NCBI GenBank assembly: GCA_030704795.1
Contig: JAUYCZ010000028.1
Coordinates: 83,202 to 147,201 of the forward strand
Source: a bacterium
Lineage (GTDB): Bacteria; Patescibacteriota; Minisyncoccia; Minisyncoccales; GWA2-46-15
DNA length: 64,000 bases
Reading direction: 5' to 3'
Shown here: positions 1 to 64,000 of the stretch, piece after piece
How the letters are laid out: each line of letters begins with the position of its first letter
Numbering within the stretch: position 1 is the stretch's first letter
Made by a program: the position numbers and the translations under genes
The notes under the pieces: model-generated
Seen by the model: the letters and a program-made list of their open reading frames with translations, nothing else
Databases searched by the model: none
Told to the model about the DNA's origin: nothing

Positions 1-1
1 T

Positions 2-1000
2 CGCTTTATCAATGGCCGTCCAGAAGAAGTGATCTTTACCAGAAATACCACCGAAAGCCTGAATTTGCTCGCTTACTCTTTGGTTTACAATCAGCTAAAG
101 CCTGGCGATGAAATCGCTGTTTCCATTATGGAACACCACGCCAATTTTGTTCCTTGGCAGCAGCTGGCTTTAAAGCGAGGCGCCAGACTTAAAATTATTG
201 ATATTGATGATAACGGATACTTAAAAACCCCGGAAAAAAGCATCACCAAAAAAACAAAGGTTCTGGCCTTAACTTATGTTTCCAATGTTTTAGGAACCAT
301 CAATCCAATTAAAGAGATTATCAAAAGGGCAAAGAAAATTAACCCCGGCACCATCACCATCATTGATGGCGCCCAAGCCGTCCCCCACCTTAAGGTTGAT
401 GTCCGGGATTTGGGTTGCGACTTTCTTGCCTTCTCCAGCCACAAAATGCTCGGACCGACGGGGGTGGGCATTCTTTGGGGCAGGAAAGAGGCCCTAGACG
501 AACTTTCCCCTTTCAACTATGGCGGAGAAATGATTAAAGAAGTTTATCCCGACAGAACCATTTTTGAGGACATTCCCTATAAATTCGAGGCCGGTACGCC
601 GGATATTGCCGGCGTCATTGCCTTTAGAGCTGCCATCGAATATTTAGAAAAAGTCGGCATGGAAAAAATCAGAAATCATGAAATGGAATTAACCGGTTAT
701 GCTTTAAAGCGGCTGACCGAGGAATTCAAAAGCGAGCTGAAAGTTTTCGGCCCAAAAAATACAAAAGACCGGGGCGGCGTTATCGCTTTTGCCTTCCAGG
801 ATTTCCATGGCCACGACATCGCCCAGATTTTAGCCGATGAGAATATTTGCGTGCGCGCCGGCCATCACTGCGCCATGCCCTTGCACCAAAGGCTGGGATT
901 AGCCTCCAGCGCCAGAGCCAGTTTTTATTTATATAATGACGAAAACGATGTCGAGAAATTAATTAAAGGCTTAAAAAAGGTTAGGAAAATTTTAGGATAG
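2..1000 (+). CDS. sufS: cysteine desulfurase, SufS/NifS-type class V aminotransferase (5' partial, runs off window start)
   Basis: The frame stays open back to base 2 (..FINGRPEEVIFTRNTTESLNL). It has the PLP-lysine motif SSHKMLGPTG and the active-site Cys loop RAGHHCAMPL. Confidence 0.9.
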   Translation, partial: RFINGRPEEVIFTRNTTESLNLLAYSLVYNQLKPGDEIAVSIMEHHANFVPWQQLALKRGARLKIIDIDDNGYLKTPEKSITKKTKVLALTYVSNVLGTINPIKEIIKRAKKINPGTITIIDGAQAVPHLKVDVRDLGCDFLAFSSHKMLGPTGVGILWGRKEALDELSPFNYGGEMIKEVYPDRTIFEDIPYKFEAGTPDIAGVIAFRAAIEYLEKVGMEKIRNHEMELTGYALKRLTEEFKSELKVFGPKNTKDRGGVIAFAFQDFHGHDIAQILADENICVRAGHHCAMPLHQRLGLASSARASFYLYNDENDVEKLIKGLKKVRKILG

Positions 1001-1003
1001 GAT

Positions 1004-1420
1004 ATGTCGGTCAACATCTATAAAGAAATAATTCTTGAGCATTGGAAAAACCCTCACAATTACGGTCGGATTCCCCGACCCGCAAGACCCAGTCTTAAGC
1101 TGGTCCAAGGTCGGGTCTTAAATCCTTCTTGTGGAGATGAGATCGAGATGACGGTTTTGCTATCTGGCAGCAGAATAAACAAGTTTGATTCTGGTGAAAT
1201 AAAAGAAATTAAGTTTCAGGGTCGGGGCTGCGTCATTTCCCGGGCGTCCGCCTCTTTACTGACAGATTATATCAAAGGAAAAGATTTAAAAAAAATAGCA
1301 AATTTGAAAAAAGAGTTTATTATTAAATTATTAGGAGTTCCGATATCGATTTCCCGCTTGAAATGCGCTCTCTTGCCCCTAGAAGCTCTAAAACAGATAA
1401 TCAATGACAAAAAATCTTAA
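1004..1420 (+). CDS. sufU: SufU/IscU-like Fe-S cluster scaffold
   Basis: Contains NPSCGDEIEM, GRGCVISRASASL and LKCALLPLEAL motifs typical of SufU/NifU-N. It lies directly after sufS. Confidence 0.8.
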   Translation: MSVNIYKEIILEHWKNPHNYGRIPRPARPSLKLVQGRVLNPSCGDEIEMTVLLSGSRINKFDSGEIKEIKFQGRGCVISRASASLLTDYIKGKDLKKIANLKKEFIIKLLGVPISISRLKCALLPLEALKQIINDKKS

Positions 1421-1676
1421 AGATCCAAAAGCGCCCTCTGGGCCAACCAAAGTTGGCCAGTTTATTGTTCATATTGACCGGGATTTATGCATCGGCGCCG
1501 GCACTTGTGTCGCCCTCGCCCTTAAGGCTTTTGCTCTCGACGAGCAGGGTAAGGCCGTCATTTTAGACAGCGCGGATAAAGAAACCGAAGATATGCTTTT
1601 GGAGGCGGCTAGATCCTGCCCGACCGCGGCCATTATTCTGAAAAAAGAAAGTGGGGAAAAAATCTTTCCTCAGTGA
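1404..1676 (+). CDS. small ferredoxin (single [4Fe-4S]/[3Fe-4S] type)
   Basis: Contains CIGAGTC...SCPTAAI cysteine motifs. It overlaps the sufU end by 17 nt. Confidence 0.7.
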   Translation: MTKNLKDPKAPSGPTKVGQFIVHIDRDLCIGAGTCVALALKAFALDEQGKAVILDSADKETEDMLLEAARSCPTAAIILKKESGEKIFPQ

Positions 1677-1681
1677 TATAT

Positions 1682-2410
1682 ATGGAACTCTTCAAAACTA
1701 CCTTAATTGACAAGCGGCAATTAGCCCCAGATATATGGCAGTTCCGTTTCCAATTAGACAATCCCTCGGAACTTAATTTCACTCCTGGCCAATACCTCAT
1801 TCTAATGATTGGCGAGCAGAGGCGGCTTTATTCAATCGCTTCTTCGGATTCTCTCAAGGATAACTTTAGTTTAATCGTCAAGTTATTGCCGGACGGGGTT
1901 GGTTCTAATTTTCTCCGGTCATTGGAAATTGATGGACGGGCCTTTTTCCAGGGACCGGCCGGTTTTTTCACTCTCCGGTCCCAAGATAAACCCAAAGTCT
2001 TTTTGGCGGCCGGCGCCGGCATCGCCCCCATCCGATCTCAGATTTTTTCTCTTCTGGAAAAGGAAGGAGGTCATCTGCCCGAACTGCTTCTGTTTTGGGG
2101 ATTGAAAAGAAAAGAAGATGTTTACTTTTTCGATGAATTCAATGAGTTGTCAGAAAAATGTTCCAATTTTAATTTTTGGATTTGTTTAGACCAGGAAGAA
2201 AACTTTCTCGGCCTCGACGTCGACCGTTTCCGGAGGGGCCGGGTCGACCAGGCTTTCCAGGGTTTTGTCAAAGAAAAAAGGATCAAGACGGACCAACTGA
2301 ATGATTTTGAGTATTATCTTTGCGGCGCCCGAGAAATTGTCGAATCCCTTAACCAGTTCCTCCAAGATCTGGGCGTCAAAAAAGAAAATATCTTTTTCGA
2401 TAAGTTTTGA
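1682..2410 (+). CDS. ferredoxin-NADP reductase-like FAD/NAD(P)-binding oxidoreductase
   Basis: Has the RLYSIAS flavin-binding motif (RxYS) and the GAGIAPIRS NAD(P)-binding motif. I prefer the ATG at 1682 over the GTG at 1673. Confidence 0.75.
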   Translation: MELFKTTLIDKRQLAPDIWQFRFQLDNPSELNFTPGQYLILMIGEQRRLYSIASSDSLKDNFSLIVKLLPDGVGSNFLRSLEIDGRAFFQGPAGFFTLRSQDKPKVFLAAGAGIAPIRSQIFSLLEKEGGHLPELLLFWGLKRKEDVYFFDEFNELSEKCSNFNFWICLDQEENFLGLDVDRFRRGRVDQAFQGFVKEKRIKTDQLNDFEYYLCGAREIVESLNQFLQDLGVKKENIFFDKF

Positions 2411-2414
2411 CGGT

Positions 2415-2437
2415 TGTGCGAAGCCTCGCTTCGCACA
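2415..2437. repeat. perfect 10-bp stem hairpin (TGTGCGAAGC-CTC-GCTTCGCACA), partial member of the CCTCGCTTCGC repeat family
   Basis: I checked the reverse complement by eye. It sits between the FNR-like stop (2410) and the DUF59 ATG (2449). Confidence 0.7.
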
Positions 2438-2448
2438 AGAACAAATTG

Positions 2449-2748
2449 ATGAAAAACAAGGTGTGGAGAGCTCGAAGAGCTCTGGAGAAAGTAATGGATC
2501 CGGAACTCAATATTCCGATAACTGATTTGGGGCTGATTTATGATGTTAAAGAAAAAGATGGCCTCGTTAATATCAAAATGACTTTAACAAGCCTTGGTTG
2601 TCCCCTCTTTGGCCAAATCGAGAAAGACATTAGAGAGGCGGTTCTGCAGATCAAGGGCGTCAAAAGCGTTGAAATCGAATTGGTCTTTGACCCGCCCTGG
2701 ACAAAAGAAATGCTGTCCAAGGAAGCCCGGGTTAAATTGGGCATCTAA
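2449..2748 (+). CDS. DUF59/MIP18-family Fe-S assembly protein (SufT/PaaD-like)
   Basis: Contains the motif DPELNIPITDLGLIYDV...LTSLGCPL. I prefer the ATG at 2449 because the TTG at 2407 would translate through the hairpin. Confidence 0.75.
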   Translation: MKNKVWRARRALEKVMDPELNIPITDLGLIYDVKEKDGLVNIKMTLTSLGCPLFGQIEKDIREAVLQIKGVKSVEIELVFDPPWTKEMLSKEARVKLGI

Positions 2749-2793
2749 ATTAAAAATAATCTTTGGGAATTAATAAATTTTAACCATTAATAT

Positions 2794-3369
2794 ATGTACG
2801 AAGCGAAAAACTATGAGCATCTCTTGGGCCTGCCGGGCTTTTCCGACAACGCTCTAAAAACTCACTTTACTCTCTACCAGGGATATGTTACCAACACCAA
2901 CAAGTTCCTGGAGATTTTAGCCAAAGAAGGGACAGACTCCCCGGATTTCGCCGGTTTCAAGCGAAGATTCGGCTGGGAATTCAATGGCATGCGCCTCCAC
3001 GAGTATTACTTTGGCACCCTGTCCAAAACCCCCGTTAAGCTTACAGAGGACGGGCCTCTGTTGGCTAAGATCAAAGAGGATTCTGGTAGCTATGAAAACT
3101 GGGAAAAGGATTTCAAGGCCACCGCTATGATGCGCGGCATCGGCTGGGCAATTCTCTATCATGACCCGATCGCTGATAAGCTGATTAATGTCTGGATAGA
3201 ACAGCATCATTCTGGCCATTTGGCCGGGTTAAAGCCATTGCTGAACATCGACGTTTTTGAGCACGCCTTTATGCTTGACTATGGCACCAAAAGAGCCGAT
3301 TACATCGAAGCCTTTATGAAAGTGATCGACTGGAAGGTAGTCGAGGAGAGGTTCGCTCAAGCGGAATAA
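2794..3369 (+). CDS. sodA: Fe/Mn superoxide dismutase family protein (divergent)
   Basis: The C-terminal DVFEHAFMLDYG matches the SOD D-x-W-E-H-A-Y-Y-L motif. The N-terminal LKTHFTLYQGYV is a divergent form of the HHxxHH..YV region. Confidence 0.7.
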   Translation: MYEAKNYEHLLGLPGFSDNALKTHFTLYQGYVTNTNKFLEILAKEGTDSPDFAGFKRRFGWEFNGMRLHEYYFGTLSKTPVKLTEDGPLLAKIKEDSGSYENWEKDFKATAMMRGIGWAILYHDPIADKLINVWIEQHHSGHLAGLKPLLNIDVFEHAFMLDYGTKRADYIEAFMKVIDWKVVEERFAQAE

Positions 3370-3386
3370 GAGGATAAAGGGCAAAG

Positions 3387-3410
3387 CCGCCCCTTTCGAG
3401 GGGCGGTTTT
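3387..3410 (+). terminator. Rho-independent terminator (CCGCCCCT-TTCG-AGGGGCGG-TTTT), possibly bidirectional with glmS
   Basis: An 8-bp GC-rich stem with a tetraloop and a T-run, located between convergent sod and glmS. Confidence 0.7.
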
Positions 3411-3411
3411 G

Positions 3412-5247
3412 TCATTCCACCGTCACCGACTTGGCCAGATTTCGTGGACGATCTACGTCACGGCCCAGTTTTTTAGCCAGGTAATAAGCGAAAAGGTGGA
3501 GCGGGATAACCGATAATAACGGCGTGAGCATTTCCAGCGTCTGGGGAATATAGATAACGTCGTCAACCAGCCTTTCCAGTTCCTGGTTCCCTATTGTTGT
3601 CACGGCGATCACTTTCCCTTTTCTGGCTTTGATTTCCTGGACATTGGAAATGGTTTTTTCATAGACGCTGTCTTTGGGAGCTAAAACCAGAGAAGGAAAA
3701 TTCTCGTCTATCAGGGCAATGGGGCCGTGTTTCATCTCTCCGGCCGGACAAGCCTCGGCATGGATATAGGAAACTTCTTTGAGCTTTAAGGCGCCTTCTA
3801 GAGCGACCGGGAAGTTGTATTTTCTTCCCAGATACAAAAAGTTTTTGTAGGCGGAATACTTCTCTGCCAGAATCCTGATTTTGTCTGACTGGAGTAAGAT
3901 GGATCTCATCTTTTCGGGAAGTTCCAGGAGCTCGCCCAAGATTTCTTTACCGGCGACCAAAGACATCTTCCTCTCTCTGGCCAAAAAGATCATCAGAAGG
4001 ACCAGGTCGGCGATCTGGGTGGTAAAAGCCTTGGTTGAGGCGACGGCAAATTCCGACCCGGCGTGGGAGTAAATTCCCGCGTCTACGGTTCTGGCAATAG
4101 TCGACCCCACCACATTAACTATGCCCAGGGTTAAAGCACCTTTTTCTTTAGCCTCTTTAACGGCGGCTAAGGTGTCCGCCGTTTCCCCTGACTGAGAAAC
4201 AGCGACAACCAGGGTTTTATCATTAATAATCGGCTTTCGATAGCGAAACTCCGAAGCTAAATCAACTTCGGTCGTGATTTCTGCATACTCTTCAAAAAAG
4301 TATTCGCCGACTAAAGCCGCATAAGAGGCGGTGCCGCAAGCGACCATGACGACTTTCTCGATTTGCCTCAATCTTTCCTCAATCATCTCCAGGCCGCCAA
4401 GCTTTGTCCGGCCTTCTTGTAAAATCAATCTTCCCCGAAGGGTATTTTCCAGAGCCAAAGGCTCTTCAAATATTTCTTTTATCATGAAGTCAGGGAAGTC
4501 GCCTTTATCCGCTTCTTTTATTTCAAAGTCAATTACCCCTTTTTTGGCGGCCACTTCGTGTCCCAGAAAAGATTCAATTGTATAGCTACCCTTGTCTACA
4601 AAGACAACCTCGCCGTCGTCTAAATAAATGACGTTTTTAGTGATTAGAGAGATCGGCGTCGGGTCGGAGGCAAAAATAAACTCGTTGTCCCCTACTCCCA
4701 GAATCAGGGGACCCGAGAACCGTGCCCCGACCAACAGTTGAGGATAATCGCTGTTGAATATCAATAAGGCGAAACTTCCCTTAACGATCTTTAGAGATTG
4801 CCTGACGGCTTCCTTGTATTCCAGTCCCTGCTTTAAAAACTCTTCAATTAAATGAGGGATAACTTCGGTGTCGGTTTCTGAACGGAACTTGTGCCCCTTT
4901 TCAACAAGACTGTTTTTTATTACTTGAAAGTTTTCAATAATGCCGTTGTGAACAACAAAGATTTTCTTGGCGCAATCCCAATGAGGATGAGCATTGACCT
5001 TAGTCACGCCGCCATGGGTGGCCCAGCGGGTATGACCGATTGCTAAACTCCCCTCTTTGTCAAGCTGGGCAGTTTTAACGAATTCTTGGATTCGGCCGGG
5101 TTGTTTTTCCAGATAAACCTCTTTTTTATCTTGGTCATAGACCAAAACCCCGATGGAGTCATAGCCGCGGTATTCGAGGCGCTTGAGGCCCTCGATGACG
5201 ATGGGCAGGGCGCGCTTTGAACCGATGTAACCAATAATACCGCACAT
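3412..5247 (-). CDS. glmS: glutamine--fructose-6-phosphate aminotransferase
   Basis: Has the N-terminal MCGIIGYIG nucleophile Cys, two SIS domains and the C-terminal KSVTVE. Confidence 0.95.
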   Translation of the reverse strand: MCGIIGYIGSKRALPIVIEGLKRLEYRGYDSIGVLVYDQDKKEVYLEKQPGRIQEFVKTAQLDKEGSLAIGHTRWATHGGVTKVNAHPHWDCAKKIFVVHNGIIENFQVIKNSLVEKGHKFRSETDTEVIPHLIEEFLKQGLEYKEAVRQSLKIVKGSFALLIFNSDYPQLLVGARFSGPLILGVGDNEFIFASDPTPISLITKNVIYLDDGEVVFVDKGSYTIESFLGHEVAAKKGVIDFEIKEADKGDFPDFMIKEIFEEPLALENTLRGRLILQEGRTKLGGLEMIEERLRQIEKVVMVACGTASYAALVGEYFFEEYAEITTEVDLASEFRYRKPIINDKTLVVAVSQSGETADTLAAVKEAKEKGALTLGIVNVVGSTIARTVDAGIYSHAGSEFAVASTKAFTTQIADLVLLMIFLARERKMSLVAGKEILGELLELPEKMRSILLQSDKIRILAEKYSAYKNFLYLGRKYNFPVALEGALKLKEVSYIHAEACPAGEMKHGPIALIDENFPSLVLAPKDSVYEKTISNVQEIKARKGKVIAVTTIGNQELERLVDDVIYIPQTLEMLTPLLSVIPLHLFAYYLAKKLGRDVDRPRNLAKSVTVE

Positions 5248-5249
5248 GG

Positions 5250-5951
5250 CTAGAAAATAATTTTTTGATGTTTCTGGCGCCAGATTTTGATTTTTTGGTG
5301 ATGTCCCTGAAGTAAAACTTTAGGCACGGGCCAACTTTCTCCTTTTTTGGCTTGCCCGCCGATGAGGCGGGGCGAAAAAGTCTCTGGTCGGGTGTATTGC
5401 GGATATTCTGTAAATGCTCGACTGCTCCTGCCTTTTTGTTTGGGCATTCTTTCTTCCAATAGTTCTGAATGTCCCAAAACACCGGGTATAAGTCTTGAAA
5501 CCGATTCGATAACGGTCATTGCCGGCACCTCCCCGCCCATCAAGACGTAGTCGCCCACGGAAACTTTTTCATCCACCAATTTATTGACCCTTTCGTCAAT
5601 TCCTTCGTAGCGCCCGCAGATCATCACTATGCGTTTTAATTTGGAGTATTGGTGGGCTAACTTTTGATTAAATTTTTTCCCCCTCGGCGAAAACAAGACA
5701 ATTTTGGAATCTGGGCTTTGGATTTTTAATGCCTTCAGAGCACTATATATCGGCTCCAGCTTGAGCACCATTCCTCGGCCGCCGCCAAAAGGCCTGTCAT
5801 CGACGGTGCGGTGCTTATCTTTGGCCCAATCCCTCAGATCAAAAACCCGAATCCGGATCAGTTTCTTTCCCTGAGCCCTTTTAATAATCGACTCCCCTAA
5901 AAAGGAGTCAAAAAAACGAGGAAAAATGGTAATGATATCAAAGGTAATCAT
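5250..5951 (-). CDS. trmD: tRNA (guanine37-N1)-methyltransferase
   Basis: Contains MITFDIITIFP..., DDRPFGGGRGMV and GRYEGIDERV motifs. The ATG at 5951 was verified on the sequence. Confidence 0.9.
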   Translation of the reverse strand: MITFDIITIFPRFFDSFLGESIIKRAQGKKLIRIRVFDLRDWAKDKHRTVDDRPFGGGRGMVLKLEPIYSALKALKIQSPDSKIVLFSPRGKKFNQKLAHQYSKLKRIVMICGRYEGIDERVNKLVDEKVSVGDYVLMGGEVPAMTVIESVSRLIPGVLGHSELLEERMPKQKGRSSRAFTEYPQYTRPETFSPRLIGGQAKKGESWPVPKVLLQGHHQKIKIWRQKHQKIIF

Positions 5952-6033
5952 TTTTAGAACAAGAAACAAAAACGGCACTACCTTTCATGATAATACCGTT
6001 CTTGCTGGTTGTAAATTAACCAAAATTTCTTCT

Positions 6034-6354
6034 CTAGAGTTTGAGGTCTTCCAGGCCAGTTCCGACATCTCCTACGGGCATTTTACTCGGAGCTCTTCCG
6101 CCTTCCGGTTCCTCAATCTTGAGGTTGACCCGGGCGTGGTTTTTCAAGCCAACGATCCTGACCAAGCCTCTAATTGACCTGGCAGTCGCGCCGCCCCGGC
6201 CAATGATCTGACCCATGTCTTCTGAATTCAGCCTTAAGGAAAGCAAAACCCCCATTTCATCAACCTTTCTGTCAACCTTGACGTCTTCGGGGTGATCGAC
6301 CAAGGCCTTGATGATAAATTCCAGAAAATCCTGGTCGGCAATTACTTTTGACAT
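6034..6354 (-). CDS. KH-domain RNA-binding protein (YlqC/UPF0109-like)
   Basis: Has an IIGRGGATARSIR GxxG KH loop and the conserved position between rpsP and trmD. Confidence 0.75.
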   Translation of the reverse strand: MSKVIADQDFLEFIIKALVDHPEDVKVDRKVDEMGVLLSLRLNSEDMGQIIGRGGATARSIRGLVRIVGLKNHARVNLKIEEPEGGRAPSKMPVGDVGTGLEDLKL

Positions 6355-6420
6355 TTTCCCTTGGTGTTAAAGAATCTTTCAATTAATCTGATCGACCTTT
6401 CGGCAGGAGTAATTATCTAA

Positions 6421-6798
6421 TCATAATTGTAGCTCGTCTTTTTTCTTTGTCAACTCTGGTTCTGAGGCTGGCTCGGCTGGGGCCGCAGATGGCGCGGATA
6501 CGGGTGCTTTTGATTCTGGCTTCGGTTCTGATTTCTTGAGAGTGATTTTTCTTTTTTCTCCCGTTATGATCTTGGCGGTCACTAAAAGATTATAAACCGT
6601 ATCTGATGGCTTGGCTCCCATCTTTAACCAGTGCTTCAGGCGTTCTTCATTGAAAGCTCTTTCTTTAGTGAGCGGGTTGTAGAAACCCAAATCTTCAACA
6701 AAAACACCCGCTCGTGGCGGTCGACTCTTTTCGGTCACGACGATTTTAAAGATTGGTTGATTCTTTTTTCCGACCCTAAACAGTCTGATAACTAACAT
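6421..6798 (-). CDS. rpsP: 30S ribosomal protein S16
   Basis: MLVIRLFRVGKKNQPIFKIVV... with a Pro/Ala/Glu-rich tail. Confidence 0.9.
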   Translation of the reverse strand: MLVIRLFRVGKKNQPIFKIVVTEKSRPPRAGVFVEDLGFYNPLTKERAFNEERLKHWLKMGAKPSDTVYNLLVTAKIITGEKRKITLKKSEPKPESKAPVSAPSAAPAEPASEPELTKKKDELQL

Positions 6799-6808
6799 GT
6801 TTTACAGG

Positions 6809-7501
6809 CTACCATTTTTTAATCTCTAAAGCTTTTTTCGCGGCTCTTTCTTCCGCCTCTTGCTTCGACAAGCCTTCGCCTTTGGCGACTAATTTATTTT
6901 CCAGAAAGACACCGATCTCAAAATGCTTGGCGTGATCGGGTCCGGATTCCTGCAAGACTTTGTAAACAGGGGTAATACTCGTTTTTTCCTGAGCTTCTTC
7001 CTGGAAGCGGGATTTAGAATCTTTGAAAAGTCCTTGACGGATGATCTCGGACAGCTTATTTAAGAGATGCTTTTTGATAAAAGTTTTGCAGGCCTCGTAC
7101 CCCCGATCCAGATAAAAGGAACCAATAAAGGCTTCGAGGGAATTGGCCAGAATAAAATCCCTGGCCTTGCCCGTATCCTTTGTTTCACCCCGGGAAAGCA
7201 ACAGGTATTCATTAAAATCAAGTTTCCGGGCGGTTTGAGTCAGACTCTCGGCGTTAACCAGGGCGGCCCGCCAGGAAGTCAGCTCGCCTTCTGTTTTCTT
7301 CGGGTAGTGACGATAAAGAAACTCGGTGACAACTAGTTCTAAAACAGCATCGCCCAAAAACTCTAATCTTTCGTTGTGCTCGAGAGAAAAATCATGGTTT
7401 TCATTGAGATAGGAACGGTGGCAAAAAGCCTGAGCGAGTAAATTTTTATCCTTAAAATTTATCTCGAGTTCTTTCTCTAATCTGGAAAAATTCTTCATCA
7501 A
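6809..7501 (-). CDS. rnc: ribonuclease III
   Basis: Has the NERLEFLGDAVLE signature and a C-terminal dsRBD (SKQEAEERAAKKAL). Confidence 0.9.
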   Translation of the reverse strand: MMKNFSRLEKELEINFKDKNLLAQAFCHRSYLNENHDFSLEHNERLEFLGDAVLELVVTEFLYRHYPKKTEGELTSWRAALVNAESLTQTARKLDFNEYLLLSRGETKDTGKARDFILANSLEAFIGSFYLDRGYEACKTFIKKHLLNKLSEIIRQGLFKDSKSRFQEEAQEKTSITPVYKVLQESGPDHAKHFEIGVFLENKLVAKGEGLSKQEAEERAAKKALEIKKW

Positions 7502-7513
7502 TCAATAATTTAT

Positions 7514-7951
7514 TTATTCCGACGGAGTTAAATTCTGTATTTGTTGGTAGACGGTGCCTAAAACGCCATTGACAAAGCGACCCGAACTTTCACCGCCAAA
7601 AGATTTGGCTAACTCAATCGCTTCATTGATGGCCACCTTGGGCGGCACCTCCTCTTTCTTAGTATAAAGAAGCTCAAAAAGGCCGATGCGCAAGACATTC
7701 CGATCAACGGCCGTGATTTGTTCCAGGGGCCATTCTGGTGCTGACTGGACAATGATCTTGTCGATCTGAGGCAAGTGATCAATGACACCCCCGACCAATT
7801 GCCAAACAAAATCTTGGTTTTCCAAACCTGGCCCGAATTCTTTAAAATTCTTTTCCACAACTTTCTTAATCGTCTCTCTTTCTTGGCCGTAAAAATCCCA
7901 TTCAAAAAGCGATTGGAGAGCGATTGAGCGTGATAAATGACGACTGGCCAT
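7514..7951 (-). CDS. nusB: transcription antitermination factor NusB
   Basis: Contains R..A.Q.L...D and [23 protein letters not shown] motifs. Confidence 0.85.
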
Positions 7952-7962
7952 TTTGGTGTTTC

Positions 7963-8220
7963 TTAAGGTTCTTTTTCCTGTTTCTTTTCCTTGGGCTCGA
8001 GCCCTTTTTCGGCTCGTTTCTTTTTCTTTTTCTCTGCCTTTTTCAAAACGTCAATGACTTCTCTGTTATGGTAGTAGCCGCAGTTCTGGCAAATAGTGTG
8101 CGGCATCGTCGGTTTCTGGCAGTGGGAACAAATAACTAAAGTCGGAGGCCGCAAGAAAATCTGCGATCTCCGTTTATTCCTCCTTGATTTAGTGTGTCTT
8201 TGTTTTGGTACGCCACCCAT
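7963..8220 (-). CDS. rpmF: 50S ribosomal protein L32 with Lys-rich C-terminal tail
   Basis: [17 protein letters not shown] plus a CxxC...CxxC zinc ribbon. Confidence 0.85.
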
Positions 8221-8282
8221 GACTTTAAAATATCTTGGTTGTCGATATTACTTTTTTAGCATAACAGATAATCGGTTTTCTT

Positions 8283-8960
8283 TCAAGCCTTGTCCCTTAC
8301 GGGCGCAAAACTGAGACGATGAATTCTAGAGCAACCATACTTTTTTAACCGTTGTAGGTGTAGTTTGGTGCCGTAACCTTTATGCAAATCAAAGCGGTAG
8401 CGCGGATACTTCTGGTGATAACGGATCATGATTCTGTCTCTGGTCACCTTGGCCAGAACGGAGGCGGCGGCGCAGGAAAAAACTTTCTCATCGGCCCGGA
8501 TAATTGATTTTTGCGGCAAAGACAGACCGAGCCGGAAATTTCCGTCCAATATCAAAAAACTCACCGGCGCAAAATTTACACGATCGTGGAAATTTCGCAC
8601 CGATGACCTTCTTCTAATTTTCTTTACTAAATTCTTAACGGCTTTTTCCATGGCCAGCTTGGTTGCCTCTAAGACGTTGATTCTATCAATAACTTTTTCT
8701 GAAACCACGCCAATCCCCCATTGTATTCCCTTGTCTTTGGTTATTAACTCGTAAGCTCGCTCCCTTTGTCGAGGCGAAAGTTTTTTGGAATCTTTAATGC
8801 TTTTTAAATTTTCAATTTTTATTTTGTAATTTTTAATAACGGTGGCGGCGGCCACGACCGGACCGGCCAATGCCCCGCGGCCGGCTTCGTCTAAGCCCAC
8901 GACGGTCCGGTATCCATTTTTCCAAAGCCTTTTTTCTTCCGTTAGATTGGGATATTTCAT
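8283..8960 (-). CDS. rnhB: ribonuclease HII
   Basis: Contains GLDEAGRGALAGPVV and DSKKLS motifs. Confidence 0.9.
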   Translation of the reverse strand: MKYPNLTEEKRLWKNGYRTVVGLDEAGRGALAGPVVAAATVIKNYKIKIENLKSIKDSKKLSPRQRERAYELITKDKGIQWGIGVVSEKVIDRINVLEATKLAMEKAVKNLVKKIRRRSSVRNFHDRVNFAPVSFLILDGNFRLGLSLPQKSIIRADEKVFSCAAASVLAKVTRDRIMIRYHQKYPRYRFDLHKGYGTKLHLQRLKKYGCSRIHRLSFAPVRDKA

Positions 8961-8988
8961 TTAAGAATTATAGCATCTTGGGTCCGGT

Positions 8989-9017
8989 TTGACTTACTTC
9001 TTGTCAAAAAGTAAAAT
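8989..9017 (+). promoter_or_regulatory. sigma70-like promoter for dnaE (TTGACT-17 nt-TAAAAT)
   Basis: I counted the spacing on the sequence. It lies 42 nt upstream of the dnaE ATG in a divergent intergenic region. Confidence 0.5.
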
Positions 9018-9058
9018 AGTATAACGCTTAAGGAAGATATTATACGAGCGCCACCGAC

Positions 9059-12000
9059 ATGGCGAAATTTACTCATCTCCACGTCCATAGCCAGTATTCT
9101 TTGCTCGATGGATTATCCAAAATTCCCCAACTTTTGGATCGGGCCAAAGAACTGGGCATGGATTCTCTAGCCCTGACTGACCACGGCGTCCTTTACGGCG
9201 CCGTCGAGTTCTATAAAGAAGCGGTCAAGAGGGATATTAAACCGATTATTGGCGTCGAGCTGTATGTCGCCAATAACCGGATGACCGACAAGCGCCCCAA
9301 CGTTGACGATAAGAGATATCACCTTGTTCTTTTAGCCAAAAACGAACAGGGCTACAAAAATCTCATTAAATTAATCACCAAAGCCCATCTCGAGGGCTTT
9401 TATTATAAACCAAGGATCGACGAAGAATTATTAAGGAAACACAGCCAGGGCCTGATCGGCCTGTCCGCTTGTTTGCAGGGCCAGATTTCCCGTTTGATCA
9501 TGGCTAAGAAATTAAAGGAAGCGGAAGAAACGGTCTTAAGATACCAAGAGATTTTTGGTCCGGGTAACTTTTACCTTGAGCTCCAGCACCACGAAAATAT
9601 CAAAGAACAGGCAGTGGTTAACAATGCCTTGATTGCCTTGGCCAAGAAAACCGGCCTGCCGCTCGTCGCCACCCAAGATATGCATTATTTGAAGCTCGAA
9701 GACGCAGAAGCTCAGGACATCTTAATGCTCATCAATACCGGCGCTGATATCAATGATCCGGAAAGGTTAACCATGAAGCAGGATGATTTTTCCATGACTT
9801 CGCCGGAACAGATGAAAGAGTATTTTCAGCACGTTCCCGAAGCCATTGAAAACACTCAGAAGATTGCCGACGCCTGTAATTTCAAGCTTGAGCTGGGCAA
9901 GACCAAACTGCCCGCCTTCAACGTGCCCGATGGCAAAACGGCTAATCAATACCTGAGAGAATTGGTTTTTGAAAAGATCGAGAAGCGTTATCTCAAACCC
10001 GGCAAGGATATTCTCGAGCGGGTGGAATACGAGCTCTCGGTCATCGAAAAAACCGGCTTTGCCTCTTATTTTCTGATCGTCCAGGATCTGGTCGCTTGGG
10101 CCAAGGAAAATCGCATCGTCGTCGGACCCGGCCGCGGATCGGCCGCCGGCTCCATCGTTTCCTATATCTTAGGCATTACTAACGTTGACCCAATCAAATA
10201 CAACCTTCTCTTCGAAAGATTTCTCAATCCGGAAAGAATCTCTTTCCCGGATATTGATTTAGATTTTGCCGACCGCCGGCGCGACGAAGTCATCAACTAC
10301 GTGGCCGAGAAATACGGCCGGGACAAGGTCGCCCAGATCATCACTTTTGGAACGATGGCCGCCCGGGCCGCCGTCAGAGATGTTGGTCGGGCCTTAGGTT
10401 ATCAATACGCTTATTGCGACCAAATGGCTAAGATGATTCCTTTTGGCTTTAACCTTGAGGAAACGCTCAAAAAAGTAAAGGAATTCCGCGATCTTTATGA
10501 GCAGGACGCCCAGGCCAAAAAGCTGGTTGACCTGGCCAAAAAACTGGAGGGCGTGGCCCGCCACGCTTCAACCCATGCCTGCGGCGTTGTCATTTCCGCC
10601 GAGCCCCTGGAAAATATCGTTCCTCTCCAGCATCCGACCCAGGACGATCAAAACATCGTCACTCAGTACGAAATGCATTCCATTGAAGACCTGGGCCTTT
10701 TAAAAATGGACTTTCTGGGCTTGAAGAATCTAACCATTATCGAAGATACCCTGGCCAGAATTTATGTCATTCACGGCCAGTCCATCGACATCGAAACCAT
10801 TCCTCTGGACAACAAAGACGTCTACAAGACCCTGCGCGAGGGACGGACGGCCGGCATCTTCCAACTCGAAGGCCAGGGCATGACCCGCTATCTGACCGAG
10901 CTGAAACCGACCGAGTTTGAAGACATCGTCACCATGATCACTTTATTCCGGCCGGGACCGATGGAATTTATTCCTTCTTATATCCGCCGGAAACACGGCA
11001 AAGAAAAAATTGAATATCTCCATCCCAGGCTCAAACCGATTCTTGAGAAAACTTACGGAATTTGCATCTACCAAGAAAGTTTGATGCAGATTGCCCGCGA
11101 CTTAGCCGGTTTTACCTATGGCCAGGCTGACGTTCTGCGCAAGGCCGTCGGCAAAAAAATTAAGAGCTTGCTCAACGAGCAAAAAGACAGGCTCTTGCAG
11201 GGGATGAAAAACAACGGCATTCCGGATAAAATCGCCCAGGAAATCTGGGAGTGGATTTTGCCCTTTGCCCAGTACGGTTTTAACCGGTCGCATAGTTGCG
11301 CTTATGCCATGATCGCTTACCAGACCGCCTATCTGAAGACTCTTTATCCGGTGGAGTTCATGGCCGCTCTTTTGACCTCGGAAAAACACGACGTGGAAAA
11401 GATTGCCTTCTTCATCGAAGAATGCAAGCGCATGAAGATTGACGTGTTGCCTCCGGACGTCAACGAAAGCTTGACCAACTTCACCGTCGTACCCAAGGAA
11501 AAGAAGATTCGTTTTGGGCTGTCGGCCATCAAAAACGTCGGCGCCAACGTCGTCAAGGCCATCACCGAGGAAAGAAAAGCCAATGGCCCGTTTAAAAACT
11601 TGAGTGATTTTCTGGCCCGGATCAATTCTAAAGACTTGAATAAAAAATCGCTGGAAAGCCTGACCCGGGCCGGGGTTTTTGACTCCATCGTCGAGAGAAA
11701 TCAGATTTTGTCCAATGTCGAAGACATCTTAGAATTTAACCGCCAGTACCAGAAAAAAAGAACTGAAGGCCAGCGCAATCTTTTTGAGGGCAAGATCAAT
11801 TTTGGCTCGGAGATTCATTTGGCCGCGGCAGCGCCGGCCTCGCCCCGGGAAAAGTTGGAATGGGAAAAGGAATTGCTTGGACTCTTTGTCACTTCCCATC
11901 CTCTGGATGGATTCCAACAAGCATTAAAGGGAAAGACCTCCCCTCTGGAAAGTATTGTTCCAGAAATTGACGGCAAAAAAGTCAGAGTGGCCGGCATCAT

Positions 12001-12226
12001 TTCCCGTCTCAAGAAGATCGTTACCAAGAACGGCCAACCGATGCTTTTTGTGAATCTCGAAGACCTGACCGCTAAGATTGAGGTCGTCGTTTTCCCTTCC
12101 GTTTTGGAGCGCAATCCCCTACCATTCAAAGAAAACAAAATTGTTCTCATTACCGGCCGGGTCAGTTACAAAGATAACTTGCCCAAGATCATTTGCGACG
12201 ACATCCAGGAAATTCTGGAGCAGTAA
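9059..12226 (+). CDS. dnaE: DNA polymerase III alpha subunit
   Basis: Has an N-terminal PHP domain (FTHLHVHSQYSLLDG), the polymerase core and an OB fold; 1055 aa. Confidence 0.95.
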   Translation: MAKFTHLHVHSQYSLLDGLSKIPQLLDRAKELGMDSLALTDHGVLYGAVEFYKEAVKRDIKPIIGVELYVANNRMTDKRPNVDDKRYHLVLLAKNEQGYKNLIKLITKAHLEGFYYKPRIDEELLRKHSQGLIGLSACLQGQISRLIMAKKLKEAEETVLRYQEIFGPGNFYLELQHHENIKEQAVVNNALIALAKKTGLPLVATQDMHYLKLEDAEAQDILMLINTGADINDPERLTMKQDDFSMTSPEQMKEYFQHVPEAIENTQKIADACNFKLELGKTKLPAFNVPDGKTANQYLRELVFEKIEKRYLKPGKDILERVEYELSVIEKTGFASYFLIVQDLVAWAKENRIVVGPGRGSAAGSIVSYILGITNVDPIKYNLLFERFLNPERISFPDIDLDFADRRRDEVINYVAEKYGRDKVAQIITFGTMAARAAVRDVGRALGYQYAYCDQMAKMIPFGFNLEETLKKVKEFRDLYEQDAQAKKLVDLAKKLEGVARHASTHACGVVISAEPLENIVPLQHPTQDDQNIVTQYEMHSIEDLGLLKMDFLGLKNLTIIEDTLARIYVIHGQSIDIETIPLDNKDVYKTLREGRTAGIFQLEGQGMTRYLTELKPTEFEDIVTMITLFRPGPMEFIPSYIRRKHGKEKIEYLHPRLKPILEKTYGICIYQESLMQIARDLAGFTYGQADVLRKAVGKKIKSLLNEQKDRLLQGMKNNGIPDKIAQEIWEWILPFAQYGFNRSHSCAYAMIAYQTAYLKTLYPVEFMAALLTSEKHDVEKIAFFIEECKRMKIDVLPPDVNESLTNFTVVPKEKKIRFGLSAIKNVGANVVKAITEERKANGPFKNLSDFLARINSKDLNKKSLESLTRAGVFDSIVERNQILSNVEDILEFNRQYQKKRTEGQRNLFEGKINFGSEIHLAAAAPASPREKLEWEKELLGLFVTSHPLDGFQQALKGKTSPLESIVPEIDGKKVRVAGIISRLKKIVTKNGQPMLFVNLEDLTAKIEVVVFPSVLERNPLPFKENKIVLITGRVSYKDNLPKIICDDIQEILEQ

Positions 12227-12254
12227 ACACCTCCCAACTGGCGGAAGGTGTTTT
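12227..12254 (+). terminator. candidate Rho-independent terminator after dnaE
   Basis: An ACACCTCC...GGAAGGTGT stem followed by TTTT. The stem contains a bulge. Confidence 0.45.
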
Positions 12255-12313
12255 GGTTCATGGCACCTTTAATTAAAAGCTAATTTATGATAGGATAAGC
12301 TACCACTAAATAT

Positions 12314-14095
12314 ATGAGAAAAACAGCCAAAAATTCCGCCGAGGAGCTCAAAAAAATGAGGCACAGCTGTGAACACGTTTTGACTCAAGCCACGCTGAGG
12401 CTTTGGCCTGGCATTAAAATGGCCATGGGTCCGGCCACCGACGAGGGCTTCTATTTTGACTTTGATCCTCTCGGAGAGCGGGTCTCCGAAGCGGATTTTC
12501 CCAAAATCGAGGCCGAAATGGCCAAGATCGTCAAGGATAACCTGCCCATCCGCAAAAAGATTCTGACGATGCTCCAAGCCCGCAAACTCTTCAAAGGCAA
12601 TGAGTACAAACAGGAGTGGCTCGATGAAATCAAGGCCAAAAAGCAGAAGCCGACTGTCTATTGGACCGGTCCTTCGACAAGCTCAGGATTTGTTGATCTT
12701 TGCGCGGGGCCACATCTCAAATCAACCGGAGAGATCGGCGCTTTCAAACTCCTTTCGGTGGCCGGCGCTTATTGGCGAGGGAGTGAAAAGAACAAAATGC
12801 TGACCCGGATTTACGGCACTTGTTTTGCCAGCCAAAAAGAGCTTGATGAGCATCTCTCCCGCTTAGAAGACGCAGAAAAACGAGATCACAGGAAACTTGG
12901 GGCCGACCTTAATCTGTTTGTCTTTTCCGACCTCGTTGGTAAAGGCTTGCCCCTCCTCACTCCCCTGGGAACGACGATTAGAAGAGAACTGGAACGGTTC
13001 ATCGTTGACGAAGAAATAAAGCGTGGCTATCAGCACGTAATCACGCCGCCTTTGGCAAAGACAGATCTCTACAAAATGTCCGGCCATTACCCATACTACA
13101 AAAACACGATGTACCCGGTGATGAAAGTTGACGAGGACGAGCTTATTCTTAGGCCGATGACCTGTCCTCATCATTTTATGTTGTATAAGTCAAAGCCGCG
13201 CAGTTACCGGGATTTGCCGATGCGGATTGCGGAAATTTCCCCCCAGTTTCGTTATGAGAAAAGCGGTGAATTGAGCGGGTTAATGCGGGTAAGAATGTTC
13301 TGTCTAGCCGATGCCCATATCATTTGTCCGTTGGAAGCCGCCTCGAGCGAAATAAAAAAAGTTCTCGATTTAATTGACTACGCCAATCATGTTTTTGGCC
13401 TTAAAAAGGGAAAAGATTATCGGTATCGCCTCTCTTTAGGAGACAGGAAAGACGATAAAAAATATTACAAAGATGACGCCGCCTGGAACAAGGCGGAAAA
13501 GGTTCTGCGCCAAGTCCTCAAAGAAATCAAGGCGCCGTTTTTTGAGGCCAAGGGCGAAGCGGCCTTCTACGGACCGAAAATAGACGTTCAGGTTAAAAGA
13601 GTCGGTGGTCAGGAAGAAACGGCCTTCACCGTTCAGTACGACTTTGTCATGCCCAAACGCTTTGACTTAGTCTATACGGATAACAAGGGTAAAGAAATGC
13701 AACCGATCGTCATCCACCGCTCATCGATTGGCGCCTTTGAAAGAACGATGGCGTTCTTGATTGAACACTACGCTGGCGCTTTTCCGGTTTGGCTGTCGCC
13801 GGTCCAAGGCTGGGTCATCCCTATTGCTTCTCGGCATATTCCCTCTGCCCAAAAAGTCTTCGAAGCCCTGCGAAAAGAGAGTTTAAGAGTTGAGTTCAAG
13901 GATGAAAACGAAACCGTCGGCAAGAAGATCCGGGAAGGAGAATTGCAGAAAATCCCTTATCTTTTGATCGTGGGTGACCGGGAAGAAAAGGCGAAAACCA
14001 TCAGCCTAAGGCAAAGAAAAAAAGGAGACTTGGGCGCAATGAAGTTAAAAGAATTTATCGCCAAGATTAAAAAAGAAATCGAGCAAAAAAGCTAA
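12314..14095 (+). CDS. thrS: threonyl-tRNA synthetase lacking the N-terminal TGS domain
   Basis: Starts in the editing domain (RHSCEHVLTQA..GFYFDFD), followed by a class II core and anticodon-binding domain. Confidence 0.95.
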   Translation: MRKTAKNSAEELKKMRHSCEHVLTQATLRLWPGIKMAMGPATDEGFYFDFDPLGERVSEADFPKIEAEMAKIVKDNLPIRKKILTMLQARKLFKGNEYKQEWLDEIKAKKQKPTVYWTGPSTSSGFVDLCAGPHLKSTGEIGAFKLLSVAGAYWRGSEKNKMLTRIYGTCFASQKELDEHLSRLEDAEKRDHRKLGADLNLFVFSDLVGKGLPLLTPLGTTIRRELERFIVDEEIKRGYQHVITPPLAKTDLYKMSGHYPYYKNTMYPVMKVDEDELILRPMTCPHHFMLYKSKPRSYRDLPMRIAEISPQFRYEKSGELSGLMRVRMFCLADAHIICPLEAASSEIKKVLDLIDYANHVFGLKKGKDYRYRLSLGDRKDDKKYYKDDAAWNKAEKVLRQVLKEIKAPFFEAKGEAAFYGPKIDVQVKRVGGQEETAFTVQYDFVMPKRFDLVYTDNKGKEMQPIVIHRSSIGAFERTMAFLIEHYAGAFPVWLSPVQGWVIPIASRHIPSAQKVFEALRKESLRVEFKDENETVGKKIREGELQKIPYLLIVGDREEKAKTISLRQRKKGDLGAMKLKEFIAKIKKEIEQKS

Positions 14096-14098
14096 GCC

Positions 14099-15682
14099 AT
14101 GATCTCTGACGCTACTAAAAAGTATCTCCAACAAATTAATTCTTTTTCTCGGCCCGAGGGGACTCCCGATGCTCCCACAATTCACGTTGACCACGTTGCT
14201 TCAAAGATCGCCACTCTCTACGAAAAACTCCGTCAGGTCATTGACTACCAGGAAGATCATCTTTTGAGAAAAAACACGATCGAGAGAGTCTTAAAGAGGC
14301 GGCTTTTGCTTTCCTCGGATCCCGAAGAAATTGCCCCGCCTTTGGTTTTTGAATTAATCCGGGGCGGGTATTTTCCCAACGATAAGATCCCGGAAACTAA
14401 AATCGAAGAGATTAAGAGGCTCCTGGCCAAATACATTTTTCTGATTGAATCCTCTCCCGCTTCGATTTCCAGATCGGAAAGAAGAAAACTGGCCGGCTGG
14501 CTAGAGAGCCTGGCTTCTTCGGAAATCGAAGAAAAGCTGGTGCCGCGCCGGAAAGAAAAAGCTCTTTTAGACTATATGGTCGAGGAGCTTATAGCGCGCC
14601 TGGTCTTCCCTGAAAACTTCTTGACCGATGAACAAAGAAAGAAAGAGCTGGTTTTTGTCGCCAGCCAAAAAGCTCTCTTAAAAGCGGATTTAGCTCTTTT
14701 GAACTGGCGCCTGTTGAAACTTAAATTTCCCGAATTCGCAGACGTTCCGGGCAGAGACTATTTAATTACTTTTTCTCAAAATCTGTCTTTAATCGCCCGG
14801 GAAATCGAAGAAGAGATTAACCACCCCCTCATCAAAATAATCCAGAGAAAAGCTTACGGCTTCTCTCCTATATTCTGGCTTTTCCAAGATATTGCTTTAG
14901 AAGATCCGCAAAAAGCCCTGGGGCTTTTTGGCAATCCCGAGTCTCTCGAAACGAGGATTAAGTTCGCCTACGACAAAAGATACCGGCTTTTAAAGAAAGA
15001 CAATCGCCGTTGGGGCGTCCGCTGGGTTACTTCTATTCTTCTCTCTAAAATGCTCCTGGCCTTGTTGATCGAGGTCCCCTATGATCGCCTCCACGGTAAT
15101 TTTTCCCCCCTGGCCTTGGGCGTCAACATGTTTTTTCCGCCCTTTCTCATGTTTCTCATCATTTCTTCCGTCCGTGTTCCCAGCGCCGATAATAAAAATC
15201 AGCTTTCCTGGGAAGCCATGAAAATCGTTTATCCTAAAGACGACTTAGAACCCATCCGGATCGAAGAAATTAAAGAAAAAACGGGCTTCATTGGTCTTTT
15301 CCTAAAAACATTCTTCTGGTCAACTTCAACTGCCATCTTTGCCGGCGTGATTTATCTTTTACTGAAGATCAATTTTAGCTGGCTCAGCATCATTATTTTC
15401 CTTGCCTTCTTTTCCTTGATCGCTTTTTCCGGAATGAAAATTGAAGCCACTACCAAACAGTTAAAGGTGGGGGAAAAAGAAGAAGGCGTCATCGGTTTCA
15501 TCGCCGATATCTTCTTTCTCCCTTTTAGAAATATCGGCAAGTGGCTTTCCGGACAACTCCAGAAATATAATCTCATCATCTTGATCCTCAATCTTTTCTT
15601 TGAGGCTCCTTTGCAAATCTTTTTTGAGTTCCTGGAAAGCTGGAGAGGTTACATCAAAAAGAAAAAAGAGGAAATGGAGTGA
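14099..15682 (+). CDS. hypothetical multi-pass membrane protein (527 aa)
   Basis: A long ORF tightly coupled to thrS (4-nt gap). It has a soluble helical N-half and several hydrophobic segments in the C-half. I do not recognise the family. Confidence 0.6.
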   Translation: MISDATKKYLQQINSFSRPEGTPDAPTIHVDHVASKIATLYEKLRQVIDYQEDHLLRKNTIERVLKRRLLLSSDPEEIAPPLVFELIRGGYFPNDKIPETKIEEIKRLLAKYIFLIESSPASISRSERRKLAGWLESLASSEIEEKLVPRRKEKALLDYMVEELIARLVFPENFLTDEQRKKELVFVASQKALLKADLALLNWRLLKLKFPEFADVPGRDYLITFSQNLSLIAREIEEEINHPLIKIIQRKAYGFSPIFWLFQDIALEDPQKALGLFGNPESLETRIKFAYDKRYRLLKKDNRRWGVRWVTSILLSKMLLALLIEVPYDRLHGNFSPLALGVNMFFPPFLMFLIISSVRVPSADNKNQLSWEAMKIVYPKDDLEPIRIEEIKEKTGFIGLFLKTFFWSTSTAIFAGVIYLLLKINFSWLSIIIFLAFFSLIAFSGMKIEATTKQLKVGEKEEGVIGFIADIFFLPFRNIGKWLSGQLQKYNLIILILNLFFEAPLQIFFEFLESWRGYIKKKKEEME

Positions 15683-15692
15683 GGGGGTTATA

Positions 15693-15721
15693 TTGCTCGA
15701 TATATCGCTTCGCGCTATAAT
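15693..15721 (+). promoter_or_regulatory. sigma70-like promoter (TTGCTC-17 nt-TATAAT)
   Basis: A consensus -10 with exact 17-nt spacing, counted on the sequence, upstream of the Kazal-domain gene. Confidence 0.55.
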
Positions 15722-15764
15722 TTTAAATAGAATAATAAACTTTAACTGAAACAAAATGTCTTTG

Positions 15765-15811
15765 AAGAACCATCGCTTCGCGAGAACCTTAATTTTTGCT
15801 AACGCTCAAAT
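15765..15811. repeat. degenerate copy of the 47-nt intergenic repeat (AAGAACC..TCGCTTCGCGAGAACCTTAAT..)
   Basis: Aligned by eye to the copies at 24868-24914 and 20396-20443. Confidence 0.6.
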
Positions 15812-17102
15812 GAAAAAATTCGTTTTTTGTCTTTTGTTCGTACTCTTTTCTTTCGGTCTCGTCAGTTTGGCCCTGGCTCAGTCCGAAGTTGCCCCTTCGC
15901 CAGTCGCTCCTGTCGAAAGTCCGACACCCTCTGTCGGCAGCACGATCACCGAAGATCTACCGACGGTCACCGCCCAGGACCTGGGCGTAAATGCCCCCCG
16001 GGTTTTGCCTGACAGCCGATTCTATTTTTTTAAAGACTGGCAGAGGAATCTCGGCTTGGCCCTAACCTTTAATCCCGTCAAAAAAGCCGAATTAAGACAG
16101 AAAATACTCAACGAAAAACTGGTGGAATTGGACAAGTTGGCCGAAAAGACCCAGAACCCCGAACTGATTCAGAAAGCCACGGACGCGGCCCAAAAGGAAA
16201 TGGAAAAACTAAAAGAGCAGGTAGAAAAATTTAAAAACACCGCCCAGAACAATCCGGAAATTGAGAAGTTCCTGGGAAAATTCGTTGAGCATAGTATTTT
16301 ACAGCAAAAACTTTTAGAGAAACTGGAAACCAAGGTTCCGCCCCAAGCCCTGGAAAGAATCGAAACGGCCCGCCAGAGACAATTACAGAGATTTGGCGAC
16401 GTCATGGCCAAGCTCGAGGCGAAAGAAAAAATCGCGGAAAGGGTTAACGCCGCTCTAGAAAAACAAGCGGGCAACGAGTTCAAGCCCTTGAAAGACCTGC
16501 AATTCCTCAGAAGCCTGGAGGAAAAACTTCCCACCCAGGCTCAGGAAGCGATGAAGCGAGTTCAGGAAAAGAAAATGCTGCAGGTTCAAGAAAAATTGGA
16601 TAAAATGTCGGCCGAAGATCAGTTGAAAATGGTTAACTATCTCCAGAAAATGGGCGGCGATAAGCAAAAACAACTGGAAATTTTAGAAACGGTGAGAACA
16701 GAAATCAAGAACCGGATTCAGGCCGGCCAGATCAATGCCCCCGAGCTGGAAAAGAAGCTGGAAGAAGTTAAGTCGAAAGTTATCAATAAGATCGAAAACC
16801 TGCCGCAAAAAAGTAGTTGTCCGGGCTGGGTGGCGCCTCTCCCCGGCTTCTGTCAAGAAGGTCGGGTTGTTATTGGCAAAGATCTCCAGACCGGCTGTTT
16901 ATTACCGGCCAAATGTGTGGTGGCGGAGGAGAATAAAAAAGGCGGTGTTTGCGCCGCTCTCTGGAATCCGGTCTGCGGGGATGACGGCAAAACCTATTCC
17001 AACGACTGCTTTGCCAGATTAAAAGGAGTTTCGGTTGTCTATAAAGGAGAGTGTCAAGTCAAGACCGAATATCCGCCAGTGCCGGCTCCCGTCACTCCGT
17101 GA
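15810..17102 (+). CDS. secreted DUF5667-like coiled-coil protein with C-terminal Kazal-type domain
   Basis: Has signal peptide MKKFVFCLLFVLFSFGLVSLALAQ from the ATG at 15810, LPDSRFYFFKDW...LTFNP (DUF5667-like), and PVCGDDGKTYSNDCFAR...GEC (Kazal). Confidence 0.75.
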   Translation: MKKFVFCLLFVLFSFGLVSLALAQSEVAPSPVAPVESPTPSVGSTITEDLPTVTAQDLGVNAPRVLPDSRFYFFKDWQRNLGLALTFNPVKKAELRQKILNEKLVELDKLAEKTQNPELIQKATDAAQKEMEKLKEQVEKFKNTAQNNPEIEKFLGKFVEHSILQQKLLEKLETKVPPQALERIETARQRQLQRFGDVMAKLEAKEKIAERVNAALEKQAGNEFKPLKDLQFLRSLEEKLPTQAQEAMKRVQEKKMLQVQEKLDKMSAEDQLKMVNYLQKMGGDKQKQLEILETVRTEIKNRIQAGQINAPELEKKLEEVKSKVINKIENLPQKSSCPGWVAPLPGFCQEGRVVIGKDLQTGCLLPAKCVVAEENKKGGVCAALWNPVCGDDGKTYSNDCFARLKGVSVVYKGECQVKTEYPPVPAPVTP

Positions 17103-18010
17103 AGCCGAAACTGATTGTCATCTTGGGGCCAACCGCCTCGGGTAAAACTGATCTGGCGATTAAATTAGCTCAGAGATTTGGCGGCGAAATAGTTTCCGCT
17201 GATTCCCGGCAAGTCTATAAAGAAATGGACATTGGCACGTCCAAGCCCTTGCAAACTCAGGATATCCCCCACCATCTGATCAGCCTCATCCGACCCAACC
17301 GGAAAGGGTTCAATGCCGCTCTGTATAAGAAAGAGGCCCTGAAGGCCATCCAGGGCATTTTAAAGCGAGGTAAACTGCCCTTCTTGGTCGGCGGTACCGG
17401 CCTCTATCTCCAGGCGATTGTTGATAATGTTGAGTTCCCCCAGATACCGCCCCAGCCTAAGTTAAGACTGAAGCTGGAGAAGAAATCGGCTTTTGAACTC
17501 TTTGAGATTTATCGAAAAATAGATCCGGCCGGCGCTCGGCTTATCGACGGAAAGAATAAGCGTCGTCTGATCCGAGCCGTTGAGGTTTCTCGACTTTCCC
17601 AAAAACCCTTCTGGCAACAAAGAACCAAACAAGAACCGTTATTTGAAACTTTACAGCTCGGGATAAAACCCAGCGAAACTGTCCTGAAAAGGAATATTGC
17701 TCGGCGAACCGAAAAGATGCTGCGCCAGGGTCTGGAAAAGGAAGCCCGAAAACTCTTCCGAAAATACGGATCCCGGCTTCCCTCTCTGCAGACCATCGGT
17801 TACCAAGAATGGCTGCCTTCCCTCAAGGGCCGGATTGATGCTTCGACGAGAAAAAAGATCGCCGAGGAAATAAAAAACCACACCCGGCAATACGCCAAAC
17901 GACAAATGGTGTGGTTTAAGAAAGACTCAAGAATTGTCTGGCTGCCTCAATCCCACCCCGCTCCAAAAGCAATTCAGCTGGTTAAAGACTTCATCTCACG
18001 ATCTTATTAG
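17099..18010 (+). CDS. miaA: tRNA dimethylallyltransferase
   Basis: Has the GPTASGKT P-loop, DSRQVYKEMDIGTSKP and the YAKRQMVWF C-terminal motif. The GTG at 17099 overlaps the upstream stop (GTGA). Confidence 0.9.
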   Translation: MKPKLIVILGPTASGKTDLAIKLAQRFGGEIVSADSRQVYKEMDIGTSKPLQTQDIPHHLISLIRPNRKGFNAALYKKEALKAIQGILKRGKLPFLVGGTGLYLQAIVDNVEFPQIPPQPKLRLKLEKKSAFELFEIYRKIDPAGARLIDGKNKRRLIRAVEVSRLSQKPFWQQRTKQEPLFETLQLGIKPSETVLKRNIARRTEKMLRQGLEKEARKLFRKYGSRLPSLQTIGYQEWLPSLKGRIDASTRKKIAEEIKNHTRQYAKRQMVWFKKDSRIVWLPQSHPAPKAIQLVKDFISRSY

Positions 18011-18677
18011 CTTCTTCCATGATCTCAACGCTAAAGCTGGTGCCGATGAGATTGGCCCCGGCTTCTTTCATCATCTGATAGTCGGTATAGGACCGAATGC
18101 CGCCGGCGGCCTTGATCAGCAGGCCCGGCGCCGCCTCTCTCATGATCTTTAAATGCTTGGCTTTTTCGGCCAACTCGGAATTTCCCAGAGGGTCTTTTTC
18201 CGTCGCCGTCTTGACGCAAATGGCACCGGACTGTTTGACCAGTTCTGAGGCCTTCTTCACTTCCTGGTCGGTCAAGTAGCCGGAACCAATAATGACCTTG
18301 GTGGAGCAGAGTTGGGTGATGGCTTTTAAATCGCCCAGAATATTCAGGAAGCGTTCGTATTTCAAATCAATGACATTCATGACGACGTCGAGTTCATCGG
18401 CGCCGTCAATCTTGGCTTTTTCACATTCCTGAATTCTTAAACGAGGGGGACTGACACCCATGGGCGGGTCAATTAAACAGATAACTTTGATGTCTTGGCC
18501 GGCCAATTCTTCTTTAACTAATCTGATCCAGCGCGGATTAACGCAAACCCCGCGAAATTTGTAAGTCTTGGCTTCTTGGCAAGTCTTTTTAATATCGTCT
18601 TCGTTGGCATCCCGACGGATGTTGGTGTGGTCGATGGATTTGGCGATCTCCTCGAGAATATCTTTTTTAAAAGGCAT
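17991..18677 (-). CDS. deoC: deoxyribose-phosphate aldolase family
   Basis: Contains DHTNIR, CVNP, DELDVVMN, CVKTATEK (Schiff-base Lys region) and KAAGGIRS. Confidence 0.8.
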   Translation of the reverse strand: MPFKKDILEEIAKSIDHTNIRRDANEDDIKKTCQEAKTYKFRGVCVNPRWIRLVKEELAGQDIKVICLIDPPMGVSPPRLRIQECEKAKIDGADELDVVMNVIDLKYERFLNILGDLKAITQLCSTKVIIGSGYLTDQEVKKASELVKQSGAICVKTATEKDPLGNSELAEKAKHLKIMREAAPGLLIKAAGGIRSYTDYQMMKEAGANLIGTSFSVEIMEEANKIVR

Positions 18678-19396
18678 CAGAGTATTTTTTTAATTTCCTG
18701 CCAAATTTTTTCGTGGATTATTTTTGGCGGCAATAATTTGCCGTTTTCAAGGCAACCTACCAGCTTAAAATCTTTAGGATTATCCTTGGCCGCCTTCATA
18801 TAGGAACGGAAAGCATTTTTAAGGTGATTCAAGTCCTTTTCGTAAATATCTTTTGGCTTATTCTCAAGATAAGACTGTCTTTTTGCCAGTTTTTTCTTGT
18901 CGGTTATTGTTCTAGAATCGGATAATCTAAAAGATATTTCCGGGGAAACGTCGAAGATAAGACTTATATCTGGCTTGGGAATTTCAAAAATTCCGTATTC
19001 TAAATCATAAAGCCATTTTAAATATTTTTGCCTTTGTTTCTGATCTTTGATTTTCCCGCCCTGATATCCTATGGCTGAAGTTACATAACGATCGGAAATC
19101 ACGATTTTGCCTGCTTGCAATTGTTTTCTAATTTTAAAGCTGGCATCGTAACGGTCGCAGGCGAAGAAGATCGACGCCCGATAGGGGCCGACTTCTTCCG
19201 CCGTACCGTACTTTCCGTTGAGATAATCATCCACTAACGTGGCTGATCTTTCACCGTGCTGGGGAAAATCAAAAAAAGCCACTCGATGCCCTCCTCTCTT
19301 TAGGCGCCGGATGAGCAATTTCAGCTGGGTGGATTTGCCCGAGCCGTCCAAGCCGTCGATGACGATAAACCGGCCGGGATGAGGATTTTTGATCAT
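18677..19396 (-). CDS. tmk: thymidylate kinase
   Basis: Contains [15 protein letters not shown] and [12 protein letters not shown]. Confidence 0.85.
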
Positions 19397-19815
19397 ACAA
19401 TTTCAATGCCCATGCTTTTGGCGGTGCCTTCAATCGTCTTTTCCGCCGCCTCGATGGTATCGGCGCTGAGATCAGGCAGTTTCTTTTGAGCAATCTCTCT
19501 CAGCTGAGCCCGAGTGATCTTACCCGCCTTGACGGTATTAGGCTTGCCCGAGCCCTTTTCAATGGCCGCCGCTCTCTTCAGAAGGGCGGTCACCAAAGGA
19601 GTCTTGGCCTTAAAATTATAGCTTCGGTCCTCAAAAACCGTCACCTCAACGGGTAACTTCCAGCCAATTTGAGCTTTGGTGGCTTCATTAAACTTCTGGC
19701 AGAACTCCGCGATATTAACGCCTTGTTGAGCCAGCGCCGGACCCACCGGAGGGGCCGGAGTGGCTTGACCCGCCGGGATTTGTAATTTTATTACTGCCTT
19801 AATCTTCTTAGCCAT
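19393..19815 (-). CDS. rplK: 50S ribosomal protein L11
   Basis: [29 protein letters not shown]. Confidence 0.95.
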
Positions 19816-19833
19816 AGTGTTATATCTTTTTTA

Positions 19834-19849
19834 CCTCGCTCTAGCGAGG
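19834..19849 (-). repeat. conserved post-stop hairpin CCTCGC-TCTA-GCGAGG (copy 1)
   Basis: Lies immediately 3' of the nusG TAG stop. It is near-identical to the copy at 43074-43089, and both share the context TTACCTCGCTCTA(G/A)CGAGGCTA. Confidence 0.7.
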
Positions 19850-20395
19850 CTAAAGTTTCTTTATCTGTAATGAATCTAACTCCACCGGCGTATCCCTCCC
19901 AAACATATTGATTAAAACTTTAACCTTGCCCCTTTCTTCATCAACCTCCGAAACCTTGCCATCAAAATCCTTGAATGGTCCATCCGTGATCTTGATCGAA
20001 TCATTGATCTTAACGTCAATCTTAAAGCGAGGCTCTTCCGTACCCATTCTCTTCTTCAGGTTTTCTACCTCTTGCTGAGAAACCGGGATGGGCGTGGTGC
20101 CCGCTCCGACAAAACCGGTGACATTGGGCGTGTTCCTGACGACGTACCAGGAATCATCGGTCACGATCATCTCAACCAGAACATAACCGGGATAGATTTT
20201 TTCTTCTACGGTTCTTCTCTTGCCGTTTTTGATCTTAATTTTCTTTTCTTTGGGCACAATGACATTAAAAATCTTGTCTTCCATGCCCAAAGACTCAATT
20301 CTCTGTTTGAGGTTCCTGGCCACCGCATCCTCGTAACCCGAATAGGTGTGAATGACGTACCAGTTCTTTTCCTGAGGAAGTTTTTGTTTCGGCAT
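19850..20395 (-). CDS. nusG: transcription termination/antitermination factor NusG
   Basis: WYVIHTYSGYE in the NGN domain plus a KOW domain. Confidence 0.95.
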   Translation of the reverse strand: MPKQKLPQEKNWYVIHTYSGYEDAVARNLKQRIESLGMEDKIFNVIVPKEKKIKIKNGKRRTVEEKIYPGYVLVEMIVTDDSWYVVRNTPNVTGFVGAGTTPIPVSQQEVENLKKRMGTEEPRFKIDVKINDSIKITDGPFKDFDGKVSEVDEERGKVKVLINMFGRDTPVELDSLQIKKL

Positions 20396-20443
20396 AATTC
20401 GAGCCCCAGCGAGAATTAAGGTTCTCGCACAGCTGAGGTTCTT
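20396..20443. repeat. 48-nt intergenic repeat, core hairpin GCGAGAA-TTAAGG-TTCTCGC
   Basis: Its reverse complement matches 24868-24914 at about 40 of 47 positions. It fills the secE-nusG spacer. Confidence 0.75.
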
Positions 20444-20446
20444 ATG

Positions 20447-20662
20447 TTATCTCGTCATAATAACCCGATTAAGCCCGGTCGTAAAGAGAAAGTCCACGCC
20501 GCCCAAAAAGACCGCCAAGATAAAGGAAACGCCGATGACGAGCAGGGTGTATCTCAAAACCTCTTTTTTGGTTGGCCAATTGACTTTCCTGGCTTCAAGC
20601 CAAACTCCCTTGAGAAATGTGATGATGCGGTCAAAAATGTTCATGTTTTCTATCTTAAACAA
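20447..20662 (-). CDS. secE: preprotein translocase subunit SecE
   Basis: Contains VNWPTKKEVL plus a single C-terminal TM segment, upstream of nusG. Confidence 0.8.
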   Translation of the reverse strand: MFKIENMNIFDRIITFLKGVWLEARKVNWPTKKEVLRYTLLVIGVSFILAVFLGGVDFLFTTGLNRVIMTR

Positions 20663-20674
20663 AATAATTTTTAT

Positions 20675-22771
<2,097 letters not shown>

Positions 22772-24865
22772 TTACTGCCGTCGAACTGACCAATCCCGAG
22801 ACTGGCATCTTTCGATTATCTTGACCAAAATATCTTCTACCTCTTTGGCCGAAAGAGTTCTTTCGGCCGACTGAAAGGTCAAGCGGAAAGAGAGGCTTTT
22901 TTTTCCGGCCGGCAGCTCTTCTCCTTGATAGACACTGACCAATTCCAGCTTTTTCAAAAGGGAAATCTTCAAGGACTGAATTAAGGAAAGAACATTCCGG
23001 GTGCCGGTTTTTTCAGAAACGAGCAGCGTCAAGTCCCTCTTGGCGGCCGGGTGTTTGGACAGAGGGTGATAAATCTTCTGATCAGAAAACTCGGGAAAGA
23101 GCTTTTCAAAATTTATCTCTAAGGCGTAAAGTGGCGAGCTTATTCTCTCGCCCTCGGGCGAGAAATTCCCAGTGAAACTGGGAATTTTCAGACTTTCTCT
23201 AATTTCTTCCTTGACCTGGCCCAAATGGCCGACTATTTCTCGACCAACCTTGACTTGAAAGAACCCCTGGGGTTCGAAAATACTTTCTCCCCGGCCCTTC
23301 TCGTAAACCAAAGTTATTCCCACCTCTTGGCAGAAAAAATCTAATCCCCCTTTCAGTTCCGTAAAGTCCGCTTGGCCCCGGCCCCAGACGGCCGCGGAAA
23401 TCCGCCTTTCTTCCACCGGAGAAGAATTGGGACTTCTTAAAAAAACCTTTCCCAACTCGAAGATTTTGATTACGTCAAAATTCTTCGAGTTAAGAACGAC
23501 GTTTAAAAAAAGATTGGGCAAAAGCGAGGGCACAAGATAGGGACGATTCTGATCCAAGGGATTCTCCAACTCCAATAATTCTTCTTTTATTAAACCAAAG
23601 GCGCCTTGAGCCGTCTTTGATAAAAAAGAATAATTCCAGACCTCGGAGAAACCCGCCTCGACAAATATATCGCGAGTTTTTTCTTCCCAGAAGATATTAC
23701 GATTCTCCGCCGGTGGCAGAGAAAGAATAACCCGAGGAAGTTCATCGGGAATATTATGATAGCCTAGAATCCGACCGATTTCTTCGACGAGGTCTTCCGC
23801 TAGAACAAGGTCGGGTCTCCAAGTCGGAATCGTCGCTGAAATCCTCTCTTTTGAGGTTTTTTGACAGCCCAATCCCAGGCTCGTTAAGATTTTGATAATC
23901 TCTCCGCCGTTGATTTTTCCGCCCAAAAGACTCTCGACCATTTTGAAATCCAAAACGATCTTTCTCGACACCTTAGCCCTGCCTCTTGCAGGGTAAAAAT
24001 CAACTCTGCCCCGGGCAATCCTGCCTTGAGCTAATTTTTGAATCAAGAAAGCGGCCCGGTCAACCGCAACTTCGGTTAGATTCGGATCAACGCCATGCTC
24101 AAACCGCCAGGAAGCGTCGGTTTTCAGGCTCAAGTTTTTAGACCCTTTTCTGATAGTTTTTGAATTAAAGTTGGCCGCTTCGAGTAAAATTATCTTGGTC
24201 TTCTGGTCAACCCCGGTCGTTAATTCTCCTTTAATTCCGGCCACCCCGATCGGCTTCTCTGAATCGGCAATGACGAGCGTCTGGGAGTCCAATTGATATT
24301 CTTTCCGGTCGAGGGTGGTAATTTTTTCTCCAGCTCTCGCCCTTCTGATAAAGATGGTCTTTGGCGTTTTTTGGCCAGCGATTTTTTCAAAATCAAAAGC
24401 GTGGAGCGGCTGACCGCTAGCCAGCATCAAGTAATTGGCAATGTCCACGACATTGTTAATTGACTGCAAACCGCAGGCTTTCAACTTTTCCTTCAACCAA
24501 ACCGGCGACGGCCCAACCCTGATATGATTGATAATTCTGGCCGTATATCTCCGGCAGTCTTTTGGATTTTCGATCTTTAATCTGACAAAATCCGCGGTTT
24601 TGCTTTGTTTGTCCTCGCTAATTTTGAAAGGATGAGGCTGCCATTTTGTTTTCAGAATGGCGGCCATTTCTCGGGCGATGCCCCAGTGGCAAAAGCAGTC
24701 TGCGCCCCGATTGGGCCGAACTTCAATATCCAAGACAAAATCCCGGCCGCTTTTTTCGACTTCCTCGACGTTGGCAAAATGGTCAGATAAAAGCTCAGCC
24801 AGCTTGAGGGGCGGCGGCAATTTGTCTTTGAAATAAGACTGAAGCCACTGGTAGGAAAATTTCAT
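22772..24865 (-). CDS. pheT: phenylalanyl-tRNA synthetase beta subunit (lacks N-terminal tRNA-binding domain, 697 aa)
   Basis: MKFSYQWLQ..., B3/B4, B5 and FDX-ACB domains. Confidence 0.95.
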   Translation of the reverse strand: MKFSYQWLQSYFKDKLPPPLKLAELLSDHFANVEEVEKSGRDFVLDIEVRPNRGADCFCHWGIAREMAAILKTKWQPHPFKISEDKQSKTADFVRLKIENPKDCRRYTARIINHIRVGPSPVWLKEKLKACGLQSINNVVDIANYLMLASGQPLHAFDFEKIAGQKTPKTIFIRRARAGEKITTLDRKEYQLDSQTLVIADSEKPIGVAGIKGELTTGVDQKTKIILLEAANFNSKTIRKGSKNLSLKTDASWRFEHGVDPNLTEVAVDRAAFLIQKLAQGRIARGRVDFYPARGRAKVSRKIVLDFKMVESLLGGKINGGEIIKILTSLGLGCQKTSKERISATIPTWRPDLVLAEDLVEEIGRILGYHNIPDELPRVILSLPPAENRNIFWEEKTRDIFVEAGFSEVWNYSFLSKTAQGAFGLIKEELLELENPLDQNRPYLVPSLLPNLFLNVVLNSKNFDVIKIFELGKVFLRSPNSSPVEERRISAAVWGRGQADFTELKGGLDFFCQEVGITLVYEKGRGESIFEPQGFFQVKVGREIVGHLGQVKEEIRESLKIPSFTGNFSPEGERISSPLYALEINFEKLFPEFSDQKIYHPLSKHPAAKRDLTLLVSEKTGTRNVLSLIQSLKISLLKKLELVSVYQGEELPAGKKSLSFRLTFQSAERTLSAKEVEDILVKIIERCQSRDWSVRRQ

Positions 24866-24867
24866 CT

Positions 24868-24914
24868 AAGAACCTCGCTTCGCGAGAACCTTAATTCTCG
24901 CTAATGCTCGAATT
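24868..24914. repeat. 47-nt intergenic repeat (AAGAACCTCGCTTCGCGAGAACCTTAATTCTCGCTAATGCTCGAATT)
   Basis: Fills the pheS-pheT spacer. It contains two mutually exclusive hairpins (CTCGC-TTC-GCGAG and GCGAGAA-CCTTAA-TTCTCGC). Confidence 0.75.
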
Positions 24915-25968
24915 AGAATTGTTCTAAAAACCTTAGATCACCGGAATTAAAAATGCGGATATCGTTGATCTTGTATTTCATCATTGTTAATCTGTCCCAG
25001 CCAAAGCCAAAAGCCCAGCCTTTCCATATTTTTGGGTCCAGCCCGCAGGCCGTGAAGACGTTCGGATGGACCAGACCGGCTCCGGCCACCTCCAGCCAGC
25101 CGGTCCTCTTGCAGACTGGACAGCCTTTGCCGGAACAAGCCAGGCAGGTCATGGCGACGTCAAAAGAAGGCTCGGTGAAAGGGAAGAAATCGGGCCGAAG
25201 ACGGAATTTCAGATTTTTGTCAAAAAATCTTTTCAGAAACTCGCCAATGATCGCTTTAAAATTGGCGGCGGAGACATTTTTATCAACCATCAGGCCTTCG
25301 AGTTGGTAAAATTGGGCTTCATGGGAAGCATCGGTCGCCTCATAGCGGAAAACTTTACCCGGAGCAATGATTCTCACGGGCGGTTTGTGAGCCATTAAAT
25401 ATCTGGCCTGCACTGGACTGGTGTGGGTCCGCAACAACAACCTTGGGTTTTGCTTGCCCGCCGAAGCTTTGGCGAAGGCGGGTGGCTTTAGCCAAATGGT
25501 ATTCCAGGCGTCCCGGGCTGGATGATCTTTGGGAATATTTAAGGCGTCAAAGTTGTGCCATTCGTCTTCTATTTCCGGTCCCAAAGCGACGTCAAAGCCC
25601 ATCGAAGCAAAAATAGAAATGATTTCTCTCTTAGTTTGGGTCAGGGGGTGCAGGTGGCCGATTTCAGGCATTTTGCCAGGTTTGTCCGGGTCAAAAAAAT
25701 CACTGGTGGCGATCCGGGATTCGACTTTCCGTAAAAATTCTTTTTTCCGAGAAACGGTTGTTTCCAAAAAACGCTTTAAGAGATTAACCGCCCGGCCCCA
25801 TTCTCCTCTTTGGCTCTCCGGTAATTTTGAAAATCTCTTAAAAAGTAAATTTATCTCTTTTTGATGTCGACGAAAAACCGCCTCCAATTCTTTGATATCT
25901 TTGGCGGCAGAAATATCCGCTTCGGCTTGATTTTTTAGCGTTTTTAAATCGGGTTCCAGCATTGCCAT
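24913..25968 (-). CDS. pheS: phenylalanyl-tRNA synthetase alpha subunit
   Basis: Class II motifs (LLRTHTSPVQ, FRYEATDASHEAQFYQLEG, GFGWDRLTMM). Confidence 0.95.
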   Translation of the reverse strand: MAMLEPDLKTLKNQAEADISAAKDIKELEAVFRRHQKEINLLFKRFSKLPESQRGEWGRAVNLLKRFLETTVSRKKEFLRKVESRIATSDFFDPDKPGKMPEIGHLHPLTQTKREIISIFASMGFDVALGPEIEDEWHNFDALNIPKDHPARDAWNTIWLKPPAFAKASAGKQNPRLLLRTHTSPVQARYLMAHKPPVRIIAPGKVFRYEATDASHEAQFYQLEGLMVDKNVSAANFKAIIGEFLKRFFDKNLKFRLRPDFFPFTEPSFDVAMTCLACSGKGCPVCKRTGWLEVAGAGLVHPNVFTACGLDPKIWKGWAFGFGWDRLTMMKYKINDIRIFNSGDLRFLEQF

Positions 25969-26077
25969 TAGGCATATTGGGCGTGCCGCCCATTATGACT
26001 TTCTGTCTTCTTCAGTAGCATTATTTTACCTTAAAATTAAGATAAAGGCAACTGTGGAAAACCCAATCTGGAGAACC

Positions 26078-26101
26078 AAAAACAGGCTTATCCTGAGCCT
26101 G
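26078..26101 (-). terminator. Rho-independent terminator of the tRNA cluster (CAGGCT-CAGGATA-AGCCTG-TTTTT)
   Basis: A 6-bp stem plus a U-run on the minus strand, downstream of tRNA-Asp. Confidence 0.6.
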
Positions 26102-26169
26102 TCGAAGGGTTTATTACATAAAGGGGCGAAACGTACAATTTGCTAGGCAAATTTACGCTCTGTACGTTG

Positions 26170-26243
26170 CGCGGCCGACCGGGCTCGAACCGGCAACCTC
26201 CGCCGTGACAGGGCGGCGATCTAACCAATTGATCTACGGCCGC
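26170..26243 (-). tRNA. tRNA-Asp (GTC)
   Basis: Cloverleaf folded by hand: acceptor GCGGCCG/CGGCCGC, D-arm GATC-AATTGGTTA-GATC, anticodon loop CTGTCAC, T-arm GCCGG-TTCGAGC-CCGGT. CCA is not encoded. Confidence 0.9.
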
Positions 26244-26258
26244 ATATTTTAGCAGGGA

Positions 26259-26334
26259 TGGTACCGGGGGCGAGGATCGAACTCGCGACACCAGGCTTAT
26301 GAGTCCTGTGCTCTACCAACTGAGCTACCCCGGC
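26259..26334 (-). tRNA. tRNA-Met or tRNA-Ile2 (CAT), CCA encoded
   Basis: Cloverleaf: GCCGGGG/CCCCGGT (G1:U72), D-arm GCTC-AGTTGGTA-GAGC, anticodon loop CTCATAA, T-arm GCGAG-TTCGATC-CTCGC, A73-CCA. There is an A31:G39 mismatch. Confidence 0.85.
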
Positions 26335-26392
26335 GCGTCGATGGCGCTAGCACTGAGCGAGTGGTGAGTTTATCGAACCACGAGTCGAAGTG

Positions 26393-26463
26393 TTGCGGGG
26401 GCCGGAATTGCACCGGCGTCCCAAGGTTATGAGCCTCGTGAGGTACTACTCCTCCACCCCGCG
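26393..26463 (-). tRNA. initiator-like tRNA (CAT) with non-canonical D and T loops
   Basis: The acceptor CGCGGGG...CCCCGCA-A gives the C1:A72 mismatch and A73 of bacterial tRNA-fMet, and the anticodon loop is CTCATAA. The D loop AGTAGTA lacks GG and the T loop is TGCAATT instead of TTCRANY. The 5' 37 nt overlap the GIY-YIG ORF. Confidence 0.65.
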
Positions 26464-26702
26464 ATGTATTGCTTTATTCTTTCTTTGTTTTTCAATGATT
26501 TCAAGTATCGTTCGGCCTTGACTGCCCTTGCTCTGCTTGGAAACTCTTTTTTGTATAACGGTTGCCACGGCTGATAACGCCTCGTGTAACTCGTCTTGGT
26601 GTTGTCATTATGTTCTTTTAGCCTTCTTTCGATATTATTCGTCTGGCCAATATAATATCGATCGGTTGATTTACTAAATAAAATATAAACGATATATTTC
26701 AT
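26427..26702 (-). CDS. small GIY-YIG (URI-domain) nuclease family protein
   Basis: Contains YIVYILFS...RYYIGQTNNIERRLKEHN. The last 11 codons and the TAA stop are encoded by the 5' half of the tRNA, so the true functional C-terminus is uncertain. Confidence 0.8.
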   Translation of the reverse strand: MKYIVYILFSKSTDRYYIGQTNNIERRLKEHNDNTKTSYTRRYQPWQPLYKKEFPSRARAVKAERYLKSLKNKERIKQYIAGWRSSTSRGS

Positions 26703-26706
26703 TTAA

Positions 26707-26756
26707 CCAAGGTTATGAGTCCCGCTGTAAGCGGGATACTACTCCTCCACCCCGCG
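26707..26756 (-). pseudogene. duplicated 5' fragment of the initiator-like tRNA (acceptor/D-arm 20 nt and anticodon-loop 13 nt identical, middle replaced by hairpin TCCCGC-TTACA-GCGGGA)
   Basis: Direct-repeat alignment with 26421-26463. It ends 4 nt before the GIY-YIG ATG and has no 3' half. Confidence 0.7.
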
Positions 26757-26764
26757 GTGTTTAG

Positions 26765-27277
26765 TTAGAGAGCATCTAATTCCCGCAAAGCTCTCTCGTA
26801 AATGCCGATGACCCTAGTTGTCTGTTCAAAATCCAGGCGGTAATCAGGATCATGAACGATATCCTGGCGAACTTGATGAGCTTGAGTCAAATCATCCAGG
26901 CTGGGCAATTGAGACTTATCCATCTTCTTTAATCGATCGCCAAAGCTTTCTCCGCCTAACCCCATTCTGGCCAGGATCTCTTCGATCAGGCTTTCCGCCT
27001 CAATGATGGCCAACTTCCAATCGGCCGCATTGGGCGTTTCCAGTCTTTTAGTAATGACTAGCCATTTTTTCTCGACCTTGCCAACGCCGTAGGCTTTCTG
27101 GTTCTTTAACTCGATCAGGTCCTGCCAAAAACCCATCTGAATAAAGGTAGGACTCTTTTTCAGAGAAAAAAGGCTCACTCCCAAAAAGAAGAGAAAAATA
27201 ATCGGGGCAATAATTTTGGTCAGGAAGATCAAAAACTGAACCGTCGATGACTCGAGGATGAAATTAATCAGTTCCAT
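26765..27277 (-). CDS. hypothetical membrane-anchored protein (170 aa)
   Basis: Has an N-terminal hydrophobic segment and a helical C-terminal domain. I do not recognise the family. Confidence 0.5.
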   Translation of the reverse strand: MELINFILESSTVQFLIFLTKIIAPIIFLFFLGVSLFSLKKSPTFIQMGFWQDLIELKNQKAYGVGKVEKKWLVITKRLETPNAADWKLAIIEAESLIEEILARMGLGGESFGDRLKKMDKSQLPSLDDLTQAHQVRQDIVHDPDYRLDFEQTTRVIGIYERALRELDAL

Positions 27278-27336
27278 AGCTCTATGTTAGCAAAAAGACT
27301 CTTGAAAATCAACCCGAAAGAAGTTAAGCTGAATTA

Positions 27337-27627
27337 ATGACCAAACTAACTACAGAAGAAGTAAAGCACGTGGCCCGGCTGGCCCGCATCGGCTTGACGG
27401 AAAAGGAATTAGAGAAATTCCAAAACCAACTTTCGTCAATTTTAGATTTTGTCGGCCAACTCCAAAAAGTCGACACCGCCAAAACCAAACCGCTGAACCA
27501 GACCACCGGTCTCAAGAACGTCTGGAGAGAAGACCTCGTCACCCCCTCTCTTTCTCAAGAGGAAGCTTTGCAGAACGCTCCAGAAAAATTCAATGGCTAT
27601 TTTAAAACTAAAGCCGCTTTGAAATAA
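27337..27627 (+). CDS. gatC: Asp/Glu-tRNA amidotransferase subunit C
   Basis: VKHVARLARIGLTEKELEKFQNQLSSILDFV. Confidence 0.9.
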   Translation: MTKLTTEEVKHVARLARIGLTEKELEKFQNQLSSILDFVGQLQKVDTAKTKPLNQTTGLKNVWREDLVTPSLSQEEALQNAPEKFNGYFKTKAALK

Positions 27628-29093
27628 TGGAATTATCTGATCTGACCCTGAAAAAAGCGCGGGCCGGTCTGGAAAACAAGGATTTTTCGGCCAAAGAATT
27701 GGTTTCGGCTACCCTGGAAAGAATCCAAAAACTGGATCCAAAAATCTCGGCCTTCCTGACCGTTTGCCCCGAATCAGCCTTAAAACAGGCGGCGGAGACG
27801 GATGAACTGATCGCCCGGAGCCAAAAACTCAAGGCCTTGAGCGGCATCCCTTTTTCAGCCAAAGACGTCTTCTCGACGCAGGGAATTAAAACGACGGCGG
27901 CCTCGAGAATCCTGGAGAACTATATCCCCGTCTATGACGCCACGGCCATTAAAAAACTCCGGGAGGCTGGCGCGATTCTCATCGGCAAAACCAATCACGA
28001 CGCTTTTGGTTTCGGCTCCTCGACAGAAAACTCGGACTTCCAGGTCACTCATAACCCCTGGAACTTAAATAAAGTGCCGGGTGGGTCTTCCGGTGGATCG
28101 GCCGCGGCCGTGGCCAGCGGCATGGGAGTCTTCTCCCTGGCTGAAGACACGGGCGGCTCAATCAGGCAACCGGCTTGTTTTTGCGGCGTCACCGGACTCA
28201 AAGTAACCTATGGCCTGGTTTCGAGATACGGCGTGATCGCTTACGGATCTTCGCTGGATACCATCGGCGTCATCACTCCGTCCGTGGAGGACGCCGCCTT
28301 TCTCCTGGGAATAATTGCCGGCCCGGACCCGCTTGACGCCACGACCATGCCAAACCCGATTCCTGATTATCTTGAATCCCTCAACCAGGGAATAAAGGGC
28401 TTGAGAATCGGCCTTCCCAAAGAGTATTTCATTGAGGGCATTGATCCAGAAGTAAAGCAGTCTTTAGACGAAGCTGTAAAAAAGTTCGAGAAGTTAGGAG
28501 CCAAAACAGAGTCGGTTTCTCTGCCCCACACTCCCGACGCCATTCCGGCTTACTATCTTTCTGGCATCAGCGAAGTCAGCGCCAACCTAGCCCGTTATGA
28601 CGGGGTCAGATTCGGCTATTCTAGTCCAGAAGCCCGAGAACTGGAAGATCTTTATCTCGAATCGCGAGCCAAAGGTTTTGGTCCCGAAGTCAAACGCCGG
28701 ATCATGCTGGGAACCTATGCCTTATCGGCGGGCTATTACGATGCTTTCTATAAGAAAGCGCAGCAAGTTCGCTATCTGATAAAACAAGATTTTGATCGGG
28801 TTTTCCAAAAAGTCGATCTGCTCCTCGCTCCGGTCTCCCCTTTCCCGCCCTTTGGGATCGGCGAAAAAGCCGAAGACCCGTTGCAGATGTGGCTAGCCGA
28901 CATTTTCACTGTCACCATCAACCCGGCCGGGGTGCCAGGCCTGGCCCTGCCCTGCGGCTTTACTAAAAACAATCTGCCCATCGGCCTGCAACTGATCGGT
29001 CCGCAACTCTCTGAAGGCGTTCTCCTGAAAGCCGGCCACGCCTATCAAAGCCAGACCGACTGGCATAAACGGAGACCTTCATTATCAGCATAA
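27627..29093 (+). CDS. gatA: Asp/Glu-tRNA amidotransferase subunit A
   Basis: Amidase signature GGSSGGSAAAVA. Confidence 0.95.
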   Translation: MELSDLTLKKARAGLENKDFSAKELVSATLERIQKLDPKISAFLTVCPESALKQAAETDELIARSQKLKALSGIPFSAKDVFSTQGIKTTAASRILENYIPVYDATAIKKLREAGAILIGKTNHDAFGFGSSTENSDFQVTHNPWNLNKVPGGSSGGSAAAVASGMGVFSLAEDTGGSIRQPACFCGVTGLKVTYGLVSRYGVIAYGSSLDTIGVITPSVEDAAFLLGIIAGPDPLDATTMPNPIPDYLESLNQGIKGLRIGLPKEYFIEGIDPEVKQSLDEAVKKFEKLGAKTESVSLPHTPDAIPAYYLSGISEVSANLARYDGVRFGYSSPEARELEDLYLESRAKGFGPEVKRRIMLGTYALSAGYYDAFYKKAQQVRYLIKQDFDRVFQKVDLLLAPVSPFPPFGIGEKAEDPLQMWLADIFTVTINPAGVPGLALPCGFTKNNLPIGLQLIGPQLSEGVLLKAGHAYQSQTDWHKRRPSLSA

Positions 29094-29108
29094 ATCAGTA
29101 TTAATCAG
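29084..29108. repeat. three direct ATCAG motifs with exact 10-bp phasing (starts 29084, 29094, 29104)
   Basis: Spans the gatA stop and the asnS-like start. The motif context (ATAAATCAG / ATTAATCAG) matches the arrays in the ribosomal operon. Confidence 0.6.
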
Positions 29109-29109
29109 C

Positions 29110-30468
29110 GTGAACACAGAATTCTTAATCAAAGATGCCAAAAATTTCGTAAACCAGAATGTTACCGTCCGGGGCTGGGTTTTTAACAAACGCTCTTCCG
29201 GCTCGATCATCTTCCTGCAGATCCGGGACGGCTCCGGCTTCATCCAAACCACGGTTTCCAAGAAGGATGTGCCAGCCGAAGTCTTCGGCCAAGCCCACGA
29301 AATCACCGACGAATCTTCAATCGTCCTGACTGGCACAATTAAGGCAGAACCAAGGTCTCCCTACGGTTTCGAGATCCAGGCCAAAGATCTGAAGATCATC
29401 TCTCTGGCCCAGGCCGAGTTTCCGATCGCGGCCAAAGAACACGGCATCGATTTTCTCCTTTCCTGGCGCCATTTGTGGCTGAGGTCTCCCCGGCAATGGG
29501 CCATCTTGAGAATCCGCAGCCGGATGATGAACGCCATTAACGATTTTCTGCAAAAAGAAGGTTATTTGCGGATTGATTCCCCGATCTTGACGCCTTCGGC
29601 CTGCGAAGGCACGACGACGCTTTTTCCGGTGCCTTATCTGCCGGCCTGGCCGGATGGTGACAACCAAACCGTGCCTTCCTGGCTCAATCCGGATCAAACC
29701 AAGCCCTACGCCTTTCTTTCTCAGTCGGGTCAGCTCTACCTGGAAGCCGCCATCGCCGCCCACCGAAAGGTCTATGATTTCGGCCCCACTTTCCGGGCCG
29801 AAAAAAGTAAAACCAAAAGGCATCTGACCGAATTCTGGATGATGGACGCGGAAGCCGCCTTCATGGATTTTGAAGAACTGCTCGGATTCGAAGAAAAAAT
29901 GATCTGTCACCTCATCCAAGACGTCCTGGACAATTGCCGGGCAGAACTCCAGGTTTTGGAAAGAGACGTCAAGCCCTTGGAGAAAATACAGCCTCCTTTC
30001 TTGAGGCTGACCTACGAAGAAACGCTAAAGAAACTGAAAGAGTTGGGATCGGACATCCAGGACGGCGAAGACCTGGGCAACGACGATGAGACGACTCTAA
30101 TGACCCACTTTGAAAAACCTCTCTTTATCACCCGCTTCCCCTCGGCCTTCAAGGCTTTTTACTTCAAGAGAGACAAGGAAAAGGAAAATCTGACCCTCTC
30201 CAACGATCTGCTGGCAAGCGAAGGCTATGGCGAGATCGTGGGCGGCGGACAAAGGGAAGACGATTACGAAATCCTCTTAAAAAGATTCAGGGAAGCCGGC
30301 CTGAATGAAAATGATTACGGCTGGTATCTCGACCTGCGGAAATACGGCTCTGTTCCCCATTCTGGCTTTGGCCTGGGATTAGAAAGATTGCTTGCCTGGA
30401 TCTGTAAATTAGAACACATCCGGGAAGCCATCCCCTTCCCTAGAACCATTTATCGCTTCACCCCTTAA
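29110..30468 (+). CDS. asnS: class IIb aminoacyl-tRNA synthetase, AsnRS-like (Asn/Asp specificity not resolved)
   Basis: Has an OB anticodon-binding domain (VTVRGWVFNKRSSGSIIFLQIRDGSG), FRAEKSKTKRHLTEFWMMDAEAAF (the EFWM pattern favours AsnRS) and GFGLGLERL. Confidence 0.8.
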   Translation: MNTEFLIKDAKNFVNQNVTVRGWVFNKRSSGSIIFLQIRDGSGFIQTTVSKKDVPAEVFGQAHEITDESSIVLTGTIKAEPRSPYGFEIQAKDLKIISLAQAEFPIAAKEHGIDFLLSWRHLWLRSPRQWAILRIRSRMMNAINDFLQKEGYLRIDSPILTPSACEGTTTLFPVPYLPAWPDGDNQTVPSWLNPDQTKPYAFLSQSGQLYLEAAIAAHRKVYDFGPTFRAEKSKTKRHLTEFWMMDAEAAFMDFEELLGFEEKMICHLIQDVLDNCRAELQVLERDVKPLEKIQPPFLRLTYEETLKKLKELGSDIQDGEDLGNDDETTLMTHFEKPLFITRFPSAFKAFYFKRDKEKENLTLSNDLLASEGYGEIVGGGQREDDYEILLKRFREAGLNENDYGWYLDLRKYGSVPHSGFGLGLERLLAWICKLEHIREAIPFPRTIYRFTP

Positions 30469-30487
30469 TTCGAGCGTTAACGAGAAT
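30467..30487. repeat. half copy of the 47-nt intergenic repeat (AATTCGAGCGTTAACGAGAAT)
   Basis: Aligns to the right half of 20396-20443 and 24868-24914. It sits in the asnS-gatB spacer. Confidence 0.55.
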
Positions 30488-30488
30488 C

Positions 30489-31832
30489 ATGGAATTTAAA
30501 CCCGTTATTGGTCTGGAGATTCATGTCGAGCTGGCCACCCAGAGCAAAATGTTTTGCGGTTGCCCGGCTTATCACTTCGGCGTCGAGCCGAACACTCATT
30601 GTTGCCCGGTTTGTTTGGGACTGCCCGGGGCTTTACCCGTTCCCAATAAAAAAGCGATTGAGTGGACCATCCGGCTGGGATTGGCTTTAAACTGCCGGAT
30701 TTTAGAAGAATCAAAATTTGACCGGAAAAATTATTTCTATCCCGACTTGCCCAAGGGCTATCAGATATCACAATACGATCAACCTCTTTGCGTCCAGGGA
30801 AAAGTCATCCTAAAAGAGGGTCAGGAAATTCGTATCCGAAGGGTCCATCTGGAAGAAGATACGGGGAAATTGCTTCACACCGAGATTGATGGCGAAAAAT
30901 GCAGTCTGGTTGATTTTAATCGTTCGGGCGTGCCTCTGCTGGAAGTCGTCACCGAACCAGATTTCCGAAACAGCCAAGAGGTTGATGAATTCTTAAAGGA
31001 TCTCCAGAGAATGGTCCGGTATCTGGGTATTTCTGATGCCGATATGGAAAAAGGATCACTGCGGATTGAACCGAATATTTCGATGCGTGAAAACACAAAA
31101 CCCAAAATACAAATTCCAAACTACAAGGTGGAGGTAAAGAATATAAACTCATTTCGGTTTGTCAGAAAAGCGATTGAATATGAGACAAAAAGGCAGACTG
31201 AATTGTTGGAAAAAGGCGAAACGCCCTTACAGGAAACGCGCGGCTGGAACGAAGCCGAAAACAAAACCGTTTCTCAGAGAGAAAAAGAAGAAGCGCACGA
31301 TTATCGCTATTTTCCCGAGCCCGACATTCCGCCGCTGAACTTTACGCCGGAGGAAATAGCCGAGATCAAAAAACAAATCCCCGAATTGCCCGAAGAGAAA
31401 GAAAAAAGATTCATCAAAGAATTCAAACTCTCGCCCTATCAGGCCGGTCTTCTGATTGAAACCAAGAAATTGGCCGATTATTACGAAGAGGCCCTCAAGG
31501 TCAACGGTAAGATTGACGGCAGAAAGTACTCGAGTCCAAGCGAGATTGCCAACTGGCTGATCAATAGAAAGATTGACATTAAAACCACTTCTCCGGAAAA
31601 ACTGATTAAAGACGTCATCGCTTCCAAAGAGGTAATGTTGGTCAGTGAGGCGGAAATGTCCAGAATCATTGACGAGATCTTAACCGAAAATTCCCAAGCC
31701 GCGGCCGACTACAAAAAAGGCAAAACCGCCGTGCTCGGTTTTTTGATCGGCCAGGTCGTCAGAAAGATTGGTTCCCAGGCGGACCGACAAGAAATAACCA
31801 GAAGGTTGATCGAAAAATTAGGCGTTTTTTAA
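30489..31832 (+). CDS. gatB: Asp/Glu-tRNA amidotransferase subunit B
   Basis: Contains GLEIHVELAT..SKMFCGC and RIEPNIS. Confidence 0.95.
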   Translation: MEFKPVIGLEIHVELATQSKMFCGCPAYHFGVEPNTHCCPVCLGLPGALPVPNKKAIEWTIRLGLALNCRILEESKFDRKNYFYPDLPKGYQISQYDQPLCVQGKVILKEGQEIRIRRVHLEEDTGKLLHTEIDGEKCSLVDFNRSGVPLLEVVTEPDFRNSQEVDEFLKDLQRMVRYLGISDADMEKGSLRIEPNISMRENTKPKIQIPNYKVEVKNINSFRFVRKAIEYETKRQTELLEKGETPLQETRGWNEAENKTVSQREKEEAHDYRYFPEPDIPPLNFTPEEIAEIKKQIPELPEEKEKRFIKEFKLSPYQAGLLIETKKLADYYEEALKVNGKIDGRKYSSPSEIANWLINRKIDIKTTSPEKLIKDVIASKEVMLVSEAEMSRIIDEILTENSQAAADYKKGKTAVLGFLIGQVVRKIGSQADRQEITRRLIEKLGVF

Positions 31833-32899
31833 TTCAATGGTTCTAATCCTTCGGTCTCTACCAACACCTCGGCTAGATCATCAAGATTCTCCAAAACCAT
31901 GCCCGCGCCCCGGGCCACGGCCGTCATGGGATCTTCAACCACTTGAGTCTTGATCTTTGTCTCTCTGGCAATTAAGGTATCTAGTCCGCGCAGCAAAGAC
32001 CCGCCGCCGGATAGCCAAATGCCCTCGGCCATGATATCGGCCAAGAGCTCGGGCGGCGTCTCTTCGATGGTTGTTTTGATGGTGTTAATAATCTGTTTAA
32101 CTGACTTTTCCAGGGCATGGCGGGTATCTTCTTCGGTAATGATAATTTCTTCGGGCAAGCCCGTTACCAGGTTTCGGCCCCGCAAAGGCGCGGCCCTTTT
32201 TTCTTTGTCTTTTTGAGGATAGGCTGAACCAATGGCAATTTTTATCTCTTCGGCCGTCTGTTCTCCGATCAAAAGCTTGAATTCTTCCTGGGCAAAGTGA
32301 ATGATGTCCTCGTTGAGTTTATCGCCGGCGATTCTTAAACTGCGAGCGATGACGACGCCGCCCAAAGAGATGACGGCCACTTCGGTTGTTCCTCCGCCGA
32401 TATCAACAATAAAGTTGCCGCTCGCTTCCTGAACTTCAAGCCGGGCCCCGATGGCCGCCGCCATCGGCTCTTCAATCAGAAAAACCTGTCCGGCGCCGGC
32501 GTTGCGCGCCGCGTCTTTGACGGCCTTCTTCTCTACTTCGGTTACCCCCCAAGGAATACCAATAATCACTCTCGGCCGGATGCCGAAATGGAATTTTTCT
32601 CTTTGAACCTTGTCGATAAAATAGCGCAACATTTGTTCGGTCACCTCAAAGTCAGAAATGACGCCTTTAACCAAAGGCCGAGTCGCCACAATGTGACTCG
32701 GCGTGCGACCAACCATTTTTTTAGCCTCTTCGCCAATCGCCAAAATGCGACCCGTTTTCTGATTAATGGCCACGACCGAAGGCTCCGTCATAACAATCCC
32801 CTTCCCTCGGACATAAACTAAAGAGTTGGCCGTACCCAGGTCAATGGCAATGTCTTGAGAAAACCCGCGCAAGATTTTTTCCCAAGTTTTTTTAATCAT
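31829..32899 (-). CDS. mreB: rod-shape protein MreB (actin-like ATPase), paralog 1
   Basis: Contains IAIDLGTANSLVYV, DIGGGTTEVAVISLGG and LSGGGSLLRGL. Confidence 0.9.
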   Translation of the reverse strand: MIKKTWEKILRGFSQDIAIDLGTANSLVYVRGKGIVMTEPSVVAINQKTGRILAIGEEAKKMVGRTPSHIVATRPLVKGVISDFEVTEQMLRYFIDKVQREKFHFGIRPRVIIGIPWGVTEVEKKAVKDAARNAGAGQVFLIEEPMAAAIGARLEVQEASGNFIVDIGGGTTEVAVISLGGVVIARSLRIAGDKLNEDIIHFAQEEFKLLIGEQTAEEIKIAIGSAYPQKDKEKRAAPLRGRNLVTGLPEEIIITEEDTRHALEKSVKQIINTIKTTIEETPPELLADIMAEGIWLSGGGSLLRGLDTLIARETKIKTQVVEDPMTAVARGAGMVLENLDDLAEVLVETEGLEPLN

Positions 32900-34613
32900 A
32901 TTTTATAATTTGACTTTGCGACTTAATTCTAGCTAAAGACTCGCCAACGGGAACAAGCTCAACTCGGTTTTCACCTCGATTCTTAAATTCAAACGATTTC
33001 TGAGCTAAGCTTTTCTCGCTGACCACCACTCTTAAAGGGATGCCGATCAAGTCCGCATCGGCAAATTTTTCACCGGGGGTTTTATCCGGCCGATCGTCAA
33101 ACAAAACCTCAGTCCCCTGCTCTTGTAATTGAGAATAAAGTTTTTCCGCCGCGACTTTGATTTTTTCATCCGTTCCCAATGGCAAAAAATGAACCAGGAA
33201 AGGCGCGACTGTCTCGGGCCAAATAATGCCCTTCTCGTCATGATATTTTTCCACCATCGCCGCCATGGTTCGGCCCAGACCAATGCCATAACAGCCCATA
33301 TAATAAGGTTTTTCTTTGCCCTCTTCGTCAATAAAATTAGATCCTTTCATCAGATGGGTATAATGATAGCCTAGTTGAAAGATATTGCCGACTTCAATCC
33401 CCCGATTAGCTTTTAATTTTTGCTTGCCGTCCGGAGCCAAATAACCCGCTTGAGCCTGGGCAATGTCGCCCTCAAGGAAAGGTTTGTAATCACGGCCGAT
33501 GTTCACATTCAGCAGATCACGGTATTTTTTATTGGCGCCGGTATAAGCGTTTCTGATCGTCCTTAAAGAATTATCGGCGACCACTTTTACTTTTTTGGAG
33601 AGGTTAACCGGAGAAATGAATCCCGGCCAAGAGCCAATGTTTTTTATTTCTTTTTCCGTGGCGTGGCGTAAAGTTAAGGATTTAGTCAAGCGCAAAAGTT
33701 TGGTTTCGTTAACGTCTAAATCCCCCCGGATGACGGCCAAGATCATCTCGTTTTTTTCATTGACCATCATCAAGTCTTTCATCTGCTGAAAAGGCGGCAA
33801 ATGATGAAATTTCACTCCGTCTTCCATGGTCGGTCCCCTTTTGGCTGTCACCTCTTTTAAGGGTAAAATCTTTTCTTGGCTGTTTTTATCTTGAAGATAA
33901 AACCGAGCCATTTCTTCGTGGGCGGCATATTTTCCGTCCTCGGAAACCAAATACTTGCTTTCCCCGACCTCGGAGGGAAAGACGAACTCGTGGCAGTATT
34001 CTCCGCCGATGTAGCCGTTGTCGGCCTCAATGATGACGGTTTCCAGGCCGAGCCGGTCAAAAATCCGTTTATAGGTCTGCCGCATTAACTCGTAAGTTTT
34101 CTTGAACTCGGCTTCGTTCCGGTCGAAAGAATAGGCGTCTTTCATGACGAACTCTTTCACGCGCAAAAGGCCGCCCCGGGGACGCATTTCGTCCCTGAAT
34201 TTAGTCGAGAATTGATAAAGATTAAACGGCAGGTCTTTGTAAGAGAGTTTGAATTTCCTGATCAGATCAACAAACATTTCTTCGGCCGTGCCCCCTAAGG
34301 CAAATTCCGCTTCATTGCGGTCCTTAACTTTCATTAACTCAAAGGCGGTGGTTTTGGTACGATTTGTCTCTTCCCACAACTGCAAAGGATGCAAAACTGG
34401 CGCCAGCATTTCCTGACCCCCTACCCGATCCATTTCTTCTTTGATGATCTGTTTGATTCTCTCGTGAACGCGCCAGCCCAGCGGCAGAAAATAATAACGG
34501 CCGGCGGCGCTTTCTCTGATAAAACCGGCTCTCAATAAAAGCCGGTGGCTGATGGCTTGAGCCTCTTTCGGGGCTTCTCTTAAAGTTTTGCCGAAAAGGT
34601 TTGATTGCCTCAT
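32892..34613 (-). CDS. proS: prolyl-tRNA synthetase (bacterial type with insertion/editing domain)
   Basis: Contains MRQSNLFGKTLREAPKEA..., FRDEMRPRGGLLRVKEF and GCYGIGLGR. Confidence 0.95.
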   Translation of the reverse strand: MRQSNLFGKTLREAPKEAQAISHRLLLRAGFIRESAAGRYYFLPLGWRVHERIKQIIKEEMDRVGGQEMLAPVLHPLQLWEETNRTKTTAFELMKVKDRNEAEFALGGTAEEMFVDLIRKFKLSYKDLPFNLYQFSTKFRDEMRPRGGLLRVKEFVMKDAYSFDRNEAEFKKTYELMRQTYKRIFDRLGLETVIIEADNGYIGGEYCHEFVFPSEVGESKYLVSEDGKYAAHEEMARFYLQDKNSQEKILPLKEVTAKRGPTMEDGVKFHHLPPFQQMKDLMMVNEKNEMILAVIRGDLDVNETKLLRLTKSLTLRHATEKEIKNIGSWPGFISPVNLSKKVKVVADNSLRTIRNAYTGANKKYRDLLNVNIGRDYKPFLEGDIAQAQAGYLAPDGKQKLKANRGIEVGNIFQLGYHYTHLMKGSNFIDEEGKEKPYYMGCYGIGLGRTMAAMVEKYHDEKGIIWPETVAPFLVHFLPLGTDEKIKVAAEKLYSQLQEQGTEVLFDDRPDKTPGEKFADADLIGIPLRVVVSEKSLAQKSFEFKNRGENRVELVPVGESLARIKSQSQIIKYD

Positions 34614-34692
34614 ATTTGTTTAGTTTACTTTAATTTATTTGAAAAAGCAAAGACGGTTTTCTGGTCGGTCTCCTCTACCAAATACGCTAAAT

Positions 34693-35508
34693 TTAATGTA
34701 AAAGACGAAGTTCTTTTGCTCTTTTTACTCCGGCGCGTATGGCTTTGAAAAAAACATCGCCAAATTTTAACTTTTCCAACACGGCGAAAATGGCCTCGGT
34801 AACGCCACCCTTTGAAATAACGGCGGCGCGCAATTCCCCGGCAGATTTCTTTGAATTCTTTAAAAGCTCGGCGCTGCCAATCACGGTCTGAACAGCTAAT
34901 ATTCTTACTAACTCATTTTTCAACCCTAGTTTCCTGGCGGTTATTTCAAGGAGCTCGACAAGATAAAAAATATAGGCGGGCCCGCTTCCCGAGATGACCG
35001 TAATTTTGTCTAATAAGCCCTCATCGTCAATGAAGTATTCCCTTCCTAGGCCGGCGAGGATTATTTTTATCAACTTCCGGTCATGTTTTGAAACCTCGCT
35101 ACTTGCGACCCAACAAGACATAGACATACCTATCGTAGCGCAAAGGTTAGGCATGACTCTGACAATGGGTTGCTTCTCTCCAATCAATTTTTTGATTGTC
35201 TTTATTTCCACGCCCGCCGCTATCGATACAACTAATTGTTTTTTCGATAGGCTTTCTTTTATTTCTGACAAAACGATGGGCACGATATCGGGTTTTACCG
35301 CCAATATAACGATATCGACGCGTTGAGTTGATTTTTTGTTGTCGTTTGAAATTTTTACATCCAGTTTTTTCACTTCTTGCAATCTCTCAGGTGACGGATC
35401 GGTTACGGTAATATTTTTACCCGAAATAATGCCATTTTGAACCAAGCCGCGAGTGATCGCGCTGCCCATATTTCCCGCGCCAATGATAGTAATTTTTTTA
35501 CCTTTCAT
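34693..35508 (-). CDS. proC: pyrroline-5-carboxylate reductase
   Basis: IIGAGNMGSAI Rossmann motif and VISKGGVTEA C-terminal motif. Confidence 0.9.
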   Translation of the reverse strand: MKGKKITIIGAGNMGSAITRGLVQNGIISGKNITVTDPSPERLQEVKKLDVKISNDNKKSTQRVDIVILAVKPDIVPIVLSEIKESLSKKQLVVSIAAGVEIKTIKKLIGEKQPIVRVMPNLCATIGMSMSCWVASSEVSKHDRKLIKIILAGLGREYFIDDEGLLDKITVISGSGPAYIFYLVELLEITARKLGLKNELVRILAVQTVIGSAELLKNSKKSAGELRAAVISKGGVTEAIFAVLEKLKFGDVFFKAIRAGVKRAKELRLLH

Positions 35509-36716
35509 AAATTTGGATTTTCTAAAACCTTCTTAATTATCTTGAATGCCGAATCAATCTCTCCCTTTTTAATTATCAACGGGGGAGCAAAACGGATCAC
35601 GTCCTCGTGGGTTTCTTTGCACAAAAGAAATTCGGTCATTAAAGCCTCGCAGAAACGTCGCGCTCCCCCCGCTTCTTTATGTAGTTCAATCCCAATAAGT
35701 AATCCCTTTCCTCTAATTTCTTTAATCCATTTACTTTGTAGAGTTTTGAGTTTGCTCAAAAAATATCTGCCCAATTCCGCAGACCTTTCCACTAGATTTT
35801 CTTTTACGATTACTCGTAAAGATGCTCGGGCTATTGCTGAGCCAAGCGGATTTCCTCCAAATGTGCTGCCGTGATCGCCAGGAGTTATAACCTCAAAGAT
35901 CGATCTTGAAGCCAGAACCGCCGAAACGGGATAGAATCCACCACCCAAAGCTTTTCCTACGACGAGCAAGTCTGGTTTTGCGTTATAATCGTGTTCATAA
36001 GCAAATAATTTTCCCGTTCTCCCTAGACCAGTTTGGATTTCATCGAGCATAAAGAGTACATTATTTTTTCGACAAATATTGGCCACGCCGGTCAAATACC
36101 CTTTATCAGGAATGATAATCCCGCCTTCAGCCTGTATAGGTTCTAAAAGTACAGCAACCGTATTGGGACCAATGGCCTCTTTTATCGCTTTTAAGTTGTT
36201 AAACTTAATAATTCTAAATCCTTTTGTATAAGGTCCGAAGCCGTCACGATACTGTTTTTCGGTAGAAAAGCTAATTATAGAAATTGTCCGGCCATGAAAA
36301 TTATTTTGACAGACAATAATTTCCGCTTTACCGCCCTTAACTCCTTTTTTGTAGTATCCCCACTTGCGAGCAACTTTAATGGCAGTTTCGACGGCTTCGG
36401 CCCCAGTATTCATTGGCAGCGCCATTTCAAAGCTGGTCAATTTACATAGATCTTTAGCAAACAACCCAAGCTGATTGTTATAAAACGCTCGTGAAGTTAG
36501 AGTAATTTTATTTAACTGTTTCTTAATTGCTCGAATAATTTTCTCATGAGTATGTCCCTGGTTAAGCGCGGAATATGCGCTTAAAAAATCCATGTATTTT
36601 TTCCCGCTCGTGTCATAAACCCAAATACCATGACCACGGCTAAGGACAACATCCAAAGGGTGATAATTGTGCGCACAGTACTTATTTACGGTCTGTATTA
36701 ATATGTTTTTATTCAT
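35505..36716 (-). CDS. rocD: ornithine aminotransferase (class III PLP aminotransferase)
   Basis: NYHPLDVVLSRGHGIWVYDTSGKKYMDFLSAYSALNQGH closely resembles the RocD/OAT N-terminus. Also has DEIQTGLGRTG. Confidence 0.85.
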   Translation of the reverse strand: MNKNILIQTVNKYCAHNYHPLDVVLSRGHGIWVYDTSGKKYMDFLSAYSALNQGHTHEKIIRAIKKQLNKITLTSRAFYNNQLGLFAKDLCKLTSFEMALPMNTGAEAVETAIKVARKWGYYKKGVKGGKAEIIVCQNNFHGRTISIISFSTEKQYRDGFGPYTKGFRIIKFNNLKAIKEAIGPNTVAVLLEPIQAEGGIIIPDKGYLTGVANICRKNNVLFMLDEIQTGLGRTGKLFAYEHDYNAKPDLLVVGKALGGGFYPVSAVLASRSIFEVITPGDHGSTFGGNPLGSAIARASLRVIVKENLVERSAELGRYFLSKLKTLQSKWIKEIRGKGLLIGIELHKEAGGARRFCEALMTEFLLCKETHEDVIRFAPPLIIKKGEIDSAFKIIKKVLENPNL

Positions 36717-36745
36717 ATTTTTTCTTTAATTTTATCCCACAAAAC

Positions 36746-36794
36746 AAAAAACCTCGTCGCTGCCATCCCATTTCTAGGGATAGCAAGGACGAGG
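36746..36794 (-). terminator. T-box expression-platform terminator (stem 36752-36794, U-run 36746-36751)
   Basis: CCTCGTCCTTGCTATCCC-TAGAAAT-GGGATGGCAGCGACGAGG followed by TTTTTT. Its 5' arm contains CCTTGCT, which alternatively pairs with the T-box. Confidence 0.75.
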
Positions 36795-37047
36795 ATTCTT
36801 ACTTCGACAAGCTCAGTATGGTGTATGGTGAGCCTGCCGAACCACGCGGTACCACCTTGCTCCTACCACAACATCGCTGTTGTGGTCTTATTAACTGACT
36901 TCAGCTTTAGCTGGCATCAGCGTCCCTCCGCCGGTTGGCGGATTACGGTCGGGCTTCCGGCATGGCTTATCGCCAGCGGCTCCGGGGCGGGTTCCCCTTC
37001 AATAAACTCAGGGTACTATTCCCCTTCAAAGCCTTTGTCTATTTTGT
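36746..37047 (-). promoter_or_regulatory. T-box riboswitch leader, specifier CCC (Pro), upstream of rocD-proC-proS
   Basis: All elements were hand-folded: K-turn GGC-UUU-GA-A-GGGG / CCCC-G-GA-GCC; specifier loop AAUAGUA / GAA-CCC-G (codon at 36989-36991); Stem III at 36865-36886; T-box AGCAAGG-UGGUACC-GCG (core 36845-36858); antiterminator A1 partner CCUUGCU. Confidence 0.8.
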
Positions 37048-37053
37048 ATTTTA

Positions 37054-37082
37054 TACATACTCCGATTAATAATTCCTGTCAA
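37054..37082 (-). promoter_or_regulatory. candidate sigma70-like promoter of the T-box leader (TTGACA-17 nt-TATGTA)
   Basis: Consensus -35 at 37082-37077 and -10 at 37059-37054, with spacing counted on the sequence. Confidence 0.5.
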
Positions 37083-37097
37083 GGGTTTATACGATCG

Positions 37098-37135
37098 TGA
37101 CGTCTTATCTCTGCTATAGCAATGGTAAGACGTCA
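37098..37135. repeat. inverted repeat TGACGTCTTA-18 nt-TAAGACGTCA whose loop carries CTGCTATAGCAATGG (third copy of the ATTGCTATAGCAAT-type palindrome)
   Basis: The 10-bp arms are exact reverse complements. It lies 16 nt upstream of the T-box promoter -35. Confidence 0.7.
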
Positions 37136-37191
37136 TCATAATCTAGTTTAGAGATAGATAATTCGCGATCTAGAATAATTATTTGATATCT

Positions 37192-38274
37192 TTAAAGTAA
37201 TCCTCTGAAGTTTCTAATATCTTTAATGGTGACAAAAACCATCAAAATTATTAATAAGGCGAAAAAGACGGTGGTGATCCTCTCCTCAACCTGGCGGGGA
37301 ACCGGCTTTTTTCTGACGGCTTCAATGCCCAAGAAAAGAAGCTTACCCCCGTCAAAAGCGGGAATGGGCAGAAGATTCAGAATGGCCACATTAATGGAAA
37401 GAAAGCCGATCATTTGCAGAAAATAACTCAGGCCCATTTCAATACCCTGACTCAAAATACCGACGATGCCCACTGGACCCATCAGTTCCAATCCCGAAGG
37501 AGCCCCTTGAAAAATCCGGGCCAGGCTTTGGCCGTAGGCGGAAATAATCATCGCCGTCATCTCAAAAGTGGCCTTAATTCCCTGAAACCAGGCCAGATAC
37601 CAGGGATAGCTCTTGAGACCGGTTCTGACCAGGGAAACTCCCAAAGGAGCTTGACCGGCGGGCGGCGAAAGGCGCGGAACCGCGCTCAATTCAAAAGTCT
37701 GACCGCCTCTCTTGATAGTCAAGACTACTTCCTGACCCTTGTTGTCGCTGATAAAATCTTGTAATTCTTTTACCTGGTTAATATTTTGAGGCCTTGATTC
37801 AAGGCCTTGAGCCATCAAAACAACGTCGCCCACTTTTAGGCCGGCGACTTGGGCCGGACTGTCAGGAGAAATAGCGCTGATCTGGACTTTTAAATCGGCG
37901 AAGCCGGTTTCGGCGTCATCAACAATGGTTGGGGAGCCGACCATAAAAACAATGGAAAATAAAACCGCGCCGACCAGCCAAAAAACAAGAGCGCCGTTAA
38001 AAATAATTAAAGCCCTCTGCCAAAGAGGCTTGTTGGTAAAAGACGAAGGGCTGTCGTCGGCTTCTTCCGGTATCCGGACAAAAGCGCCAAAGGGCAGGAG
38101 ATTAATCGAATAAAGGGTCCCCCGAAACTTCTTTCCGAAGAGCTTGGGCGGATAACCAAGGCCGAATTCCTCAACCTTGACCCCAAATTTCTTAGCGGTG
38201 AAAAAATGGCCCAGCTCATGCAGGCTGACCAAGATGAGCAAGCTCGTCAAAGCAATTAAAATAGTGAAAAACAT
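37192..38274 (-). CDS. rseP: RseP-type site-2 (M50) zinc metalloprotease with PDZ domain
   Basis: Has the HELGHF motif in TM1, a PDZ (GLKVGDVVL) and the NLLPIPAFDGG motif. Confidence 0.85.
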   Translation of the reverse strand: MFFTILIALTSLLILVSLHELGHFFTAKKFGVKVEEFGLGYPPKLFGKKFRGTLYSINLLPFGAFVRIPEEADDSPSSFTNKPLWQRALIIFNGALVFWLVGAVLFSIVFMVGSPTIVDDAETGFADLKVQISAISPDSPAQVAGLKVGDVVLMAQGLESRPQNINQVKELQDFISDNKGQEVVLTIKRGGQTFELSAVPRLSPPAGQAPLGVSLVRTGLKSYPWYLAWFQGIKATFEMTAMIISAYGQSLARIFQGAPSGLELMGPVGIVGILSQGIEMGLSYFLQMIGFLSINVAILNLLPIPAFDGGKLLFLGIEAVRKKPVPRQVEERITTVFFALLIILMVFVTIKDIRNFRGLL

Positions 38275-38278
38275 ATGA

Positions 38279-38836
38279 TTATTCCATGACCTCTTTCTTT
38301 TTCTTTTCGGTCATTTCCTCAATCTTCTCGTTATATTTTTTAACTAATTTATCCAATTCTTCTTTGCCCCGGAACTTGTCGTCTTCGCGAATCGTTCCTT
38401 CATTTTCTCCGTCCTGAATCTCTTTCCAGGCACGATCCCGAACCTTTCTGATCATAATTCTCTGTTCTTCGGCTCTCTCGGAGAGAATCCTTAAGAAGTT
38501 TTTACGGTATTCCTCGGTCAGTGGCGGCAAGGAAAGACGAATCAGATTTTTCTCCGCCATCATCCCTGAACCCAGTGAAGATCTAGACAAGGAAGCGAGA
38601 ATCGGCTCAAGGTAGGAATTATCCCAAGGCTGGATCATAATTTCTTTGGCACCGGCCGAGGAAACCACGGCCAGCTGTTTTAGGGAAAATTCCTGACCAA
38701 AGCAATTCACTCTCAGGTCGGCAATCAAAGAAGGATCGGCCCGGCCCGTTCTCATCTTAATCATTTCTTCCCAGAGATGGCCAATTAATTCTTCTAATTC
38801 CGGGGTGATTCTTTTAATGATATCTTGGTAGGTCAT
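38279..38836 (-). CDS. frr: ribosome recycling factor
   Basis: Contains MRTGRADPSLIADLRV and PLTEEYRKNF. Confidence 0.9.
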   Translation of the reverse strand: MTYQDIIKRITPELEELIGHLWEEMIKMRTGRADPSLIADLRVNCFGQEFSLKQLAVVSSAGAKEIMIQPWDNSYLEPILASLSRSSLGSGMMAEKNLIRLSLPPLTEEYRKNFLRILSERAEEQRIMIRKVRDRAWKEIQDGENEGTIREDDKFRGKEELDKLVKKYNEKIEEMTEKKKKEVME

Positions 38837-38841
38837 GGCTA

Positions 38842-39810
38842 TTAAAACAACCCGAGGATTGAATTTTCTATGGCCAGTCTCGGATTGACGTTACTTCTCG
38901 ACAAAAGATAATTCGTCTTGTCTAAGGAGAAAAGCAGGCTCTTTAATTTTGAGGCCGGGATACTCTCGGTTTTCCCAAATAACTTTTGCTGATTCTGATT
39001 CAGGTTTTCCTTTTTAACAATGCCCATTTTAACCAGAAAAAGTAAGCGGGTAAAATCCAGCCAAACTTCCAGGTTCTCTGGTAAGACGTCACTTTCTTTA
39101 GTTAAGACCTCTATTTCATGAAACCAAAAGACTAAATCTTGACTCAGCATTCCGGCAAATTTTTTGATTCTTTCTTCTTCTTTCTTTAGATCATCCGGGT
39201 TTAACAATCGCCTCGCCTTTAAAGGCTTGCCCGAAGAAAGATGGCTGATCCGATCGGCCAAAGATTCATCGGCCCCCGCGGCCAGTAAAAGATTAATAAT
39301 TTCTTGGCTTGACAAGGGGTGGAATTTGATTTCCTGGAGCCGAGAAATAATGGTTGGAACTAATAACTCCGGGTAGTCGCTGACGAGAATCAGAACCGTC
39401 TGTCCCCTCGGCTCCTCCAGGGTTTTCAGGAGGGCGGACTGGGCCGCCAAGGAAAAAGTCTGAAACTGGTCAATGATGGCGACTTTAAACTTTCCCAACC
39501 CGGGTTTCAGGCTCAACCAATCGCCCAGATGGCGGATCAAGTTAATTTCTGTTTCTTCTATTTTATCGGTATTTTCGATTAAAAGGAAATCGGGATGGCA
39601 ACTTTTCTCCATTTCTCGGCAAGAAGAGCACTGCCGGCAAGGCTTTTTGTCAAAATCCTCACTCCGACAATTTAATAATCGGGCGAATTCCTGGGCGATT
39701 TCTTTTTTCCCCAACAATCTTTTGCCGGAAAACAAGTAAGCGTGGCTCGTTTTTCCCAGCTGAACGGATTTTCTCAGAAACTGCCATTGTTTTCGGTGAC
39801 CCCACATCAT
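38842..39810 (-). CDS. holB: DNA polymerase III delta' subunit
   Basis: Contains HAYLFSG, a C..C..CxxC zinc module, HPDF and the sensor motif. Confidence 0.85.
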   Translation of the reverse strand: MMWGHRKQWQFLRKSVQLGKTSHAYLFSGKRLLGKKEIAQEFARLLNCRSEDFDKKPCRQCSSCREMEKSCHPDFLLIENTDKIEETEINLIRHLGDWLSLKPGLGKFKVAIIDQFQTFSLAAQSALLKTLEEPRGQTVLILVSDYPELLVPTIISRLQEIKFHPLSSQEIINLLLAAGADESLADRISHLSSGKPLKARRLLNPDDLKKEEERIKKFAGMLSQDLVFWFHEIEVLTKESDVLPENLEVWLDFTRLLFLVKMGIVKKENLNQNQQKLFGKTESIPASKLKSLLFSLDKTNYLLSRSNVNPRLAIENSILGLF

Positions 39811-40817
39811 TTTTTGGTCATTAAGCTTTTCTTATAGACTTCCAGGTTTTCCGCCACCACGCCCGTGCCTCGGGCCACGCACAAAAGGGGCTCGTCCGCC
39901 ACTAAACAAGGAACGCCGATCGATTGCTCGATTAATTGATCGAAATTGCGCAACAAGGCTCCCCCACCAGATAAAACAATGCCCTTATCAATGACATCAG
40001 CCGATAATTCTGGCGGCGTCTCTCTCAAGACTTGTTTAATGGTCTGAATGATTTCCATCAGAACATCGCTGATGGCAAAGCAAACTTCATTGGAGGAAAT
40101 CTTAACCGTTTTGGGCAGACCCAAAATGAGGTCTCGGCCTCGGATCTGCATGAGTCTTTCTTCCTTCTCGGGCAGAGCCGTGGCAATATTAATCTTAATT
40201 TCTTCGGCGGTTTGCTCGCCAATCGCCAGATTGTGTTTTTCCTTGATGTAATTAGCAATGGCTTCGTCAAGCTTGTCTCCGGCCATCCTGATTGACCCCC
40301 AGTTAACGATTCCGCCCAGGGAGATGACGGCCATTTCAGAAGTGCCGCCGCCGATGTCAACAATCATACTCCCCGAAGAAGTATTGATCGGGATGCCGGC
40401 GCCAATGGCGGCCAGAATCGGTTCTTTGGCGGTAAAAACAGCTTTAGCTCCGGCGTTGGTTCCGGCCTCAACCACCGCCCTTCTTTCGGTTGAAGTAACG
40501 CCGGCCGGCACGCCGATAATCAGTTCTGGCTTAAAAAACCGGGCCATTTGACTGGTCTTGTCAATAAAATATCTCAACATGGCCTGAGTCACCCTGAAAT
40601 CAGCGATGACTCCGTCTTTGAGAGGTCGGTAAACCCTCAGAGTGTCTGGGGTCTTGCCGAGCATTTCCTTAGCTTCACGACCAATCGCTAAGATCCGGTT
40701 TTCCAACAGAGAAACGGCCACGACTGACGGTTCTTGCAAAATCACCCCTTTAGGCGGAGCAAAAACTACCGAGTTACAGGTGCCTAAATCAATGCCAATT
40801 TTTCTAACCAAAAACAT
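39807..40817 (-). CDS. mreB: MreB-like actin ATPase, paralog 2
   Basis: Contains IGIDLGTCNSVVF, DIGGGTSEMAVISLGG and LSGGGALLRN. I prefer the ATG at 40817, because the longer ORF-track start adds 46 non-homologous residues and collides with the divergent gene. Confidence 0.85.
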   Translation of the reverse strand: MFLVRKIGIDLGTCNSVVFAPPKGVILQEPSVVAVSLLENRILAIGREAKEMLGKTPDTLRVYRPLKDGVIADFRVTQAMLRYFIDKTSQMARFFKPELIIGVPAGVTSTERRAVVEAGTNAGAKAVFTAKEPILAAIGAGIPINTSSGSMIVDIGGGTSEMAVISLGGIVNWGSIRMAGDKLDEAIANYIKEKHNLAIGEQTAEEIKINIATALPEKEERLMQIRGRDLILGLPKTVKISSNEVCFAISDVLMEIIQTIKQVLRETPPELSADVIDKGIVLSGGGALLRNFDQLIEQSIGVPCLVADEPLLCVARGTGVVAENLEVYKKSLMTKK

Positions 40818-40888
40818 TGTCTTTGAATTATTCTTTAATCTTAAATAAAAAACTGGAAGATAGCAAGTTTTTAAGTTAAAATGAAAGA

Positions 40889-42307
40889 ATGACCAAACGA
40901 ACACGCACCTTCCTGTTTTTCGCCTGCTCAGCTGCTTTCTTAATTGTTGCGCCAACGGTTCTTCTTTATAATCAGGGCTATCGTTTTGACCTGAACACCT
41001 ACCGAATAACCAAAACCGGCGCTTTTTACTTCGGGATCTCTCCCCGAGGCAGCGATGTTTTCATTAACGGCCAATTAAAAAAGAGGACTGATTTCTTCTT
41101 TGGTTCCGCCCTGATTGAAGAGTTGCTGCCCGGAAACTACTTAGTTGAGATAAAAAAGGAGGGGTATTTCCCCTGGAAGAAAAACTTGGAAGTGAAAGCC
41201 ATGGCCGTCACCGAAGAAAACAATGTTGTTCTTTTTCCGGAAAAAACCGACTTCCAGATTTTCGCCAAGGGAGTGGAAAGATTTTTCCCTTCCCCTTCCG
41301 GGAAAAAAGCGCTCTTGCAGAAAAAAGACTCCCAGGGACAATATTTAACCCTCTTTGATTTTCAGAATAACATTGAAAAAGTCTTCGTCAGGGAAAAGGA
41401 TCTTTATAAAAAAAACGGAGCAGTTTTTTTTCTAGACCTCCAGTGGTCAGCCGATTCCCAAAAAATCCTGATGCGCTATGCCATTAATGAGCAAGAGAAG
41501 ATTTTTTGGGCCGACACTCAACAGAATCCGGCTAGCCCGGTTGCCCTAGATTTCCTCAAAGATTTTGAAAAGGTTGATTTTTCTCCTGACTCGCCCAACG
41601 GCCGCAAATTCCTCGGCCTTAAAGAACAAACTCTTTTTTCGGGCGACCTTGATTCTAAAAGAACCACAGAAATTTTGAATCATGTCTTGGCTTTTGGATC
41701 TCTCGAAGGGAAGATTTACCTTTTAGAAAACAGTGGGTTTGTCTTTCGGATTGATAGCTTAGCGGCGGCCGAAAAACAGAAATTAAACGATGTTCCCCTC
41801 GCCGTAAAAGACGAGGTCTCCTACGGGCTGGAGCTTTCTCCTTCGGGCCTCTTTCTCCGGGAGGCGGACAGCCTCTTTCTTCTCGCTGAAAGTCCCGAGT
41901 CCATTCGAGGGAACGAAAAAACCAAGTCTTTTGTCGAAATCTCTGAATCGATCAGAGACTTCAAAATTTCTCCAGACAAAGAAAAGCTGGCTTATTTTAA
42001 CAACTCTGAAATCTCAATCTATTTCCTCAAAGAAAGGGTGGAACAACCACAGAAAAAAGCAGGTGACCGGATCCTGTTGGCCCGGTTTTCCCAAAAAATC
42101 AGCCAGCTCTATTGGTTAAATAACGATTATTTAATCTTCGTGGTCGGTGACAAGATTAAAATCAGCGAGATTGACGACCGCGACCAACCCAACGTCGTTG
42201 AAATTGCCGAATTCAGGAGTCCGCAAATATTTTTTAAGAAGGATAACAAAAAAGCTTCGGTCCTAACCGAAAGCAACTTTCTCCTTTCGACAAATCTCTT
42301 ACCCTAG
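40889..42307 (+). CDS. membrane-anchored PEGA-domain protein with probable beta-propeller-like C-terminal region
   Basis: Has an N-terminal TM segment and a PEGA-like segment (DVFINGQ...LPGNYLVEIKKEGYFPWKKNLEV). It is divergent from mreB2. Confidence 0.6.
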   Translation: MTKRTRTFLFFACSAAFLIVAPTVLLYNQGYRFDLNTYRITKTGAFYFGISPRGSDVFINGQLKKRTDFFFGSALIEELLPGNYLVEIKKEGYFPWKKNLEVKAMAVTEENNVVLFPEKTDFQIFAKGVERFFPSPSGKKALLQKKDSQGQYLTLFDFQNNIEKVFVREKDLYKKNGAVFFLDLQWSADSQKILMRYAINEQEKIFWADTQQNPASPVALDFLKDFEKVDFSPDSPNGRKFLGLKEQTLFSGDLDSKRTTEILNHVLAFGSLEGKIYLLENSGFVFRIDSLAAAEKQKLNDVPLAVKDEVSYGLELSPSGLFLREADSLFLLAESPESIRGNEKTKSFVEISESIRDFKISPDKEKLAYFNNSEISIYFLKERVEQPQKKAGDRILLARFSQKISQLYWLNNDYLIFVVGDKIKISEIDDRDQPNVVEIAEFRSPQIFFKKDNKKASVLTESNFLLSTNLLP

Positions 42308-42324
42308 TTGTTTAACCCCTGAGG

Positions 42325-42507
42325 TTAAACAAGAGGGGTCCCGGAATACTTTTGTAAAAGGAGAATGAGAACGATAAAAATCAATACCCCGACAATGGCC
42401 GCAATGCCAAATTCCATCTGTTGACACTGGCCGCCGAACCGGCAAACCATATAACCAAGGGCGAGACAGATAAAGAAAGCGATGATGACAAAAATGGGAC
42501 CGATCAT
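42325..42507 (-). CDS. possible small two-TM membrane protein (60 aa)
   Basis: Only an ORF with two hydrophobic segments. No recognised homology. Confidence 0.3.
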   Translation of the reverse strand: MIGPIFVIIAFFICLALGYMVCRFGGQCQQMEFGIAAIVGVLIFIVLILLLQKYSGTPLV

Positions 42508-42550
42508 GGTATAAATTCGTTAGAAACTAAGTTTCTAACACTCAAAGATA

Positions 42551-43054
42551 TTATCTTTTTTGCCACTGGGGGGCTTTGCGGGCTCTCTTTAAGCCAAACT
42601 TCTTTCTCTCTCGCATTCGTGGATCTCGAGTCAAATAGCCTAATTTTCTCAGTTTTTTGTAGGCCTCGGGAGATAACTCGACCAAGGCTCGGCTGATTCC
42701 CAATCTGACCGCCTCGGCCTGCGCCTTAATGCCCCCGCCCCGAACAATGATTTCCAGTCCCAATTTTTCAACCAGATCGGTTTTAGACAGGGCTTCGCTG
42801 GCCAGGCGTTGTAAAAACGGGGTAGAAAAATACTGACGATAATCTTTTTTATTGACCAAAAATCTTTCTTCCCCTTTTGGAAATAAGCGGATTCGAGCGA
42901 CCGCCGTTTTCCTCCGGCCAAGACTTTCAATATACCGAGGCGAAGCCGGGAGGGTGGCCTTTTTTGTTTCTATCTTGACCGTTTTTTTTATCTTCTTTTT
43001 CGGGACCGCTTTCTTTTTCGGAATGCTTTTTGCCTTCACTTTTTCTTTAACCAT
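42551..43054 (-). CDS. rpsI: 30S ribosomal protein S9 with Lys-rich N-terminal extension
   Basis: Contains GRRKTAVARIRL and the C-terminal KKFGLKRARKAPQWQKR. Confidence 0.9.
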   Translation of the reverse strand: MVKEKVKAKSIPKKKAVPKKKIKKTVKIETKKATLPASPRYIESLGRRKTAVARIRLFPKGEERFLVNKKDYRQYFSTPFLQRLASEALSKTDLVEKLGLEIIVRGGGIKAQAEAVRLGISRALVELSPEAYKKLRKLGYLTRDPRMRERKKFGLKRARKAPQWQKR

Positions 43055-43073
43055 TTCTCTTTCTTGAATCTTA

Positions 43074-43089
43074 CCTCGCTCTAACGAGG
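43074..43089 (-). repeat. conserved post-stop hairpin CCTCG-CTCTAA-CGAGG (copy 2)
   Basis: Lies immediately 3' of the rplM TAG stop, with the same flanks as the copy at 19834-19849. Confidence 0.7.
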
Positions 43090-43446
43090 CTAAGATTTTT
43101 TAAATCTTAAATTCTTGATAATTTTCAAACTCAGCCTGTTATGAGGTAGCATGCCGAAAACGGCTCGGCGTAAGACCTTCTCAGGCTTAGTCTCTAAGAC
43201 TTTCTTAATCGGAACTTGCTTGGCCCCTTTGGGATAGCCCGAATGAGAAAAGTATTTTTTCTGGCTCTCTTTTTTCCCCGTCAAAACCATCTGACCGACA
43301 TTCTCGATAACAACCATTTCCCCGCTTTCTTTATAGGGAAGAAAGTTGGGACTCTGTTTTCCCCTCAGGAGCTGGGCGATCTGGCTCGCCAGTCGACCGA
43401 GAGACCGACCCCGAGCGTCAATGGTATGGATTTGCGCCTTGTTCAT
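43090..43446 (-). CDS. rplM: 50S ribosomal protein L13 (short form)
   Basis: Contains GRLASQIAQLLRGK and GMLPHNRL. Confidence 0.9.
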   Translation of the reverse strand: MNKAQIHTIDARGRSLGRLASQIAQLLRGKQSPNFLPYKESGEMVVIENVGQMVLTGKKESQKKYFSHSGYPKGAKQVPIKKVLETKPEKVLRRAVFGMLPHNRLSLKIIKNLRFKKS

Positions 43447-43476
43447 GTGCTGAGATCATCTTTTCAGATGAGCTGA

Positions 43477-43827
43477 TCATTTAATTAACTCAATAATCGT
43501 CATCTCGGCCGCATCCGAGCGGCGCGGTCCTAATTTTAAAATCCTCAGATAGCCACCGGATCTTTGTTGGTACCTCGGCCCCAATTCCTTAATCAACTTT
43601 CTCACGACTCTGTTTGAAAAAAGTCCCGCCAGAGCCCTCTGAGAGCTGAGGTTTTGCTTCTTAGCTAAAGTGATGGCCTTCTCAACAAAAGGCGCCATTT
43701 CTTTCGCTTTGGCCCGGGTCGTCTTAATCCTCTCTTTTAAAACCAAGTTGGTAGCCAAAATCTTCAGCAATGCCCGACGCTGATCTCTTTTTCTGGATAG
43801 TTTTCGACCCTTTTTAAGCTTTCGCAT
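43477..43827 (-). CDS. rplQ: 50S ribosomal protein L17
   Basis: LSRKRDQRRALLKILATNLVLKERIKTT. Confidence 0.9.
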   Translation of the reverse strand: MRKLKKGRKLSRKRDQRRALLKILATNLVLKERIKTTRAKAKEMAPFVEKAITLAKKQNLSSQRALAGLFSNRVVRKLIKELGPRYQQRSGGYLRILKLGPRRSDAAEMTIIELIK

Positions 43828-44596
43828 TTCTGCTGGATTTCTTTGCTTTAACTGCTTTCTTTTTCGGTTTTATCTTTTTTTCTGTTTTTTTCTTGGCTTC
43901 CGGTTTTTCTTCAACGACCAAGCTTTGACTGACCAGCGAAAAATGGTCAACGAGAATTTGCGCCGCCCGGGAAACGGCTTCAGCCGGCGTAATCGTCCCA
44001 TCGGTCTCGACCTCGAGGCGCAGTTTGTCAAAATCGGTTCTTTCCCCCACGCGCATGTTTTCCACTTGATAGCCAACTTTCCTGACCGGAGTAAAAATGG
44101 CGTCAACCAGAATCTCGCCAATGGCTAACTTACCTCTTTTTCTTTTTTCCCGAGGCAAATAGCCAATCCCTTTTTCTACTTCAATCTCGATTTCCAAATC
44201 AGCTGATTTAGCCGTTAGGCTGGCCAGGTGCTCATCCTTATTGATCAGTTCCAGCTGGGAGGGCAGGCTAAAGTCTTTTCCTTTGACTTCTTTCTCTCCC
44301 TTGATTTTTAAAGTTGCTTTCTGGGGTTCTTCAGAAAATATCTTAAACCTCAATTTCTTCAAATTAAGCATGATCTGGATGACATCTTCGAGAACGCCCG
44401 GGATAGTCGAAAATTCATGGGATACACCCTTAATCTTCATCTTGGCCACGGCCGCCCCGGGCAAAGAAGAAAGCAAAACTCGTCTCAGGCTATTCCCTAC
44501 GGTGACGCCATAGCCCGGATAAAGGGCTTCTATCTCGAAGACGGCCTGGTTATCTTTTTCCGAAATAACTTTGGGTTTTAAAAACAAGGAGATCAT
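43814..44596 (-). CDS. rpoA: RNA polymerase alpha subunit, N-terminal domain only with Lys-rich tail (no alpha-CTD)
   Basis: Contains PGYGVTVGNSLRRVLLSSLPGAAV. It is only 260 aa, and after about residue 225 there is just EEKPEAKKKTEKKIKPKKKAVKAKK. Confidence 0.9.
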   Translation of the reverse strand: MISLFLKPKVISEKDNQAVFEIEALYPGYGVTVGNSLRRVLLSSLPGAAVAKMKIKGVSHEFSTIPGVLEDVIQIMLNLKKLRFKIFSEEPQKATLKIKGEKEVKGKDFSLPSQLELINKDEHLASLTAKSADLEIEIEVEKGIGYLPREKRKRGKLAIGEILVDAIFTPVRKVGYQVENMRVGERTDFDKLRLEVETDGTITPAEAVSRAAQILVDHFSLVSQSLVVEEKPEAKKKTEKKIKPKKKAVKAKKSSRNAKA

Positions 44597-44616
44597 TATT
44601 ATAAACTTTACTTTAA

Positions 44617-45264
44617 TTAACGTGAATAAAATTCAAAGATGGCCGGAATCTCCGCCGGCAGGCTTTCGACATCCAAGATCGGATCAGATAAAATTTTGGC
44701 CTCAAGGGTCTGAGGATTAACCTGCAACCACTCGGGCGATTTCTGTCCCTTAATGAATTGAACCGCGTTTTGAAAGATTTTCTTCTTCGTCTTTTGCGGC
44801 TTGATAGAAATCTGGTCGTCTTTCTTAACCCGATAAGAAGGAATATCAACGTGGCGGCCGTTAACTCTGAAATAGCCGTGTGAGACCAATTGCCGAGCCA
44901 GGGCGCGAGAACTAACGATGCCCATTCTGAAAACAACGCTATCGAGTCGGGATTCCAATCTCTTAATCAAAAGTTGGGTCGCATCTTCTTCCTTCTCCTT
45001 CTGGATTCTCTTCGTCTTATTCAAGATTTCCTTAACATATTTCTTGAATTGCCTTTCCCCCAGGCCATACCAGGCCTTAAGCTTTTGTTTCTCTCTCAAT
45101 TCTTTGCCGTATTCGGACAAAGAGCCTCTCCTTCTCTTTCTCTTGATTCCGGGCGGCGTCGGTCTTTTAATCATGGCACACTTGGGAGAAAAACAACGCT
45201 CGCCTCTCAGGAAGAGTTTTACGCCTTGTCTCCGACAAACTTTACACTTAGAATCCAATGGCAT
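44617..45264 (-). CDS. rpsD: 30S ribosomal protein S4
   Basis: CKVCRRQGVKLFLRGERC zinc motif and an S4 domain. Confidence 0.95.
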   Translation of the reverse strand: MPLDSKCKVCRRQGVKLFLRGERCFSPKCAMIKRPTPPGIKRKRRRGSLSEYGKELREKQKLKAWYGLGERQFKKYVKEILNKTKRIQKEKEEDATQLLIKRLESRLDSVVFRMGIVSSRALARQLVSHGYFRVNGRHVDIPSYRVKKDDQISIKPQKTKKKIFQNAVQFIKGQKSPEWLQVNPQTLEAKILSDPILDVESLPAEIPAIFEFYSR

Positions 45265-45284
45265 AGTGATGCTGAAAAAGATAA

Positions 45285-45731
45285 CTAGACTCTTCTTACC
45301 TTGGGCGGCCGACAGCCGTTATGAGGAACGGGCGTCGCGTCCTTGATCGAAAGAATCTCTAATCCACGGCCGGCCAAAGACCTCAAGGCCGATTCCCGAC
45401 CAGAACCAATTCCCTTGATAATAATCCAAACCTTGACGACGCCGATCTTTTTAGCTCTTTCGGCCAAAGCTTCAGCGACCTTCGAAGCAGCAAAAGGAGT
45501 CGATTTCTTGGTCCCTTTAAAGCCAAGGCTACCCGCGCTGACCCCGGTCAGAGCATTGCCCCTCATATCGGTCAGAGTAATGATGGTGTTGTTGTAGGTG
45601 GAATTAATATAGACAGAGCCTTCGTTAATTCCTAAACTAGCCTTTCTAGATAAGGCGATTTCCGCTTTTTTCTCGGCGGCTTCCCCGGTCAAACCCGGTT
45701 CAGTTTTTGTAATAATGCGTTTCTTACCCAT
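45285..45731 (-). CDS. rpsK: 30S ribosomal protein S11
   Basis: Contains NNTIITLTD..G and TPVPHNGCRPPKVRRV. Confidence 0.95.
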   Translation of the reverse strand: MGKKRIITKTEPGLTGEAAEKKAEIALSRKASLGINEGSVYINSTYNNTIITLTDMRGNALTGVSAGSLGFKGTKKSTPFAASKVAEALAERAKKIGVVKVWIIIKGIGSGRESALRSLAGRGLEILSIKDATPVPHNGCRPPKVRRV

Positions 45732-45770
45732 GTTTTTTACCTTTTTGCGGAGCGAAAAGGCTAAGCTTGC

Positions 45771-46160
45771 TTATGTTGGCTCGGCGGCCGGCTTTCGTCC
45801 GGAACCCACCGTCTTCCTGACATTGCCCCTGACGGTCCGTGTATTGGTCTTGGTCTTTTGACCTCTGACCGGCAACTTCTTGGCATGCCGGAGACCGCGC
45901 CAAGACCCAATATCCTTTAAACGTTTGATATTCGTCATGACCTGACGACGCAAATCACCTTCTGTCTTATAGCCTTTATCAATCAGCTCTTTTAAGCGAT
46001 TCAGTTCTTGAGGCGTCAAGTCCGCCGCTTTCTTGTCAAAAGGGATACCTGCCTCGGCCAAAATCTTCCGACTCGATGGCCGGCCAAGGCCATAGATATA
46101 GGTCAAGGCAATCTCAATGTGTTTTTTTTCTGGAATATTAATCCCGAGAAGACGCGGCAT
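45771..46160 (-). CDS. rpsM: 30S ribosomal protein S13
   Basis: Contains MPRLLGINIP and WRGLRH..LPVRGQKTKTN. Confidence 0.95.
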   Translation of the reverse strand: MPRLLGINIPEKKHIEIALTYIYGLGRPSSRKILAEAGIPFDKKAADLTPQELNRLKELIDKGYKTEGDLRRQVMTNIKRLKDIGSWRGLRHAKKLPVRGQKTKTNTRTVRGNVRKTVGSGRKPAAEPT

Positions 46161-46165
46161 AATCG

Positions 46166-46279
46166 TTAACCTTGTCTCATCTTATGCTTTGGATTCTGAC
46201 AAATTAAATATACCCTTCTTTTTCGGCGGACGATTTTACAGTGATTACAAATTTTCTTGATTGAAGGTTTGACTTTCAT
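46166..46279 (-). CDS. rpmJ: 50S ribosomal protein L36 (not in the supplied ORF track)
   Basis: Hand translation gives [37 protein letters not shown]. The ATG at 46279 and TAA at 46166-46168 were verified. Confidence 0.9.
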
Positions 46280-46284
46280 TTTGG

Positions 46285-46545
46285 CTAGTTCCGGTTTCGA
46301 TTGTAATTTCGGGGCGGACCGGAAAAGGTTGATTCTCGATAGACGATCCGACCTCTCTTTTCGTCATAAGGACTCAATTCCACCTGAACCGTATCGCCCA
46401 CCAAGATCTTAATCCGGTGTATCCTCAGTTTACCAGAAAGATGGGCAAGAACCTCTGGTCCTGTCTCTAACTGAACTCGAAAATTAGTGCTTGGCAAAGC
46501 TTCGAGAACAATACCTTTCTTTTTGATTTTTGGACTCTGAACCAT
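46285..46545 (-). CDS. infA: translation initiation factor IF-1 with short C-terminal extension
   Basis: [43 protein letters not shown]. The ATG at 46545 was verified. Confidence 0.9.
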
Positions 46546-46598
46546 TAAATTATTAGCATCATGTAGTGTAGCAGAAAAGCCCGCTGGGGTCAACTCTT

Positions 46599-47888
46599 TT
46601 ACTCAAAGCTAATATTGAGCTCAATCTTATTTAGATCTTTGGGTAGATTTTTAAAAAATGAGGGGAAGATTTTGATCTTAGCCCGGGAAACCTGAGACAA
46701 ATTCTGGAAGCTTTGCTGAACTTCCTGAATCGACTTTTCGCTTAATTGCTCCTTCAATGGTCCGGCCTCTAAATTGGTGTATATCTTGACGGAAATCTTC
46801 AGAGAGAGCCGAGTCTTTCCCGTGGCCGTATCTATGGTTTCGATTGAAGGGTTGATTTGAATGCTCTCGGGTAAAAATCTCTGTTGATCTTCTAATTTAG
46901 AAAGCAAATCGGTTTGAACCAGCGTCCTCAAATCGTCCTCGGCCAGTAAAATTGTTTCCTTCTTGGCTCGGATCTGATAATTAAAGGTCTTAACCGCGTC
47001 ACCAACTTTAGCCGTGGGGCCCTGTTCCGGAATATTTAAGGAAACGTTTTCCTTAACCAGGAGAAGCCCCGGCAAGGTTCTATTATTTAGGGCGTTATCA
47101 ATCTTTTCCTCTATCTTGGCCCTTGTCACCTGTCTGGCCTTTTCTAAATCCTCGGCGGAAACAATGAGCGTCTCCCCTCGGAATCCACCTTTCATGGCCG
47201 AAAAAGACTTGGCATAAAAAAACGTGTATTTGGGGGTTCCGGCAAATCCGGGAATAGAAAAGGCCGAAGGACCAATGTTATACTCTTGACCAGTAACATC
47301 CGCTCGGACCAAAGCATCAACCGTGCCCGGTACCAGCTTGCCCTTTTCCATGGTCTGTCCCGGCACCGCCACTCTCTCCACTAATCGAAAGAGCTTCCCT
47401 TCGCTCGAAACAAACCGGGTGGCAGCGATCAGAGACTGACTGCTGGTGGAATAGTCATTGAAAATCCGAACGGTGCCTTCGCTTTTTTCTTCTTTAACCG
47501 CTTTTCCGGTAGAAGAAAACTCTTGAGATAAGAATTGTTCTTCGCTGATGATTTTTCCCGGTATTTCTTTGTTAACCTCGGCCGGAATGGTAAAAGTCAG
47601 GTTCTCTGTCTTCAACCAAATGTCGATATCGACATTGGGCAATTTAAGATAGACAGCAACGCCTATCAGTCCAAAAAATAATAGGAAAACCGATAAAACT
47701 AAAACCTTGGCCTTGGGAAAAGGTATTCTAGGGATCAAATCACTTGAGGTCTCTTCCTCGATAACTTCTTTTTTGACGAACAACTTCCCCTTTGGTTTTT
47801 CAACCGGTTTTGGTTTTAATAGTCCTTCTTCTTGAGATTCTTCTCTTCTTCCGGGCGGGATGATGTCAAAAAATTTTTTGTCCTCCAT
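46599..47888 (-). CDS. hypothetical single-pass membrane-anchored protein (429 aa)
   Basis: Has a charged N-terminus, one TM segment ([20 protein letters not shown]) and a large extracytoplasmic domain. I recall a faint resemblance to baseplate-J-like proteins, but I have not verified it. Confidence 0.55.
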
Positions 47889-49683
47889 TTTCTAAAACCG
47901 CCTTAATTCTCCTTACGCCTTGAGCAACAGCTTCTTCTTTTATAATTCTAAACCTTCCTAGCTCTTTCGTCGAGGCAACGTGCGGCCCGCCGCAAATTTC
48001 TCGACTAAAAGAGGGACCGATACTATAGATCTTGACCCGCTCCGGATATTTCTCGCGGAAAAAAGCCCGAGCGCCCGAAGCCAGAGCCGCCGACAAATCC
48101 TGGACTGTTTCGGTCACGATAAGATTCTTGGCGATCTGCTCGTTGACCAAATCCTCGATGTTTTTCAGCTCCTCGACGCTGAGTTTGGCCGAATGAGAGA
48201 AATCGAATCTCAACCTTTCGGCGGTAATATTGCTGCCCTCTTGTCGGACGTGGTCACCCAACACCCTTCTCAAAGCCTCGTGCAGCAAATGCGTCGCGGT
48301 GTGGAGCCTGGTCACCTCGTAACTCTGGTCGGCCAAACCGCCCTTGAAAAGGCTCTCGGCTCCCTGGCGGGAAAGTTTTTGGTGCTTCTCGACCTCTTTT
48401 TGAAAGTCTTCTTTTTTGATTGTCTGACCTTTCTCTCGGGCGATTTCTTCGGTAATTTCAAAAGGCAGGCCAAAGCTCTCAAAAAGGTAAAAAGCGGTTT
48501 TGGCATCAATCATGGGAACTTTATTAATTTCTTTAATTCCGCTTTTTAAAACCTCGTCAAAGCGATCAGCTTCCTCCCGGAAAGAGGTGGCAATTTCCGC
48601 TTTCTTCTCTTCCAAATCCGGGAAGATGTCGCCGTAGGATTCGGCCAGGATAGAAATGAGCCCGAGAAAGTAATCCCCGCTTGCTTCAAGTCCCAACTTT
48701 TTTGTAAAGAGAAGGAGCCGCCGCAAAAGCCGGCGCAGGACGTAGCCCTGGGCCTTATTCGAAGACAGAACGCCGTCCCGGGCAATCATGACCGCCGCCC
48801 GCAAATGATCGGCAATGGTTCTCATCGCTCGGGTCGTTTCCGGATCTTGAAGATAATTCCGGCCGGAAAGATTCTCCAGCCTTTTAATAATCGGTAAAAA
48901 TAAATCTGTTTGGAAAATATCCGGATTGTCTGAGGCGGCTGCTACCAGTCTTTCCAATCCCCCGCCAAAATCCACGTTCTTCTGCGATAGCTCTTTTAAG
49001 GAACCATCTGCCTGTTTTTGATATTGGATAAAAACCGAGTTGCCGATTTCTAAAAAACGGCCGCAGTCACAATTAGGATGGCAGGTTTCGCCGAACTTCG
49101 GGTCATGGGGAACATCAGCAAATTCATAGAAAATCTCAGAGTCGGGTCCGCCGATTTCTCCCACCGGCATTAAGGCTGGTTCGCCCGATCGGGACCACCA
49201 GTTTTTCTTGACGCCGTAAAAAAAGATTCTTTCTTTGGGGATGCCCAGTTTCTGCCAGGCGGCCAATGATTCTTCGTCGCGGGGAACGCCAGTGGTCTTA
49301 TCTCCCTCAAAAACCGAAACCCATAACTTCTCCTTGGCTAAGCCCAGTTCTTTGGTCAAAAACTCCAAAAACCAGGGCAATTGTTCCGCCTTAAAATAGT
49401 CTCCCAAAGACCAGTTGCCCAACATCTCAAAAAAGGTGGTGTGGCGGTTATCGCCGACCTCTTCGATGTCGCCCAATCTCAAAGACGGTTGAGAATCAAC
49501 CAGACGGCGTTGCCCCGAGGGATGCGCTTCGCCTAAAAGATAGGGCACCAGAGGCTGCATGCCCGAAGAAGTAAAAAGCGTCGTCGGATCCTCGGCTAAA
49601 ACCAAGGGCGCCGGCGGGATGATCTCGTGTCCTCGGGCCTTAAAAAACTCTAGGTATTTTTGTCTAATTTCTTTCGAAATCAT
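47866..49683 (-). CDS. alaS: alanyl-tRNA synthetase, short form (605 aa, no C-Ala domain)
   Basis: Contains FFKARGHEIIPPAPL and the editing motif HTATHLLHEAL. Confidence 0.9.
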   Translation of the reverse strand: MISKEIRQKYLEFFKARGHEIIPPAPLVLAEDPTTLFTSSGMQPLVPYLLGEAHPSGQRRLVDSQPSLRLGDIEEVGDNRHTTFFEMLGNWSLGDYFKAEQLPWFLEFLTKELGLAKEKLWVSVFEGDKTTGVPRDEESLAAWQKLGIPKERIFFYGVKKNWWSRSGEPALMPVGEIGGPDSEIFYEFADVPHDPKFGETCHPNCDCGRFLEIGNSVFIQYQKQADGSLKELSQKNVDFGGGLERLVAAASDNPDIFQTDLFLPIIKRLENLSGRNYLQDPETTRAMRTIADHLRAAVMIARDGVLSSNKAQGYVLRRLLRRLLLFTKKLGLEASGDYFLGLISILAESYGDIFPDLEEKKAEIATSFREEADRFDEVLKSGIKEINKVPMIDAKTAFYLFESFGLPFEITEEIAREKGQTIKKEDFQKEVEKHQKLSRQGAESLFKGGLADQSYEVTRLHTATHLLHEALRRVLGDHVRQEGSNITAERLRFDFSHSAKLSVEELKNIEDLVNEQIAKNLIVTETVQDLSAALASGARAFFREKYPERVKIYSIGPSFSREICGGPHVASTKELGRFRIIKEEAVAQGVRRIKAVLENGGQKIF

Positions 49684-49757
49684 ATCCTAATCATATCAAA
49701 CAATCACTCCCCCGCCCAGCAACCCTGTTTCCCACAACGCAACAAACAACTAACAAT

Positions 49758-49791
49758 CATTGCTATAGCAATGATTCCACGTTGTTTTAAT
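49758..49791. repeat. 34-bp direct repeat copy A (CATTGCTATAGCAATGATTCCACGTTGTTTTAAT) containing perfect palindrome ATTGCTATAGCAAT
   Basis: 32 of 34 positions are identical to the copy at 50403-50436. It overlaps the stop codon of the PaaX-like gene and lies upstream of alaS. Confidence 0.85.
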
Positions 49792-50368
49792 TTAGATGAT
49801 ACTTTTCTTTAATGGAGGCGTCTTCGCCGATTTTTTCGGCCACGATCAAACGCAAATCTTCTTCTCTCAGCCCGAAAAAACTCCTCAGCAGTTCTATCTC
49901 CGCCTCGCAGTCAAAAGGATGAATCCAAACGCTTTTTTGCAAAAGACAAAACCCCAATTCTTTTAGTTTTCCCCTGAACGCTTCGCGATGCGTTTTTCTC
50001 AATTCAATAATGTCAAAAACCACCAACCGCCATTTTCTATCCCAGCTCTGGGGAGTTTTAATCTTTAAATCGTTGATCTGCAGATAACCCGCTTTCTTTT
50101 TTCCTTCTTTGGTTAAACTAATATAAATTTGCTTACCCTCTCGCCTAATTTCAAGCAAACCGCTCTTGCGCAGATTGTAAAAGGTATCGTAGAGGCGTTT
50201 GCGAGAATATTTTTTCCATCTCCGATGGTCACGGATGATATTTCTCGCGAACGAAGGTGAGCTGGCGGCAATGTAAACCGCACCGGCAACCATCAGCCAG
50301 TAGAGAACATCTTTGACTATCTCCGACCTCGGCTTCTTAAAGTAATATCTATACTTTTTCAGTCCCAT
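49787..50368 (-). CDS. PaaX-like / Cas2-fold putative transcriptional regulator
   Basis: Has a winged-helix-like N-half and WDRKWRLVVFDIIELRKTHREAFRGKLKELGFCLLQKSVWIHP, typical of the PaaX C-terminal/Cas2-like fold. Confidence 0.6.
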   Translation of the reverse strand: MGLKKYRYYFKKPRSEIVKDVLYWLMVAGAVYIAASSPSFARNIIRDHRRWKKYSRKRLYDTFYNLRKSGLLEIRREGKQIYISLTKEGKKKAGYLQINDLKIKTPQSWDRKWRLVVFDIIELRKTHREAFRGKLKELGFCLLQKSVWIHPFDCEAEIELLRSFFGLREEDLRLIVAEKIGEDASIKEKYHLN

Positions 50369-50387
50369 TTTAATCCATTAATGATTC

Positions 50388-50416
50388 ATGATAACTTGAA
50401 TTCATTGCGATAGCAA
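50388..50416 (-). promoter_or_regulatory. candidate promoter of the PaaX-like gene (TTGCTA-17 nt-TATCAT); the -35 lies inside the palindrome
   Basis: Spacing was counted on the sequence. The -10 lies 20 nt upstream of the ATG at 50368. Confidence 0.4.
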
Positions 50417-50436
50417 TGGTTCCACGTTGTTTTAAT
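50403..50436. repeat. 34-bp direct repeat copy B (CATTGCGATAGCAATGGTTCCACGTTGTTTTAAT)
   Basis: See copy A. This copy lies upstream of the PaaX-like gene. Confidence 0.85.
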
Positions 50437-50458
50437 CGTGTTAATAAGTTTTAAATTG

Positions 50459-51565
50459 TTAAAGAATAACGCCGCCGCCTAAGAGTTCTTGGCCTTGGTA
50501 AAACACGGCGGATTGGCCGGGAGTAACGGCGCGTTCAGGCCGGACGAGTTTTACCAGAAACTGATCAATCCTTTCAGGCTTGTTGTGCTTAACTAAGTTA
50601 AGCACAGGATAGAGCATGGCCGGCGTCTCTTTCTGCCGCGAGCGGATTTTAACCATTACCCTCAATGGCAACTTGTGCTCGGCGTTGCCTAGCACAAAAT
50701 TAACATCAGACACCCTGAACTCTTGACTTAACAAATCATTCTCGTTTTTGGTCACGACCAAAACATTCTTTTTGAGATCTTTTTTCAAGACGAAATAGGG
50801 TCCCTGACTCTGTTCTTTAGGAAAAAGCCCGGGGCCAATCCCCCCTCTCTGCCCCAAAGTATAAAAGCCCAAACTTTGATGTCGGCCGATGACTTTGCCT
50901 CGAGCGTCAACAATCTGACCGGGCTTCATCTTCAGATGACGGGAGAGAAATTGAGTCGTGTCTGAGGCGAGAAAGCAAAGATTTTGGCTTTCCTTAGCTT
51001 TAGCCGTGGGCAAACCGAACTTTTGCGCCAGTTTCCTAACTTCATCTTTTGTATAGTCTCCAATCGGAAAAATAATCCGGCTTAACTGTTCTTGGTTTAA
51101 GCGCCATAAAAAATACGACTGATCCTTTTCTCTATCTTTAGCCTTAAATAGCGAGACATAAGACTGCTGTCGAACGATTCTCACATAATGGCCGGTGGCA
51201 ATGAAATCCGCTCTCATTTTCAAAGCCTTGTCCAAGAACAAGCCAAACTTTATCTCCTGGTTACAAACAACGCAGGGATTAGGCGTTAATCCCAACTTGG
51301 TCTGACACAGAAAATAATCAACGACGGCTTTTTTGAACTCTTTTCTCAGGTCAAAGATAGAAAAAGAAATCTTGAGCTTTTGGGCCAATATTCTGGCTCT
51401 TCTTTCCGCCTCGGGCGAACAGCAAGGATTCTCTCTCTTCAGGCGCGAATCTTGCCAGAATCTCATAAAAACACCGCTGACGTCATAGCCAGATTTTTTT
51501 AATAGAAAGGCGGCCACCGAGGAATCGACGCCGCCGGATAAAGCGACAAAAACTTTGGGTTTCAT
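50459..51565 (-). CDS. mnmA: tRNA 2-thiouridine(34) synthase
   Basis: SGGVDSSVAA PP-loop and catalytic cysteines (CCS..., NPCVVCN). Confidence 0.95.
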   Translation of the reverse strand: MKPKVFVALSGGVDSSVAAFLLKKSGYDVSGVFMRFWQDSRLKRENPCCSPEAERRARILAQKLKISFSIFDLRKEFKKAVVDYFLCQTKLGLTPNPCVVCNQEIKFGLFLDKALKMRADFIATGHYVRIVRQQSYVSLFKAKDREKDQSYFLWRLNQEQLSRIIFPIGDYTKDEVRKLAQKFGLPTAKAKESQNLCFLASDTTQFLSRHLKMKPGQIVDARGKVIGRHQSLGFYTLGQRGGIGPGLFPKEQSQGPYFVLKKDLKKNVLVVTKNENDLLSQEFRVSDVNFVLGNAEHKLPLRVMVKIRSRQKETPAMLYPVLNLVKHNKPERIDQFLVKLVRPERAVTPGQSAVFYQGQELLGGGVIL

Positions 51566-51574
51566 GCGCTTTTT

Positions 51575-52111
51575 TCATTTACTATAGCGATCGGCCACGC
51601 TGGAGGCGGCAAAAGACTCGGGTTTCAGTTTTGGCTCAAAACCATTGCCGCGAATAATACCCACCACCTCCCGGATCATCTCCTTGGTTTGGCCTGATTC
51701 GCCCACATCAGCGTGAATATAGCGGAATTGATAAGAAAATTTTCTCTCCAAAGCTTCGATCTGGCCGATTAATTCCTCTTTTAGGCTCAGGGCCAGCTCG
51801 CAAGAAAGCAAAACTTCTTCTAAAACTCTCGTTTTCCAATGATAAAACTTTTTATTCTGATAGGTGATCTTTTTTAAAAAGAATCTGCCCCCTTCCCCTG
51901 ACCTCAAAACAACCACGGCCAAAGGGAATTCTGGAGAATCCGAGGAAGAAGAATCACAACCGACAATAATGTCGTAGAACTTATCGGGCTTGGCCTGCAG
52001 ATAATCAAGAATCTCTTTAATCATTTCATCAAAGGAAAGTCTGCCCCGAGTGGGGTTATAGAAAAAGCCTTGAGGAAAAGAAAGATTTTTGAATTCGTTT
52101 TCGTCCGTCAT
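51575..52111 (-). CDS. YkuK/DUF458-family RNase H-like protein
   Basis: Contains DIIVGCDSS and the size is right. Family assignment is from memory. Confidence 0.6.
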   Translation of the reverse strand: MTDENEFKNLSFPQGFFYNPTRGRLSFDEMIKEILDYLQAKPDKFYDIIVGCDSSSSDSPEFPLAVVVLRSGEGGRFFLKKITYQNKKFYHWKTRVLEEVLLSCELALSLKEELIGQIEALERKFSYQFRYIHADVGESGQTKEMIREVVGIIRGNGFEPKLKPESFAASSVADRYSK

Positions 52112-52842
52112 GTGGTTCTACGATTCCGATTGCAAAACTGAACTATTTTGAGAAAACGAGATGAACTCAAAGAGGCTTGGCCGATGAGAAAACCATCCAT
52201 TTCGGTTTCCTTTAAAAGGGTTTTAATATTTTTTTCGTCTACGCTACCGCCATAAATAATTTTGATTTTCTGAGAAACGGTCCGGCTGAACATTTGTTTT
52301 AGAGCGTTTTGGATCAGGGTCTTTTTCTGCCGCAGTTCGGCTGGAACAACTAGAGACCCTTTTTGAGTACTGATGGCCGACAAGGGCTCATAAACAATCG
52401 CGACCTGGGGCATGACCCCTCCTCTAATTCCTTTTAGCCCTTTTTTAATTTGATTTCTCGGATCTTCTCCAACACAAAAGATAACCTTCAATCCAGTTTT
52501 CAGAGCGGATTTGATCTTCCGATTGATTACGGCATCCGTCTCTTGAAAATACCGACGCCTCTCGGAATGCCCCAGGATAACGTACTCCGCCCCGAAACTT
52601 TTTAACATGGAGGGTGTGACTTCGCCGGTGAGAGGGATAGAACCTTCCCAGGAACAGTCTTGGCCGCCGAGCTTCAAACGAGAACGGCTAATGGATAACT
52701 CCGGCAGATAAAGAAAGGGTGGACAAATAACGATCTCGACATTTTTCAATTGACCAGCCCGTTTTTTAACAGAAAGAAAAATCCTCTTGGCCTGAGCCAG
52801 AATTTTGGGATTGTTTTTCCAATTGGCAATAACCAGTTTCAT
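52108..52842 (-). CDS. tpiA: triosephosphate isomerase
   Basis: Contains IANWKNN, ILGHSERR, EPLSAI (divergent EPxWAIGTG) and YGGSV. Confidence 0.9.
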   Translation of the reverse strand: MKLVIANWKNNPKILAQAKRIFLSVKKRAGQLKNVEIVICPPFLYLPELSISRSRLKLGGQDCSWEGSIPLTGEVTPSMLKSFGAEYVILGHSERRRYFQETDAVINRKIKSALKTGLKVIFCVGEDPRNQIKKGLKGIRGGVMPQVAIVYEPLSAISTQKGSLVVPAELRQKKTLIQNALKQMFSRTVSQKIKIIYGGSVDEKNIKTLLKETEMDGFLIGQASLSSSRFLKIVQFCNRNRRTT

Positions 52843-52960
52843 CGTTTCAGTGGTTAAAAAATAACCGTTAAGACCATCACGTTGATAATAACCAGTTTCA
52901 TCGTTTCAGTGATTAAAAAATAACCGTTAAGACCATCACGTTGATAATAACCAGTTTCAT
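52828..52960. repeat. 59-bp tandem repeat, 2.25 copies (52828-52886, 52887-52945, partial 52946-52960)
   Basis: The two full units differ at one base. Each unit starts with the reverse complement of ATGAAACTGGTTATT, the tpiA start. Confidence 0.9.
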
Positions 52961-52962
52961 AG

Positions 52963-53409
52963 CTATAAAACGAGAGTTAGGGTCATGACGATGACTCCGG
53001 CCAAAGCCACGCCGATAGCCAGCAAAACCAACGCCCTTTTTAATGGGATTTCGAGGACGAAAGCGGCTAAGGCGCCGGTCCAGCCGCCGACAAAAGGAAT
53101 GGGCAGGGCCGTCAGGATAACCACGGTCAGACCTTTCCCGAGCCAGCTTAATTTCTCTGTCTTCTTCCTCGTCTGAGAAAAAAGCCAGGAAAATAATCTT
53201 TCGAAGAAAGAACTTCGGCTTGATAAAAACTGAGAAATCGGACGGGCCAAAACAACGATTCCGGCCAAGGGAATAAAATTCCCCGAAACCGAGAGAAGAT
53301 AGCTCCACCAATAAGAGAGATGATAGACATTCAAGGCCAGAGGAATTGCCCCTCGCAACTCAACGATCGGGCTCATGGCTACTAAAAATACCGTTAATTC
53401 TGGAGACAT
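52963..53409 (-). CDS. small multi-pass membrane protein (putative small multidrug-export / COG2426-like)
   Basis: Four hydrophobic segments and an ELRGAIPLAL motif. Family assignment is from memory. Confidence 0.55.
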   Translation of the reverse strand: MSPELTVFLVAMSPIVELRGAIPLALNVYHLSYWWSYLLSVSGNFIPLAGIVVLARPISQFLSSRSSFFERLFSWLFSQTRKKTEKLSWLGKGLTVVILTALPIPFVGGWTGALAAFVLEIPLKRALVLLAIGVALAGVIVMTLTLVL

Positions 53410-54443
53410 TATTGTTTTCGTAAGTATTCTGTCGCTCGTTCGGGCTCAATGGTGGAAATTTCCATTCTTGTGCCGATCTCAAACCCAGCCCAGGTGGCCG
53501 TTTTTGGCAAAATGGTCCAATGCCAATGATAATAATCGTATTTTTTGCCGTCGCAGGGAGCAGTATGTAAATAAAAATTATAGGCCGGATCTCCCAAACC
53601 CTTGTAGAGTTTTCTCAAGGCGGCCTTGAACGCCTCGGCTAATTGCTCCTTTTCCGGCTCGGAAATTCTCTCAAAATACGGCCGGTGCTGTTTTGGAGAA
53701 ACAATCATTTCAAAAGCGGCCTTTGAGGCAAACGGGCATAAAACCAAAAAATCTTTGTTCTCAAAAACTATCCTTGTTTTTGCCCTTTTCTCCCATTTCT
53801 GCATCTCGCAGGAAAGGCATTTGCCTTTTTCCTTGAAGAATCGCTCTGAATTGATCAACGCCTGCTTTAAATCAACGTCAATCAAGGGAGTGGTGATAAT
53901 TTGCGAATGCGGATGCGGCTGGGAGGCGCCGGCCTCCTTGCCGTGATTATGGAAAATGGAAACATAGCTGACAAAATCATGTTTTGCCAGCTGTAAAAAT
54001 CTTTCCTGATAAACATCAAAAACTTCTTTGACTTTCCCGACTGGCAATAGGGCCAAAGATTTTTTGTGGTCACGGGTAACCACCAGCTCGTGAAAACCGA
54101 CGGCATTCATCCTCTGGTACAACCCGCCTTCAATTATTTTTCTCATGGGCGGCTCTGGTAGAAAAGCCGGGTATTTATTGGGAATTAAAATTGTCGTCCA
54201 GTTATCCGGCGCTTCCTGGCCGAGGCGAAAACCGTTATGTTGACGGCCGCTGTCATAGACGATAAGAGGTTTTTTTTGGGTGCGGATTTGGCAAAAAGGG
54301 CAATCCTTTGGCAGAACCCTTGATTCTTCTTTTTTCTCTTTCTTGAAAAGCTCTGGTCGCTTGCCCCGACCAGTGGCAATAACAACCCAATCCCTTGAGA
54401 CCAGATCGAACCTTAGCTCAGAAGGAAACCTTTGTTTAGGCAT
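53409..54443 (-). CDS. galT: galactose-1-phosphate uridylyltransferase family (HIT superfamily)
   Basis: CPFC zinc motif and the HPHSQI active-site HxHxQ. Confidence 0.8.
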   Translation of the reverse strand: MPKQRFPSELRFDLVSRDWVVIATGRGKRPELFKKEKKEESRVLPKDCPFCQIRTQKKPLIVYDSGRQHNGFRLGQEAPDNWTTILIPNKYPAFLPEPPMRKIIEGGLYQRMNAVGFHELVVTRDHKKSLALLPVGKVKEVFDVYQERFLQLAKHDFVSYVSIFHNHGKEAGASQPHPHSQIITTPLIDVDLKQALINSERFFKEKGKCLSCEMQKWEKRAKTRIVFENKDFLVLCPFASKAAFEMIVSPKQHRPYFERISEPEKEQLAEAFKAALRKLYKGLGDPAYNFYLHTAPCDGKKYDYYHWHWTILPKTATWAGFEIGTRMEISTIEPERATEYLRKQ

Positions 54444-55155
54444 ACTTTTTGGTAATGATGTTTAGCCTAATCTGCAAAACCTCTAAGAGCATTTTGACCA
54501 TCCATTTGAACTTAACCTTGCTCTGAATGTCGTTCTTCCAATAAATTGGCACTTCTTTTATCTTGTAGCCCTTTTTCTTGGCCAGGATCAGAATTTCCGG
54601 GTCAAAGGCGAAGCGATCAATTTTGCACTGAGGCAAGACTTCCAGAGCCGACTTTCTCGTCATGGCTTTAAAACCGCATTGCGTATCCCAGATTCCCCAA
54701 AGTCCAACCATAAACTGGACAATCAGATTAAAAATCTCGCCCAATAGTCGTCGGAACAAAGGTTGTGGCGGATCCATCGTCGCCCCCTTAACGTCGCGAG
54801 AACCAATGACGACATCATAGCCTTGTTCGAATTCTGGCCACATTTTTTCTATCTGGTCAATCGAGGTGGAATTGTCGGCATCGGTAAAGAGACGGTACTC
54901 CCCCGTCGCCTCAAGCATCCCCTGTCGGACGACATAGCCCTTGCCGTGATTTTCCTGGTTATCAATCAATTTCAGATTGGCGATTTCTGGTTTTAAGCTT
55001 TCAGCTACTTCAGCCGTCTTGTCTTTTGAGCCGTCATTAACAACGATAATTTCGTAATCATAAGACTGCCGCTTGAGGTAAGCGTCGATCTCTTTGAGAG
55101 TCTTGGGCAGGCGGTCTTCTTCGTTGTATGAGGGAATAATGACGGACAGCTTCAT
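54436..55155 (-). CDS. family 2 glycosyltransferase (dolichyl/polyprenyl-phosphate glycosyltransferase-like)
   Basis: Contains LSVIIPSYNEE and FTDADNS (DxD). Confidence 0.85.
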   Translation of the reverse strand: MKLSVIIPSYNEEDRLPKTLKEIDAYLKRQSYDYEIIVVNDGSKDKTAEVAESLKPEIANLKLIDNQENHGKGYVVRQGMLEATGEYRLFTDADNSTSIDQIEKMWPEFEQGYDVVIGSRDVKGATMDPPQPLFRRLLGEIFNLIVQFMVGLWGIWDTQCGFKAMTRKSALEVLPQCKIDRFAFDPEILILAKKKGYKIKEVPIYWKNDIQSKVKFKWMVKMLLEVLQIRLNIITKKYA

Positions 55156-55192
55156 TAAATCAATTTTATCACAGCCAATAGAAAATAAAAAG

Positions 55193-55939
55193 TTAGAATT
55201 TTGTCAATATTTGGTGGCCGTTTTTGGTGACGGCCACCATGTCCTCGAAATGGCAGGTTAAAGAACCGTCAACCGTCTCATAGCCAAATCCGTCCGGCGA
55301 GATCTTCAGCTTCCAATGTCCGACCGTCACCATCGGTTCAATGCAAAAAACCATCCCCTCGACAAGCTCGGGGCCGGTCCCCCTTTTACCATAGTTCAAG
55401 ATTTGGGGATCTTCATGAAGCTCACGGCCAACGCCGTGGCCGCAGAGCTGCCGGACGACGTTAAAACCCTGGGATTCGACATAGTTCTGGGTCGCCCATT
55501 CAATGTCGCCAAAATGCTGGCCGGGCTTAATTTCTTTGAGAGCCATCTCGAAGGCTTGGCGGGTGACCTTTATCAATTTTTTGGCCAGAGGACTGATTCG
55601 CCCAACCGAAAAAGTCCGCGCCATGTCCGTATGGAATCCTTTATAGAAGACACCGATATCTAAAGAAATAATATCCCCTTCTCTCAGTTTTCTGTCCGAA
55701 GGAGGAGCGTGAACAATAACCCGGTTGATCGAGGCGCAAAGACAAGCCGGAAAACCGTCATAACCCTTGAAAGAACACTGGCCGCCCGATTCTAAAATGA
55801 GACGCTCGGATAGCTGCTCTAATTCCTGAGTGGTTATCCCTGGCTTAACCTGCTTTTCCAGCTTCTGCATGACCCGGGCGAGAATCTGACCACCCTCGGC
55901 CATGATCTTTATTTCATCCGGCGTCTTAATCGGTATCAT
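55193..55939 (-). CDS. map: type I methionine aminopeptidase
   Basis: Metal ligands in context (DIGVFYKGFHTDMARTF, GHGVGRELHE, FCIEPM). Confidence 0.95.
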   Translation of the reverse strand: MIPIKTPDEIKIMAEGGQILARVMQKLEKQVKPGITTQELEQLSERLILESGGQCSFKGYDGFPACLCASINRVIVHAPPSDRKLREGDIISLDIGVFYKGFHTDMARTFSVGRISPLAKKLIKVTRQAFEMALKEIKPGQHFGDIEWATQNYVESQGFNVVRQLCGHGVGRELHEDPQILNYGKRGTGPELVEGMVFCIEPMVTVGHWKLKISPDGFGYETVDGSLTCHFEDMVAVTKNGHQILTKF

Positions 55940-56655
55940 CTTTCGCCAAGAGATTTTAGAATGTTGTTGAAAACCACGGCGGGCGCGGGCATGCCGTTGA
56001 TTTTTTTAACCGAAAACTTGTTTTTCTTGAGATAATCGACGATGGGCAGAGTTTCTTGCTTATAAGTTTCCAGCCGGATCCTGATGGTTTTAGGATCATC
56101 CAAGCCCTTCCTCGCCACCAGCTTTGAACCGTCGATCGGGCAATAATTTAACTTGGCGTTCTCCCGGCTGTACAAAATGGGATGCCTCATTAATGTGCAG
56201 AGTTTGCGGTGGGAATTGCGGAAGATCGATTCTTTAGCCGAGATTTCCAGCAAAACCGTCCTGATATTCTGCTTGCCGTAGAGCTTTGTTAAAAACGGCA
56301 TCAAGAGTTCGGCTTCGCTCACTCGCCGCGGGGAACCGGCTAACAGAAGACCGTCGCCGCCTTCAAAAACCCGCTTGATCTTTTCTGAAATTAACGAAAG
56401 GGTAAATGGCATGGAATTCAATCTCCCGCTGAGCCAGATTTTCTTTTCGGCAGCCATCAAATATCTTTTACCGTCAGCGCCGATAACGCTTTTTGTCTTC
56501 GGCGAATTGAAAGCCGCTTCCAATAACTTGCTTGTCTCGAGATAGTAAAGACTCAGCCTATCTGAAACCAAAGTCGCCTGAGTCCCCTTGCCCGATCCCG
56601 GCGCGCCCATGATAATAACTACCTGTTTTTGATTTTTTGGTTTAAAAGGTGTCAT
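55936..56655 (-). CDS. adk: adenylate kinase (divergent, 239 aa)
   Basis: GAPGSGKGTQA P-loop and the position between secY and map. Confidence 0.75.
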   Translation of the reverse strand: MTPFKPKNQKQVVIIMGAPGSGKGTQATLVSDRLSLYYLETSKLLEAAFNSPKTKSVIGADGKRYLMAAEKKIWLSGRLNSMPFTLSLISEKIKRVFEGGDGLLLAGSPRRVSEAELLMPFLTKLYGKQNIRTVLLEISAKESIFRNSHRKLCTLMRHPILYSRENAKLNYCPIDGSKLVARKGLDDPKTIRIRLETYKQETLPIVDYLKKNKFSVKKINGMPAPAVVFNNILKSLGER

Positions 56656-57916
56656 ATTCCCTCATCTCCAGCTGAGCGTTGATGGTTCTGATGGTTTCCA
56701 AAACGACGCTGACGACGATCAATAGAGAGGTGCCGCCGACCAAAAACTGAAAGGACTGGACGCCGGTCAGGGCCTGAACCAAGGAAGGCATGACGGCAAT
56801 TGATCCCAGGAAAAGAGCGCCAATGACTAAGACCTTATTGAGAATTTGAGAAATAAACTGGGCGGTCGAGCTGCCCGGCCTAATGCCGGGAATAAAGCCG
56901 CCCATCTTTTGAAGATTGGTAGCAATGTTTTTGGGATCAAAGGTCACGGCCGTATAGAAAAATGTAAAAACAAAAACCAAAAGGAAATAAAGGACGCTGT
57001 AAACCACCGGGTTCTCTAAAAAACTGTTTACGCCGCTGAAGATTTTGGTCCATTGCCCGCCCAGGCCAACCAAAAAGTTGGCGATCATGGTCGGGAAAAG
57101 CAGAATAGAAATGGCGAAGATAATGGGGATGACGCCAGCCGGGTTGACGTTAAGGGGCAGATAGGTTGAAACCCCGCCATAGAGCTTGGTGCCCCGGACT
57201 CTCTTGGCATAGCTGACCGGAATGTTTCGCCGGGCTTCGGTGATAAGAACGACGCCGGCAATAATGACCAAGGAAGCGGCAAAGAAAAGAAAATAAGGAA
57301 TAAGCTTGGTCGGGTCATAAATGGCCACCAGCTGCCCCAGATCGGTAGGAAAACCGGCGACAATGCCGGCAAAGATCAACAAGGAAATGCCGTTGCCGAT
57401 CTTTTTTTCCGAAATCAGTTCGCCCAGCCAAACCAAAAACATGGTGCCGGCCGTCATCGTCAGTAAGGAAGAGAAAAGTATCAAGGGCGATAACGAACCG
57501 ATAATTTGCTGACGCTGGAATAAAACAATCATGCTGTAGCCCTGGAGAATGGCCAGAGGCACGGTTAGGATCCGTCCGTACTGATTAAACTTTTGCTTTC
57601 CTCTCTCGCCTTCCTCTTTATAAAGTTTCTCTAAGGCGGGAAAAATCATCGTCAACAGCTGTAAAATGATGGTGGCCGTGATATAGGGGCCCAGGCCGAG
57701 CATGACAATGGAAAATTTCTCCAGGGCGCCGCCGGAAAAGATATTGGCCAGGCCCAAAAATTGGTTCTGCCCGAAGAACTCTCTGGCCCTCTCGGCATCA
57801 ATCCCCGGAATAAAGGTATTGGCCATGATGCGAAAAACCACCAAAACGCCCAAGACAAAGATAATTTTGTTGCGTAGGTCGGGAATTTTAAATATTTGGG
57901 TGAATTTAGACCACAT
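56642..57916 (-). CDS. secY: preprotein translocase subunit SecY
   Basis: Ten TM segments, GIQPYITASI-like GLGPYITATII, and its operon position. Confidence 0.95.
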   Translation of the reverse strand: MWSKFTQIFKIPDLRNKIIFVLGVLVVFRIMANTFIPGIDAERAREFFGQNQFLGLANIFSGGALEKFSIVMLGLGPYITATIILQLLTMIFPALEKLYKEEGERGKQKFNQYGRILTVPLAILQGYSMIVLFQRQQIIGSLSPLILFSSLLTMTAGTMFLVWLGELISEKKIGNGISLLIFAGIVAGFPTDLGQLVAIYDPTKLIPYFLFFAASLVIIAGVVLITEARRNIPVSYAKRVRGTKLYGGVSTYLPLNVNPAGVIPIIFAISILLFPTMIANFLVGLGGQWTKIFSGVNSFLENPVVYSVLYFLLVFVFTFFYTAVTFDPKNIATNLQKMGGFIPGIRPGSSTAQFISQILNKVLVIGALFLGSIAVMPSLVQALTGVQSFQFLVGGTSLLIVVSVVLETIRTINAQLEMREYDTF

Positions 57917-58347
57917 TATTTTATGGTGCCGCCGGCTTTTTTGATCTTGGCCTCGGCTCCTTTGGACAATTTACAGTTCTCAAAAATTAAGGATTTAGTG
58001 ATTTCCCCGTTGCCCAAGATTTTGACTAAAGGAATCTTATTACCCGGGAAAAAAATAATCTTCTTTTCGACCAAAATCCGAGGGTTAACCGTCTCCCCAA
58101 CTTGAAAATGCCTCTCGATCTTATCCAGATTAACTCCCACCAAAGACGCGGGCCAGCTCTCCATTCGATGGCCGCGCAGCTTAGGATAGCGCTTAATAAA
58201 GCCTCGGACGAGGGGCTTCATGCGCTTACCGGCCCGGGCTTTTTGTCCTTTCGTTCCCCGACCAGAGGTAGAACCTTTCTTGCCGCCTCGACCGATTCTC
58301 TTAGCCGTCCTCGGCTTATGATTTGGTTTCAGGTGTTGCAGTTGCAT
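57916..58347 (-). CDS. rplO: 50S ribosomal protein L15
   Basis: RIGRGGKKGSTSGRGTKGQKAR. It overlaps the rpsE end by 32 nt. Confidence 0.9.
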   Translation of the reverse strand: MQLQHLKPNHKPRTAKRIGRGGKKGSTSGRGTKGQKARAGKRMKPLVRGFIKRYPKLRGHRMESWPASLVGVNLDKIERHFQVGETVNPRILVEKKIIFFPGNKIPLVKILGNGEITKSLIFENCKLSKGAEAKIKKAGGTIK

Positions 58348-58837
58348 GTTTAACTCTTAACTTCTTTAATGCTTCGATGGTCGCTTGGGCATTATTCAAT
58401 TTGTTGCTGGTTCGTCCTAAAAGCTTAGAAGAGATATTCTTAATTCCGGCCAACAAGCAAATGGCTCGGATCGTACCGCCGGCCACTAAGCCTCGACCCC
58501 GGTGCTGCGGTTTCAAAATAAGCCTGGCCGGACCGTATTTGGCCGAAACTTCATGGGGGATGGTGTCATTAATAATCGGCACCTCGATCAGGTGTTTCCG
58601 AGCCTGCCTCGTGGCTTTCTCCACGGCCGCCTGAACATCCAGACCCTTGGCCACGCCGACTCCCACCTTACCCTTTTTATTACCGGCAATAACCACGGCT
58701 CTGAATCTCATGTGCTTGCCGCCGGCCGTTACCCGGGTCACCCGAGCCAAACCTAAGAGCTTAGAATCAAACTCCGGCGCCGGCTTGTTAAAAGCGCCCC
58801 TTTCTGACCCCATGCCTCTTTGAAATCTTTTTTCCAT
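58316..58837 (-). CDS. rpsE: 30S ribosomal protein S5
   Basis: Contains RVTRVTAGGKHMRFRAVVIAGN and GRGLVAGG. Confidence 0.95.
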   Translation of the reverse strand: MEKRFQRGMGSERGAFNKPAPEFDSKLLGLARVTRVTAGGKHMRFRAVVIAGNKKGKVGVGVAKGLDVQAAVEKATRQARKHLIEVPIINDTIPHEVSAKYGPARLILKPQHRGRGLVAGGTIRAICLLAGIKNISSKLLGRTSNKLNNAQATIEALKKLRVKHATATPETKS

Positions 58838-58850
58838 TCCATTAGTGAAG

Positions 58851-59207
58851 TTAAAACTCTAAACCGGCTTCTCGGGCGCCATCCGCCAAGGCCTTAACCC
58901 GACCATGGTATTTGTAACCCGCCCGATCAAAAACGATCTTTTTAATTTTCTTTTCTTGGGCCTTTTCTCCGATCAGCTTTCCTACGGCTCGGGCCAAAGA
59001 AACCTTGTTCCCCTTCTGACGGATCTCGGCCGCTGAGTCGGAAACGCTAATCAGTGCTTTGTTTTTGACGTCGTCAATTAATTGGGCGTAAATGTGATGG
59101 CCGCTTCGAAAAACCGAAAGCCGCGGCTTCTCGCCAGTTCCGGTAATTTTGGCTCTCGTTCTTTTCTGACGCCTCTTTCTTTTTAATTGTTTTTGATTAA
59201 TGGCCAT
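58851..59207 (-). CDS. rplR: 50S ribosomal protein L18
   Basis: Contains [18 protein letters not shown] and [19 protein letters not shown]. Confidence 0.9.
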
Positions 59208-59208
59208 A

Positions 59209-59784
59209 TCACTTTGTCACGGTGCCGGCCTTCTTGCCCGCCTTCTTTTTAATCACTTCTCCGGCATAACGAATGCCCTTGGCCTTATAGGCATCCGGCG
59301 GCCGAAGCCGACGGATCGAAGCGGCCGCCTGACCAACCAGATTTTTGTCAATTCCCGAAACGGAAATGATGTTTTTCTCAACGACAAATTCAATCCCTTC
59401 TATCTTTCTCACCCTCAAGGGATGACTGAAACCGACGGATAAAATCAAATCGCCATTCTCCACCTGCGCCCGATAGCCCAATCCTTCGATTGCCAGCTTC
59501 TTCTGATAACCATTAACCACGCCTTCAATAAGGTTAGCGGTAATACTCCTGGCCAAACCCCAGCAAGAAATGACTTTCTTGGCCTGGTTAGAGGTCAACT
59601 TTCTTTTTCCTTCCCGGCTCTTGGTGGTAAAGAAAATCTGATTATCTTTGATCTCGGCCTGAATTTCCTCTGGCATCTTAAAACGCAGTTCGCCCCGAGG
59701 ACCACTGACAACTAAAACCTCTTCAGCCAGGATGGCTTTGACTTCGACAGGAATTAAAATTGGTTTTTTACCGACACGGGACAT
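59209..59784 (-). CDS. rplF: 50S ribosomal protein L6
   Basis: Contains MSRVGKKPI and GVGYRA-like GLGYRAQ. Confidence 0.95.
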
Positions 59785-59813
59785 ATAAGTTTTTATAAAT
59801 TAACTAACTTGTA

Positions 59814-60200
59814 TCACCAAATTTCACAGATAACTTCTCCGCCCAATCTATTTCTTCTGGCCTCCAAGGCCGACATTAAACCATGGGAAGTCGAAATGAT
59901 GACCATCCCCCGTCCCTTTCTGGTTGATTTAATCTTTTTGGCCGGCAAGAAAATCCGCTGGCCCGGCCGGGAAATCTTCTTGAAATTAGAGATGAGCGGC
60001 TCTTTGTCCTCGTACTTTAAACCGATCTCCAGGGTTCTTTTAATACCTCTGCCTTTTTTTTCAACCTTCTCGATCAAGTGATCCTTTTCTAAAATCTGGG
60101 CCAGTTTGTATTTAAAATTAGAAAAAGGCAAAGAGATAGTTTCCTTGGAAACCATCTGGGCATTCTTTATTTGATTTAACATGTCTGCTATCGGATCCAT
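59814..60200 (-). CDS. rpsH: 30S ribosomal protein S8
   Basis: Contains DPIADMLNQIKNA and GGEVICEIW. Confidence 0.95.
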   Translation of the reverse strand: MDPIADMLNQIKNAQMVSKETISLPFSNFKYKLAQILEKDHLIEKVEKKGRGIKRTLEIGLKYEDKEPLISNFKKISRPGQRIFLPAKKIKSTRKGRGMVIISTSHGLMSALEARRNRLGGEVICEIW

Positions 60201-60225
60201 GTGTTGAAAATTGAAAATTAATTAT

Positions 60226-60411
60226 CTACCAACTGCTTTTCGTCACGCCGGGGATCTCGCCTCGATTGGCGGCCTCTCGAAAACAAATCCGGCACAGTCC
60301 AAAGTCTCTCATATAGGCTCTTTTCCGACCGCACCTAAAACAACGCCTGACAATTCGGCTGGAAAACTTAGGCTTCTTAATAGATTTTGCGATTTGTCCT
60401 TCCGTGGCCAT
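60226..60411 (-). CDS. rpsZ: 30S ribosomal protein S14 type Z (zinc-binding, 61 aa)
   Basis: CFRCGR...CRICFRE. Confidence 0.9.
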
Positions 60412-60416
60412 AATGA

Positions 60417-60977
60417 TTAACTAAGCTTGATGGGGAATCCTAATAATCTAAATAATTCTGTTCCCTCTTCTTTATTCTTGGCCGTGGTGACAATGATGAC
60501 CTCTAGGCCAAAGACTCTTTTAGTGTGCTCCGGGGAAATCTCAGGAAAAGTGATCTGCTCTTTCAGACCAACGGTCAGGTTGCCCTCCTTGTCAATGCTC
60601 TTGAGACTGATTCCCTGAAAGTCCCGGGAACGAGGCAAAGCAATCCGGATAAGCCGATCGACAAAGTCTTCCATTCTTTTGCCCCTCAGGGTGACCTTGG
60701 CGCCGATGGCCATTCCCTTTCTTAATTTAAAAGAAGCAATGGATTTCTTGGAAAGGGTCAGAACGGGCTTCTGGCCGCAAATTAAAGCCAGATCTTCTAA
60801 AATCGACTGGCAAATTTTCTTCTGTTCGTCTCCTGTTGCCCCGGCGACCAACCGGCCAAAGCCGGTATTGACGAAAACCTTCTCTATCCGAGGCACGGCC
60901 ATCACATTTTTATAACCAAAACGCTCCATCATTTTTGGCACCGCCTCTTTTTGATACCTTTCTTTAAATCGCAACAT
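60417..60977 (-). CDS. rplE: 50S ribosomal protein L5
   Basis: Contains [14 protein letters not shown] and [12 protein letters not shown]. Confidence 0.95.
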
Positions 60978-60993
60978 ATATTATCCGCTGGTT

Positions 60994-61299
60994 TTATATT
61001 TCTTGTTGACACTTTTTACAGACTCTAAATTTCTTTTTCTCCGCCACCCGGTAACCTACTCTGGCCGCTTGGCCGCATTTAGGACAAATGAGTTTAACAT
61101 TAGAAATATCCATCGTCGCCGGCACGGAAACTATCTCGCCCTTCTCGCCCGACTTCTTGGGTTTAACGTGTTTCTTCCTTAAATTAGCGCCCTCGATAAT
61201 AACTCGGGCCTCTTTGGTAAAAACCTGAAGCACCCGGCCCTTTTTGGCCCGGTCCTTACCAGAAATAATTATGACCTGGTCGCCCTTTTTTATTTTCAT
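60994..61299 (-). CDS. rplX: 50S ribosomal protein L24 with C-terminal CxxC..CxxC zinc ribbon
   Basis: KKGDQVIIISGKDRAKKG KOW motif. Confidence 0.9.
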   Translation of the reverse strand: MKIKKGDQVIIISGKDRAKKGRVLQVFTKEARVIIEGANLRKKHVKPKKSGEKGEIVSVPATMDISNVKLICPKCGQAARVGYRVAEKKKFRVCKKCQQEI

Positions 61300-61310
61300 A
61301 CATTTATTAC

Positions 61311-61416
61311 AACGCCAATCAGTATCAATCAGCTTTATCTGTATAAATCAGCGTAAAAACTAATATTCTTTTGACTAACACTGATTTATGCGGATACGAC
61401 TGATTTATGCTGATGA
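61311..61416. repeat. imperfect ~106-bp palindrome: 3x ATCAG (61318, 61328, 61347), loop, then 3x CTGAT (61381, 61400, 61410)
   Basis: Lies in the unusually long 130-nt rplN-rplX spacer. The arms align at about 80 percent as reverse complements, and motif spacing is 10 or 19 bp. Confidence 0.8.
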
Positions 61417-61429
61417 ACTATTTTTTTAC

Positions 61430-61798
61430 TTAAACTACTTCCTCAGCCAGGCTAATTATCTTATCAAAACCCCTTTCCTTGATTTCTCGCGGAATGGGAC
61501 CGAAAACACGACCACCCTTAGGATCCTTGCCTACGTCTAGGACAACGGCCGCGTTCTCGTCAAAGCGGATATAACTGCCGTCGGGCCGACGGAAAGCCTT
61601 TCTCTGCCGGACAATGACCGCCTTAACAATGTCGTGTTTCTTAACCAGCCGCCGGGGATCGGCTTCCTTGACCACGCCCACGATCACATCACCGATCTGG
61701 CCCCATTTTCTCCTTGAGCCACCGCGAACCTGAATACACTCGATGATTTTGGCACCGGAATTATCGGCGATTTTCAAATTGGTTAATAACTGAATCAT
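61430..61798 (-). CDS. rplN: 50S ribosomal protein L14
   Basis: [17 protein letters not shown]. The ATG at 61798 was verified. Confidence 0.95.
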
Positions 61799-61805
61799 TT
61801 TTGCG

Positions 61806-61880
61806 GTACTGATTAATGCTGATTTTAACTGATTAATACAGATTATCAGCATCAATCAGCCGTATCCGTATAAATCAGCG
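61806..61880. repeat. imperfect ~75-bp palindrome: 3x CTGAT (61809, 61819, 61829) then 3x ATCAG (61845, 61855, 61874)
   Basis: Fills the 83-nt rpsQ-rplN spacer. It belongs to the same motif family and contains CCGTATCCGTATAAATCAGC. Confidence 0.8.
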
Positions 61881-61881
61881 G

Positions 61882-62115
61882 TTAGATTTTTTTGATAGCT
61901 CGCCATCTTTTATCTTTACTCATCGGCCTTGTCTCCTCGATCACAACCCTGTCTCCCGTCTTGTACTCGCCTTTCTCGTCATGCGCCTTGTACTTCTTCG
62001 ACACCCGAAATCTTGCCTGGTATTTAGGATAAACTTTCTGCCGCTCCACCTCAACAACGATGGTTTTTTGCATCTTATTAGAAATGACGATTCCGGTTAA
62101 TTGACGTCTAGACAT
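61882..62115 (-). CDS. rpsQ: 30S ribosomal protein S17
   Basis: Contains [14 protein letters not shown] and KYKAHDE. Confidence 0.9.
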
Positions 62116-62317
62116 GTTTTTCTTTCTTTGAGTTCAAAATGGTGCTAACCCGGGCAATGTCTTTCTTCAATTCCTTAACTTCCTGGGTATTCTTCAGTTT
62201 GCCCGAAGCCAAAAGAAATCGCAAAGACCGTAATTTTTCTCTCAACTCTCGCCGGCTGAGACGCAATGTTTCCGGTGATCTTTCGCGCCATTCTTTAATT
62301 TTATGTGACGATTTCAT
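62108..62317 (-). CDS. rpmC: 50S ribosomal protein L29
   Basis: [40 protein letters not shown]. The ATG at 62317 overlaps the rplP stop. Confidence 0.85.
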
Positions 62318-62720
62318 TTTTCTTAATGAATTTAGTTTTGATGGGCAGTTTATCTCCGGCAATCTTGAGGGCTTGACGAGCCGCTTCTTCGGGCAGACCA
62401 TCGATCTCAAAAATGATGCGGCCCGGTCGTATAGGAAAAACATAGTGGCTAACTGCGCCCTTGCCCCCGCCCAGAGGCACCTCGTTGCCTTTGGTCGTCA
62501 CCGGCTTATCCGGAAAAATTCTGATCCACATCTTACCGCCTTTTTTGAAAAAGCGCAAAATTGCTCTTCTCGCCGCTTCCAATTGACGGCTGGTAATCCA
62601 GATCGTGCCTAAGCTCTTTAGTCCAAAAGAGCCAAAATGTAATTCCGTCGCTCTCGACTCAATGCCGTGGGATTTTCCTCTCTGCCATTTACGATGTTTT
62701 ACTTTCTTGGGTAATAACAT
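62301..62720 (-). CDS. rplP: 50S ribosomal protein L16
   Basis: Contains MLLPKKVKHRKWQRG and RMGKGKG-like PLGGGKGAV. Confidence 0.95.
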   Translation of the reverse strand: MLLPKKVKHRKWQRGKSHGIESRATELHFGSFGLKSLGTIWITSRQLEAARRAILRFFKKGGKMWIRIFPDKPVTTKGNEVPLGGGKGAVSHYVFPIRPGRIIFEIDGLPEEAARQALKIAGDKLPIKTKFIKKNEIVT

Positions 62721-62727
62721 TGAAGTT

Positions 62728-62828
62728 AATCCGCATAAATCAGCTCAATCAGCATATATCAGCGCTAAAGAGTTAGAAAATACTAATTAACACTGATTAA
62801 TACGGATACGGCTGATTAATACTGATAA
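62728..62828. repeat. imperfect ~100-bp palindrome: 3x ATCAG (62739, 62748, 62758), loop, then 3x CTGAT (62793, 62812, 62822)
   Basis: Fills the 110-nt rpsC-rplP spacer. Its right arm is about 85 percent identical to the right arm of the 61311-61416 element. Confidence 0.8.
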
Positions 62829-62830
62829 GA

Positions 62831-63493
62831 CTACTCGAACTTGTCACCTTTGTAAAGCCAAACTTTAATCCCAACCGTGCCGTAAGTACAAAAAACGGGG
62901 GTTCCCGCATAGTCAATATCCGCTCTCAAAGTCTGGCGGGGCAGCCGACCTCTTTTTAACCATTCACGTCGAGCAATCTCAGCGCCATCTAAGCGACCAG
63001 CCATCTCAATCCTCGCCCCCTTAATCTCTTTATTCTCCATAACATTATCCAGGGTCTGTTTTAAGACCCTTCTAAAAGGAATTCTCCGGAGGATTTGTTT
63101 AGCCATGGCCTGGCCCACCAGGGAAGCCGAAGTCCAAGGATTACGCACTTCCTGAATTTCAATCCGGATCTCGGCCGTCGGGCCACCACCCCTTCTCTTT
63201 CTGAGAGCGGCCAATTTGTTTTTCAATTCTTTCCTGAGCTCTTCGGCACCCGAGCCTCCCCGACCAATAATTAAACCTGGTCGGGCGCTCTTGACCAGGA
63301 CATTGATTTTGCCAGGAAACCTCTCAATCTTAACGCTATCAACGCCTGCCTCGCTAATTTTCTTAGTTAAAAATTGGCGGATGAAAAAATCTTCCTCGAG
63401 GAGCCGGGGGAAGCGGTGACCGTAAAATCCTTTTGATTCCCAATCGTCAATGCCTTTGATTCTGAAAGCTTTTGGATGAGCCTTGTGAGACAT
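62831..63493 (-). CDS. rpsC: 30S ribosomal protein S3
   Basis: KH domain (GLIIGRGGSGAEELRKEL) and the C-terminal domain. Confidence 0.95.
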   Translation of the reverse strand: MSHKAHPKAFRIKGIDDWESKGFYGHRFPRLLEEDFFIRQFLTKKISEAGVDSVKIERFPGKINVLVKSARPGLIIGRGGSGAEELRKELKNKLAALRKRRGGGPTAEIRIEIQEVRNPWTSASLVGQAMAKQILRRIPFRRVLKQTLDNVMENKEIKGARIEMAGRLDGAEIARREWLKRGRLPRQTLRADIDYAGTPVFCTYGTVGIKVWLYKGDKFE

Positions 63494-63500
63494 GTTTTGA

Positions 63501-63989
63501 CTAGATTGCTTTACGTCTAAAAATCTTTTTAAATCCCGAAGTTGATTTTGGTTTCATTGTCGCGAGCTCGGGCTTAATCTTCTGCTTTTCTGTCTTGGGC
63601 ATGGCCTTGGGCTTGGCCTTTTCAACTAGAGGCACGACCTCGGTCTTCTCTGTCCTCTTGCCCGCTACTGATCTTTTCTTCGACAGCCCTTCTCTTTCCT
63701 GAAGAACAATGGTCAAGTGCGAGGTCTTCTTTTGAATCGGGAAAGCCCGACCGCGAGCTCGCGGTCTCCATCTCTTCAATTTGGGGCCTTCATCAACCAA
63801 AACTTTGGCTAAATAAAGAATTTTCTCATCGAGCTGGAAATTATTTTTGGCATTGGCCAAAGCTGAATCCAAAAGCCTCAAGAAAGGCTTGGCGGCTCTC
63901 CGGGGCAAAAAATTAAGACTGGCCCGGGCTTTCAGGGCATTCTTCCCGCGAATGACATCGGCGACGAGTCTGACTTTTCGCGGCGCCAT
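63501..63989 (-). CDS. rplV: 50S ribosomal protein L22 with Lys-rich C-terminal extension
   Basis: Contains PRKVRLVADVIRGKNALKA and RWRPRARGRAFPIQKKTSHLTIVL. Confidence 0.9.
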   Translation of the reverse strand: MAPRKVRLVADVIRGKNALKARASLNFLPRRAAKPFLRLLDSALANAKNNFQLDEKILYLAKVLVDEGPKLKRWRPRARGRAFPIQKKTSHLTIVLQEREGLSKKRSVAGKRTEKTEVVPLVEKAKPKAMPKTEKQKIKPELATMKPKSTSGFKKIFRRKAI

Positions 63990-64000
63990 TCTTAAATGAT

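Follow-up and report, generated by a model that had tools for sequence, protein, structure and literature searches.

Free-standing GIY-YIG homing genes are known from the T-even phages as SegA–G, and in T4 one of them, SegB, is found within the cluster of tRNA genes (PMC2330249). The locus described here, which lies in a 64,000-nucleotide stretch of bacterial DNA (the window), resembles the Seg genes in that a GIY-YIG gene stands outside introns, among or next to tRNA genes, that its presence varies between relatives, and that its spread is presumed to proceed via break repair with co-conversion of flanks. As with homing endonucleases, occupied and empty alleles of one site exist among relatives. 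The differences are that Seg proteins and I-TevI have a C-terminal DNA-binding domain while the window protein is a bare catalytic domain, that the window gene overlaps the tRNA gene and comes with a decoy version of its target, marked by a conserved hairpin, and that cassettes of this type are found in the cellular chromosomes of several phyla and are rare in phages.

In both sequence and fold the protein is closest to Slx1 and the UPF0213 proteins (YhbQ, YazA; structures 1ZG2, 1YWL, 4XLG and 6SEH). It is established that Slx1 cuts branched DNA and stem-loops (PMC7017083), which fits an enzyme associated with a hairpin. Unlike eukaryotic Slx1, the window protein is a single domain without a C-terminal zinc finger, and the cassette contains no gene for an Slx4-type partner. 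We found no literature report of a genomic association between UPF0213 proteins and tRNA genes or decoy hairpins, and full-text searches turned up no account of small GIY-YIG genes that have tRNA fragments and a hairpin at their flanks.

Two other groups of elements share features with the locus. Islands and prophages that target tRNA genes with a tyrosine integrase and attL/attR sites also leave a functional tRNA together with a partial duplicate, and also occur in tandem arrays. The cassette differs from these in having no integrase, in measuring approximately 0.3 kb rather than 10–100 kb, in that its duplicate can be the 5′ part of the tRNA and has a replaced internal segment, and in that its recombination is presumably homologous rather than site-specific. 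REP/RAYT elements, IS200/IS605 ends and integron attC sites likewise pair a single small gene of nuclease type with a short imperfect palindrome that is conserved and whose stem is upheld by compensatory changes. Their enzymes are of the HUH or tyrosine type and not GIY-YIG, however, and in contrast to the dispersed REP-type hairpins the cassette hairpin is embedded in tRNA-derived sequence and stays beside its cognate tRNA gene.

The cassette has three parts: a gene for a GIY-YIG protein of approximately 80 amino acids, a decoy tRNA fragment, and a conserved hairpin that stands in for part of the decoy's interior. On balance we think that the window locus is probably a single instance of a minimal selfish cassette, which depends on recombination and lives on tRNA genes while leaving them unbroken.

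The locus and its initiator tRNA

All of the features considered here lie on the minus strand, in the order partial tRNA copy (26756–26707, 50 nt), GIY-YIG ORF (26702–26427) and intact initiator tRNA (26463–26393), and each element of the first-pass annotation was confirmed at its position to the base. The partial copy, or decoy (tRNA*), begins with a 5′ arm (26737–26756) containing the acceptor 5′ strand, the D-stem 5′ strand and the D loop, which is identical to nt 1–20 of the initiator tRNA at 20/20 positions. A 17-nt hairpin, UCCCGC-UUACA-GCGGGA (UCCCGCUUACAGCGGGA, 26736–26720), then stands in place of tRNA positions 22–31, where the tRNA has CCUCACGAGG, and is followed by a 3′ arm (26707–26719) made up of the anticodon loop and the anticodon-stem 3′ strand (CUCAUAACCUUGG), identical at 13/13 positions. 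The flanking piece is therefore related to the target, as had been proposed. Direct repeats of the tRNA, of 20 nt and 13 nt, lie at both ends of the insert, the repeated portion here being the 5′ part.

A TTAA spacer (26706–26703) separates the decoy from the ATG (26702) of the ORF, which encodes a stand-alone protein of 91 amino acids and overlaps the first 37 nt of the tRNA. Its TAA stop (26429–26427) falls inside the anticodon loop as U36-A37-A38, and tRNA nt 1–37 encode the third base of an Ile codon, the last 11 codons (81–91, AGWRSSTSRGS) and the stop. The 3′ end of the ORF also contains TTGAAA-17-AAGAAT (26476–26504), 13 nt upstream of the tRNA, which by its match to the promoter consensus is a weak candidate for a tRNA promoter. 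The part of the ORF that remains in two independently decayed copies (L081 and the second unit of L006) is its last 30 or so nucleotides.

The upstream neighbour, orf170 (26765–27277), has no Pfam match, lies outside the cassette as the left border of the insertion site, and adjoins the initiator tRNA in filled and empty relatives alike. An apparent GIY-YIG relic at its C-terminus was a tblastn artefact caused by the tRNA*-encoded tail. Downstream, and also outside the cassette, a canonical tRNA-Met(CAU) (26334–26259) and a tRNA-Asp(GUC) (26243–26169) mark a conserved tRNA cluster (26169–26334) upstream of pheS. The tRNA order fMet-Met-Asp is common to the window and the related loci L006, L081–L083, L111, L134 and L138.

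Other known insertions could in principle produce such an arrangement: a tRNA gene can hold a group I intron that encodes an endonuclease, can be split or permuted, or can bear the att repeat of an integrase island. Group I introns are common in the tRNA genes of Patescibacteria (PMC13011429), and islands do duplicate tRNA ends. The window tRNA is nevertheless continuous and complete, and the insert is just 293 nt, measured as one repeat period (start-to-start spacing). Among the frames in the 371 nt between the point where orf170 ends (26765) and that where the tRNA ends (3′, 26393), the GIY-YIG gene alone has a family match, the remaining short ones overlapping either it or the tRNA, and neither the ORF list nor Pfam gave a tyrosine or serine recombinase. 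Introns and other known RNAs were rejected after Rfam searches of the region (E ≤ 10) and of eight related loci (gathering score) found tRNAs only. We regard a known type of insertion as extremely unlikely.

ARAGORN called the intact copy as tRNA-Met(CAT), and it scored 53.4 bits against the Rfam tRNA model (gathering score 29); the upstream copy was not recognised, giving no tRNA call and no match to an intron or other Rfam family. Initiator hallmarks are present in the CAU anticodon, the C1.A72 mismatch, A11:U24 and the anticodon loop CUCAUAA. The run of three G:C pairs that ends the anticodon stem of bacterial initiators is absent, with A:U at 29:41 and G:C at 30:40 and 31:39, and the 5-nt anticodon-stem strands are variable among the 23 relatives tabulated. 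Also absent is the canonical elbow (G18 G19; T54 Psi55 C56), the D loop being AGUAGUA and the T loop UGCAAUU. The first-pass annotation had suggested a chimeric tRNA with unusual loops. Covariation between the D loop that lacks GG and the UGCAAUU T loop is perfect, however (15/15 versus 8/8), and since relatives with empty sites have the same unusual loops the initiator tRNA is not chimeric. Both loops are a trait of the clade, and the initiator tRNA of the window organism is the one normal for that clade and not a damaged chimera.

The GIY-YIG protein

The ORF matches the Pfam GIY-YIG family PF01541 over residues 2–75 with 68.5 bits (cutoff 22.6, E=6e-19); the domain fills the whole 91-residue protein, and there is no DNA-binding domain. 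The catalytic residues expected of the family, namely the two Tyr of GIY and YIG (Y6, Y17), the Arg (R27) and the metal-binding Glu (E64), do not vary among 37 homologues, nor does G19, and H31 is at least 90% conserved in these and invariant in the 24 closer ones. The AF2 model (pLDDT 87.6) has a beta-beta-alpha-beta-alpha core formed by strands 3–10 and 15–21, helix 24–31, strand 46–54 and helix 57–69. Foldseek matches of the predicted structure are GIY-YIG domains, the best in the PDB being 1ZG2, 1YWL and Slx1; by sequence, 1YWL (E=4e-8) and 1ZG2 (E=3e-7) are matched. Identity to the closest relatives and the Slx1 nuclease domain is 30–34% with an rmsd of 2.5–2.7 Å, and for the Slx1 structures 4XLG and 6SEH it is 31–34% with 2.7 Å. 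The I-TevI-type model TIGR01453, in contrast, gave 24.4 bits against a cutoff of 56.05, and the Foldseek match to I-TevI has an E value of 0.4. The first-pass annotation had spoken of a homing-type nuclease, which does not agree with this architecture. The protein is best described as a bare predicted nuclease domain of the Slx1/UPF0213 type and not as an I-TevI-type homing enzyme.

The ORFs are under purifying selection. The dN/dS ratio is 0.13 for L082/L083, 0.07 for the copies in L019, and approximately 0.1 in three of six copy pairs in L038, those with dS of approximately 0.3. Homologous ORFs at 45–74% identity keep a tail encoded by the tRNA, which in homologues at 55–71% identity reads YIAGWRSS. 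ORF predictions elsewhere were also seen to carry tRNA-encoded tails or N-terminal extensions. Membership of a defence system or a phage was considered and rejected, as PADLOC and PHROGs matches were weak and partial and the 12 phage matches were weak.

The decoy, its hairpin and their recurrence

The association of small GIY-YIG ORFs with tRNA genes extends well beyond the window. A tRNA on the same strand lies within 100 nt of the ORF in 67 of 80 related loci, compared with approximately 0.6% expected by chance; these loci come from Patescibacteria, Bacteroidota, Ignavibacteria, Verrucomicrobiota and others, some of them being assemblies of isolates (L022, Parapedobacter sp. SGR-10; L019, Saprospirales bacterium GYS_P2D). 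Direct repeats of tRNA pieces flank nearly every related ORF, and one of the pieces holds the hairpin. The suggestions that the cassette is specifically associated with a tRNA gene which it leaves intact, and that tRNA fragments are a regular feature at the flanks of other small GIY-YIG ORFs, were therefore borne out. At least 15 tRNA isotypes in several phyla are adjoined by the cassette, in two mirror layouts, tRNA*-ORF-tRNA as in the window and tRNA-ORF-tRNA*. Decoys stand on both sides of the tRNA in L048, L008 and L012. Tandem arrays are frequent: L038 has four units, and L056 has two where its approximately 90%-identical relative L058 has one. Because the window layout recurs in dozens of independent loci, it must reflect more than chance.

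The hairpin has the consensus UCCCGN-loop-NCGGGA, is conserved across phyla and is always found inside a decoy tRNA. It occurs 73 times in 48.5 kb adjoining the ORFs and 44 times in 594 kb elsewhere, an enrichment of approximately 20-fold. Compensatory variants are seen (UUCCGC/GCGGAA and CCCCGC/GCGGGG, with A-U, C-G or G-C at position 6), and in the window the predicted folding energy is −10.5 kcal/mol (z = −4.6). The distance between hairpin and ORF is never fixed, and the tRNA positions occupied by the hairpin differ among loci. Some decoys are annotated as tRNA-Glu(UUC) or score as tRNA.

It had also been considered that the upstream copy might be a local duplicate of the 5′ half of the tRNA, now in decay, with an unrelated small ORF enclosed by chance. 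Slippage can create partial tRNA copies, and the upstream copy is no functional tRNA. The differences between decoy and tRNA are, however, confined to a single block that is a perfect hairpin, both flanks being 100% identical, and this hairpin is a conserved cassette component in a design found at dozens of loci in several phyla. A decaying duplication is accordingly very improbable. The more specific proposal that the cassette inserted after CCUUGG and brought a new 5′ half is unsupported, being indistinguishable from insertion at other boundaries; related cassettes also lie 3′ of the tRNA, and hairpin positions vary.

The decoy arms follow the tRNA that they adjoin. On each side of the hairpin 11–30 nt track the local tRNA, and in 11 of 12 related loci D-loop variants specific to the lineage are found both in tRNA* and in the tRNA beside it. 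Among relatives on the initiator tRNA, most keep the tRNA* 3′ arm as C[U/C]CAUAACC. Of the relatives with another target, those closest to the window ORF (L012 and L024, on tRNA-Ala) have the hairpin at tRNA positions 22–31, as in the window, with arms converted to tRNA-Ala. Overall the tRNA target is retained in 39 of 57 related ORF cases, and switches occur at 62% identity or less.

A conserved hairpin flanked on both sides by tracts that match the local tRNA could also point to a guided nuclease, in which the approximately 80-residue Slx1-like domain would bind the hairpin as a handle, and the arms would pair with the tRNA gene and direct cutting. The decoy, as transcribed RNA or exposed single-stranded DNA, would then be an active partner and not recombination homology alone. 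A protein of this small size could not read DNA sequence by itself, which suits this idea. The arms are equally well explained as recombination homology, however, and G.U pairs show no strand asymmetry; the comparison of G.U with A.C between strands gave no signal as to whether the hairpin acts as RNA or DNA. We know of no precedent for a guided GIY-YIG enzyme, and consider guidance distinctly improbable.

Site history and a possible mode of spread

At the locus syntenic with that of the window the site is filled in the window, L082 and L083, and empty without remnant in L086, L087, L111, L134 and L138, in line with the expectation that related genomes would hold an empty site. In L081 the cassette has decayed by a deletion between ATTG microhomologies. 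Filled, decayed and empty states interleave on the GatA tree. An apparent CAATACA similarity in L086 and L138 was no better than that of shuffled sequence (p 0.18–0.93), unlike the remnants in decayed copies, which exceeded it, and the empty sites were thus not taken as hidden deletion remnants. GatA and GIY-YIG identities covary (Pearson 0.90, Spearman 0.47), and the history of the clade may therefore be largely one of vertical inheritance with losses. Recent horizontal transfer was set aside as unsupported, since cassette identity approximates flank identity in pairwise locus comparisons (L008/L040 gave no alignment), and no near-identical cassettes were seen at different tRNAs among the related loci.

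Vertical inheritance bears on a further alternative, that nuclease and hairpin-marked decoy RNA form a functional pair, a domesticated or addictive host module that is repeatedly lost but does not move. Examples would be self-regulation via the hairpin, a type III toxin–antitoxin-like pair, or a tRNA-directed defence or quality-control nuclease. Besides the covariation with GatA, purifying selection on the ORF, the conservation of the hairpin sequence across phyla, the intact hairpin and decoy of L081 despite the lost ORF, and PADLOC similarities, which are weak and limited to GIY-YIG-containing candidates, can all be read in this way; for the toxin–antitoxin comparison what is seen is the adjacency of hairpin and ORF. 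A pair acting in trans, however, needs neither an adjoining cognate tRNA gene nor pieces identical to the tRNA, and the hairpin changes sides with the layout, lying 5′ of the ORF in one and 3′ in the other, which speaks against a fixed role in regulation. The number of tRNA targets, the arrays, the copy-number differences in close relatives and the clean empty sites suit a selfish element better. We consider a host module, in any of these forms, unlikely.

The selfish cassette is favoured by the conserved tRNA-tail fusion, the tRNA association, the hairpin enrichment, the mirror layouts and arrays, the site polymorphism, purifying selection, the target switches, the conserved catalytic residues and the confident fold. 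How it moves, and what the hairpin does, we infer as follows. The nuclease would break the tRNA gene, or a structure formed by it, within the stretch for which the decoy has the hairpin instead, and the broken empty allele would be repaired by homologous recombination from a filled allele, with the tRNA arms of the decoy and the native 5′ flank as homology. The non-homologous hairpin would force repair synthesis through the ORF until homology resumes in the intact tRNA. Shared tRNA homology could account for integration on either side of the tRNA, for tandem amplification and for decoy arms that continually match the local tRNA. The window tRNA may share a transcript with the ORF or have a promoter of its own within the ORF 3′ end; cleavage by RNase P would remove the last 11 codons and stop of the ORF and so limit nuclease synthesis, and the tRNA-encoded tail would be a by-product of the overlap. 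Besides the covariation with GatA and the absence of near-identical cassettes at different tRNAs, two observations stand against the selfish reading. The tRNA, as the presumed target, persists intact beside the cassette, only the decoy having the replaced segment, so that there would be no classical self-immunity, and as the protein has no DNA-binding domain sequence-specific targeting is unexplained.

The conserved 17-nt hairpin is directly assayable. Were the guided reading true, no smaller nucleic-acid-guided nuclease system would be known, and none before it with a GIY-YIG enzyme. The cassette accounts for annotation artefacts such as decoys called as tRNA and ORFs with tRNA-encoded tails or N-terminal extensions. 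If the selfish reading holds, a nuclease gene colonises essential, highly conserved genes without the splicing of introns and inteins and without an integrase; the tRNA stays whole, and a disabled, hairpin-marked copy of it serves as the recombination handle. Bare UPF0213/Slx1-type proteins are widespread, with approximately 6,000 clusters at 50% identity, and for this uncharacterised family a selfish cassette would offer a role.

The cassette at the initiator tRNA locus

On the minus strand of the window, the stop codon of orf170 (26767-26765) is followed after 8 nt by a decoy tRNA, in which a 5' arm, CGCGGGGUGGAGGAGUAGUA (26756-26737), and a 3' arm, CUCAUAACCUUGG (26719-26707), are exact repeats of 20 and 13 nt of the neighboring tRNA. 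Between them lies a 17-nt block, UCCCGCUUACAGCGGGA (26736-26720), that folds into a 7-bp hairpin (-10.5 kcal/mol, z = -4.6). UUAA follows, then a 91-aa ORF (AUG at 26702, UAA at 26429-26427) that matches Pfam GIY-YIG with E = 6e-19. The intact initiator tRNA occupies 26463-26393 (ARAGORN Met(CAT); Rfam 53.4 bits, gathering score 29), so that the final 37 nt of the ORF are tRNA nucleotides 1-37, and the stop codon is U36-A37-A38 of the anticodon loop. An Rfam search of the upstream partial copy gave no match and found no intron there. The first-pass annotation had described this layout correctly in every statement, including the coordinates, tRNA call, ORF and both repeats. The 58-nt spacer between tRNA-fMet and tRNA-Met (26335-26392, minus strand) holds a T-arm-like GUGGUUCGAUAAACUCACCAC, possibly the remnant of a former tRNA.

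Parcubacteria share the gene order gatC-gatA-orf170-[cassette]-tRNA(fMet)-tRNA(Met)-tRNA(Asp)-pheS-pheT. The 170-aa orf170 itself (26765-27277, minus strand) keeps its place after gatCA and before the initiator tRNA in filled and empty loci alike, with 27-57% identity across Parcubacteria, and matches nothing in Pfam or NCBIfam. Relatives of the site were found by a metagenome scan with GatA as anchor, and the identities given here are those of GatA to the window. A complete cassette is present in L082 (identical to L001) and L083 (76%). L081 (79%) is decayed, retaining the decoy and hairpin with an ORF reduced to its last ~10 codons by a deletion between two ATTG microhomologies. The tRNA directly follows orf170 in L086 (74-75%), L087 (70-71%), L111, L134/L137 and L138 (54-56%). 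Empty sites, which the first-pass annotation had proposed to look for, therefore exist at the same locus, for example in L086 and L087. Decayed copies retain similarity to the ORF end (p<0.003), and the upstream flanks of empty sites have none (p 0.18-0.93). L111 carries a different small ORF of ~120 aa, helical by eye, between tRNA-fMet and tRNA-Met (6160-6520), suggesting that small inserts land in this tRNA cluster more generally. L087 has two copies of a ~24-nt direct repeat, TTAAGGGAGGTGCGGAACCAAAAA, upstream of the initiator tRNA (280-400).

In both subclades of a GatA neighbor-joining tree, filled sites are intermingled with decayed and empty ones. The identity of GIY-YIG varies together with that of GatA (Pearson 0.90, a value driven by close pairs; Spearman 0.47), suggesting mainly vertical inheritance and repeated losses in the window's clade; its members may also have been re-invaded from one another. 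The cassette ORFs are under purifying selection, with dN/dS of 0.13 for L082/L083 at dS 0.38, ~0.1 in three pairs of L038 tandem copies with dS near 0.3, and 0.07 between the L019 copies.

The window tRNA has the initiator hallmarks C1.A72, A11:U24 and CAU, and two of the usual three G:C pairs in the anticodon stem. Among 23 distinct initiator tRNAs from these loci, D loops without GG (AGUAGUA or AGCAGUA) are paired with UGC T loops (UGCAAUU or UGCAAAU) in 15/15, and D loops with GG accompany canonical UUCRANU T loops in 8/8. The unusual pair is present in all five empty sites. The loops are thus no sign of damage, contrary to the chimeric tRNA with unusual D and T loops suggested by the first-pass annotation. 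In a Parcubacteria clade the initiator tRNA elbow is remodelled, and the window tRNA is the ordinary initiator gene of that clade at its usual locus. Adjoining elongator tRNAs are canonical, and several relatives' initiator tRNAs have C33 (CCCAUAA).

Recurrence at many tRNA genes

A protein search gave 36 relatives, and of those with 55-71% identity most terminate in the tRNA-encoded tail YIAGWRSS(T/I)S(R/G)GS. In three (P0017, P0023, P0036) the upstream partial copy is translated in frame as an N-terminal extension, AGWRSG...SGTHN. Fusion of the ORF to the tRNA has therefore persisted over ~40% protein divergence, as has the upstream copy. Both these extensions and the tRNA-encoded tails of database protein predictions (P0002-P0022, P0027-P0030), such as IAGWRSS from tRNA-fMet and ELVDASR from the tRNA-Leu D arm plus UCCCGA of the hairpin, mimic conserved protein motifs.

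A profile scan of one genome per species gave 315 relatives, and the best 80 of these were used for locus analysis; their hosts include Patescibacteria, Bacteroidota, Ignavibacteria and Verrucomicrobiota, among other groups. In 67 of these 80 loci the small ORF has a tRNA on its own strand no more than 100 nt away, where ~0.6% would be expected at the density of tRNAs in the rest of these loci (0.043 per kb), and direct repeats of pieces of the neighboring tRNA bracket nearly every ORF. The association with tRNA fragments at other small GIY-YIG ORFs, raised as a question in the first reading, is thus systematic, and a decaying duplication of the tRNA, its alternative, is rejected as very improbable. 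Targets include fMet, Pro, Val, Leu, Asn, His, Ala, Ser, Gly, Asp, Gln, Thr, Arg, Trp and Phe. Clustered at 50% identity, the protein family as a whole comprises ~6,000 clusters at E<=1e-3 and 335 at E<=1e-10. Nearest-neighbor ORFs share the tRNA isotype in 39 of 57 comparisons across the family, and switches, such as fMet to Phe or Gly to His, occur at 62% identity or below.

Two layouts are found, each the mirror of the other. Type U (decoy, ORF, intact tRNA) is carried by the window, most Patescibacteria and some Bacteroidales, and its ORF usually stops inside the tRNA, 10-37 nt in for about 17/24 cases. Type D (intact tRNA, ORF, decoy) prevails in Bacteroidota and Ignavibacteria; here 0-90 nt separate the tRNA from the start of the ORF, which again ends within tRNA-derived sequence. 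Decoys flank the tRNA on both sides in L048, L008 and L012. Four tandem units precede tRNA-Pro in L038, and L018, L019, L076, L056 and L002 have two units each. L056 (5001-5665, two tandem units) and L058 (5001-5261, one), from ~90% identical Brumimicrobium MAGs, differ by a ~400-nt unit, a recent copy-number change. A vertically inherited host module, in which nuclease and decoy RNA act as a pair, would fit the purifying selection and co-divergence; we consider it unlikely, as it leaves unexplained the arrays, the clean empty sites, and the need to sit beside many different tRNA genes and share their sequence.

The decoy hairpin and the nuclease

All decoys have a hairpin, with the conserved core UCCCG/CGGGA, in place of an internal stretch of tRNA. 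The hairpin replaces the D loop (L021, L025, L015), tRNA positions 22-31 (window, L008, L012, L024) or the whole anticodon arm (L027, L041, L010, most Bacteroidota), and at times there are two hairpins (L023, L008). Perfectly paired hairpins number 73 in the 48.5 kb adjoining ORFs against 44 in 594 kb elsewhere. Compensatory stem variants occur (UUCCGC/GCGGAA and CCCCGC/GCGGGG), the sixth pair is A-U (46), C-G (38) or G-C (11), and the loops of 2-12 nt are not conserved. Searches of the window region and related loci found no Rfam family covering the hairpin. Whether the hairpin is 5' or 3' of the ORF varies with the layout; it is thus part of the decoy, not a signal for expressing the ORF.

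Decoy arms share lineage-specific variants with their own adjacent tRNA in 11/12 fMet loci, and so appear to be either continually matched to the local tRNA or copied from it. L012 and L024 (55%), on tRNA-Ala, are the closest relatives of the window ORF without an initiator-tRNA target, and their hairpins are also at positions 22-31; hairpin position is therefore inherited with the cassette and the arms follow the local tRNA. A guided nuclease, with the hairpin as handle and the decoy arms as guides, is a quite improbable reading of these parts. ARAGORN miscalls hairpin-bearing decoys as tRNA-Glu(UUC) (L050 5243-5320; L072 4836-4914 and 5244-5322), one of which scores 43 bits with Rfam tRNA, above gathering, and such decoys have likely given rise repeatedly to spurious tRNA annotations in genomes of Bacteroidota.

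In the protein, Y6, Y17, G19, R27 and E64 are invariant in 37 homologues, and H31 is at least 90% conserved in these and present in all of the 24 closer ones. The AlphaFold model has high confidence (pLDDT 87.6), with the tRNA-encoded tail lengthening the last helix at low confidence. Its best solved-structure matches are UPF0213 proteins (1ZG2, 1YWL) and the Slx1 nuclease domain (30-34% identity, rmsd 2.5-2.7 A), with which it belongs; the match to I-TevI is far weaker (15-18% identity, E about 0.4). The window protein has no DNA-binding domain and scores 24 bits with the group I intron endonuclease model, against a cutoff of 56; the homing-type nuclease of the first reading is not upheld. 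In architecture it is a bare nuclease domain of the structure-selective type, unlike homing endonucleases such as I-TevI and Seg. Slx1 cleaves branched and stem-loop DNA (PMC7017083), and by analogy the conserved hairpin, or hairpins extruded from tRNA genes, would be a plausible substrate.

A possible mode of spread

The recurrent unit is a three-part cassette tied to tRNA genes, which leaves the tRNA intact. Relatives differ by its gain or loss, it undergoes tandem amplification and decay, and its ORF is kept by selection. We consider it probable that this is a selfish, site-specific nuclease cassette that depends on recombination. The decoy-ORF unit would recombine with a tRNA gene through the arm on either side of the hairpin, giving the two layouts. 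If an empty tRNA allele broke in the segment matching the hairpin-replaced stretch of the decoy, a filled allele would serve as the template for repair. For the broken 5' end the longest homology would be the native flank plus decoy arm, and because the hairpin offers none, synthesis would have to run on through the ORF to the intact tRNA, copying the cassette. A break in a filled allele would be repaired without cassette loss, so classical self-immunity would not be needed. The same arm homology could account for arm matching and tandem arrays.

The window ORF and tRNA leave no space between them for a separate promoter. A promoter-like candidate, TTGAAA-17-AAGAAT (26504-26476, minus strand), lies in the last 40 nt of the ORF, and the ~30-nt stretch bearing it is the sole ORF remnant in two independent decayed copies (L081 3080-3041, L006 5284-5316). 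This stretch may hold the tRNA promoter, and transcription of the tRNA therefore probably starts inside the ORF or upstream of it. RNase P cleavage at tRNA +1 would then leave a non-stop ORF message.

In working, the cassette most resembles the free-standing GIY-YIG homing genes of T-even phages, of which SegB is located among tRNA genes (PMC2330249), but its protein lacks their defining DNA-binding domain. It also resembles tRNA-targeting islands, which reconstitute the tRNA that they insert into, but it lacks their defining integrase. We give a known intron or island type next to no weight. The literature searched, with incomplete coverage such that a prior description is possible, describes no small GIY-YIG genes that have tRNA fragments and a conserved hairpin at their flanks. 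There is a small but real chance that the mechanism is new in kind, and the guided-nuclease reading, if true, would be the most novel outcome.

Follow-up and report, generated by a model that had tools for sequence, protein, structure and literature searches.

A reduced, very probably proline-specific T-box leader upstream of rocD-proC-proS in a Parcubacteria-like genome, with candidate relatives in other CPR bacteria

Can an RNA leader act as a T-box riboswitch if it lacks both of the elements that such a leader is thought to require? In the published view, transcriptional T-boxes need a Stem I platform that binds the tRNA elbow (PMC7583486), and T-boxes with a short Stem I need a Stem II bearing an S-turn (PMC7583486; PMC11297988); in the ileS T-box of M. 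tuberculosis, shortening of Stem II abolished tRNA binding (PMC11297988). The leader at positions 36746-37047 (minus strand) of the 64-kb stretch of DNA analysed here (the window), with rocD-proC-proS(-mreB) downstream, has neither element, which counts against reading it as a T-box, as do its low Rfam score and the weak -10 element of its promoter. From its predicted structure, its relatives and its genes, we nonetheless consider it very probably to be a reduced proline-specific T-box riboswitch of the rocD-proC-proS(-mreB) transcript.

Detection of the leader and its relatives

The first-pass annotation, made from the sequence alone, had called this leader a complete T-box and proposed a search with the Rfam model, RF00230. 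At the gathering threshold, the covariance-model search did not match the leader. With permissive filters, the full-length model (positions 1-219) aligned to it at 36.9 bits against a gathering score of 93, with an E-value of 1.3e-6 that applies to a 601-nt search and corresponds to about 1e-4 when scaled to the 64-kb window. Because of this difference in score, the leader is missed by standard annotation. Related leaders score 29-35 bits; a weak match immediately 5' of rocD is also present in three close relatives, and leaders L085, L086, and L088-L090 likewise give weak matches. In the window alignment to RF00230, the K-turn, specifier loop, Stem IIA, and T-box sequence have high posterior probability, and the fold z-score of the window leader is -6.7.

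In total, about 50 related leaders were recovered, and in a DNA-pattern search more than 120 metagenome stretches matched one narrow pattern. Pairing was assessed in three alignments, labelled A2, A3, and A4 (the first is not to be confused with helix A2 of the antiterminator). Alignment A3 comprises the four window-type leaders (window, L081, L162, and L163), and alignment A4 comprises 41 leaders fitted to a covariance model, which was used because MAFFT misaligned the insertion-rich window and L081. In alignment A2, 97.4% of cells are paired with 8 two-sided pair changes, and in alignment A3, 98.4% are paired with 10 two-sided pair changes; none of 500 shuffles reached either result. In alignment A4, 96.7% of cells are paired and 27 of 35 pairs change on both sides, whereas sliding the 3' partners as a control left only 32-45% paired. 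Helices A1 and A2 are paired in all 41 members, but for L093-L172 this pairing lends no independent support, because these loci were fetched by a DNA pattern that fixed the sequence of both helices.

Covariation thus measured supports every helix of the predicted window fold, including the cap helix, the IIA/B pseudoknot, and Stem III. The first-pass annotation had suggested comparing the upstream regions of relatives in this way, and held that lack of a covariance-model match together with lack of covariation would speak against a T-box. The outcome is divided: the match stays below the gathering score, yet the helices covary in relatives.

The low Rfam score and the absence of supposedly required elements (PMC7583486) could also be read as signs of decay, i.e., of a non-functional remnant of a classical T-box that has lost its distal Stem I and Stem II, and it fits such decay that the family model found no second T-box in the 64-kb window, although thrS, pheST, aspS, and alaS are present. 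Against decay, about 50 leaders of two or more CPR lineages, whose housekeeping proteins are only 29-39% identical, share the reduced architecture, compensatory changes included; synonymous proline codons are preserved at the specifier, the gene association is strict, and the overlap of terminator and antiterminator is intact. We regard decay as very improbable. A search 5' of rocD in 77 loci of other phyla found no T-box. To judge from these sequences, a previously unannotated family of reduced T-boxes is spread through CPR/Patescibacteria.

Reduced architecture and proline specifier

The identification as a T-box leader is borne out by the T-box sequence, the 7-nt bulge, helices A1 and A2, the terminator, the K-turn, the specifier loop, the IIA/B pseudoknot, and Stem III, which are listed together with the downstream genes in Table 1.

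Table 1. Features of the leader and its transcript, in window coordinates.
Feature	Positions	Strand	Description	Basis
Promoter -35 hexamer	37077..37082	-	TTGACA	Read from sequence
Stem I, short form	36978..37033	-		cmscan to RF00230; MFE fold recovers helices; covariation in alignment A3
Specifier loop, 5' side	37014..37020	-	AAUAGUA	Identical in L162, L163, L115; aligns to Rfam consensus AGUA
Cap hairpin	36995..37013	-	CCCU / 11-nt loop / AGGG; replaces the entire distal part of Stem I	
Specifier loop, 3' side	36988..36994	-	GAA-CCC-G	cmscan; same register in relatives
Mini Stem II	36963..36975	-	UGGC-GAUAA-GCCA; 4 bp, GANRA pentaloop	Family covariation
Stem IIA	36946..36959	-	CGG/CCG with loop AAGCCCGA	cmscan; alignment A3
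Helix IIB (3-bp pseudoknot)	36951-36953 with 36924..36926	-	CCC with 3' strand GGG	Alignment A3; family covariation
Inserted hairpin	36927..36942	-	UCCGCC-AACC-GGCGGA; between Stem IIA and IIB 3' strand	Lineage-specific
Linker hairpin	36895..36920	-	CUGAU/GUCAG, inner helix CAGC/GCUG	Conserved
Stem III	36865..36886	-	9 bp, GCGA (GNRA) loop	cmscan places it at model Stem III
Antiterminator	36782..36861	-		cmscan; ViennaRNA; sequence
Intrinsic terminator	36746..36794	-	18-position stem with one C-C mismatch (36752-36794); U6 (36746-36751)	
rocD	35505..36716	-	Ornithine-oxo-acid transaminase	TIGR01885, 531.6 bits (cutoff 378.4)
proC	34693..35508	-	Pyrroline-5-carboxylate reductase	TIGR00112, 238.1 bits (cutoff 196.75)
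proS	32892..34613	-	Bacterial-type prolyl-tRNA synthetase	NF006625, 651.4 bits (cutoff 558)
mreB	31829..32899	-	Overlaps the proS end by 8 nt	

Stem I consists of a base helix (GGC 37031-37033 with GCC 36978-36980), a K-turn (strands UUUGAA 37025-37030 and GGA 36981-36983), a helix above it (GGGG 37021-37024 with CCCC 36984-36987), a specifier internal loop, and a cap hairpin. In alignment A3, all cells of its three helices are paired, with two-sided changes in the base and cap helices. The K-turn strands match the K-turn columns of RF00230 at the sequence level, and cmscan aligns them there with high posterior probability. Within the specifier loop, the codon CCC (Pro) occupies 36989-36991 and is followed by the conserved purine G at 36988, while AGUA in the 5' strand and GAA in the 3' strand are the S-turn partners. 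Above this loop, 42 of the 47 distal Stem I positions of RF00230 are deleted, and neither the sequence nor the alignment contains an AG bulge or a distal-loop platform. The cap site is filled by UCUUUCG/CGAAAGA in L162 and by GCCA/UGGU in L163, i.e., a helix is kept but its sequence and loop are not, and because these two leaders have a different short helix and loop there, no platform motif is conserved. The first-pass annotation had folded the window leader by hand and described the basal K-turn, the loop layout and codon position, and a short cap with no platform, and each point agrees with the alignment and the sequence; the truncation of Stem I is real and is also conserved in relatives.

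The window leader is not the most extreme reduction, since in most relatives Stem I is smaller still: a plain 6-bp hairpin with the codon in a 7-nt terminal loop and no helix above it. Many Microgenomates-type relatives have a degenerate K-turn (GUUAA / AA).

Reading of the codon depends on register, and the string GAACCCGCCCC offers several overlapping triplets as well as two possible CCC(C) partners for GGGG, so that another specifier such as ACC (Thr) or CCG, or sensing of something other than tRNA-Pro, might be considered. Such a shift is hardly credible, for only the rule "triplet, then last loop purine" yields a proline codon in every leader of a proline gene (CCC+G, CCU+G/A, CCA+G, and CCG+G). 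In L085 the loop has changed (UUCCCAG) and the triplet in the chosen register is still synonymous; the K-turn geometry fixes the GGGG/CCCC helix, which L162 and L163 have unchanged; and the same register reads GUC in the member upstream of valS. In about 40 relatives the specifier position holds CCC, CCU, CCA, or CCG, all of which encode proline, and identifiable downstream genes are almost always those of proline (rocD, proC, proB, two kinds of ornithine cyclodeaminase, and proS), which independently backs the proline specifier of the first-pass annotation. The GUC-specifier member precedes valS and a GCC-specifier member precedes alaS. An apparent leucine specifier (CUU) in L115 was ruled out, as the Stem I of this leader is longer and its true 3' loop reads GAA-CCG-G. 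Thus, a specifier that tracks the amino acid of the downstream gene (Pro, Val, or Ala) is supported by the predicted codons and their gene context.

Between Stem I and the antiterminator, the first-pass annotation had drawn a long Stem II-like helix (CUGGCGAUAAG with GCUGAUGCCAG) followed by a 9-bp Stem III. Stem III stands, with two-sided changes in 5 of its 9 pairs in alignment A3. The long helix does not: it is 81% paired in four sequences, a value reached by 223 of 500 shuffles, and it clashes with three local hairpins that covary. It was replaced by Stem II, Stem IIA, and the CUGAU/GUCAG hairpin (Table 1).

No S-turn (GAA/AGUA) is recognisable in the Stem II of the window. Across the family, Stem II is a hairpin of 4-5 bp with a GANRA pentaloop, which the loop fits in 34 of 41 leaders; in alignment A4 all five of its pairs change on both sides and 98.5% of cells are paired. 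The valine member L125 retains a long Stem II with GAA...AGUA. Helix IIB is CCC/GGG without change in the four window-type leaders, and its partners across the family are GGA:UCC, GUCA:UGAC, GUUC:GAAC, UCUU:AAGA, and CCC:GGG. For the Microgenomates-type leaders, an alternative IIB of GACAC/GUGUC was rejected, being broken by L085 and placing GUGUC within the covarying hairpin GUGUGUCGU/ACGGAGCAC; the GGA:UCC pairing about 9 nt downstream of it fits the family and the L088 variant GUUC:GAAC. Besides the window, only L081 has the inserted hairpin at the pseudoknot, where it is longer; L162 and L163 lack it. The outer helix of the linker hairpin is unchanged in all four of these leaders while its inner part varies, and a hairpin of this type is also present in L111. 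Stem III is flanked by purine-rich segments (AUAAG and AG in the window, AUGAG and AAAAA in L162), an inexact match to the published discriminator motif of flanking purines, 5'-RRRxG-Stem III-AA-3' (PMC7583486).

The antiterminator was predicted in the first reading with a 7-nt bulge between helices A1 and A2, a core that cmscan and the fold uphold. Helix A1 has 7 bp (AGCAAGG 36855-36861 with CCUUGCU 36782-36788); the bulge UGGUACC (36848-36854, 7 nt) presents UGGU, complementary to the tRNA 3' end ACCA; and helix A2 has 3 bp (GCG 36845-36847 with CGU 36789-36791) with a G-U pair at its base. The T-box sequence AAGGUGGUACCGCG differs from the conserved 14-nt consensus AGGGUGGNACCGCG (PMC11297988) at one position, which pairs with a U in A1. 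The 53-nt loop of A2 contains a 10-bp hairpin (36806-36838) absent from the first-pass annotation. It is missing even in the closest relative, L081, and is therefore probably a recent and dispensable addition; L163 has an unrelated hairpin at the same site.

Downstream genes, host, and mode of control

The rocD-proC-proS operon of the first-pass annotation was confirmed by NCBIfam profiles, with all three scores above the cutoffs (Table 1). The first gene after the leader is rocD, which proC overlaps by 4 nt, and the gene after mreB lies on the opposite strand and is convergent. Given its overlap with the end of proS, mreB is probably the last gene of the same transcript and hence regulated as well. 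Upstream of the leader, the -35 hexamer is accompanied by a weak -10 candidate (TATGTA, 37054-37059, minus strand); a simple promoter scan did not list the TTGACA site of the window, and relatives have promoters of the TTGACA-17-TATAAT type at the same distance upstream of the leader.

The only tRNA genes in the window are one for tRNA-Asp and two for tRNA-Met; no tRNA-Pro gene is found in the 64 kb or in the related loci examined, a further point against the T-box reading. Bacterial tRNA-Pro carries A73, and the UGGU of the window fits an A73 tRNA.

The best named relatives of the window GyrB are from Candidatus Nealsonbacteria and Parcubacteria, in line with the earlier impression of a CPR-like genome, and in the syntenic L082, ribosomal protein S2 clusters with Patescibacteria, Roizmanbacteria, and Microgenomates. 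These two groupings rule out a gammaproteobacterial origin, which had been considered for L001-L003. Judging by GyrB the host is Parcubacteria-like, and other family members are Microgenomates-like.

The competing terminator proposed in the first-pass annotation is found as described, with its U6 tract exactly 29 nt before the rocD ATG at 36716. The terminator shares CCUCGUCCUUGCU with A1/A2, so that the 3' half of the antiterminator doubles as the 5' arm of the terminator, and the hairpin alone has a free energy of -29.6 kcal/mol (ViennaRNA). When the two alternatives were folded, as that annotation had also suggested, both could form: the 3' domain reaches -55.6 kcal/mol with the terminator vs. 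-38.7 kcal/mol with the antiterminator enforced, a difference of about 17 kcal/mol in favor of the terminator (ViennaRNA). An equivalent hairpin with a U-tract is present in nearly all relatives. A simple terminator scan omits the T-box terminator, probably owing to the internal mismatch; ViennaRNA finds the hairpin.

As the terminator and U-tract of the window lie 29 nt before the start codon, transcription attenuation is the likely mode of control. A translational (or dual) T-box, in which the "terminator" instead sequesters the ribosome-binding site, the arrangement known from ileS leaders of Actinobacteria, is suggested by most relatives, where the 3' arm of the hairpin contains GGAGG or GACGAGG and is followed by U7 and then directly by AUG or GUG; in L002, the AUG after U7 is the true rocD start. 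In the literature, a short Stem I accompanies translational control, and the kind of insertion that tops helix A2 in the window is typical of translational T-boxes (PMC7583486). For the window leader we nevertheless consider sequestration unlikely. [quoted passage not shown] Moreover, nearly all members have a hairpin followed by U6-U8 that has the textbook form of an intrinsic terminator. Both modes of control are possible in the many relatives that have GGAGG in a hairpin next to the start codon.

If the established T-box mechanism is applied to the window leader, attenuation would proceed as follows. During transcription, the anticodon of tRNA-Pro (expected to be GGG) would pair with the CCC specifier. 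When the tRNA is uncharged, its 3' end ACCA would pair with UGGU and stack on the discriminator, thereby stabilizing the antiterminator, and RNA polymerase would continue into the genes for proline synthesis from ornithine and for charging of tRNA-Pro. When the tRNA is charged, the antiterminator would not be stabilized, the more stable terminator would form, and transcription would stop at 36746-36751. The missing platform may be compensated for by a codon-anticodon helix made of G-C pairs throughout, together with the pseudoknot hub and the pentaloop of Stem II; an all-G-C helix (GGC:GCC) has likewise been used to explain glycine T-boxes without Stem II (PMC7583486).

Comparison with known T-boxes and implications

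The closest functional example is that of the proline-specific T-boxes of Bacillus proBA and proI, which carry CCU as specifier (Brill et al., 2011, cited from PMC13198045) and likewise place a proline specifier upstream of proline biosynthesis genes. In common with class I transcriptional T-boxes (RF00230), the present leader has a K-turn, an S-turn specifier loop in which a purine follows the codon, a IIA/B pseudoknot whose CCGUA resembles an F-box, and Stem III. The 3' domain likewise has the T-box sequence, helices A1 and A2 with the 7-nt UGGN-ACC bulge, and a mutually exclusive terminator with a U-tract. It differs in that the class I platform docks the tRNA elbow, whereas here there is a 4-bp capped helix and in most relatives nothing, and in that the class I Stem II is a long S-turn helix instead of a 4-5 bp hairpin with a GANRA pentaloop. 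Further, class I occurs in Firmicutes and the present family in CPR/Patescibacteria, where, unlike class I, it covers the ornithine route (rocD and ornithine cyclodeaminases) besides proB, proC, and proS.

No class with an ultrashort Stem I has been described other than the translational ileS T-boxes of Actinobacteria (class II). Their Stem I is ultrashort or intermediate, and examples come from N. farcinica, M. smegmatis, and M. tuberculosis (Sherwood, 2015; Battaglia, 2019; Suddala and Zhang, 2019; reviewed in PMC7583486). They share with the present leader a Stem I without elbow platform, a decoding module formed by K-turn, specifier, Stem II, and IIA/B, a IIB of about 3 bp (PMC11297988), and insertions on helix A2. 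However, class II ileS leaders sequester the Shine-Dalgarno sequence, whereas in the window an intrinsic terminator precedes the start codon by 29 nt; they depend on a long Stem II, in which a purine string of the S-turn clamps codon and anticodon (PMC11297988), whereas that of the window has 4 bp and a GAUAA loop; and they are specific for Ile in Actinobacteria, whereas the present family is specific for Pro (Val and Ala in relatives) in CPR.

The glyQS T-box is another natural case that dispenses with a canonical module, with GGC:GCC there and CCC:GGG expected here. It keeps the long Stem I and platform and lacks Stem II and IIA/B, while the present RNA does the opposite, retaining IIA/B and a vestigial Stem II. 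Stem Sa of the staphylococcal glyS T-box is a lineage-specific insertion in the antiterminator/terminator domain (PMC9177973; PMC7583486) and, like the hairpin at 36806-36838, an extra hairpin apical on A2; the two sequences are unrelated.

Together, these differences allow a further reading, which we put forward tentatively as possible rather than probable: the leaders may form a distinct CPR-wide T-box class that reads tRNA co-transcriptionally with the smallest natural decoding module known, about 65 nt in most members, that makes no elbow contact and yet drives an intrinsic terminator. This module would comprise a 6-bp hairpin that displays the codon in an anticodon-like terminal loop of 7 nt, a pseudoknot of 3-4 bp, and a Stem II of 5 bp in which the GANRA pentaloop, itself GNRA-like, stands in for the S-turn clamp. 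If such a class exists, it would contradict both the platform rule for transcriptional T-boxes and the S-turn Stem II rule for those with a short Stem I.

The reduced family appears to be unreported, as we found no report of a T-box in CPR/Patescibacteria in the full-text literature searched, and the curated Rfam threshold overlooks the whole family. An ultrashort Stem I and a vestigial Stem II combined with apparent transcription termination are at odds with published structure-function rules, and the family offers a natural experiment in how far a T-box can shrink; so small a tRNA-decoding module would be useful in structural studies and in the engineering of tRNA sensors.

Gene regulation in CPR organisms is poorly understood. 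The leaders described here would place tRNA-sensing T-box regulation in Parcubacteria-like and Microgenomates-like genomes. That the leader precedes whichever proline route is used, be it rocD with proC, proB, either of two unrelated ornithine cyclodeaminases, or proS, suggests that it is a mobile regulatory cassette. As the family overlooked at the Rfam threshold is large, with more than 120 metagenome stretches matching one narrow DNA pattern, proline metabolism in the reduced genomes of CPR bacteria appears to be regulated via tRNA charging.

Detection and anatomy of the leader

A 475-nt non-coding gap between rseP and rocD, on the minus strand of the window, holds the leader. The Rfam T-box model (RF00230) gave no match in the window at its gathering score of 93 bits. 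A permissive-filter search of 36600-37200 did return a full-length match to this model at 36822-37038 (E = 1.3e-6), although its 36.9 bits lie below that score. In the Rfam alignment, the K-turn, specifier loop, Stem IIA, Stem III, and T-box sequence have high posterior probability, and 42 of the 47 model positions of distal Stem I are deleted, in agreement with the very short Stem I described in the first-pass annotation. The 301-nt leader is much more stable than its shuffled versions (fold z = -6.7), and its minimum-free-energy fold includes the short Stem I, Stem III, and the terminator. The specifier codon, Stem III, T-box bulge, and terminator with its U6 tract were all found at the positions first assigned to them.

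Features of the leader and its neighborhood (window coordinates)
Feature	Position	Strand	Remark
rseP	37192-38274	-	Upstream border of leader gap
Specifier codon CCC	36989-36991	-	Coordinates re-checked
Pseudoknot strand CCC	36951-36953	-	Pairs with GGG 36924-36926
Lineage-specific hairpin between pseudoknot strands	36927-36942	-	Window leader
Pseudoknot strand GGG	36924-36926	-	Pairs with CCC 36951-36953
Stem III	36865-36886	-	Rfam alignment, minimum-free-energy fold, covariation
T-box bulge UGGUACC	36848-36854	-	Coordinates re-checked
Terminator hairpin	36752-36794	-	Coordinates re-checked, folding energies
U6 tract	36746-36751	-	Exactly 29 nt before ATG
rocD	35505-36716	-	NCBIfam, above curated cut-off
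mreB	31829-32899	-	Overlaps proS end by 8 nt

The antiterminator 3' strand (CGU-CCUUGCU) is also the start of the terminator 5' arm, and the two alternative folds compete as first proposed: the 3' domain reaches -55.6 kcal/mol with the terminator and -38.7 kcal/mol with the antiterminator enforced (the terminator hairpin alone, -29.6 kcal/mol). As modeled, this is the usual default-off arrangement, in which a ligand would be needed to stabilize the antiterminator. An equivalent hairpin followed by U6-U8 occurs in nearly every relative. In most of them GGAGG or GACGAGG closes its 3' arm, and AUG or GUG directly follows the U-tract; in the related locus L002 this AUG is the real rocD start, and one hairpin could there combine transcription termination with hiding of the ribosome-binding site. 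The leaders of the window, L081, and L162 have their U-tract well before the start codon (by 29 nt in the window), so that transcription attenuation is likely for the window. The A2 helix of the window leader closes a 53-nt loop containing a 10-bp hairpin (36806-36838, minus strand), which is absent from the closest relative, L081; L163 has an unrelated insertion at that site (~6990-7020).

Downstream, proC and proS, like rocD, each exceed the curated NCBIfam cut-off, which bears out the proposed rocD-proC-proS operon. Because mreB overlaps the end of proS and the gene after it converges from the opposite strand, the transcription unit is most likely rocD-proC-proS-mreB, and the proline operon probably shares its T-box-controlled transcript with this cell-shape gene. 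The window has another mreB paralogue 7 kb further upstream (39807-40955, minus strand). The 79-nt proC-proS gap (34614-34692, minus strand) contains a weak hairpin and then UUUGCUUUUU, a candidate for a partial internal terminator or a processing site.

Relatives, specifier codons, and downstream genes

Using RocD as the search handle, we collected the closest relatives among GTDB species genomes (loci L001-L003, 80-82% identity) and further ones from a large protein collection (L081-L090, 92-69% identity). A weak T-box match lies directly upstream of rocD in these relatives, save L087, in which the preceding gene abuts rocD and leaves no room for a leader, and L091 and L092, which gave no T-box match there. 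None was found upstream of rocD at 77 loci from other phyla. When metagenome contigs were scanned with a discriminator-core pattern (CAAGGTGGTACCRCG and CCTCGTCCTTG, separated by 3-33 nt), at least 120 stretches matched, and among the matches listed about 45 of 80 pattern loci gave a full-length match to the family model. The window leader is one member of a sizeable, unannotated family of leaders in CPR (Patescibacteria). Two contigs carry two reduced-type leaders each: L125 (10085-10227, minus; 10326-10473, plus) and L101 (5222-5409 and 8777-8947, both minus). Another family member, L164 (970-1244, plus), has a Stem I hairpin loop of just 4 nt (CGCA), and the protein downstream of it has no Pfam match.

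The window, L162, and L163 present the specifier in an internal loop (AAUAGUA / GAA-CCC-G), and most relatives have Stem I cut down further to a 6-bp hairpin with a 7-nt terminal loop, UUUCCCG. With the register defined as the triplet before the last loop purine, the loop variant UUCCCAG gives CCA, the variants UUUCCUG, CUUCCUA, AUUCCUA, and CAUCCUA give CCU, and the longer Stem I of L115 (GAA-CCG-G) gives CCG; all four proline codons thus occur at this position across the family. The genes that follow proline leaders are rocD, proC, glutamate 5-kinase (proB), tRNA_bind plus proS, proS, and ornithine cyclodeaminases of the classical and NPN-dependent types. In one exception, L111 (CCC), a GNAT acetyltransferase comes first and proS next, and a few downstream proteins have no Pfam match or are cut off at the contig end. 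On L125, a GUC+G leader adjoins a proline leader in back-to-back orientation and precedes a confirmed valS. A GCC+G leader precedes alaS. One L101 leader is of the proline type and precedes an NPN-type ornithine cyclodeaminase; the other, whose specifier is probably UAC, precedes chorismate mutase. This codon-gene agreement is the strongest evidence that the window CCC would be a working proline specifier, as first read. No tRNA-Pro was found in the window or the related loci examined. A run of three tRNA genes (tRNA-Met, tRNA-Met, tRNA-Asp; 26169-26463, minus strand) directly precedes pheS-pheT; in the Rfam alignment, the first acceptor pair of one tRNA-Met is mismatched.

Covariation and revised structure

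The helix covariation expected in upstream regions of relatives was seen in three alignments. In alignment A2 (Microgenomates-type leaders plus L088), pairing in the proposed structure reaches 97.4%, and 8 pairs differ on both sides; none of 500 shuffles does as well, and slid controls are 32-44% paired. In alignment A3 (the window-type leaders: window, L081, L162, and L163), pairing in the window's structure is 98.4%, and both sides have changed in 10 pairs (0/500 shuffles). Elements supported in A3 include the Stem I base helix, Stem II, the 9-bp Stem III, and the cap helix above the specifier loop, which is CCCU/AGGG in the window, UCUUUCG/CGAAAGA in L162, and GCCA/UGGU in L163. In a model-fitted alignment of 41 leaders (A4), in which the A1/A2 sequence of pattern-derived loci is fixed by the pattern, pairing is intact in 96.7% of cells, with two-sided changes at 27 of 35 pairs.

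The long "Stem II-like" helix of the first-pass annotation was rejected, as 223 of 500 shuffles do as well and it clashes with the covarying local elements; the original observation otherwise held, and its interpretation is supported. A IIA/B pseudoknot of 3-5 bp is found across the family, with covarying partners (GGA:UCC, GGAU:AUCC, GUCA:UGAC, GUUC:GAAC, UCUU:AAGA, CCU:AGG, CCC:GGG, GAAGC:GCUUC), and 34 of the 41 leaders have a Stem II pentaloop, C-GANRA-G. Between pseudoknot and Stem III, the window, L081, L162, L163, and L111 share a hairpin whose outer arms, CUGAUG...AGUCAG, are invariant (36895-36920, minus strand); we know of no counterpart to it in the classical T-box scheme. In many relatives (L001 and L003 [~744-766 and 2816-2838], L142, L126, L151, L137, L165, L124, and L155) an extra small hairpin is inserted in the 3' strand, between hairpin and base helix of Stem I, and makes the K-turn region a three-way junction.

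Host, comparison with known T-boxes, and proposed mechanism

The best named matches of the window GyrB are Cand. Nealsonbacteria (85%), Parcubacteria, Patescibacteria, and Minisyncoccales, consistent with the CPR-like host first suggested. The gene content, with many translation genes, fits a reduced genome, of which the short AlaRS (605 aa; 47866-49683, minus) and RpoA (260 aa; 43814-44596, minus) and an aspS/asnS-type synthetase gene between gatA and gatB (27627-31832, plus) are signs. The L001-L003 MAGs are labeled "uncultured Gammaproteobacteria," probably wrongly: ribosomal protein S2 of the syntenic L082 has Patescibacteria, Roizmanbacteria, and Microgenomates as best named matches. Between the window and these Microgenomates-like loci, RocD is ~80% identical, whereas Frr, RseP, and HolB are 29-39% and ProC 44-46% identical, which suggests that the leader-rocD unit moved between CPR lineages or is unusually constrained.

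With most defining parts present, the leader is predicted to work like a T-box. Three features set it apart from the classical family: it falls short of the curated score and lacks both the distal Stem I platform and a canonical Stem II. A truncated Stem I is common to it and actinobacterial ileS T-boxes, which have another expression platform, Stem II, specifier, and host. Proline T-boxes are known from Bacillus, upstream of proBA and proI (Brill et al. 2011, as cited in PMC13198045). The short-Stem-I search of TBDB covered only Actinobacteria or matches to the Rfam model. We found no report of a T-box in CPR/Patescibacteria in the literature searched, which was incompletely covered, so an earlier description may exist.

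Anatomy, covariation, codon-gene correspondence, and competing folds are direct observations. Following the established T-box mechanism (PMC7583486), tRNA-Pro would pair with the CCC specifier, and the ACCA 3' end of the uncharged tRNA with UGGU, stabilizing the antiterminator so that polymerase reads through; with charged tRNA, the antiterminator would not be stabilized and the terminator would form. Transcriptional T-boxes generally require a long Stem I platform, and those whose Stem I is truncated depend on a Stem II with an S-turn (PMC7583486); in the M. tuberculosis ileS T-box, shortening of Stem II abolished tRNA binding (PMC11297988). The window leader has neither element, and tRNA would have to be captured fast enough without elbow contact. 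Speculatively, three features may together compensate: an all-G-C codon-anticodon helix, as argued for glycine T-boxes without Stem II (PMC7583486); the conserved C-GANRA-G pentaloop of Stem II, which may dock in the manner of a GNRA loop; and the pseudoknot hub. In line with this idea, the Val (GUC) member retains a long Stem II with GAA...AGUA.

Follow-up and report, generated by a model that had tools for sequence, protein, structure and literature searches.

What are the three arrays of helically phased ATCAG/CTGAT motifs that fill spacers of the S10/spc ribosomal-protein operon in this genome, and are they part of the operon's own machinery? The operon lies on the minus strand of the window (the whole stretch of 64,000 nucleotides analysed here), and its gene map agrees with the spacer lengths given in an earlier note made from the sequence alone, that is, 110 nt between rpsC and rplP, 83 nt between rpsQ and rplN, and 130 nt between rplN and rplX. 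The note had proposed either an array of protein-binding sites on one face of the helix or hairpins in the polycistronic mRNA acting as processing sites, attenuators or MITE-like elements. Our results reveal that each array belongs to a repeat family of Patescibacteria whose copies are dispersed and polymorphic for insertion. The features of the operon are listed below (genes from the gene map; extent of the elements from the gene map and a relative; arms with their E values in an nhmmer search with the arm profile).

60994-61299, minus strand: rplX
61300-61429, no strand: element 1, the entire rplN-rplX spacer, 130 nt
61318-61353, plus strand: forward arm of element 1, 36 nt, ATCAGTATCAATCAGCTTTATCTGTATAAATCAGCG (E 2e-09)
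61354-61378, no strand: loop of element 1, 25 nt, sequence not conserved between elements
61379-61414, minus strand: reverse arm of element 1, 36 nt, reading ATCAGCATAAATCAGTCGTATCCGCATAAATCAGTG on the minus strand (E 1.7e-10)
61430-61798, minus strand: rplN
61799-61881, no strand: element 2, the entire rpsQ-rplN spacer, 83 nt
61809-61843, minus strand: reverse arm of element 2, a variant with 10-10-10 pentamer spacing (E 2.4e-04)
61845-61880, plus strand: forward arm of element 2, 36 nt, facing its reverse partner head to head across a 1-nt gap (E 1.8e-10)
61882-62115, minus strand: rpsQ
62301-62720, minus strand: rplP
62721-62830, no strand: element 3, the entire rpsC-rplP spacer, 110 nt
62729-62764, plus strand: forward arm of element 3, 36 nt (E 1.6e-08)
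62765-62790, no strand: loop of element 3, 26 nt
62791-62826, minus strand: reverse arm of element 3, 36 nt (E 5.3e-09)
62831-63493, minus strand: rpsC

All 18 start positions reported for ATCAG and CTGAT were reproduced, and with them the distances of 9-10 or 19 nt. However, the 19-nt intervals are not gaps, each of them holding a fourth, variant pentamer (ATCCG or ATCTG); similarly, the CGTATCCG insert considered to be conserved in these intervals does recur, but it corresponds to that fourth pentamer rather than to an insert. Thus, the arm consists of four pentamers at 10-9-10 nt and is 36 nt long. The picture of three imperfect palindromes needs to be refined in the same sense: elements 1 and 3 are composed of an arm, a loop and an inverted arm, their 36-nt arms being 78% complementary, whereas element 2 is made up of two arms placed head to head. 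The likeness of the right arms of elements 1 and 3, previously put at about 85% over about 32 nt, amounts to 87% identity over 39 nt. Among arm pairs, forward-reverse loop lengths cluster at 17-18 and 24-26 nt.

The logo of 102 arms depicts a sharply bounded 36-nt module, which starts with ATCAG, embeds four ATC[A/C]G pentamers spaced 10-9-10, ends with a terminal YG and varies freely only at positions 17-19. The four pentamers are direct repeats and the module is not self-complementary, so that palindromy arises only from two arms. Modules occur alone, in inverted pairs of both topologies and in tandem, and there are variant families in which the pentamer core and the spacing are kept and the linkers are changed. 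In a sample of 111 arms, biased by the strict search pattern used, 34 had a partner in inverted orientation no more than 110 nt away, and the other 77 were solo; the apparent sequence conservation of the arms is partly an ascertainment effect, since they were sampled with a strict pattern.

In the window, the 15-nt unit ATCNGYATHAATCAG has 14 matches against 0.15 expected, all of them within the three spacers and at one further site, 29084-29110. The shorter motif WNAATCAGY is likewise enriched over chance (31 matches against 8.9 expected), and the 21-mer consensus of the earlier note has four matches against 0.01 expected. The further site is a seventh arm, lying outside the operon:

29084-29110, plus strand: solo, short arm with three pentamers, ATCAGCATAAATCAGTATTAATCAGCG (nhmmer E 1e-03)

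The TAA stop of the ORF at 27627-29093 falls within this arm, which extends into the GTG start codon of the ORF at 29110-30468. An eighth arm of the same genome adjoins rpmG, just outside the window (L224).

The comparison with other genomes gives no support to the idea that the arrays belong to the ribosomal-protein operon as such. The close relative Ca. Wildermuthbacteria GWA2_46_15, whose S3 and L5 fall in the same 90%-identity protein clusters, has an rpsC-rplP spacer of 40 nt, an rpsQ-rplN spacer of 68 nt and an rplN-rplX spacer of 1 nt, the latter junction (...gtttgagATGaaaatc) being practically spacer-free; its 40-nt and 68-nt spacers are unrelated in sequence to elements 3 and 2, respectively, and no arm was found across 20 kb of its genome. 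Compared with these empty spacers, no target-site duplication is visible; replacement extends over the entire spacer and has left no direct duplication. The unit is also absent from all 80 of the other operons of reference genomes among the matches listed, which, having been retrieved through L14 and being distant (66-69% identity), represent arm-free controls and not close relatives. Furthermore, nine metagenome operons, among the matches listed, carry arms in other spacers (L16-L29, S19-L2, S10-L3 and SecY-Adk), and most copies of the repeat lie elsewhere. Compact spacers in relatives, together with elements varying like neutral insertions without phasing, had been indicated as the outcome that would speak against a functional array; compact spacers were found, yet the phasing is a property of the element itself.

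How far does the repeat extend? An arm of two units is present in at least 120 metagenome contigs with a GC content of 29-52%, and it is nearly identical across this range. The hosts are Parcubacteria-type lineages, including Ca. Wildermuthbacteria. A phage origin was considered and rejected, since none of 2.9 million viral contigs carries the arm. Many copies lie within genes: among the matches listed, 41 distinct reading frames hold the in-frame insert ISINQxNQHKSA, and the genes bearing it include those for MurE, MurD, LeuRS, LigA, TatD, DegT, an epimerase and enolase. In coding sequence, the copy is mostly one 36-nt arm, which lengthens the protein by 12 residues, and the insert is 72 nt long in enolase (L094) and PpsA (L192); as read from the sequence, forward frame 1 is the only frame of the consensus arm without a stop codon. 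Arms are also located inside 16S and 23S rRNA genes. The window harbors no orthologue of any insert-bearing host gene, and a survey of MurE was used for the empty-site comparison: among 120 MurE orthologues, the site is empty in 41, holds an intact insert in 11 and has a variant or decayed insert in the rest, the same site being occupied by variant arms in different lineages. The fact that many orthologues are empty or decayed at this site suggests that individual copies are dispensable. No publication describing the repeat or containing its sequence was found in the literature searched, and this 36-base repeat of Patescibacteria is apparently undescribed so far. A repeat colonising essential genes in frame, rRNA genes and ribosomal-protein operons in lineages spanning 29-52% GC represents an unexpected load for genomes of about 1 Mb that are regarded as highly streamlined, and it is a likely cause of the fragmentation of Patescibacteria assemblies.

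The arms are physically linked to the gene of a 134-aa protein belonging to the GxxExxY (PDDEXK_3) family, as indicated by PF13366 (E 1e-30, 106.9 bits against a cut-off of 22) and TIGR04256 (E 4.5e-31, 107.6 bits against a cut-off of 35). This family of PD-(D/E)XK nucleases spans bacteria, archaea and viruses and is listed in the databases as being of unknown function. Among the matches listed, 19-20 of 120 contigs (out of at least 120) carry the protein flanked by inverted arms, and all the homologues with at least 65% identity in contigs selected by the DNA pattern have an arm no more than 49 nt away, mostly within 10 nt. The same order, reverse arm(s), gene and forward arm, was found for six out of six homologues chosen by protein search, independently of the DNA pattern, and the end of the nuclease coding sequence is itself the forward arm. 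Across 35 sequences, residues P73, D74, E84 and K86 show no variation. Structure prediction gave a confident model (pLDDT 89.7), for which the best structural matches, all weak (Foldseek E 3.5e-3 to 1.4e-2), are Cas4, lambda-exonuclease-like/alkaline exonuclease and Hjc; a sequence search of the PDB retrieved no related solved structure (T7 endonuclease I, E 0.65). Four divergent paralogue groups have flanking repeats of their own, with a period of about 19 nt or with ATCAG phasing. No GxxExxY gene lies within the 64-kb window, beyond whose ends a further 4 kb of sequence was gained, and none of nine NCBI homologues looked up by accession comes from the source MAG.

On the whole, we consider it probable (roughly 0.7) that the arrays belong to a repeat system of the REP/RAYT type employing a different enzyme, in which the module is the recognition site of the GxxExxY nuclease and is spread in trans, the copies in the operon being tolerated. 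RAYT transposases are thought to spread or maintain REP/REPIN repeats in trans. In an analogous way, the small PD-(D/E)XK nuclease of the GxxExxY (PF13366) family, with its own gene bracketed by inverted modules, would recognise the 36-nt module and might spread or maintain it in trans, by binding, cutting or moving the modules. Copies would then persist where they are harmless, that is, in intercistronic spacers, in the lone stop-free frame of coding sequences (at the cost of 12 additional residues) and in rRNA genes. In the source genome, three of them would have landed in S10/spc spacers, where they would be co-transcribed and, as part of the polycistronic mRNA, should fold into hairpins with energies of -27 to -38 kcal/mol. 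Such hairpins would be a side effect and not the reason why the elements exist, even though, like REP elements, they may affect how the mRNA is processed or how stable it is. For the GxxExxY proteins, a large orphan family, this would be the first concrete clue to function that can be put to the test, and it comes with a defined 36-bp candidate substrate; if phased pentamers are indeed what the protein recognises, and if it moves or copies the modules, very small mobile DNA would have a new mechanism.

The proposal made at the outset that the phased pentamers are recognised by a protein gains indirect support, although not in the form of an operator of the ribosomal-protein operon. Indeed, the pentamer core and the spacing are maintained while the linkers vary, the arms flank the PD-(D/E)XK nuclease gene in every case examined, and partner arms are no more complementary than random arms: in 12 clean pairs, 27.5 positions out of 36 are shared, whereas arms paired at random have 30.2 out of 36 in common. 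Since partner arms are thus less alike than random ones, their complementarity shows no sign of selection.

The likeness to REP/REPIN repeats and RAYT transposases (Nunvar 2010; Bertels & Rainey 2011, PMC3116915) concerns both partners. Like those repeats, which are mostly inverted doublets, the modules are short interspersed sequences; some are paired into hairpin-capable inverted doublets, clusters and tandem arrays are found, and copies lie between genes within operons; like the RAYT gene, the nuclease gene is small, apparently single-copy, vertically inherited and bracketed by cognate repeats, and different paralogues go with different repeats. The flanking arrangement therefore matches, whereas the enzyme does not, RAYT having an IS200-like HUH/Y1 fold and the protein described here a PD-(D/E)XK fold (PF13366). 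Other differences regard the repeat itself: the REP unit is an imperfect palindrome of 20-40 nt, whereas the 36-nt unit is not palindromic and holds four direct pentamers; the arm end lacks the GTAG or CGTC tag of the REP superfamilies (Di Nocera 2013, PMC3733652); and, unlike the extragenic REP, the module has many in-frame coding copies as well as copies in rRNA genes.

Other small repeats share part of these traits. Rickettsia palindromic elements (RPE; Ogata 2000, reviewed in PMC10969869) are whole palindromes of about 100-150 bp; they too look selfish, lie in frame in unrelated housekeeping genes of a small-genome bacterium, add a conserved peptide and have copies in non-coding DNA and RNA genes, whereas our coding copies are mostly single 36-nt arms (12 residues) in a different host lineage. 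The operon elements also recall MITEs, being 83-130 nt long, with terminal inverted arms, no coding capacity and insertion polymorphism between close relatives; nevertheless, they differ from MITEs in that no target-site duplication was found, that solo, head-to-head and tandem arms exist as well, and that the gene-bearing unit, with its arms in the opposite orientation, does not qualify as an autonomous parent element. RPE are not known to be linked to an enzyme or to be related in sequence to the 36-nt arm. The parC site of plasmid R1 consists of phased direct repeats bound by one protein; like plasmid iterons and such type II partition sites, our elements have direct repeats about one helical turn apart in two inverted sets, but the arms are scattered along the chromosome and inside genes, at positions that are not conserved, and without a replication or partition gene. 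Cyanobacterial small dispersed repeats (Elhai 2008, named in PMC3116915), of about 21-27 nt, are reportedly mobile and insert into genes and other repeats; to our knowledge no enzyme is associated with them, and they differ in sequence, architecture and host from the modules described here, to which a candidate enzyme is physically linked. TIGR arrays, with tandem 36-nt units, edge and loop repeats, two variable spacers of 8-9 nt and an adjacent Tas (Nop-domain) gene (Faure 2025, PMC12045711), were considered for the unit length and the Parcubacteria link and discarded, given that there are no variable spacers and no array and that PF13366 is not Tas.

It is possible, although unlikely, that the modules are spread or kept by another route, such as another transposase, recombination/gene conversion or replication slippage, and that the GxxExxY gene is a favoured landing site or a passenger. 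The neighbourhood of the nuclease gene is conserved in six genomes (sigma-70, DUF5667, a large protein and Wzy_C/TPR), so that the gene itself does not seem to be mobile, and the arms around it may have a different explanation. Moreover, the gene unit is inside-out with respect to the forward-loop-reverse order, which means that the palindromes did not arise from it by simple deletion; these opposite topologies, the lack of target-site duplications and of a GxxExxY gene within the window, and the accumulation of arms in a neighbouring gene in L227, which suggests local hot spots, would all fit another route. Against it stand the association found in every case examined, whether in the contigs or in the six independently chosen homologues, the coding sequence that ends in a forward arm, the different and matching repeats of divergent paralogues and the invariance of the catalytic residues.

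We regard as quite improbable that the module is a signal selected by the host and not selfish DNA, for instance a DNA-uptake sequence serving the competence machinery of these bacteria, which scavenge nucleotides, or a set of sites for a chromosome-organising protein. The near identity of the arm over such a wide GC range would be in agreement with this idea, as would the coexistence of coding copies, non-coding copies and inverted pairs, which is also typical of uptake sequences, and the variant arms at the same MurE site could mean within-genome homogenisation. Nevertheless, the close relative is arm-free over 20 kb, many MurE orthologues are empty or decayed, the brackets around the nuclease gene are left unexplained, and a four-part module of 36 nt is far more complex than known uptake sequences, which measure 9-12 nt (Neisseria DUS, Haemophilus USS).

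As for the operon itself, the hairpins predicted for its RNA exceed those of shuffled controls in strength (z -3.8 to -5.5). At the gathering score, Rfam matched only three tRNAs in the whole window, and at E <= 10 only chance-level miRNA models in 61200-62900; the counts of a promoter/terminator scan were not above those of shuffled sequence, and there is no terminator and no T tail at the elements. That the arrays are operon-specific cis-regulators, either operators/iterons or selected mRNA hairpins setting rpsC-rplX stoichiometry (RNase III sites, attenuators, stabilisers), is hardly credible: the hairpin energies, the occurrence of three elements within 1.5 kb of one operon and the finding that about nine of 111 non-redundant metagenome arm sites, among the matches listed, fall in S10/spc, a larger share than the roughly 2% of a genome taken up by this cluster, are outweighed by the same spacers being arm-free in a relative with at least 90% protein identity, by the 80 further operons (among the matches listed) without the unit, by carriers with arms in different spacers, by the location of most copies outside the operon, many in coding sequence, and of solo arms that cannot make a hairpin, and by the lack of an Rfam match, of a T tail, of a promoter-like excess and of extra complementarity between partner arms. 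Among the mRNA-level interpretations advanced earlier, the MITE-like one comes closest to the evidence, while those making the hairpins a feature of the operon are not supported. An odd feature of a core operon is in this way explained as mobile DNA rather than as regulation, which calls for caution with similar spacers in other candidate-phyla genomes.

Returning to the repeat system with its GxxExxY nuclease, it is tempting to speculate, with somewhat less than an even chance of being right, that GxxExxY proteins in general are repeat-associated nucleases, a second, PD-(D/E)XK-based counterpart of RAYT/REP, each clade recognising its own flanking repeat of short phased sub-repeats, and that one such pair seeded the 36-nt modules across the tiny genomes of Patescibacteria, essential enzymes, rRNA genes and ribosomal-protein operons included. 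In a position-controlled flank test on other phyla, four of eight loci passed, and the fixed windows missed repeats visible by eye, so that the flanking repeats of other phyla are to be taken as a lead only. Such repeats were seen at GxxExxY genes of Treponema, Fusobacteria, Prevotella, Bacteroides and Sphingomonas, and the GxxExxY gene of Gemmatirosa has a palindrome directly downstream. Several of the flanking repeats in other phyla share an ATC[AC]G[CT]G-like core, a hint that the pairing of repeat and nuclease is perhaps general.

The S10/spc cluster, which in the window runs from rplV to rplX and on through rplE to adk, lies on the minus strand, and three of its spacers are filled by palindromes (elements 1, 2 and 3) built of "arms", i.e., 36-nt repeat modules with four ATC[A/C]G pentamers.

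Genes of the cluster (gene map) and arms found by the profile search
63501-63989, minus strand, rplV
62831-63493, minus strand, rpsC
62301-62720, minus strand, rplP, then rpmC
61882-62115, minus strand, rpsQ
61430-61798, minus strand, rplN
60994-61299, minus strand, rplX
rplN-rplX spacer, element 1: forward arm, 25-26 nt loop, reverse arm
rpsQ-rplN spacer, element 2: reverse arm and forward arm, head to head, 1-nt gap
rpsC-rplP spacer, element 3: forward arm, 25-26 nt loop, reverse arm
29084-29110, solo three-pentamer arm between two genes

The earlier note had described three palindromic ATCAG/CTGAT arrays in unusually long spacers, and this observation is confirmed. Indeed, the spacers re-measured at the same 110, 83 and 130 nt, 18 of 18 motif positions were recovered, and the pattern is well above chance expectation in the window, both for WNAATCAGY (31 matches vs 8.9 expected) and for the 21-mer of that note (4 vs 0.01); the real unit, ATCNGYATHAATCAG, gave 14 matches vs 0.15. 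The rplV product (162 aa) carries a long lysine-rich C-terminal extension outside the usual L22 fold, and Rfam places three clustered tRNA genes at 26170-26463, minus strand (53-67 bits). In the continuation of the operon past position 64000 (comparison record L001, 1328-1520), the rpsJ-rplC spacer of about 190 nt is free of arms but contains two short hairpins of another kind (cggacgtgcgatgtccg, aatcgggctatgcccgatt); it may represent a different structured or leader element.

The logo of 102 non-redundant arms, in which some positions had been left free by the search pattern, revealed a 36-nt arm with sharp edges, ATC[A/C]G-Y-ATA-AATCAG-Y-nnA-ATC[A/C]G-Y-ATA-AATCAG-Y-G, embedded in A/T-rich flanks with nothing more; at pattern-free positions, a pyrimidine occupies 6, 16, 25 and 35 in every arm (n=102), and position 36 is G in 96%. 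What the earlier note took for a 19-nt gap carrying a CGTATCCG insert is the fourth pentamer in the variant form ATCCG or ATCTG. The profile search returned seven arms in the window, and the same genome has an eighth (L224), which adjoins rpmG outside the window, about 4.5 kb before it begins. The arm at 29084-29110 contains the TAA stop of ORF 27627-29093 (488 aa), and its far end reaches into the GTG start of ORF 29110-30468, so that the repeat supplies gene boundary signals. As read from the sequence, the consensus arm is stop-free in forward frame 1 only (ATC AGC ATA AAT CAG ..., encoding I S I N Q x N Q H K S A), and none of the three frames of the reverse arm is free of stops.

The proposal that the arrays are an operator or regulatory feature of the operon has to be rejected, since a relative lacks the arms, other carriers use different spacers, and the Rfam, terminator and promoter scans gave it no support. 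In Ca. Wildermuthbacteria GWA2_46_15 (L213, GCA_001823105.1), which shares 90%-identity protein clusters with the S3 and L5 of the window, rplN and rplX are 1 nt apart, the rpsC-rplP (40 nt) and rpsQ-rplN (68 nt) spacers are unrelated in sequence to those of the window, and no arm was detected in 20 kb. The unit was found in none of the 80 listed S10/spc operons of reference genomes; nine metagenome contigs with a recognisable S10/spc operon do carry arms, but in the L16-L29, S19-L2, S10-L3 and SecY-Adk spacers. The elements had no Rfam match and no terminator-like tail, and promoter-like sites were not in excess in the scan. Two near-identical contigs of the Wildermuthbacteria GWA2_46_15 type (L213, 11130-11164; L212, 11100-11140) differ by a 52-nt rplP-rpmC insertion holding a different small hairpin, gtcaattcgttccgaattgac, apparently another type of small palindrome whose insertion in this operon is polymorphic.

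The elements instead belong to a family of dispersed, mobile-type repeats, a reading to which we assign a probability above 0.9. An exact scan found the two-unit arm in at least 120 JGI metagenome contigs, those listed being of 29-52% GC and from groundwater and sediment samples; no viral contig carried it in the viral contig search. Among the non-redundant matches listed (111 arms), 34 are paired with an inverted arm no more than 110 nt away, 35 stand alone in a long reading frame that is open in arm frame 1, and 42 are solo and apparently non-coding. The 12-residue insert occurs, among these matches, in 41 distinct host reading frames, in line with the arm being stop-free only in that frame; the hosts include MurE, MurD, LeuRS, TatD, DegT-type aminotransferases, an epimerase and LigA, where it directly precedes the KxDG motif; enolase (L094) and PpsA (L192) hold in-frame variants of the reverse-plus-forward pair. 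Two rRNA genes contain arms as well: a 23S gene, in its 5' domain (L197), and a 16S gene (L169, 987-4517; arms at ~1089 and 1696-1790), which has two group I introns (RF00028, 64.5 and 57.6 bits, Rfam).

The MurE site documents gain and loss. A protein search with one MurE host retrieved 120 orthologues (62-73% identity), some of them under the names Ca. Nealsonbacteria and Ca. Portnoybacteria; the site is empty (…GAG-GKAKKILDRREAI…) in 41, the insert is intact in 11, and the others have variant or decayed inserts (e.g., ISVNQRRNQRESA, IRVNPRRYPRKSA, ISIDQFTPTPNFGVGASQHKSA), some resembling other arm subfamilies rather than random decay. The three states are intermingled in the neighbour-joining tree. 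Single copies can thus be dispensed with, as one expects of mobile DNA.

In many contigs, a reverse and a forward arm 420-520 nt apart enclose an ORF of 125-140 aa matching PF13366 PDDEXK_3 (E 1e-30) and TIGR04256 GxxExxY (E 4.5e-31). Every homologue at least 65% identical (19-20 of the 120 listed pattern-selected contigs) has an arm within 49 nt, mostly within 10 nt; the forward arm forms the extreme end of the coding sequence (…IKRFIHTK-NQHKSA), and at least one arm, usually reverse, lies just upstream of the start codon. The arrangement reverse arm(s), gene, forward arm was present in all six homologues picked by protein search for long contigs, independently of the DNA pattern (including Ca. 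Wildermuthbacteria MBI2123911.1); their conserved neighbourhood (sigma-70, DUF5667, a protein of ~1,100-1,400 aa, Wzy_C/TPR) suggests vertical inheritance of the gene. Across 35 sequences, residues P73, D74, E84 and K86 never vary. AlphaFold gave a confident model (pLDDT 89.7), whose nearest solved folds are Cas4, alkaline exonuclease and Hjc resolvase, all weak (E > 1e-3); a sequence search for a solved relative found none. A 2012 survey of the PD-(D/E)XK superfamily entered PF13366 as of unknown function, and none of the papers listed in our literature search on the protein family links it to repeats. In L227 (10402-12888), the Wzy_C/TPR gene directly downstream of the GxxExxY gene contains at least five more forward arms, suggesting local spreading or a hot spot; tandem arms plus linker, with a 53-nt period and at least three copies, adjoin the gene elsewhere (L189, 26-190; L113, 816-960 and 1373-1500).

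The strongest argument for recognition of the repeat by the protein is the match between protein clade and flanking repeat. The flanking 36-nt arms of a 42%-identity clade (L114, L202) are of ATCAGCGGnnATCAG type, with pentamers and phasing kept and a GC-rich linker; a 38%-identity paralogue (L093) is flanked by inverted ACACTAAATACCGCGAA, and a 33%-identity one (L120) by a perfect 14-nt inverted repeat and ATGCCAAT repeats of 19-nt period. GxxExxY genes from other phyla, located on plasmid or chromid records (L217-L223), were also checked.

Repeats at GxxExxY genes of other phyla
Treponema: inverted ACACGGATTCG / CGAATCCGTG flanking the gene
Fusobacteria: direct repeats …ATCCGTGTACCTAT flanking the gene
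Gemmatirosa: adjacent palindrome, three CGGAT/ATCCG pentamers spaced 9 nt
Prevotella: phased AAATC arrays
Bacteroides: inverted repeats built from CACAGAGGA
Sphingomonas: TTCACGCGAAG / CTTCGCGTGAA; gene between fabD and fabG

Most of these genes have their own inverted or direct flanking repeats, the core of several resembling ATC[AC]G[CT]G, and a crude test with position controls reached significance at 4 of 8 loci; this small sample, partly judged by eye, suggests that the gene-plus-cognate-repeat arrangement is general. The records checked, which also include Persicobacter, come from unrelated phyla and have the GxxExxY gene between housekeeping genes (fabD-fabG; after radA).

As RNA, the three operon elements fold at -33.1, -26.8 and -37.9 kcal/mol (z -3.8 to -5.5). 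Partner arms of 12 clean inverted pairs share 27.5 of 36 positions, compared with 30.2 for random arms and 30.7 for non-partner arms of the same contig; being less alike than random, they do not appear to be selected for pairing beyond the shared consensus. A solo coding arm is incapable of this hairpin. The pentamer core and 10-9-10 spacing are kept across variant families, which fits several protomers reading one duplex face.

The 36-nt module is dispersed, insertion-polymorphic, located at tolerated sites and invariably associated with a catalytically intact PD-(D/E)XK gene. The GxxExxY protein might bind the phased pentamers and nick or cut at the arm, promoting the copying of the module to new sites, and selection would then leave harmless copies only. 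We consider it slightly better than an even chance that this nuclease is the enzyme of the repeats. Three points are difficulties for this mechanism: the gene unit has its arms inside-out compared with the forward-loop-reverse palindromes, comparison with the empty spacers of L213 revealed no target-site duplication, and the 64-kb window contains no GxxExxY gene. The operon copies would be co-transcribed, adding stable hairpins between S10/spc cistrons, and these could alter mRNA decay or processing, as REP elements can in enterobacterial operons.

Among known systems, TIGR arrays, whose units likewise measure 36 nt and which are found in Parcubacteria, are excluded, the arms having no variable spacers, array or Tas gene. 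Of the MITE features, the arms share the inverted arrangement but not the others. Rickettsia palindromic elements have in-frame coding copies resembling the inserts (PMC10969869). The closest functional analogue is REP/REPIN-RAYT (PMC3116915); the two systems share inverted doublets and clusters, a gene in single copy between its cognate repeats, and repeats that differ from paralogue to paralogue. The arm system differs in its enzyme family and in having no self-palindromic unit, and the arms lack the GTAG/CGTC tag of REPs and do not keep to extragenic DNA. Searches of the literature library for the arm sequence, and for Patescibacteria/Parcubacteria with MITE or REP, returned no occurrence and nothing relevant, respectively; this is apparently an undescribed, REP-like repeat family of Patescibacteria with a link to GxxExxY nucleases. 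Near a GxxExxY gene in L206 (12977-13345), a PF05635 gene (23S_rRNA_IVP, four-helix bundle) is bracketed by inverted AATTTCCAATTT-type repeats, and is thus a second orphan small-gene family with the gene-between-inverted-repeats layout.
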